The notes beneath the pieces were generated by a model. It ran no database searches, had not been told where the DNA came from, and saw only the letters and a program-made list of their open reading frames with translations. A stretch of 21,122 nt of DNA from Bdellovibrionales bacterium. GTDB lineage: Bacteria; Bdellovibrionota; Bdellovibrionia; Bdellovibrionales; JAMPXM01. Positions 1 through 21,122 of the stretch are shown here, in pieces. Location of the stretch: assembly GCA_043739185.1 (NCBI GenBank), contig JAYUEN010000072.1, positions 1-21,122 on the forward strand, written 5' to 3'. Every line of letters begins with the position of its first letter. Positions within the stretch are counted from its first letter, which is position 1. Both the position numbers and the translations under genes were made by a program.

Positions 1-359
1 ATAGCAAAACCAATAACGCTCAAGAGCTGGTAACTAAGTCCCATGTTTTCTAGAAGAGTAAATGAACCTTTGTAAAAATACTTTAAAGAGCACACCAGCA
101 AAACCTGATAAATAATAAAAAATTTAAGGTGCGGCCTCTTCATTTTAAAAATGAGCGTGCAATCAACCAAGATTTTGACAAAATAAATTAGAAATCCGAT
201 AGGCGAAAGAATATACAATGCCAAGCAAACCAACAAAATTGATAATATCATCTGTCTTGATACTGAAAAACGTTGCTCTATCCAATGGCCTTGTTCATCT
301 GTAAAAACAAATGCAAAAACAATCGAGGCCCCAATGATAAATAGATTAAGAACAGCCAC
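1..359 (-). CDS. Partial CDS (5' part; runs off window start), probable MBOAT family O-acyltransferase (AlgI/DltB-like)
   Basis: Not in the ORF track. Manual translation from GTG at 359 (AAGGA upstream) is open to position 1: VAVLNLFIIGASIVFAFVFT...YQVLLVCSLKYFYKGSFTLLENMGLSYQLLSVIGFA. It has several hydrophobic helices. The KY...GLSYQLLSVIGF segment resembles the MBOAT N-terminal 'KY...LGISFYTFQ.ISY' segment and parallels SYLGLQSIGY of the MBOAT at 5038. The catalytic region lies outside the window. Confidence 0.6.
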   Translation of the reverse strand, partial: MAVLNLFIIGASIVFAFVFTDEQGHWIEQRFSVSRQMILSILLVCLALYILSPIGFLIYFVKILVDCTLIFKMKRPHLKFFIIYQVLLVCSLKYFYKGSFTLLENMGLSYQLLSVIGFA

Positions 360-376
360 TCCATCCTTTAAAATTT

Positions 377-1033
377 TTAATTCTTCTGAACATAGTAAGT
401 GCGATTGATCATCGGGTGCTTCTCATCCGTAGGGCCCCAATCGCTCTCAGGATGATATGCGATAACGACCATACTAGAGTCTAAAGTCTTAAATCGATGC
501 CGTTCATCAGCTTCAATACAGAAAGTGTCTCCTGTATTGAGCATCTGCTCACCCTCATTACTACTCGCAATACCGTGACCTCTCAAGACATATCCCAAGC
601 GGATAGATGGATGGGTGTGAAAGGTCTGATCCGTTTTTGCCGGAAAATAGAGAGCGTTTAGACATGGGTCCCCTATTCGTGGAGGGGAAATAAGTAAGGT
701 GTCTTTGCAGCCGTCAATATAAACAAGCCGTCCTTGACTCTCAACTTCAGCTGCAAACACATTAACCCCGGTAAATTCAAATCTTGTGAAAACAGTAACA
801 CAGCCATCGTCACAGATCACCTCACCCGAATTCAAACTAAATACATTTTGACCTTTAACGTGAAATTGATTCTCTGAATGAATAATCCGCGCAGTGCCGT
901 CGATAACCCCGAAACTCGTAGAGGACTTAGGAACAACATATCTCATCTGAGGTCGAAGCAAGGTCAACTCAGAAGGAAACTGATCTTTGCGAAACTCCAT
1001 TTGAATTTTAGAAACTTGAGTGAATATCTTCAA
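377..1033 (-). CDS. Cupin-domain protein (RmlC-like barrel, metal-binding His motif)
   Basis: 218 aa; TTG start with GAGAGG upstream. C-terminal cupin motifs QTFHTHPSIRLGYVLRGHG and GDTFCIEADERHRF, plus YIDGC..LL.PPR.GDPCLN and AYHPESDWGPTDEKHPMINRT blocks. Confidence 0.8.
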   Translation of the reverse strand: MKIFTQVSKIQMEFRKDQFPSELTLLRPQMRYVVPKSSTSFGVIDGTARIIHSENQFHVKGQNVFSLNSGEVICDDGCVTVFTRFEFTGVNVFAAEVESQGRLVYIDGCKDTLLISPPRIGDPCLNALYFPAKTDQTFHTHPSIRLGYVLRGHGIASSNEGEQMLNTGDTFCIEADERHRFKTLDSSMVVIAYHPESDWGPTDEKHPMINRTYYVQKN

Positions 1034-1159
1034 TCTCAGACCTCTCTCAGATGTTTTTTATATTTTGAATAAAATCGAGGTTAAAGTCTATGTTAATCAA
1101 ATTGAGATGAGGTAAATAAACTGTGCAAAATTCAACGCATCGCAAGGGGCTGGAGCTGA

Positions 1160-1438
1160 TTGCTTTCTTACGACAAATATAAGATGAAAGATCACATGAT
1201 AAAAGATAATTCAGCCGAAGAATTACCAGCTTTTTTGAAGCAGACTTTTCCCGAACTCCATCTTGATCGACCCATTCACCTGCAACTCAGCAGCATCGAT
1301 ATGGTCCATTTAGTTTCTGCGATTGAAAAACACTTCAATATAGAAATCGACCATAAAGACATTAAAAAAGGTTTCCTAAAAGACTTTGAAACGACATTGA
1401 GTGTTTTAAAAGAAAAAAGAAGTAAGCCATCAACTTAG
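1160..1438 (+). CDS. Acyl/peptidyl carrier protein (DltC-like, phosphopantetheine-binding)
   Basis: Small protein with LSSIDMVHLVSAIEKHFNIEI, which matches the carrier helix II pattern (L-D-S-x-D...L...IE..F.I.I) but with SS instead of DS. TTG start is preceded by GGAG; ATG at 1184 or 1196 are alternative starts. Its 3' end overlaps the adenylation-enzyme gene. Confidence 0.75.
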   Translation: MLSYDKYKMKDHMIKDNSAEELPAFLKQTFPELHLDRPIHLQLSSIDMVHLVSAIEKHFNIEIDHKDIKKGFLKDFETTLSVLKEKRSKPST

Positions 1439-2974
1439 CTCATTGATGACTATTAGATTTCCTTGATCAAATGATTTGAGATTTTGAAATTTCGCCCGAA
1501 AGCTGTGTCGGGTCGGTTTTCCGCTGGGAGTCCGAGCTTTTGCGTTCGTCAAAAGTACGACTTTAGGCCGAGCATGGCTCGAGAAGTGAATCGTTAAATA
1601 TTCTTTTAGTTCATCAATTTTTTTTTCAATCTGAAAATCGGGATCGACTTCTAAGACTAAACCAATATCTTCTCCATAAATTTCAGATTCGAACCCCACT
1701 GAAATTACATCCTTTTGACCAATATTGAGGTTCAACAATTGGTCGTCTACTTCTTTAAGCGAAACTGTAACTCCATTACGTTTTATTATATCCTTTTTAC
1801 GTCCAGAAATATAAAAATATTGGACAGAATCAATTTCTCTAAAATACCCAAGGTCGCCAGTACAAAAGAAGTCTTTGTAGAATGAGCTCCTTTGCTGATC
1901 GTCTCTGTAGTGCTTCATAACAGAGCTTCCCCGAATACATATTTGACCAATCTGATTTTCGGAGCATGCATTAAATTGATCATCAAAGACCCTCACCTCG
2001 TTATCAAAAAGTGCTTTCCCGGCGCAAGTATTGGTTTGATCAACAGCAATCTTCCAATATTTATCTTCATCCTGTAAAACTGATATTGGCATAGTTAATG
2101 AGAAATTGACAATTTCTGACAAGCCATAACCTTGAATAATTTTCTTTCCAAAAGTATTGCTAAATAGTTTCATGAGCTCGGGTGAAAGGTAGGACGCAGC
2201 CGAAACAAAATATTTGACACTTCTAAAATCACTAGAGTCGATCCATTTAGAACTTCGGCATAAAATATTTATCAATGTTGGCACTACGCTGACAATGGTT
2301 GCAGATTCTTTTGCAATGACTTCAGTGAAGCTCGAAAATTCAAATCTTTCAAAAAGAATCAATTTGCACCCACTGACAAATGAAGACAGGAATGAGAAAA
2401 AGAGACAATTCACATGAAAAATCGGAAGCGACGTTGCGATTGTTTCCTGACCTCCCAGATGGTGATGATCGACAACAGCCTGAATATTCGAGTTGATATT
2501 ATCATAACTCAGACAAACGACTTTACTATATCCCGTACTCCCACTTGTAAAAACCTGAATTGCTGTTTCGCCCGGATAAGGCGCTGGATTCAAAATTGAG
2601 TTGTGAGCTCTTACTTGCTGATTCATCTTTTGGCTACAAAGAGCATTATCTAAAACAACTGAATCCGAGCTCAGTTTACTCAATTTCTGCTTTTGTTGGT
2701 TTGGATGATCCTCTGGGCTAATAAGCGTGAGGGTTTTGCCCGACTTAAGAGCCGAAAGTATTTGAACCAAATGAACATAATTATTTCCGTTAATCGTAAC
2801 TAAATTTTTCGATTGAAGTGTCACAAAATAGCTTGAAAGACTAAAAACATCTTTCTCAAACTCGAAATATGTTTTTTGAATCTGTTGGCCATCGGCCATC
2901 CTCAACAGAACAAAATCTTTTCGAGAAAAATTTTTGAATGAATTTTCTATTTTAAGAAAAAGCGCATTCTCCAA
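1430..2974 (-). CDS. Class I adenylate-forming enzyme (acyl-CoA/acyl-ACP synthetase, AMP-binding)
   Basis: Motifs VFTSGSTGYSK (P-loop), LPIFHVN, QGYGLSE, FCTGDLG, SGRKKDIIKRNG and RTPSGK. TTG start with AAGGAAG upstream. Confidence 0.92.
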   Translation of the reverse strand: MENALFLKIENSFKNFSRKDFVLLRMADGQQIQKTYFEFEKDVFSLSSYFVTLQSKNLVTINGNNYVHLVQILSALKSGKTLTLISPEDHPNQQKQKLSKLSSDSVVLDNALCSQKMNQQVRAHNSILNPAPYPGETAIQVFTSGSTGYSKVVCLSYDNINSNIQAVVDHHHLGGQETIATSLPIFHVNCLFFSFLSSFVSGCKLILFERFEFSSFTEVIAKESATIVSVVPTLINILCRSSKWIDSSDFRSVKYFVSAASYLSPELMKLFSNTFGKKIIQGYGLSEIVNFSLTMPISVLQDEDKYWKIAVDQTNTCAGKALFDNEVRVFDDQFNACSENQIGQICIRGSSVMKHYRDDQQRSSFYKDFFCTGDLGYFREIDSVQYFYISGRKKDIIKRNGVTVSLKEVDDQLLNLNIGQKDVISVGFESEIYGEDIGLVLEVDPDFQIEKKIDELKEYLTIHFSSHARPKVVLLTNAKARTPSGKPTRHSFRAKFQNLKSFDQGNLIVINELS

Positions 2975-2990
2975 AATTAAAACTTCCTTT

Positions 2991-4721
2991 CTATAAAATC
3001 TCTAAAGAGAAGTATTGACCCGTAATCCTTTTGACGTCCCTTTTAAACCCTAACTTCAAAAAAATATCGACCATGAGTTTATTTTTTTCAGTAGGAAGAT
3101 ATTCGAGATCAAGGCAGCTAACTTTTAATTTAGATAGAATTTCAAGCGCAGAGTTTAGAATAATGCTCTCTGCATTTCTTCCGAACGCTCGGCAACTTAA
3201 AACCCAGGACTCAATGAAGGCCTCTGGGTTTTCACCAAAACTGTTATGTCGAATAATAATGCTCGAAATGAGACCTAGATCCCCCAGACGATCTTTCATC
3301 CTTAGGCTGAGACAAATAAAATGAGAGTCTTTAGAAATATTCTCTAGCCAAGCAAGAGTAGTCGGCTTTTTATTCAGATTGAACTGATTCGTTTTATTTA
3401 TGAGTTGGTTAACTCTGGCGAGATCATCTTGCGTGAACCTCTTAACTTCGGCCTCAATTTTTAAGTCTTTCAGATAGTCTTCGTAAGAATAGGATGCCGC
3501 CAAGGCTTCGTCTCGCAAAATATCCGCGCGCTTCATTTGGTTACGATTGTCGTCTTCCGAAGTAGTGAAGTTTGTATCAAAAAATCCGGTAGTCTCGATA
3601 GTCTCCGAAAATTGGCTCACTTCGCTAGGCAGTTCAGGCACAACCATATTTTTAAAAGCAAACCTAATTTGCTCACGCTCAAAAGGATTATCATCGACGA
3701 AAGCAACCAAGGACGAATCAAGATTTAGCTTCAGCAAAATACGTTGAACTTTCTGTGACTTTGGACTCCAGTCACATTCAATCACGGCAAAATCAGAAAG
3801 CTTTAATTTCATATTTGTATTCAGCTTAAAGACTTCTTCAACATTTGATAGTTCATTTTGACTACAAATACAGAGTAAAATACCCCGAGACTTCAAACTC
3901 AGGAGGTAGTCTTGAAAGCGAGAGAATTCTTGGCCGGGCGGCCTTTCGTCAGTTAGGTGAATATCTTGCCAGCCTAAGTCACCCAGCTCGCCTCCCCACA
4001 GAACATTATCAAGATCCAATATGACGGCTCGGGCATTCAAACCAAAAAAGGATGCAATTTGACTGACAAGTTTTTTTGCCAAAATGCACTGATTGTCTAG
4101 GGTGGTAATACATTTTGTAAGTTCAAAAAACCTCTCATCATTCCATTTATCTTTGCCTATCTGACGCGAAAGCGCTTCAACGTCTAATAGCTTGGCAGAT
4201 AGAGGTAGTCTCGCACTTAACTCGCGATTAAAATGAGCAATTGCCTCTTGATCTTGAGCACTTTGCGAATCGAGTGCCGCCAAATTATTAAAAATAACAT
4301 CAGCAGAATATTGGTCCCGTATCTTTTTAGCCATTGTTAGCCAGACGTTCAATTCGTCGGAAAGGTTTTCAAGTGAAACAAATTTACCTCCACCACAATA
4401 GTAAAAAAAATCAGGCCTCTTCATTTGCTCAGATTTGAAATCAGATAAAATTCTACTCTTGAAAACTTCATATGGCCAAACTTCAAGATTGAATACGATT
4501 CTGCGAGAAAGACCAATGACTTGAATGATAGGAGCAAGAAAATCAACATTATATCCGCCACCTAAAACCAAATTTACATGTGAAAAGCCTTTCGCCTGCA
4601 ATAATTGGGAATTATTTTGCTTGGTAGATTTAAGGATTTTCAAAAGCTCTTCGTATCTCAAGTGATTAAAAAAAACGCGAGCGAGATTTGATATGATGTC
4701 ATTCGAATCTATTTTTTGCAT
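2991..4721 (-). CDS. fkbH: FkbH-family protein (HAD-IIIC phosphatase plus acyltransferase domain; glyceryl-ACP loader)
   Basis: HAD motif ILDLDNVLWGG, ICSQN, FVDDNPFER, RVNQLINKTNQFNL, DRLGDLGLI and WVLSCRAFGR (transfer Cys). The start overlaps the stop of the upstream ACP gene. Confidence 0.93.
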   Translation of the reverse strand: MQKIDSNDIISNLARVFFNHLRYEELLKILKSTKQNNSQLLQAKGFSHVNLVLGGGYNVDFLAPIIQVIGLSRRIVFNLEVWPYEVFKSRILSDFKSEQMKRPDFFYYCGGGKFVSLENLSDELNVWLTMAKKIRDQYSADVIFNNLAALDSQSAQDQEAIAHFNRELSARLPLSAKLLDVEALSRQIGKDKWNDERFFELTKCITTLDNQCILAKKLVSQIASFFGLNARAVILDLDNVLWGGELGDLGWQDIHLTDERPPGQEFSRFQDYLLSLKSRGILLCICSQNELSNVEEVFKLNTNMKLKLSDFAVIECDWSPKSQKVQRILLKLNLDSSLVAFVDDNPFEREQIRFAFKNMVVPELPSEVSQFSETIETTGFFDTNFTTSEDDNRNQMKRADILRDEALAASYSYEDYLKDLKIEAEVKRFTQDDLARVNQLINKTNQFNLNKKPTTLAWLENISKDSHFICLSLRMKDRLGDLGLISSIIIRHNSFGENPEAFIESWVLSCRAFGRNAESIILNSALEILSKLKVSCLDLEYLPTEKNKLMVDIFLKLGFKRDVKRITGQYFSLEIL

Positions 4722-4954
4722 TTTTTGGCAATCATTTCATATAATTTCTGAACAGACTCAATGTCATTTATTTCAGGAATTGAAAAAAGCACTTCAAATT
4801 CAGACTCGAGTGCAACGATGATTCGAATGTGGGTGATTGAATCCCATCCGTAAACATCCGAAGCTTTCAAATCTTTCGTGATTTCTGGCAAATCGACTCC
4901 AAGGATGGTTTCAATTATTTTATTTGCTCTCTTTTGAACTTCATCTAAAGTCAC
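4709..4954 (-). CDS. Acyl carrier protein (FkbH-associated type)
   Basis: 81 aa, acidic, GTG start. DVYGWDSITHIRIIVALESEF carries the WDS phosphopantetheine site typical of FkbH-linked ACPs. 13-nt overlap with the fkbH start. Confidence 0.92.
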   Translation of the reverse strand: MTLDEVQKRANKIIETILGVDLPEITKDLKASDVYGWDSITHIRIIVALESEFEVLFSIPEINDIESVQKLYEMIAKKCKK

Positions 4955-4988
4955 GTTTGTCTTTCGGCGTCGAATTTAGCAAGGGCTC

Positions 4989-5015
4989 ATTATATTTAAA
5001 GAACTTAAATTTCAA
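4989..5015 (-). promoter_or_regulatory. Possible sigma70 promoter for the ACP-fkbH-ligase operon
   Basis: Minus-strand TTGAAA (5015-5010) and perfect TATAAT (4994-4989) in the 83-nt divergent gap. The spacer is only 15 nt, so this is tentative. Confidence 0.35.
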
Positions 5016-5037
5016 TTTATGGTAACCTCGAGTTCTG

Positions 5038-6288
5038 ATGAAAAACAAGTGGCGTTCATGCCTCATCATTATTATTAATTTTGCTTTCTTAGCCTTTTAT
5101 TTCTCAAGTGGCGCACTCCTGACAATTGGTCTATTGAACCTAAATTTCTTAGGAGTTTGGTATGCATCGAAACGACGCCCCACCGTTCGAAATATTCTTG
5201 CCGTTTTACTCATTTTAACAAATGTCGCTTTTTTACTGACGAAAAAGTTTGACGCAATTGGAGACTACGTTAAGCCTATTTTTTGGAGTTACTTAGGTCT
5301 TCAGTCAATTGGCTATGTTGTTGACGTTTTATTTTTTGAAAAGGAGTGCTTAAGCTACATTGATTTTACCAAAACCAGTGTTTTTTTTGCTAATATTGTC
5401 TCGGGACCTATCGAAAATCTTCATCTTTTAAGTCAAAAATTGAAAAGGGGTTCTTTAGATGCCCCCCTTTGGACTGCTGCCATTGGACTCTTAATTAACG
5501 GCCTATTTAAGAAGATTTTGGCAGACCGAATTGTCGACGTATTGGCGGTGATCAATTTTAATGACAAGGGTTCAACTAGTTCAGTCCTCGTCATTCTACT
5601 CACATCGGCCAGACTCTACTGCGATTTTAGCGGCTACACAGACATCGCACGGGGATCGGCAAAAATAGTTGGTGTCGATCTCGTTCCAAATTTCAATTTG
5701 CCGTACCTTTCAAAATCATTAACTGAATTCTGGACCAAATGGCACATGAGCTTGGGCATGTGGTTTAAAAACTATATTTTTGTTCCTCTGAATACTTCTA
5801 TTTTGAGAAAAATGAAAAACTATCCTAGCTCAATCTATTTAAGTAGCACGATAAGTGTACTCTCGGTTTTTTTATTGATAGGTATTTGGCATTCTTTTTC
5901 AGTTAATTTTATCTTTTGGGGGATCGCTAACGCTACGATTATTTTAATCGAGCATATACCCGGCATTGCCAAGTTAGCTCTTCCCCGTTTCTTTATGTGG
6001 TTAAGAACCATTCTGGTTGTATTAGCCTTACAGTTTCTGGTTCACTCTGGAGTCTCGGTCAATAATTATGTTAGAACATTCAAATCAATATTTGTAATCG
6101 CGGGCGCCCCTTCGTATACTCTGTCTGCCTGGGTCCTGAGTTTTCTCTTTTTAATTGTTCCTCATTTTTTCGATTTCATCTTGATTCGTTCTAAAGAAAA
6201 AGAGAACTTCTTTTTATGGACGGTTCAGGCCTATCTCATATTTCTTATGCAAAGCTCGCCGCGATCTTTTATCTACGGAGCTTTTTAA
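5038..6288 (+). CDS. MBOAT family O-acyltransferase (AlgI/DltB/PatA-like) with C-terminal acyl-shuttle motif
   Basis: SGPI, GLFKKILAD, LYCDFSGYTDIARG, NFNLPYLSKSLTEFWTKWHMSLGMWFKNYIF and the catalytic LIGIWH. The protein ends ...SFIYGAF-stop. Confidence 0.93.
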   Translation: MKNKWRSCLIIIINFAFLAFYFSSGALLTIGLLNLNFLGVWYASKRRPTVRNILAVLLILTNVAFLLTKKFDAIGDYVKPIFWSYLGLQSIGYVVDVLFFEKECLSYIDFTKTSVFFANIVSGPIENLHLLSQKLKRGSLDAPLWTAAIGLLINGLFKKILADRIVDVLAVINFNDKGSTSSVLVILLTSARLYCDFSGYTDIARGSAKIVGVDLVPNFNLPYLSKSLTEFWTKWHMSLGMWFKNYIFVPLNTSILRKMKNYPSSIYLSSTISVLSVFLLIGIWHSFSVNFIFWGIANATIILIEHIPGIAKLALPRFFMWLRTILVVLALQFLVHSGVSVNNYVRTFKSIFVIAGAPSYTLSAWVLSFLFLIVPHFFDFILIRSKEKENFFLWTVQAYLIFLMQSSPRSFIYGAF

Positions 6289-6289
6289 T

Positions 6290-7378
6290 ATGAGACTCAT
6301 TTACGCTCTTATTTTAATAACCGTATTTACAATATTTTGCGCGCGTATGACGAGACCGCTATTACTCACGCTTGCAAGCCGATATTCAACCAGCTCACAC
6401 AACCGCAAACGAGTAGTCGAGTTTCAAAAATTTGAAAAACAAATTTTTAGTTCAAGTACTGCGCCAAGTTTTATTTTTGGGGCCTCAAGTGTTGAGGGCT
6501 TTATGGATTCAAGAATTCTCGATCAAAAATTCAAACAACATCAAGTCGATGTCGCTTTTTACAATATGGGATTTCCAATGTTGTCCTACTACGAGTTATC
6601 GCTTCTTGCAGAAGGCATTCAAGAAAAATTAAGCCAGACGAATAAAAAAGCAGAATTAAGTCTCATTCGTCTCGAACCAGCGCTGCTAACAAAAACTTTT
6701 TTTTACGGACTGAAAACGCGAGAAAGTAAATTTGATTTTGAAAGACTCATTCACTTGTCGACAGCAAGTTTAGGTCAAAAATTTGTATCCTCAATTGAAA
6801 ACTGGATTTACGGAACCGGCGGACAAGACGATTTTACTTTTTGGCTCTCTGATCTTTTTTTTAGCCGACAGAATAACAATTCAAAGATTCACTATGCTCC
6901 CTGGATTTTTTGGCAGTTTCAAGAAGAACCAGAATGGAATTACGAAAAACGCGGCAACACCGATTTTAACAAAACACAAAGCTATGAGCTCTTTGAGTCT
7001 ATCATGAAACAAAAGTCCTCGCCCGAATTAGAAGGTTTTGCTTGGTCTGAAATAACAAAGAGATTTGGTGCCAATCAATTTGATTTCGAAGAAACACTTG
7101 TAAAAGGCGCAATTGAAGACATTAAAAGCATTTCAAAATTTTCAAAAAAAACGATCGTATTCTTTTATCCAGACCGCGGCTCGGAACAGAACTTAACCGA
7201 ACAGGCCAAAAAGAATTTGCAGACATTATTTGAGCGTATTCAAACGCCAAACAATGCGACCCTTGTTATCGTTGAAGCTCAAAAACTTGAACATCGTGAC
7301 TATTATGACCCTACTCATTTATCTCCAAGTGGTTGGAATAAGGTTAGTGACATTTTAGTCGAAGCAGCATTGAAATAA
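6290..7378 (+). CDS. Membrane-anchored SGNH-fold acyltransferase (DltD/AlgJ/PatB-like)
   Basis: N-terminal hydrophobic anchor, block I FIFGASS, FYNMG, and C-terminal YYDPTHLSPSGW (DxxH). It starts 1 nt after the MBOAT stop. Confidence 0.75.
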   Translation: MRLIYALILITVFTIFCARMTRPLLLTLASRYSTSSHNRKRVVEFQKFEKQIFSSSTAPSFIFGASSVEGFMDSRILDQKFKQHQVDVAFYNMGFPMLSYYELSLLAEGIQEKLSQTNKKAELSLIRLEPALLTKTFFYGLKTRESKFDFERLIHLSTASLGQKFVSSIENWIYGTGGQDDFTFWLSDLFFSRQNNNSKIHYAPWIFWQFQEEPEWNYEKRGNTDFNKTQSYELFESIMKQKSSPELEGFAWSEITKRFGANQFDFEETLVKGAIEDIKSISKFSKKTIVFFYPDRGSEQNLTEQAKKNLQTLFERIQTPNNATLVIVEAQKLEHRDYYDPTHLSPSGWNKVSDILVEAALK

Positions 7379-7394
7379 ATAGAGGCGGCAAAAC

Positions 7395-9125
7395 TTGATT
7401 TCTGAATCGAAATTTTTTAAGAAAATAAATTGGCTCGAAGCCTCGGTCAAAATTCTAGGGATTCTCTCGATTCTTTCATTGAGCATGAATGTCTTTATTC
7501 ATTTTTTCCCTCTGGATTTGAAGCTGGGACATGATGAGGCAGAACATTTACGTGTCATATTTGGTTTTGATAAGGGTCTGTTTCCTTTTAAAAATTATTT
7601 AGAAAATCACCCCATTCTTCCTCATATAGTGGCTTACTACATTAAAAATCTATTTGAGATTCAATCCGTGATCTCGCTTTATTACCTCCTCAAATTTATT
7701 GTTTTTTTACATTTTTTTGGTTGTGTCCTGCTGATTGGAAGATTTTTGAATGTTTTCCGCGAGGACCTCGGAATAGAAATACCTGTTTCATGGGCCATAC
7801 TTGTTGCTCTCGGATTCTTATCTGTCTGGGATTTGGGAAAAGACTGGATTTGGGGGCTTTCATCGATATGGATGATCCGACCTGACTGGCCGGCAAACTT
7901 CTACGTACTTTTGGCCTTCTACCTACATTTCAAGACCCTAAAAAAAGTCGAGGAAGACCCATTTAAAGGCAAGTTTGTCGCGTTCTTAAGTGGAGCCTCA
8001 CTCGCTTTGTCTGTCATTATTTTACCAAAATTTGTTTTCTTGGGAGTTCCGTATGTTTTAAGTTTTGTCGCCATGAGCGCCTCTTCGGTATCCGTTTGGC
8101 GCGAAAAGTTGCGCTCCCACATTAATAAGTATATTTACGCGCATCTCTGGATATTAATGGGTTTCTTAGCAATATTTATTCCCGGAATAGCTTTTGAGTT
8201 AAATTTCTTGAATGTTTCACTTTTAGATTACTTCAACTACGTTTACCAGTTGAATGTGCTTAAGCACGTACTCATGATTAATATAGGCGATGATTACAAT
8301 CCATGGAACATCTTAAGATCAATCATGGGCGTAGCCCTCTTGCCATTTAGCATTTTATTCGCATTCTATTTTGGACTTCTATCTTACCTTTCTCGCTATA
8401 AACCTGGCAGCCTCGAGCTCGGCGCTTTAATGATGTGCGGATTTATTTTGGCATTCAATATGCTCATTCCGGCATTTGCGAATGGCCTCATTTTTCCATG
8501 GTATTTTACCTACAGTATTGTGTCTCTTATCGCGCTCATAGTACTTTTCACAAATCGCATTTACAAACTCAGGTCCCCTGTTATCAAACTTTTAATAGGT
8601 ATTCTAATTTGCTTTCAAGTCGTTAAAAAATTTGGTGAGGCCGCACATAACTTCAAAGAGAGTCCTCAAGCCGTTTGTTTAATGAATTTAGACAGTTCAT
8701 GTTTTGGCCATTTACTTCATGAGCCAGAATTCCCCGAAAATGTCGTTTATTTTTCAATTTTTTTAGACAAAGTTCCAGTGAAAGCACGCTTAGCAAATTA
8801 TTATAGTCTGGGACCAAATTTGTTTCGTCTCTGGGTGGACGGAGCCGCTTTAAAGCTAGGACCCGATCCCGAAACTAACTTCAAGAAAATATTTGAATTA
8901 GACCCCCCTACGGCGGTTGTCGCTGACGATTTTGATGATTTTAGAAATTTAATAGGCCGAATTTCTCACGTTCAAAAAATAAATTTAAACTGGCTCAATG
9001 AAGTTGTGCGACGTAATTACATCTGTCACACAAAGAATTCGCAACGCCTTCTTCTCTTAGCTTCTAAGACATCTCAATTTGCAGAATTAGGCTGGGTCCC
9101 ATGTTTACCTAGTACGCTGAAATAG
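7395..9125 (+). CDS. Polytopic membrane protein, probable GT-C glycosyltransferase (ArnT/PMT-like)
   Basis: About 10 or more hydrophobic segments. The first external loop has HDEAEH followed by FP.KNYLENHP.L, then IRPD, and there is a soluble C-terminal domain. TTG start with GAGG upstream. Confidence 0.65.
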   Translation: MISESKFFKKINWLEASVKILGILSILSLSMNVFIHFFPLDLKLGHDEAEHLRVIFGFDKGLFPFKNYLENHPILPHIVAYYIKNLFEIQSVISLYYLLKFIVFLHFFGCVLLIGRFLNVFREDLGIEIPVSWAILVALGFLSVWDLGKDWIWGLSSIWMIRPDWPANFYVLLAFYLHFKTLKKVEEDPFKGKFVAFLSGASLALSVIILPKFVFLGVPYVLSFVAMSASSVSVWREKLRSHINKYIYAHLWILMGFLAIFIPGIAFELNFLNVSLLDYFNYVYQLNVLKHVLMINIGDDYNPWNILRSIMGVALLPFSILFAFYFGLLSYLSRYKPGSLELGALMMCGFILAFNMLIPAFANGLIFPWYFTYSIVSLIALIVLFTNRIYKLRSPVIKLLIGILICFQVVKKFGEAAHNFKESPQAVCLMNLDSSCFGHLLHEPEFPENVVYFSIFLDKVPVKARLANYYSLGPNLFRLWVDGAALKLGPDPETNFKKIFELDPPTAVVADDFDDFRNLIGRISHVQKINLNWLNEVVRRNYICHTKNSQRLLLLASKTSQFAELGWVPCLPSTLK

Positions 9126-9518
9126 ATTTCGATCACCGCGACTGGCCAAGATACCAAGACAAGCTTTATCTGAAAGGACAATTTTGACATGCGGATATTT
9201 CTGTCTACAAAGGACAATCAATTTTCTGAGGCCGATCGAATGAGATGCACTTTGTGTCTTTATTGTGTTCGATTGATGGTCTCGGTCGTGGATAAAACTT
9301 GAAGAAATGCCCACAAAGATAGTTTGAGAAGAAACATATTTATTTAGTAGCTGTTCAATTTCTTCGTCGGTGAAATCCGATAAACAGTCTATCACCTTAA
9401 CAGTGTTTGCATCGCTTCGAAGCAGATTAGCAAATCGATAAGCCCCAACTGAACGACTCCAAACTGGACCCGAGACATCAGTAATAATGAGGGCGTCATA
9501 GATCGCGGATTGAATCAT
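9105..9518 (-). pseudogene. Truncated N-terminal (cobalamin-binding-type) fragment of a B12-dependent radical SAM protein
   Basis: ATG at 9518 with GGAG upstream. RSVGAYRFANLLR..NTVKVID, TIFVGISSSF and KYPHVKIVL match the N-terminal domain of B12-radical SAM enzymes. The sequence diverges where IVxGG is expected (about 9172), has no CxxxCxxC, and runs into the convergent gene. Confidence 0.6.
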
Positions 9519-10929
9519 GATCGACTCCGGATCTCTCTTCTTCTTGATAATCATAATCGCAGTTGACAGCCCACAGGTCTAGGTCTGCACCTTGGACATT
9601 TTTGGCTGCCATCAGGCCCATTAAAATACTATGATCTTGATTATTATATTTAAATGCACCTCCGCGCCCAATGACTGCAAGCCCAGAAATTTTCTGTAAG
9701 TAATCTTGCAAAAGTTTTAGATTTTCTCGAAAGCCAGTCCTGTAAATAGGATAACATCTTGGAATTCTCACAACATGGCCTTTCAATATTTTTTCTTTGG
9801 TACACAGACCACATTTTATAAACTCGTCCTGAGCATTTTTAATGAGATCCTCGTCTGAGGCTCCCCAGATCTTATCCTCTTTGAAACACCAGTATTCAAG
9901 CGATACAATGCTTGTCTTCTCTTTGCCGAAAAGCGATCTGGACCAGTTTCGATAGTTGGTTATTCTACCCGTTTGTAAATTAGAGGAGTGAATATAGAGC
10001 CACTGATCAGGAAACAGCGAGGTCTCGTCAATCAAAAGGTAAACCAAAATCGTATTACGAAATTGAAGTTGCTCACTCGATTTTTGAACATCCTTTGGTA
10101 CGTCTTGCATTCCCTTAATAAGTAAATTCAGTGGCATGGTTGAAATGACATGATCTGCCTCGATCAGAGTACCGTCTACAAGGCCAACACCCGTCACCTC
10201 TGATTTATTCTGTATAAGTTGCTTCACTCTTGCATCAAAAAGTATTTGGCCTCCACTTTGAGTAATATGTTGAGCGAGTTTTTGATAGAAAGCACCGGTC
10301 CCGCCAGTCGAATAACGAAACGAATCAACTAGAGACTTATGAGTTGTTTGAGAACTGATTTGAATTGCATTTTTCACCGCTTCAAAAAACGAAAGCCTTC
10401 TTATTCTCTGCCGTGCAAAATCAGCGTCCAAATTTTGACATGAAATTCCCCAAAGTTTTTCTGAATATGATTTGAAAAAAAAATGATAGAGTCTTCTTCC
10501 AAATCGATTGATTACCCAGCCCTCAAAATGACTCTCATCTTTTTCGGGCCAGAGTTTCACAGAAAGATAACTGCCAATGCAGAAAATACTTTCTAGAATG
10601 CCAAGATTCCAAAGGACATTTCCAATCTTGAGGGGATAATAAAAAAATTTGTTATTATAAAAAATGCGGGTCAGCCGAGAGACATCTTCAAAATCCTTTT
10701 GTGCAACCCCAAGCCAAAACGCATTTATTTCAGGATCTGCACTAAAGAAGCGATGCGGCCCCAAATCCACAAGACAGTTCCAAAGAGGAATGGTTTTAGA
10801 CATTCCGCCTACTTCACTCCCGGCCTCAACAACACAAACGTCGAAACTCCCGGCTTGCGTGAGTTGATAGGCGGCTGTTAGACCTGCTGGACCGGCGCCA
10901 ATGACGACGACCTTTTTCTTTTGATTCAT
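9496..10929 (-). CDS. FAD-dependent oxidoreductase of the UDP-galactopyranose mutase/protoporphyrinogen oxidase-like superfamily
   Basis: VVVIGAGPAGLTAA dinucleotide fold, VGGMSKT, DLGPHRFFS, YSEKLWG, RCYPIY and C-terminal GRGGAFKYNNQDHSILMG. Confidence 0.85.
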   Translation of the reverse strand: MNQKKKVVVIGAGPAGLTAAYQLTQAGSFDVCVVEAGSEVGGMSKTIPLWNCLVDLGPHRFFSADPEINAFWLGVAQKDFEDVSRLTRIFYNNKFFYYPLKIGNVLWNLGILESIFCIGSYLSVKLWPEKDESHFEGWVINRFGRRLYHFFFKSYSEKLWGISCQNLDADFARQRIRRLSFFEAVKNAIQISSQTTHKSLVDSFRYSTGGTGAFYQKLAQHITQSGGQILFDARVKQLIQNKSEVTGVGLVDGTLIEADHVISTMPLNLLIKGMQDVPKDVQKSSEQLQFRNTILVYLLIDETSLFPDQWLYIHSSNLQTGRITNYRNWSRSLFGKEKTSIVSLEYWCFKEDKIWGASDEDLIKNAQDEFIKCGLCTKEKILKGHVVRIPRCYPIYRTGFRENLKLLQDYLQKISGLAVIGRGGAFKYNNQDHSILMGLMAAKNVQGADLDLWAVNCDYDYQEEERSGVDHDSIRDL

Positions 10930-10987
10930 ATTTAAATCATGTTTCAGCGTCTTCTTGACTGCAACTGAATTGCGTTTTTAACAAAAA

Positions 10988-11008
10988 TTGACATTAAATA
11001 AATGTCAA
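10988..11008. promoter_or_regulatory. Perfect inverted repeat TTGACATT-N5-AATGTCAA; candidate operator or paired -35 boxes
   Basis: Seen directly in the divergent gap between the FAD oxidoreductase and the cytochrome P460 gene. It places TTGACA on both strands. Confidence 0.5.
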
Positions 11009-11123
11009 AATCAATCGAGTGGAATAAAAAACTCATAAAAATAAAATTCAAATCTAGGATTTTATAGCTTATGCTACCACTGGCTCAATCCTATAAGTTC
11101 GTTTTTCTAGCGGAGTCGTTACG

Positions 11124-12005
11124 ATGAGACTATTTTATTTCTTTGCAATGAGCGTCTTGATTTCGATTCAGGCGGGTGCCTATTTCGATATTCAGAGCAA
11201 AAAAGACCTCACACATGAAATGAACGGGATCGATTTTCTAAAATATAAAGACTTCGTGAAAAAATGGCATTTGGTTACGGTTCGTTATCGAAAAGATTCA
11301 AATGAAATGCGCTTTGTCTACGCCAATGATTTAGCTTGGAATTCAATGAACAAACTGAAGCCCCATTATCCTGAAGGCGCCGTTTTCGCTAAAATAGGCC
11401 TGACCTCTGAAGTTGACCCCGTATTTCCAAGTTCTGTTGTTCCTTCTGGAGCAAAGAGGTACCAATTCATGGTAAAAGACTCTGCTAAATATAAAGAAAG
11501 TGACGGCTGGGGTTACGCACTGTTTACGGGCAACGGAAAAATTTTTGATGAGGCCCTGAAGCCGAACATGATGGCTTGTGTCGCCTGTCACCGGATTGTT
11601 CCTACCCGAGATTTTGTTTTTTCACGTCAGGCTTCTCTGGATTTCAATTCCATCAATCCTGACAATAAATCAGAACTTCTTGAAAGAAAACTGAGCTTCA
11701 CAGTTTTAAATCGAAATGACATCCCAAAAAAAATGGACGAACTATTGCCGAAAGATACTAAGAATATCGACAGTCTTGATGGCCCCCTCAAGAAATTCGC
11801 ATTTTCAGGAACACTTGATGAAGTCATTCCACTCCTAATCGAACAAACTAAGTTAAACCAGCGGCCCAGTGCTCTTATTGCGAATTCCGAGACATTTTCT
11901 TTAGTCAGACCAAACGACGGCACTTGTCATCCACCCAGTGCCTCTTATCTTATTTCGGTTTATCTTAATGGGGCCCCGGTACGAAGCACAGAAGTTTGTC
12001 AGTAA
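11124..12005 (+). CDS. Cytochrome P460 family c-type cytochrome with C-terminal extension
   Basis: Signal peptide (..IQAGA), KWHLV, EMRFVYAN, YPEGAVFAK, MVKDSAKY, GWGYALF, CVACH and DFVFS are collinear with the P460/c'-beta fold. GGAG RBS. About 125 extra C-terminal residues. Confidence 0.85.
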   Translation: MRLFYFFAMSVLISIQAGAYFDIQSKKDLTHEMNGIDFLKYKDFVKKWHLVTVRYRKDSNEMRFVYANDLAWNSMNKLKPHYPEGAVFAKIGLTSEVDPVFPSSVVPSGAKRYQFMVKDSAKYKESDGWGYALFTGNGKIFDEALKPNMMACVACHRIVPTRDFVFSRQASLDFNSINPDNKSELLERKLSFTVLNRNDIPKKMDELLPKDTKNIDSLDGPLKKFAFSGTLDEVIPLLIEQTKLNQRPSALIANSETFSLVRPNDGTCHPPSASYLISVYLNGAPVRSTEVCQ

Positions 12006-12985
12006 AGAGCTGAATACTTCGGATAGTCTCGAAATACTTGTTCAAGACCTGTCTCCAAATCATATTTAAATTTAAATCCGAGATCAAGAAGACGAGTTGG
12101 ATCGCCACAGCGGTACTGCACACCTGAAGGAAGCTGAGTTTGCGCCTTTACCTCGCAAGATTTCTTAGCGTGTTTCAAATAAATCTGAGCAACCTCAATA
12201 AAACTTGTCGGAACTCCCATTCCTAAGTTCAAAACTTCGCCGTTCGACGTTTTCTCTTTGGTGAAATAAACCGCCTCTATCACATCGTCAATATGAATGA
12301 AGTCGCGTACTTGTTGTCCGGTACCCCAAATAAGAAAGGGCTCTCCACTTTTAATTTGATGAGCCTGTCGACAGAGATTCGTGACTGGGTACCTTAAACT
12401 CTGATCAACCCCATAGCCCGAGAACGGGCGAAAGATACGAGTCTGAGTCTGTGTACGTCCAATGAAAAAATGAGTTAAGACCTCGAGATTGAGCTTTCCC
12501 CATCCGTAAGTCATATCTGGAAAACCGCTCAAATTCTTAGGATTCAAATCCGACTCTGCCAAACTTCTTTTCGAGCTGAATTCCTGCAAATGAGTAGGAT
12601 AGACAGCGCTTGAAGAAAAAAGCATAACTTCAGCAACAGGATTTTTAAGTGCCCACCTAAAAAACCGCAAATCAATTTCTAAGTTCTGGGCAATTTCGAA
12701 AGGATCATTTTCAATCGTCAGTCGACCGCCAACGATGCTTGCTAGGTGAATGGCCATATCAAATTTCGTCGTATTAGATTCAAAAAATTGGCGACAGTCT
12801 TGCTCGACAAGCTCGAAATCATGAGAGCTAATTTTTTCGATTTGAAACCAAGTGGTTTCAGGTCTCAGGCCTCCGCCAGTTTCAGAGAAGTTGTCGACAA
12901 CAGTGACTTCATCTCCCGCCGATAAACATCTCTTTAAAAAATTTCGGCCCACAAAACCAAGACCGCCGGTAATGAGAACCTTCAT
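11999..12985 (-). CDS. NAD-dependent epimerase/dehydratase (extended SDR, NDP-sugar modifying)
   Basis: MKVLITGGLGFVG, HLAS, FSSSAVYP, YGWGK (YxxxK) and WGTGQQVRDFIHIDD. The true start is probably ATG 12985, overlapping the upstream stop (ATGA), not 13012. Confidence 0.9.
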   Translation of the reverse strand: MKVLITGGLGFVGRNFLKRCLSAGDEVTVVDNFSETGGGLRPETTWFQIEKISSHDFELVEQDCRQFFESNTTKFDMAIHLASIVGGRLTIENDPFEIAQNLEIDLRFFRWALKNPVAEVMLFSSSAVYPTHLQEFSSKRSLAESDLNPKNLSGFPDMTYGWGKLNLEVLTHFFIGRTQTQTRIFRPFSGYGVDQSLRYPVTNLCRQAHQIKSGEPFLIWGTGQQVRDFIHIDDVIEAVYFTKEKTSNGEVLNLGMGVPTSFIEVAQIYLKHAKKSCEVKAQTQLPSGVQYRCGDPTRLLDLGFKFKYDLETGLEQVFRDYPKYSALY

Positions 12986-13908
12986 TGAACCATTAACTTT
13001 CGATAACGGCAAAATGCCTTAAACGAACGTGCCGGCAAAAATGTTTTAAGAGCCTTCTCAGGATTTTTTCGAACCTGAGTCGCGAATGCGAGGTTACTCT
13101 GGTAGCCTAAAAGTTCGTTTTTGAGGTCGACCACTAGGTTGTGTTTATTTCGGACCTGCACAACACTAGGTTTATCAAAACGAAGCTTGAATCCTATTGA
13201 TTGGACATAATAAGCCGCCCAAATATCGTCAAACCTTCCCACATGAGGAAACATAAAATAGTGTGGCAGAACATTTTTCGAAACAAATGTATTCTGGCTA
13301 TTAAACGGAGTTAGCGCATGACTGGAAAACGATTTAGTTTGAGAAGAGAATTTACAATCAGGTCTGAAGGCGATTCTACAAACCGCATCGACATCAGGAT
13401 CTCCATTCCAAAGATCTGCCTTAATGTCAAACTTATCATGCCGAAGGCTTTCTTTGAGATTAAGGTTCTTCTCAGGCAAAAGCTCGATCGGAAATCCACG
13501 ATGCCATAAATTCGAGTGCTCTGTTACCGAAAGAGGATCAAAACAGATCGACTTCGTTTTAAAGTCTCTTGTCACGACTTCTTTATCGAAATCGACTCCC
13601 TTTCCCCAATGTGGCATCGGGATATTGTCATCATCGACTGTCGCAATGATGTCGGCCCCTAAATTTCGGGCCAGCAAAAAACCAAAATTTCGGCGTTGTA
13701 TGCAGTTCCATCCGATCAAATCCGACAATTTTTTGTCGATTTTCTCTTGATCACGAGGTGAAACGTAGAGTCCATTCTTGAGCTTGAAGTTAGCAGGGGT
13801 CTTTTGATCGCCAATGACAATCAAAGACCAATCTTTGATTCGATCAAACATTCGTAAAGCTTTTGTAGGAGCATTTATCGAGGTCGTAACAATAATTTTA
13901 ACAGACAT
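12982..13908 (-). CDS. RGP/UDP-arabinopyranose mutase- or STELLO (DUF288)-like GT75-type protein
   Basis: IVTTSINAPT, VIGDQKTP, RRNFGFL, TVDDDN, HRGFP, LWNGDPDVDA, PFNSQNT and GRFDDIW parallel plant RGP/STELLO motifs. Confidence 0.78.
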   Translation of the reverse strand: MSVKIIVTTSINAPTKALRMFDRIKDWSLIVIGDQKTPANFKLKNGLYVSPRDQEKIDKKLSDLIGWNCIQRRNFGFLLARNLGADIIATVDDDNIPMPHWGKGVDFDKEVVTRDFKTKSICFDPLSVTEHSNLWHRGFPIELLPEKNLNLKESLRHDKFDIKADLWNGDPDVDAVCRIAFRPDCKFSSQTKSFSSHALTPFNSQNTFVSKNVLPHYFMFPHVGRFDDIWAAYYVQSIGFKLRFDKPSVVQVRNKHNLVVDLKNELLGYQSNLAFATQVRKNPEKALKTFLPARSFKAFCRYRKLMVQ

Positions 13909-14636
13909 CGGTAAAATCTAGATCCAGACAACAAAAGATGCAAATAAGAAAGGTTGTTCTTCCATTCTTTTTTCGATGATCCTTCTGATCTCTTGGTCCA
14001 GGACCCAGGAACCTCAATGACAGGATAGCGATTTTGCAATGGAATGAGCAGGGCCTCAAGCAGGATCGCATGGTTTGTTTGCGAAAACTGCATTTGCTTG
14101 AGTTCAGAGGTCGGATAAATACGGTAACCAAAAGTTAAATCACTCAGGGAAGTCCTAAAAATCACACGTCCAAGCAGTTGAAATAAGAAATTGGCAACTC
14201 GATTCATAAAACCATAGCCTTTAAAAAAAGTACCTTTTTGCCAGCGAGAAACGGTGACAATTGCTTGAGGGTTTGAGGATGAAGCTTTGATCATATCCTT
14301 CACCAAATGAGGATCAGTTTCAAGATCTGAAGCCATTAATATAAAATAAGCTTCTTTACAAAGATTGATACCCTTCTTGAACGCGCCTGCAAGCTTCGCC
14401 TCATCTTGAATCTCACAAAGATAATTCTGATGTTGAAATTGCACTTTCAGATAAGCCAAGATGTCATCACGATTCTTCGAGTTATTCGTAACGACGTAAA
14501 AAAAATGTTCGCTTTGAATTTCTTCTGAAAGAATCCTCATCGTTGCCAAAAGAGAGGTTCGCTCCTCGACGCATGGCAGGAAGATACCATAAGATTTTTG
14601 CGGATCAACTTTCACTTTTTTCCTTTGATGGTTCAC
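13875..14636 (-). CDS. Glycosyltransferase family 2, DPM1/polyprenyl-phosphate glycosyltransferase-like
   Basis: IFLPCVEE, ILMASDLETDP (degenerate DxD), TVSRW, SDLTFGYRIY and IEVPGSWTKRSEGSSK. GTG start; 34-nt overlap with the next gene. Confidence 0.82.
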   Translation of the reverse strand: MNHQRKKVKVDPQKSYGIFLPCVEERTSLLATMRILSEEIQSEHFFYVVTNNSKNRDDILAYLKVQFQHQNYLCEIQDEAKLAGAFKKGINLCKEAYFILMASDLETDPHLVKDMIKASSSNPQAIVTVSRWQKGTFFKGYGFMNRVANFLFQLLGRVIFRTSLSDLTFGYRIYPTSELKQMQFSQTNHAILLEALLIPLQNRYPVIEVPGSWTKRSEGSSKKEWKNNLSYLHLLLSGSRFYRCLLKLLLRPR

Positions 14637-14723
14637 AAAAGAATAAGATCATAGGAAAGCAAAATCAATGTATGTCGGAGACAAGCGCACTGTGCCTAAC
14701 TCATTGCCAGCATTTTCAAGAAA

Positions 14724-15408
14724 ATGACCGCACAAATGAATAGAAAAGAATGGAAACAGTATTTAAAGCCGAGTTTCAGCGCGATGAAATTCGTTCTATT
14801 TTTACTTGTGATAGATTGCCTCGGAATTCATTTTAGGGGAGCCCCTCTGGCAATGTGGGCGAGACATTTCTAAAGCCTCGAGTTGCACCAAAACGCAGTT
14901 CTAGCCTTGTTTGCGATTCAAATAGGCGCGCTTGCCATGATGCTAACCTACCTACTCTCTCTTTTTCTTCAGCTCCTGCAGCCCAAGAAGGAGAATTTTT
15001 TTTCTTTCTCTCTCGATTTACTTATTTCTTTTTCTTGTTCTAAAATCTCCCCAGATTTTTGAAGACTTCGGAATTCAGTTTATCGGCCCAAAGCTTGAAA
15101 TCTCAGAGCGTTTTCAATTGCTGAGTGTTTTGAGTCTAGTAGCTTTTGTTCTCACCAATTTGCATTTTTGGAGTCAACTCAAAAACAATACTTTGAAAAG
15201 CGTGTGCATTAACGACTGGTACCTCGACAATGCTTATGTGAACAGACGAAAACATGGCGTTTGGCAAAAAGATTTGGATCTCGATAAATGTGACTATATT
15301 TGCCTCGACGACACGGCTTCTATGCTAACCGAAGAGAATTTCTTAAAGATCTTCATTAATTTTGAATTGGTCAGTTATCGAATTTACAAAAACAAAAATA
15401 GGATTTAG
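14724..15408 (+). pseudogene. Disrupted membrane-protein gene (in-frame stop plus +1 frameshift)
   Basis: ATG 14724 opens MTAQMNRKEW...FVLFLLVIDCLGIHF..., with TAA at 14871-14873. The same frame continues hydrophobic (AVLALFAIQIGALAMMLTYLLSLFLQLLQPKKEN). Removing one T from the T8 run at 14996-15003 joins it to FFLSLSIYLFLFLVLKSPQIFEDFG..., which is continuous with ORF 15118-15408. Confidence 0.55.
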
Positions 15409-15462
15409 AGATCTCTAAAATGAATACACCTTTGTTCATTTGTAGGTTAATGTTTATAAAGA

Positions 15463-17352
15463 ATGATTTTGTCGCCACGACTTTTTAAAATCTTTTGGAT
15501 CATTTCAATTTGCGCCTTAATTGCGTCTTTTGATTTTATTTACCAACGACTGACACTTATTTTTTCATTTCCACAAGCGCAGATCATGCCCTTCGTGAAG
15601 GCCTATGCAAACCCTGTACTTTATCCTACAGACCCTATGGTCAAAACTCGATTTAGTTATATTTCGCTTTATCCAAGATACTTAGGATATTTATTGAAAT
15701 ATTTTTCTAATTTTGAACTCTTAATTTATGTAAATCAAATTTTTTGGATTTTAATATCTCTTATAATTGTTTTTAAAATTGCCAAACATGTTACCCGAAG
15801 TGAACGTTGTGCAACGGTCTCGTCGGCAATTCTTTTTTTTCAGTGGCCGATGTTTTTCGGTTATCAAGCTCATTTTCGAAGTTTATTGAATCCTTCGCAC
15901 AATATAGTGGGTTTTGCGTTCGGTGTTGCCTCAATCTACGCCTTAATATTGAAGAGGCGCTACTTTGCTTTTGTCATACTTGCAGCTGGTGCTTATTTTC
16001 ATTCGCTCAGCATAGTTCATCTGTTTGTCCTGCTTTTTCTAGTCGAGATTTTTGAGATTTTCTCCCGAAGAGCTTTTTTTAAATTAAATCGATATTTCCC
16101 ACCGGCGCTGTTTTGCATTTTAATTTCACCCTTATTGTTTTTCGAGCTATCAAATAAAAGAACTTATTCAACTGAAGATATGACTACCTTTATAAAGGTG
16201 AACACCCTAGACTCCTTTCCTCTAAGTTGGTCTCCAGCCACTTATTTCAACTTTGGGTGTTTTATACTTTTGGCGCTCTTTTGTATTGGCAGAGTTCAAA
16301 ATAAAATCGATACAAATATAATAAGATGGGGGCGCAATATTATTTTTGCCTCTCTCATTCTGTCATTGGCTGGCCTAGTTGGCGTTGAAGCATTCAGAAA
16401 TCATTTTGCAATCATTTTTCAAGCGACCCGGTGCACCTCGTGGATCGTTTGGATTGGTTCTGCATTTATCGCAAGCCATTTCGTTTTATGCTTTCGTCGC
16501 TCTTGGTTTTTTTATCTTGGCTCAATTTCAATTTTGGTGGGGATCTTTAATCAAGGAGGCTTTTACTTTATTTCTAATCCGTTTTTTCCAATTGCATTGC
16601 TCTTTTTTCAATTGTCCGAAAATAGGCGTTTCTGGACTTGGTCTCGTCCCGACATCATAAAAAGCCTTATCTCGCTCACTTTTATCTCTTATTGGATTTA
16701 TATCGTACTGACGAAGAAATTCGATTTCCCCTTTTTTTTCGATCCTATTTTTCTAAAAATGTCCTACAATTGGGCCATCATACCTATCTTTATTTTTTGG
16801 CTTTCTATTCTTTGGTTAGAGCCGCAAAACCAGCAAACAAAAAAAACCTCAATTTTGGCTTGCTTATCTTTCGGCATTTCAGCGTTTTTGCTCACACTGA
16901 TATTTATCTTTCGGTATGACGTCTATTCTCCTGGCGACAAGGCATGGTTCGAGATTCAACGCCAAGCCAAAGCAGTTAGCCAACCGAATGACGCATTCGT
17001 CACGCCCCCTTGGCAGTATGGTTTTAGAGTTTTATCCGAGCGTATGCCGATTACAGAACGCCTTGACGGAACTCAACAATATTTTTCTCCTGAGTTTGGC
17101 GACCTCTATCGCGAAAGGATGCGCGCTCTTGGTTTTGACCCGAGTCGTTTTTTTCTAGCTCAGGTGGATCATATTTTGGCCTACAATCATTTTTCACATG
17201 CCCAACTCGGTGAGCTGAAACTGAAATTTGGGGCCCAATTTTATATTGTTCAAAAAAAATTCATAAGAGATCCGGCACCCACACAGTTCGATACGGGCGA
17301 TTTGCCTATACTTTTCGAAAACGAGTTTTATCGATTGGTTCGAATACCTTAG
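15463..17352 (+). CDS. Polytopic membrane protein, DUF6798-like, putative GT-C-type transferase
   Basis: 629 aa with many TM helices. N-terminal loop NPVLYPTDPMV, YFHSL, and a soluble C-terminal domain with FVTPP..YGFRVLSER. Confidence 0.6.
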   Translation: MILSPRLFKIFWIISICALIASFDFIYQRLTLIFSFPQAQIMPFVKAYANPVLYPTDPMVKTRFSYISLYPRYLGYLLKYFSNFELLIYVNQIFWILISLIIVFKIAKHVTRSERCATVSSAILFFQWPMFFGYQAHFRSLLNPSHNIVGFAFGVASIYALILKRRYFAFVILAAGAYFHSLSIVHLFVLLFLVEIFEIFSRRAFFKLNRYFPPALFCILISPLLFFELSNKRTYSTEDMTTFIKVNTLDSFPLSWSPATYFNFGCFILLALFCIGRVQNKIDTNIIRWGRNIIFASLILSLAGLVGVEAFRNHFAIIFQATRCTSWIVWIGSAFIASHFVLCFRRSWFFYLGSISILVGIFNQGGFYFISNPFFPIALLFFQLSENRRFWTWSRPDIIKSLISLTFISYWIYIVLTKKFDFPFFFDPIFLKMSYNWAIIPIFIFWLSILWLEPQNQQTKKTSILACLSFGISAFLLTLIFIFRYDVYSPGDKAWFEIQRQAKAVSQPNDAFVTPPWQYGFRVLSERMPITERLDGTQQYFSPEFGDLYRERMRALGFDPSRFFLAQVDHILAYNHFSHAQLGELKLKFGAQFYIVQKKFIRDPAPTQFDTGDLPILFENEFYRLVRIP

Positions 17353-17356
17353 GATT

Positions 17357-17476
17357 TTAGAGCTCTTCGTAGATCAGGACCGATCTCCACCGACCAAAAT
17401 ACAAAAATTCATAGACCCGTAGGATCACCAGAGGTAATCTTAAAAATAAATCTGATTCATTGACAGGATAGCCCAT
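17357..17476 (-). CDS. Candidate 39-aa small protein ending in a DltX-like LIYEEL motif
   Basis: ATG 17476 to TAA 17357 gives MGYPVNESDLFLRLPLVILRVYEFLYFGRWRSVLIYEEL. It fills the intergenic gap almost exactly, but has no RBS and sits head-to-head with the next gene. Confidence 0.2.
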   Translation of the reverse strand: MGYPVNESDLFLRLPLVILRVYEFLYFGRWRSVLIYEEL

Positions 17477-17477
17477 T

Positions 17478-18497
17478 TTGTTCAACAGACAAGATATGAA
17501 ACTTCAATCAGCACTAGGCATTGCTTATTTGGTAAGTGCCATTGCTAGTTTTATTAATGGCTCGCCAATGCCTTCTGGATTCCATAAAATCGATTCATAT
17601 TTGCAGTTTGGTAGCGCGACCCACACTGGCTTAACCTACGGAATGCTTCTTTGCATTCCTGGTTTTCAAAATTGGACGCATGAAAAAATGAGGAGTCAGT
17701 TTTTTAATCTAAAATTTTTGTTAGTTATTTCATTTTTTTTATTTTTGTTAATCAGTTTTTATTTTTTGAATATCTTTAGCGGCCCTAACGATTTTCTTAT
17801 TCCGAAAATGCTTTTAGAAATTTTTTGGGTGTCATATCCGATATACCACGCCATGCGCCAGGTTTACGGTATAGTAGTGATGAACCATCAACAAGAAAGC
17901 ATCTCGCATCAATCAAGATCTAGAGAAAAGAAGGCCTTCGATTTTTTTTCTATTTCAATTGTTTTACAGGCAATACTAGTCGTGCTGTCACGACATACTT
18001 TGATAGAGAAATCCGCTTATAAATCTATGAGCTTGGTTCTGGGCGGTTTTTTTTTCTGTCTTGTTACGGCAATTATAGTGTGTTCGAATCTGAGGTCATG
18101 GAGATCACTATTTTTATTTCGTCTCTTTTTATATCCCCTCGCGTTTCACTCAACTGTCGCAGGCTTAGGAATTATCGCTACTCATGGTTACGAATATTTC
18201 TCTGTCAGTGGAGAAATATTTCGCCGCTCCTCAGTAAAGGTGAAATCAAATTCAAAATCTAAATTTGCTATTTTTGTAGTTTTAATTCTGACGAGTTTAT
18301 TTGCCCTCAGTCCAAGATACGGACTTGTCGGACTTATGAACTTAATGACATTGCCTTTAGCAAACTGGAGACGAGAAATCGAAGTAGCAACGGGGTTTTG
18401 CGCGTTTACCCACTATTATTTAGACAGTATTCTCTTTAAAATGAAGGACCCTTTAAGTCGTACTTTCATAGGCCCCCTCTTAGTTAGTCAAAGTTAA
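17478..18497 (+). CDS. Polytopic membrane protein with four His-containing motifs, function unknown
   Basis: About 8-9 TM helices with THTGLTY, YHAMRQVYG, THGYEY and THYYLDSILFKM. Start is TTG 17478 (AGGA upstream) or ATG 17496. Confidence 0.7.
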   Translation: MFNRQDMKLQSALGIAYLVSAIASFINGSPMPSGFHKIDSYLQFGSATHTGLTYGMLLCIPGFQNWTHEKMRSQFFNLKFLLVISFFLFLLISFYFLNIFSGPNDFLIPKMLLEIFWVSYPIYHAMRQVYGIVVMNHQQESISHQSRSREKKAFDFFSISIVLQAILVVLSRHTLIEKSAYKSMSLVLGGFFFCLVTAIIVCSNLRSWRSLFLFRLFLYPLAFHSTVAGLGIIATHGYEYFSVSGEIFRRSSVKVKSNSKSKFAIFVVLILTSLFALSPRYGLVGLMNLMTLPLANWRREIEVATGFCAFTHYYLDSILFKMKDPLSRTFIGPLLVSQS

Positions 18498-18505
18498 TAT
18501 CTCGT

Positions 18506-20914
18506 TTAATTTTTGAATGCCTTGCTAAACCAGCGAAAGGCAACAATACTTTTTGACAAAATAAAAATGAAAATCGAAATGCCGGAAGCCGCTATGACCC
18601 ATGCCGAAACACCTAATTCTTCAATCAGGAAAGCCCCCAACAGACTCATGACACCTGTAAAAATGGTTTCAAATGCCCACAAGGTTGTTAACGAATTGCC
18701 ATTCGCGCGCTTGTCGATAAATAAAGGTTGCACAAAATAATACGCAAAACCAAAGCTCACAGTACAGATTACCGAGAAAAATAAAATCAAGGTTTTAGAA
18801 AAACTGAATTGAAAAATAAGCGTCGAAATCTTTGGGTCGCTAAACGCAACTAGGCTAGAGCCCAAAAGAAACAAAGAAAAAATAAAAAATACCGCCCTCA
18901 TTTGTGGCCGCATCGACTTTCGAGATACCACAAGTCCCGTAGCGGTGCCCGCCTGCACCGCCACTTGCACAACAAGTAAAGCATAAGTTGGCTCACCAAA
19001 GTAAAGCATTGCCTTGTACATGAACAATAAAAATACTCCTGAGCTCAATGGGGCCCACATCATAAAATTCAAGAACTCATTTGGCATAAGCAAATCACCT
19101 TTTCGAATAGAAAAAATGACCAGTGTAATTAAAAAAATACTCAAACAAACAAATCCCTCAAATGGTCCAAAGTCTAATTCTCTAAATGACTTTTGAATTC
19201 GCTCTGAAAAGCTTATACTGGCAGACGAAAAGACCGATGGGCGATTTCTGTAAGCGAAAGGAAAATCATCCGTGGCCAAAACCGGAAGAATACCTTCGTC
19301 TATCCACAAGTTTTGCGCAAACGACATAAATTGATTGCTATTTATAAGTTTGAGATAAGGTTCAAATTGAGACGTCGCTTTGTCAGGTTGCAATCCAATT
19401 AGGTAATCGTGGGTCAAACGACTACTGACTTGATCGATCTCATTTTGCTGCCAGCCACCATCTTGATAAATTAAAATAAAATCGTCCCACGAACGTTTCC
19501 AGTACGTGGGGGGTGAATGATCAAAGAGAAGAATCGACTCTTTTACTGCCGAAATTTCTGAATTCTCTTCTAACTTCTTTAAAGTCATCAAAATATTTAA
19601 TTTATTTCCACCCATGATGATGATTCGACCCTTCGGAGCCAAATGTCTTAAGGCCGTTTGAATAGCCTCAAAAGTAAATGAATATTGGGTGGCATGTATA
19701 ACAGCCCCAGAAAAATTAATCACATTTGATCCCGACCAGGAATATATAATGTCGTTAAATTTCTCATGGGTGTTTTCTAAAAATCGTCGATTGTCAGAAA
19801 CAATATAATGACTTAGATGCTCTCTATAAAACTCATCGAACTTAGAGCCGTCTACAATCTTGGCAATTTCAGAAATTGCCGGATTAATTTCAACCCCCCA
19901 AGTTTCAACTTTGTCTCCAAAAAAACCTTGTAAAGACTGTAACTCCGCACCTGCACCAGCAAACAAAACCAAAACCTTTTTAGGCTGATTGAGTGTCGCG
20001 ATTCCGACGGTTTCAATTTCAGGATTGTAGACCAATGGATCTGCATAAGAAGTGAAATACGAAATACCTTTACCTTCGCCAATTGTTATTCGTTTTCTAT
20101 GCACACCTCTTCTCTCAACGTCAATTAACTGGACCTTTGCCATACTTTTCCAGCGCGTTTCAATTGGAGTTATTTTCGCGGTCTGATTAAAATCGCGGGC
20201 AACTATGTGAATGTTCCTGTTGATTTCCCATTTTGGTGCCGAAAATATAAAAAGACCTAGAATAACCAATGGTATCACGACGGATACAATTCGTCTCCTT
20301 ATGGTCTTAGCTCGATGAAGTTCAGATAAAATCTGTGCCAAAATATTAAGTGCAACAATCAAAAAAGCCACACATACCCAAGAAACACTTTCTAATATAA
20401 ACATGCAAAGCAGACTGCCCAATATCATTCCCAAAAGTTCAACGGCATATGAAGCTGCGGCAGAAGAACGATTTTCGAATTTGAGTCCCAAGATAAGGCC
20501 AAAAATTAAGAAAGGAGTACTTACGATACTCAAAATCTCTAGAACCGATTTACGTATGATAGGAATTGAAACCTCCTCTAGAATTCCGATAGATTTACCC
20601 GAGGCTGACAAAAGTAAATCCTGATCAATTTTTTTGGCTAAAACTCCGATCAAAAAGAAGACAAGAATGAACGAGGCACTCAAAATATGAAAAGACCAAG
20701 ATTCAAATAACCTCAAAAGACGACTGTTTTTATTTGTAATTGAAACAATCCACAAGCCAAGACCGATTCCCAAAAATGAAGGAATCACCACCCAGGTTTG
20801 CCACATACCCGCAAACAGGTTTGAGAATGTCGGCCCCAAAAAATTTTGGTAGGTAAAAATAGAGATCGAAATCAAAAAAAATAAAATTTGAACTCTCCAG
20901 GATGAAAGGGCCAA
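18506..20914 (-). CDS. Membrane-embedded spermidine synthase-like / class I SAM-dependent transferase (TM-MTase-TM fusion)
   Basis: N- and C-terminal TM bundles (YAVELLGMILG) flank a Rossmann-type domain: VLVLFAGAGAE, GVEINPAI, SDNRRFL, FTFEAI..ALRHLAPKG and LATDDFPF. Confidence 0.8.
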   Translation of the reverse strand: MALSSWRVQILFFLISISIFTYQNFLGPTFSNLFAGMWQTWVVIPSFLGIGLGLWIVSITNKNSRLLRLFESWSFHILSASFILVFFLIGVLAKKIDQDLLLSASGKSIGILEEVSIPIIRKSVLEILSIVSTPFLIFGLILGLKFENRSSAAASYAVELLGMILGSLLCMFILESVSWVCVAFLIVALNILAQILSELHRAKTIRRRIVSVVIPLVILGLFIFSAPKWEINRNIHIVARDFNQTAKITPIETRWKSMAKVQLIDVERRGVHRKRITIGEGKGISYFTSYADPLVYNPEIETVGIATLNQPKKVLVLFAGAGAELQSLQGFFGDKVETWGVEINPAISEIAKIVDGSKFDEFYREHLSHYIVSDNRRFLENTHEKFNDIIYSWSGSNVINFSGAVIHATQYSFTFEAIQTALRHLAPKGRIIIMGGNKLNILMTLKKLEENSEISAVKESILLFDHSPPTYWKRSWDDFILIYQDGGWQQNEIDQVSSRLTHDYLIGLQPDKATSQFEPYLKLINSNQFMSFAQNLWIDEGILPVLATDDFPFAYRNRPSVFSSASISFSERIQKSFRELDFGPFEGFVCLSIFLITLVIFSIRKGDLLMPNEFLNFMMWAPLSSGVFLLFMYKAMLYFGEPTYALLVVQVAVQAGTATGLVVSRKSMRPQMRAVFFIFSLFLLGSSLVAFSDPKISTLIFQFSFSKTLILFFSVICTVSFGFAYYFVQPLFIDKRANGNSLTTLWAFETIFTGVMSLLGAFLIEELGVSAWVIAASGISIFIFILSKSIVAFRWFSKAFKN

Positions 20915-21122
20915 AATACAAAGATGCTGAGACTGTCTTAAAGTTCAAGCTACTATATTGCGTGAAGCATTTCTAGAAATTTGATTGCTGCAAGTCCGAC
21001 CATTGATTGCGCTATGGCATCATAAAGTGACTATAAAATTCTAATCACTAAAAAAACGATCGTGACCTCGTCTACTACCCAGGACCGAGCATTCAAAAGG
21101 TCAAACTATATAGAACTAGTTC

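Follow-up and report, generated by a model that had tools for sequence, protein, structure and literature searches.

Two putative acylation modules fed by carrier proteins in adjacent gene sets of a Bdellovibrionales surface-biosynthesis island

MBOAT/SGNH pathways are defined by a common mechanism that involves a histidine of the MBOAT, an FXYXXF tail and a serine of the SGNH partner (PMC12148441). By published accounts, pathways of this kind other than Dlt lack a carrier protein (PMC12148441), and all MBOATs except DltB use acyl-CoA (PMC10213974). The only carrier-fed acylation route characterized so far is the D-alanine one of Gram-positive bacteria, and a literature search found no description of a cluster with two carrier-fed acylation routes such as the one considered here. 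The window analysed is the whole of contig C72 (21,122 nt, to which all positions refer) from the genome of a Bdellovibrionales bacterium from sediment (G000), a relative of the predator Bdellovibrio. Its loader and exporter genes encode an FkbH, two ACPs, an adenylating ligase, a cupin, MBOAT1, the DltD-fold protein SGNH1 and a truncated MBOAT2, within an island that also encodes a GT2, an epimerase and polytopic membrane proteins. Public contigs from a single study, possibly of the source sample, bridge 626-3633, 4214-5389, 6047-7338 and 7312-9445 without differences. Every gene named in a preliminary description of this DNA was found at its position, and no KS or condensation domain occurs anywhere on C72, as had been claimed. 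To judge from its sequence, C72 probably holds two neighbouring acylation modules, each fed by a carrier protein, as part of a surface-biosynthesis island.

The loader of the first route (channel 1) is encoded on the minus strand. The FkbH-type protein (2991..4721), predicted to convert 1,3-bisphosphoglycerate into glyceryl-S-ACP, scores 237.5 bits against TIGR01686 (cut-off 146.65). Residues D236, D238, K321, D343, D344 and C510, which include the HAD aspartates, are invariant among 13 aligned sequences, V240 and Q288 are atypical (T240V, K288Q), and the C-terminal C510 is assumed to have the catalytic role assigned to this cysteine. ACP1 (4709..4954, minus strand; PF00550 31.5 bits, cut-off 20.8) is a WDS-type carrier with Ser39 at codon 4838-4840, and belongs to a class found with FkbH and MBOAT/SGNH loci; its gene and the beginning of fkbH share 13 bp. 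Among other FkbH loci of the order, an MBOAT is present in 12 of 23 and absent nearby in 11, and an ACP is present in 18, counted over the stretches fetched. Neither FkbH nor the ligase was found in three genomes of the same genus (88-100% complete). Loader and exporter genes diverge from an 83-bp gap (4955..5037), where promoter-like sites showed no excess over shuffled sequences (22 versus 20.3).

MBOAT1 (5038..6288, plus strand; PF03062 45.6 bits) has a predicted catalytic His285 and a fused C-terminal acyl-shuttle hexapeptide, FIYGAF, with Tyr413. Its sister is the FkbH-adjacent MBOAT of another genome, G124 (support 95/89 in one tree and 100 in another), which lies divergent from a WDS-type ACP and FkbH in the same layout as on C72. 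SGNH1 (6290..7378, plus strand) is a predicted membrane-anchored acyltransferase of the DltD fold with the triad Ser66-Asp340-His343 and one N-terminal hydrophobic segment. A Pfam search returned no SGNH family match; DNA_pol3_delta (22.7 bits), the sole match over its cut-off, was treated as spurious. The assignment draws on conservation and structure: among 52 aligned homologues H343 never varies and conservation of G64, S66, N92 and D340 is 90% or higher, and with the model (pLDDT 91.9) Foldseek ranks 1-8 are DltD chains. The model aligns with DltD 7dxm (Z 13.0, rmsd 5.2, 256 aligned) and, in a tie, with GDSL esterases (Z 13.4 over 167 residues). The two best homologues of SGNH1 are the two SGNH genes of G124, and a further one, P0169, is fused to an adenylation C-terminus and a carrier domain.

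Since the sister of MBOAT1 stands beside FkbH and an ACP, and the MaoC-type dehydratase of lactyl-type loci was not found in G000 (no matches for three MaoC-containing queries), glyceroyl is the likeliest channel 1 group, in keeping with the preliminary description. That FkbH, ACP1, MBOAT1 and SGNH1 work together can be proposed with good confidence; glyceroyl as the final group is favoured by a smaller degree. Sixteen bp after SGNH1 begins a gene for a 576-aa polytopic membrane protein (7395..9125, plus strand; about nine hydrophobic segments), probably co-transcribed with it. Family searches and PDB comparison gave no match for this protein, which has one homologue besides itself. It may resemble GT-C glycosyltransferases, and it is a candidate maker or modifier of the acceptor.

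The second route (channel 2) centres on a predicted adenylating ligase of the ANL family (1430..2974, minus strand; PF00501 145.4 bits), a member of a Bdellovibrionota-enriched subfamily in which N189, N290, K486 and R489 are invariant across 66 alignment rows. Its substrate is probably a small polar non-amino acid. The best solved relatives are an oxalyl-CoA synthetase (AAE3/LsOCS) and 4-coumarate-CoA ligase. The oxalate specificity of the former is attributed to Ser289 and His319 (PMC8905533); these align with Ala260 and Asn290, invariant in all 66 rows, and an assignment as oxalyl-CoA synthetase was rejected on this basis. ACP2 (1160..1438, plus strand), of a short-loop carrier class with a predicted phosphopantetheine site at Ser45 (codon 1292-1294), scores 17.8 bits against PF00550, below the cut-off of 20.8, and aligns with the short ACPs beside this ligase subfamily, with the conserved serine kept; G000 carries two PPTase genes. 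A cupin (377..1033, minus strand; Pfam Cupin_2/AraC_binding) of bicupin fold, with conserved His139, His141 and His179, lies 17 bp upstream of MBOAT2, and its model resembles the DUF861 protein 1sfn (Z 18.7, rmsd 3.0, 195 aligned). This gene, which the preliminary description had passed over, is part of the ligase module.

Both modules recur with MBOATs elsewhere and assort independently. An MBOAT occurs near the ligase subfamily in 21 of 26 loci versus 1 of 77 loci of other ANL ligases (6 of 22 versus 1 of 46 for classic MBOATs in loci of at least 8 kb), an ACP in 19 of 26 versus none of the 77 controls scored with the same profile, and the cupin in 10 of 26 versus 0 of 77; these enrichments are overstated, as the MBOAT, ACP and M1/M2 profiles were partly built from the same loci and kin are not independent. 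The ligase subfamily thus keeps company with MBOATs, ACPs and the cupin, mostly without FkbH, and forms a separate module. The earlier proposal of two independent loaders is borne out, the ligase lying near FkbH in 1 of 26 ligase loci as fetched. It is very improbable that both loaders instead contribute to a single composite acyl group, such as an acylated glycerate, with one export step. The tight minus-strand packing of ACP1, fkbH and ligase (gaps of -13 and 16 bp) and the co-occurrence of FkbH and ligase in four genomes versus 1.1 expected would suit such a serial pathway, but the window has no condensing enzyme or acyltransferase, two MBOAT/SGNH pairs are present, and FkbH is missing from 15 of the 19 genomes with the ligase, as is the ligase from 19 of the 23 with FkbH.

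Loading of ACP2 by the ligase is the likely reading. The ligase could also be an acyl-CoA synthetase whose product an MBOAT uses directly, as in PatA/AlgI, leaving ACP2 dispensable and only channel 1 carrier-fed; its nearest solved and curated relatives are CoA ligases, a six-frame search found ligase and MBOAT without an ACP in L095, L098, L100, L114, L297 and L298, and in L119 and L120 ligase and cupin, without ACP or MBOAT, form part of flagellin glycosylation islands and adjoin a hexapeptide acyltransferase. This alternative is nevertheless improbable given the frequency of ACPs in the ligase loci against the controls and the short ACP that overlaps the ligase 3' end in L101, L109, L113 and L115.

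The exporter of channel 2 is less clear. The 359 nt at the left end (1..359, minus strand; ORF 3-359) encode the N-terminal 119 aa of MBOAT2, cut by the contig end. Taken alone, this ORF has no family match and no BLAST likeness to MBOAT1, but over 119 aa it shares 67% identity with a full 443-aa MBOAT (PF03062 28.7 bits) on another contig of G000, C385, so that the second MBOAT suspected in the preliminary description is borne out. The C385 copy has a GMWH motif (His299) and a C-terminal FSYGRI, a variant of FXYXXF in its last residue, and the second SGNH gene that had been sought follows it: SGNH2, a homologue of SGNH1 (hhalign P 99.5, E 3e-22). In G000 the full pair was seen only on C385, at about 74% nucleotide identity, and may stem from a co-binned relative; a MBOAT2-SGNH2 pair also occurs in G002 of the same genus.

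A strict pairing of ACP2 with MBOAT2 is doubtful, and the earlier suggestion of one MBOAT per carrier was not established. Two tree analyses could not place MBOAT2, carriers of the ACP2 class go mostly with a tail-less MBOAT (group M1), an ACP is absent in 7 of 26 ligase loci (three of these MBOAT-bearing and over 11 kb), and the SGNH1 family co-occurs with the ligase in more genomes (11 of 23) than with FkbH (5 of 23). The ligase, cupin and ACP2 might have as their exporter the tail-less MBOAT of G000 contig C471, or use MBOAT1/SGNH1 jointly with channel 1, and acetyl-CoA or some other donor would then serve MBOAT2/SGNH2. On C471 this MBOAT, with its own short ACP but without its own ligase, lies beside prepilin-like genes and matches L109, L113 and L115 gene for gene minus their cupin and ligase, and the window ligase is the sole subfamily member in G000; M1 and ligase occur together in 10 of 12 M1 genomes (3 of 5 among those that are not alignment seeds), and SGNH1-type genes adjoin the ligase without FkbH in L095, L096, L136, L162 and L103. 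Such wiring is unlikely all the same: the cupin-MBOAT2 adjacency is kept on C385 and a cupin-MBOAT adjacency recurs in L095, L114 and L298, a short ACP stands beside a classic MBOAT/SGNH pair in G124, and the short ACP of C471 leaves ACP2 free for MBOAT2.

With the FkbH chemistry and the His-Tyr-Ser relay carried over from studied relatives, FkbH would convert 1,3-bisphosphoglycerate into glyceryl-S-ACP1 at Ser39, MBOAT1 would carry the acyl group over the inner membrane, with His285 passing it to Tyr413 of its own tail, and SGNH1 (Ser66) would esterify a hydroxyl acceptor in the periplasm or at the surface, most likely a glycan that the island produces. In channel 2 the ligase would adenylate a small polar carboxylic acid, probably made or tailored by the cupin, and load it onto Ser45 of ACP2; the group would exit via an MBOAT, for which the adjacent MBOAT2/SGNH2 is the simplest candidate. 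The tail-less C471 MBOAT may be a further outlet of the ligase, or the ligase product may be a CoA ester. We infer the ACP-to-MBOAT docking partners, the second acid, the cupin role and the glycan nature of the acceptor.

That FkbH and the ACPs supply a PKS or NRPS elsewhere, the MBOATs being ordinary acetyltransferases or small-molecule tailors as in aeruginosin-type clusters, has very little to recommend it. Other contigs of G000 hold 2 condensation-domain and 14 KS matches, and FkbH and an MBOAT both occur in the suomilide and varlaxin clusters (PMC10143770). However, no such synthase lies next to these genes on C72 to account for the ACPs, those of G000 have their own carrier domains and some their own ligases, and the C385 copy continues with SGNH2 and then a hypothetical gene instead of a PKS. 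The aeruginosin FkbH described there is an NRPS module domain and not a free gene beside an SGNH gene (PMC10143770). Sinorhizobium meliloti 1021 carries a one-channel four-gene cassette on its own (NC_003078.1:631205-636239), with no PKS annotated within 10 kb. The coupling of PKS-type loading to MBOAT/SGNH export put forward earlier is supported.

A broader reading, offered tentatively and rather unlikely as a whole, is a plug-in envelope acylation of Bdellovibrionales, in which ACP-docking MBOAT/SGNH exporters would accept exchangeable loaders of natural-product type, stacked in orthogonal channels with class-specific carriers. The loaders would be FkbH (glyceryl), FkbH with dehydratase and reductase (lactyl), PDH-like E1/E2, an amino acid:ACP ligase resembling tRNA synthetases, A domains of DltA-like type and the new ligase-plus-cupin unit; C72 would be a two-channel case in which a single surface polymer receives glycerate as well as a new small acid, and the ligase would also serve a tail-less MBOAT that directly acylates pilin-like proteins. 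Related MBOAT/SGNH pairs adjoin four other loader types, and multi-channel islands in two other genomes (G124:C23 and G080:C131) combine FkbH and this ligase with several ACPs and MBOATs.

The products of the two C72 gene sets probably attach two different small acids, one most likely glycerate, to carrier proteins and move them over the inner membrane as decorations of the cell surface. If this holds, carrier-fed export would be a general route for non-acetyl groups on Gram-negative surfaces and a candidate source of glyceroyl esters on bacterial polysaccharides, with a putative link to gellan. Since the cluster has two carriers and two exporters, it lends itself to probing directly how an MBOAT chooses its carrier, and the S. 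meliloti cassette opens the system to genetics now.

Among known systems, C72 shares with the glyceryl-loading FkbH/ACP units of the FK520 and tetromadurin polyketide pathways (Mad7/Mad8, Mad14/Mad12; PMC7489565) an FkbH, which on C72 scores over the family cut-off, and a stand-alone ACP; C72 differs in lacking the FabH-like tetronate synthase, dehydrogenases, methyltransferase and PKS, and has an MBOAT/SGNH pair instead. With the Dlt pathway (DltA, DltC, DltB, DltX, DltD; D-alanylation of teichoic acid) C72 shares a putative carrier-protein thioester donor, the MBOAT histidine, the tyrosine shuttle hexapeptide and an SGNH partner, which is like DltD in fold. The epithet Dlt-like used earlier fits the mechanism but not family membership: MBOAT1 scores 121.4 bits against the DltB equivalog TIGR04091 (cut-off 375), and the loaders are FkbH and a non-amino-acid ligase in place of DltA. 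The best NCBIfam matches of this ligase are acyl-CoA ligases, with 101 bits against the amino-acid adenylation model (cut-off 317) and no DltA model among the best 25 of 92 matches, whereas on the DltA model, scores of 198-251 are reached by DltA-like ligases from other loci. As in PatA, the shuttle is part of the MBOAT itself, so that a separate DltX microprotein would not be needed, the ORFs considered being those of at least 60 aa. C72 further has two carriers, two exporter pairs and a diderm host. With the O-acetyltransferases PatA/PatB, AlgI/AlgJ/AlgX and WssH/WssI, which use acyl-CoA without a carrier protein (PMC12148441), it shares a fused C-terminal FXYXXF MBOAT and a separate membrane-anchored SGNH (PMC12148441). 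C72 has the makings of an MBOAT-SGNH pair, namely an MBOAT with its histidine, an FXYXXF-type tail and an adjacent anchored SGNH with its triad; unlike in those systems, the SGNH is DltD-sized and DltD-like, and this DltD-fold partner is clustered with dedicated carrier proteins and loaders.

Over positions 1-9125 the genes run in the order MBOAT2 fragment (-, an ORF at 3-359 cut by the contig end), cupin (-, 377-1033), ACP2 (+, 1160-1438), ligase (-, 1430-2974), fkbH (-, 2991-4721), ACP1 (-, 4709-4954), MBOAT1 (+, 5038-6288), SGNH1 (+, 6290-7378) and a membrane protein (+), separated from left to right by 17, 126, -9, 16, -13, 83, 1 and 16 bp. Family models bear out the FkbH, one of the two ACPs, the ligase and the MBOAT named in the preliminary description: FkbH passes TIGR01686, MBOAT1 and ACP1 pass their Pfam models, ACP2 falls just under the cut-off and the ligase is recognized as an AMP-binding enzyme. 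The window is the full contig C72 of a 4.85 Mb assembly (G000; 540 contigs, 97.65% complete, 3.73% contamination), and most gene junctions are bridged by difference-free public contigs, all of them from one study that is possibly the source sample. The end words of C72 were found in no other contig and sequencing runs gave no usable extension, while promoter and terminator scans of the window returned counts at the level of shuffled sequence.

The second exporter, proposed earlier from the truncated gene at the contig end, is real as judged by sequence comparison. By itself the 3-359 ORF has no family match, and direct BLAST against MBOAT1 is empty; a complete MBOAT on contig C385 of the same genome shares 67% identity with it, which confirms the truncated gene as an MBOAT. 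The gene order on C385 is cupin, MBOAT2, SGNH2, and SGNH2, a second SGNH gene of the kind sought in the preliminary description, is a homologue of SGNH1. Fragments of fkbH, ACP1 and MBOAT1 are found on contig C171, and the DNA identity of the window to C385 and C171 is about 74%; these contigs are therefore either a paralogue or come from a relative binned together with G000. Genome G002, of the same genus, has the 3′ part of MBOAT2 and SGNH2 at the edge of a contig that also holds homologues of two further window genes; the identity of the two proteins to those of C385 is 63-65%. A further contig, from runs X1 and X2, matches window positions 288-359 apart from three differences and has flanks unlike those of the window and of C385; it represents a third variant of the 5′ end of MBOAT2 in the same samples. 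In the trees MBOAT2 forms a long branch with no supported position.

In the MBOAT-SGNH relay, as described in PMC12148441, the acyl group passes from an MBOAT His to a Tyr in a C-terminal FXYXXF motif and on to an SGNH Ser. MBOAT1 has His285 and FIYGAF and the C385 copy of MBOAT2 has His299 and FSYGRI, and both exporters carry the known relay residues. Ser66, Asp340 and His343 of SGNH1 are kept across 52 aligned homologues (of 55 matches, the three longer ones being left out), and its predicted fold is DltD-like; a DNA_pol3_delta match on SGNH1 was rejected, as it is contradicted by fold and triad. No branch of the SGNH tree has strong support. In one SGNH1 homologue (P0169) the SGNH part is preceded by two fused domains, the C-terminal domain of an adenylation enzyme and a carrier domain.

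The chemistry of FkbH is assigned after PMC7489565; the catalytic Asp, Lys and Cys positions are kept, with two odd substitutions. FkbH is present in 23 of the 384 genomes of the order, and at 23 FkbH loci besides the window an MBOAT occurs in 12 and an ACP in 18; a single-protein FkbH scan of the genome contigs detected no relative. In both MBOAT trees, the second limited to 31 rows of at least 380 aa with the terminal Tyr present, the sister of MBOAT1 is an MBOAT of genome G124 that points away from the genes for FkbH, a WDS-type ACP and a reductase fusion. Several loci of this kind also encode a MaoC dehydratase together with a reductase. Because three MaoC-containing queries gave zero matches in G000, glyceryl is taken as the default group for channel 1 (FkbH, ACP1, MBOAT1 and SGNH1) here.

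FkbH and the ACPs could alternatively supply a PKS or NRPS elsewhere in the genome. KS and condensation domains are encoded in G000, but they sit off C72 and come with their own carriers, which argues against this explanation and agrees with the earlier statement that neither domain occurs in the window. Several modular PKS and PKS-NRPS fragments are present on contigs C398, C258, C492, C108, C44, C49 and C20. Cyanobacterial aeruginosin clusters, as described in PMC10143770, share FkbH and MBOAT with the window, yet combine them differently.

The ligase heads a distinct, Bdellovibrionota-enriched group of about 66 proteins and occurs in 19 of 384 genomes. Among the 26 top-scoring ligase loci, an MBOAT is found in 21, a cupin in 10, an SGNH1-type gene in 7, FkbH in 1 and an ACP in 19 (the last from an unpruned search); the 39 intermediate loci have 4 with MBOAT and 9 with cupin, and the 77 low-scoring controls one MBOAT and no cupin, SGNH1-type gene or FkbH. 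These counts, which leave out seven retrieved loci where no ligase was called, indicate linkage and not its strength, since the profiles were built partly from the same loci and kin are non-independent. In the ligase pocket Asn189 and Asn290 are invariant, and oxalate was rejected as the substrate since the oxalate-specifying residues are absent. Amino-acid ligases bind the substrate amino group via an Asp, which is likewise absent from this pocket; from these two absences the substrate is guessed to be a small polar acid.

The cupin has a bicupin fold, and three of its His residues are conserved. It accompanies the ligase even without MBOATs, for example in two flagellin glycosylation islands, which suggests that it acts on the ligase's substrate. 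Its bicupin matches include aminohydrolases, isomerases and dioxygenases that differ by no more than about 3 Z units, and a ligase-cupin complex prediction scored 0.00, which speaks neither for nor against an interaction. In Aliikangiella and in a gammaproteobacterium (L119, L120), ligase and cupin lie within flagellar loci with a DegT aminotransferase, a methyltransferase and a hexapeptide acyltransferase, a set that could provide flagellin with an unusual N-acyl sugar. The cupin family is also common in phages (553 matches on viral contigs, 80 loci kept, L014-L093), with neighbours of the PP-loop ATPase and PAPS-reductase/ParB kinds, which include a 52-locus family with the PP-loop motif WSGGIDST and a 12-locus PAPS-reductase/DUF3440 family; no acyl genes were found near the cupins of these 80 loci. 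The PP-loop gene is also seen near the cupin of the G124 island.

The alignment separates two classes of ACP, WDS (with ACP1) and short (with ACP2), although ACP2 does not group with its alignment class in the ACP tree. The MBOATs at ligase loci form three groups, two of which (M1, M2) are divergent and without the Tyr tail, matching classic MBOATs with hhalign E values of 9e-14 and 3e-11. Short-class ACPs are mostly found with ligase, cupin and M1. Contig C471 of G000 is syntenic with three such loci (L109, L113, L115) and keeps M1 and a short ACP minus ligase and cupin, so that its ligase may be the one in the window, acting in trans. As there is no Tyr shuttle or SGNH, M1 might pass its acyl group straight to a secreted protein or a lipid. 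Next to M1 and the short ACP lie prepilin-like genes and one for an HTTM-like membrane protein (C471:1-7521; L109, L113, L115). M2 clusters with ligase, FabF-like and KS-like genes, ACP and SDR (L102, L105, L112, L165, L166, L108) in Bacteriovorax-type genomes, often beside an NMT1/SsuA-type ABC transporter. SGNH1-type genes overlap by genome with the ligase in 11/23 and with FkbH in 5/23.

The neighbourhood survey for loader, ACP, MBOAT and SGNH, proposed in the preliminary description, shows that the layout recurs. Contig C23 of G124 holds two FkbH-like genes together with the ligase and the cupin, several ACPs, tail-less MBOATs and two MBOAT/SGNH pairs; on contig C131 of genome G080, FkbH and the ligase are joined by an amino acid:ACP ligase, five MBOATs and five ACP-like genes. 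DltA-like A domains occur at other SGNH1-type loci (L286-L289, L295), and PDH E1/E2-like genes, a candidate for another loader, lie beside MBOAT/SGNH at L291 and L293, the latter with an ACP. tRNA-synthetase-like amino acid:ACP ligases adjoin ACP and MBOAT at L106:1675-2829, L164:8080-9222 and L267:10920-12086, a candidate envelope aminoacylation route. Plasmids of S. meliloti, including strain 1021 (NC_003078.1:631205-636239), encode an MBOAT (FLYQGF), a 409-aa partner, a WDSL ACP and FkbH, and at least 80% of this cassette is covered in 39 of 43 matching records. The partner gives no score with the SGNH1 profile or Pfam, and its GGS and DPGH motifs are what would make it SGNH-like. On the megaplasmid (L306:5855-11740) the four genes lie beside an lsr operon, an arrangement kept in strain 1021; the partner's annotation there as 'TonB-dependent receptor' is probably wrong.

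Window positions 9496-17352 encode an FAD oxidoreductase (PRK07208 family), a cytochrome P460 protein, an NDP-sugar epimerase, a 308-aa protein that we take to resemble STELLO-type glycosyltransferases, a GT2 and a 629-aa polytopic membrane protein; together they might form a pathway for lipid-linked sugars that makes the acceptor. The 149-aa ORF at 9105-9554 (-) has no family match and may be a stub from the N-terminus of a B12-binding radical SAM protein. An 802-aa membrane protein at 18506-20914 (-) has a weak spermidine-synthase match (E 0.005).

No description of the system was found in the open-access literature, in part among the best 20 of 2,119, 20 of 41 and 30 of 73 matches; subscription papers and supplements may list such clusters. 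What is new is the second exporter pair, the ligase-cupin-short-ACP module, the exchangeable loaders and the counterpart in a laboratory strain. In PMC10213974 and PMC12148441, DltB is named as the sole carrier-using MBOAT. The window system works like Dlt but is not a member of it, and it belongs to the MBOAT-SGNH class.
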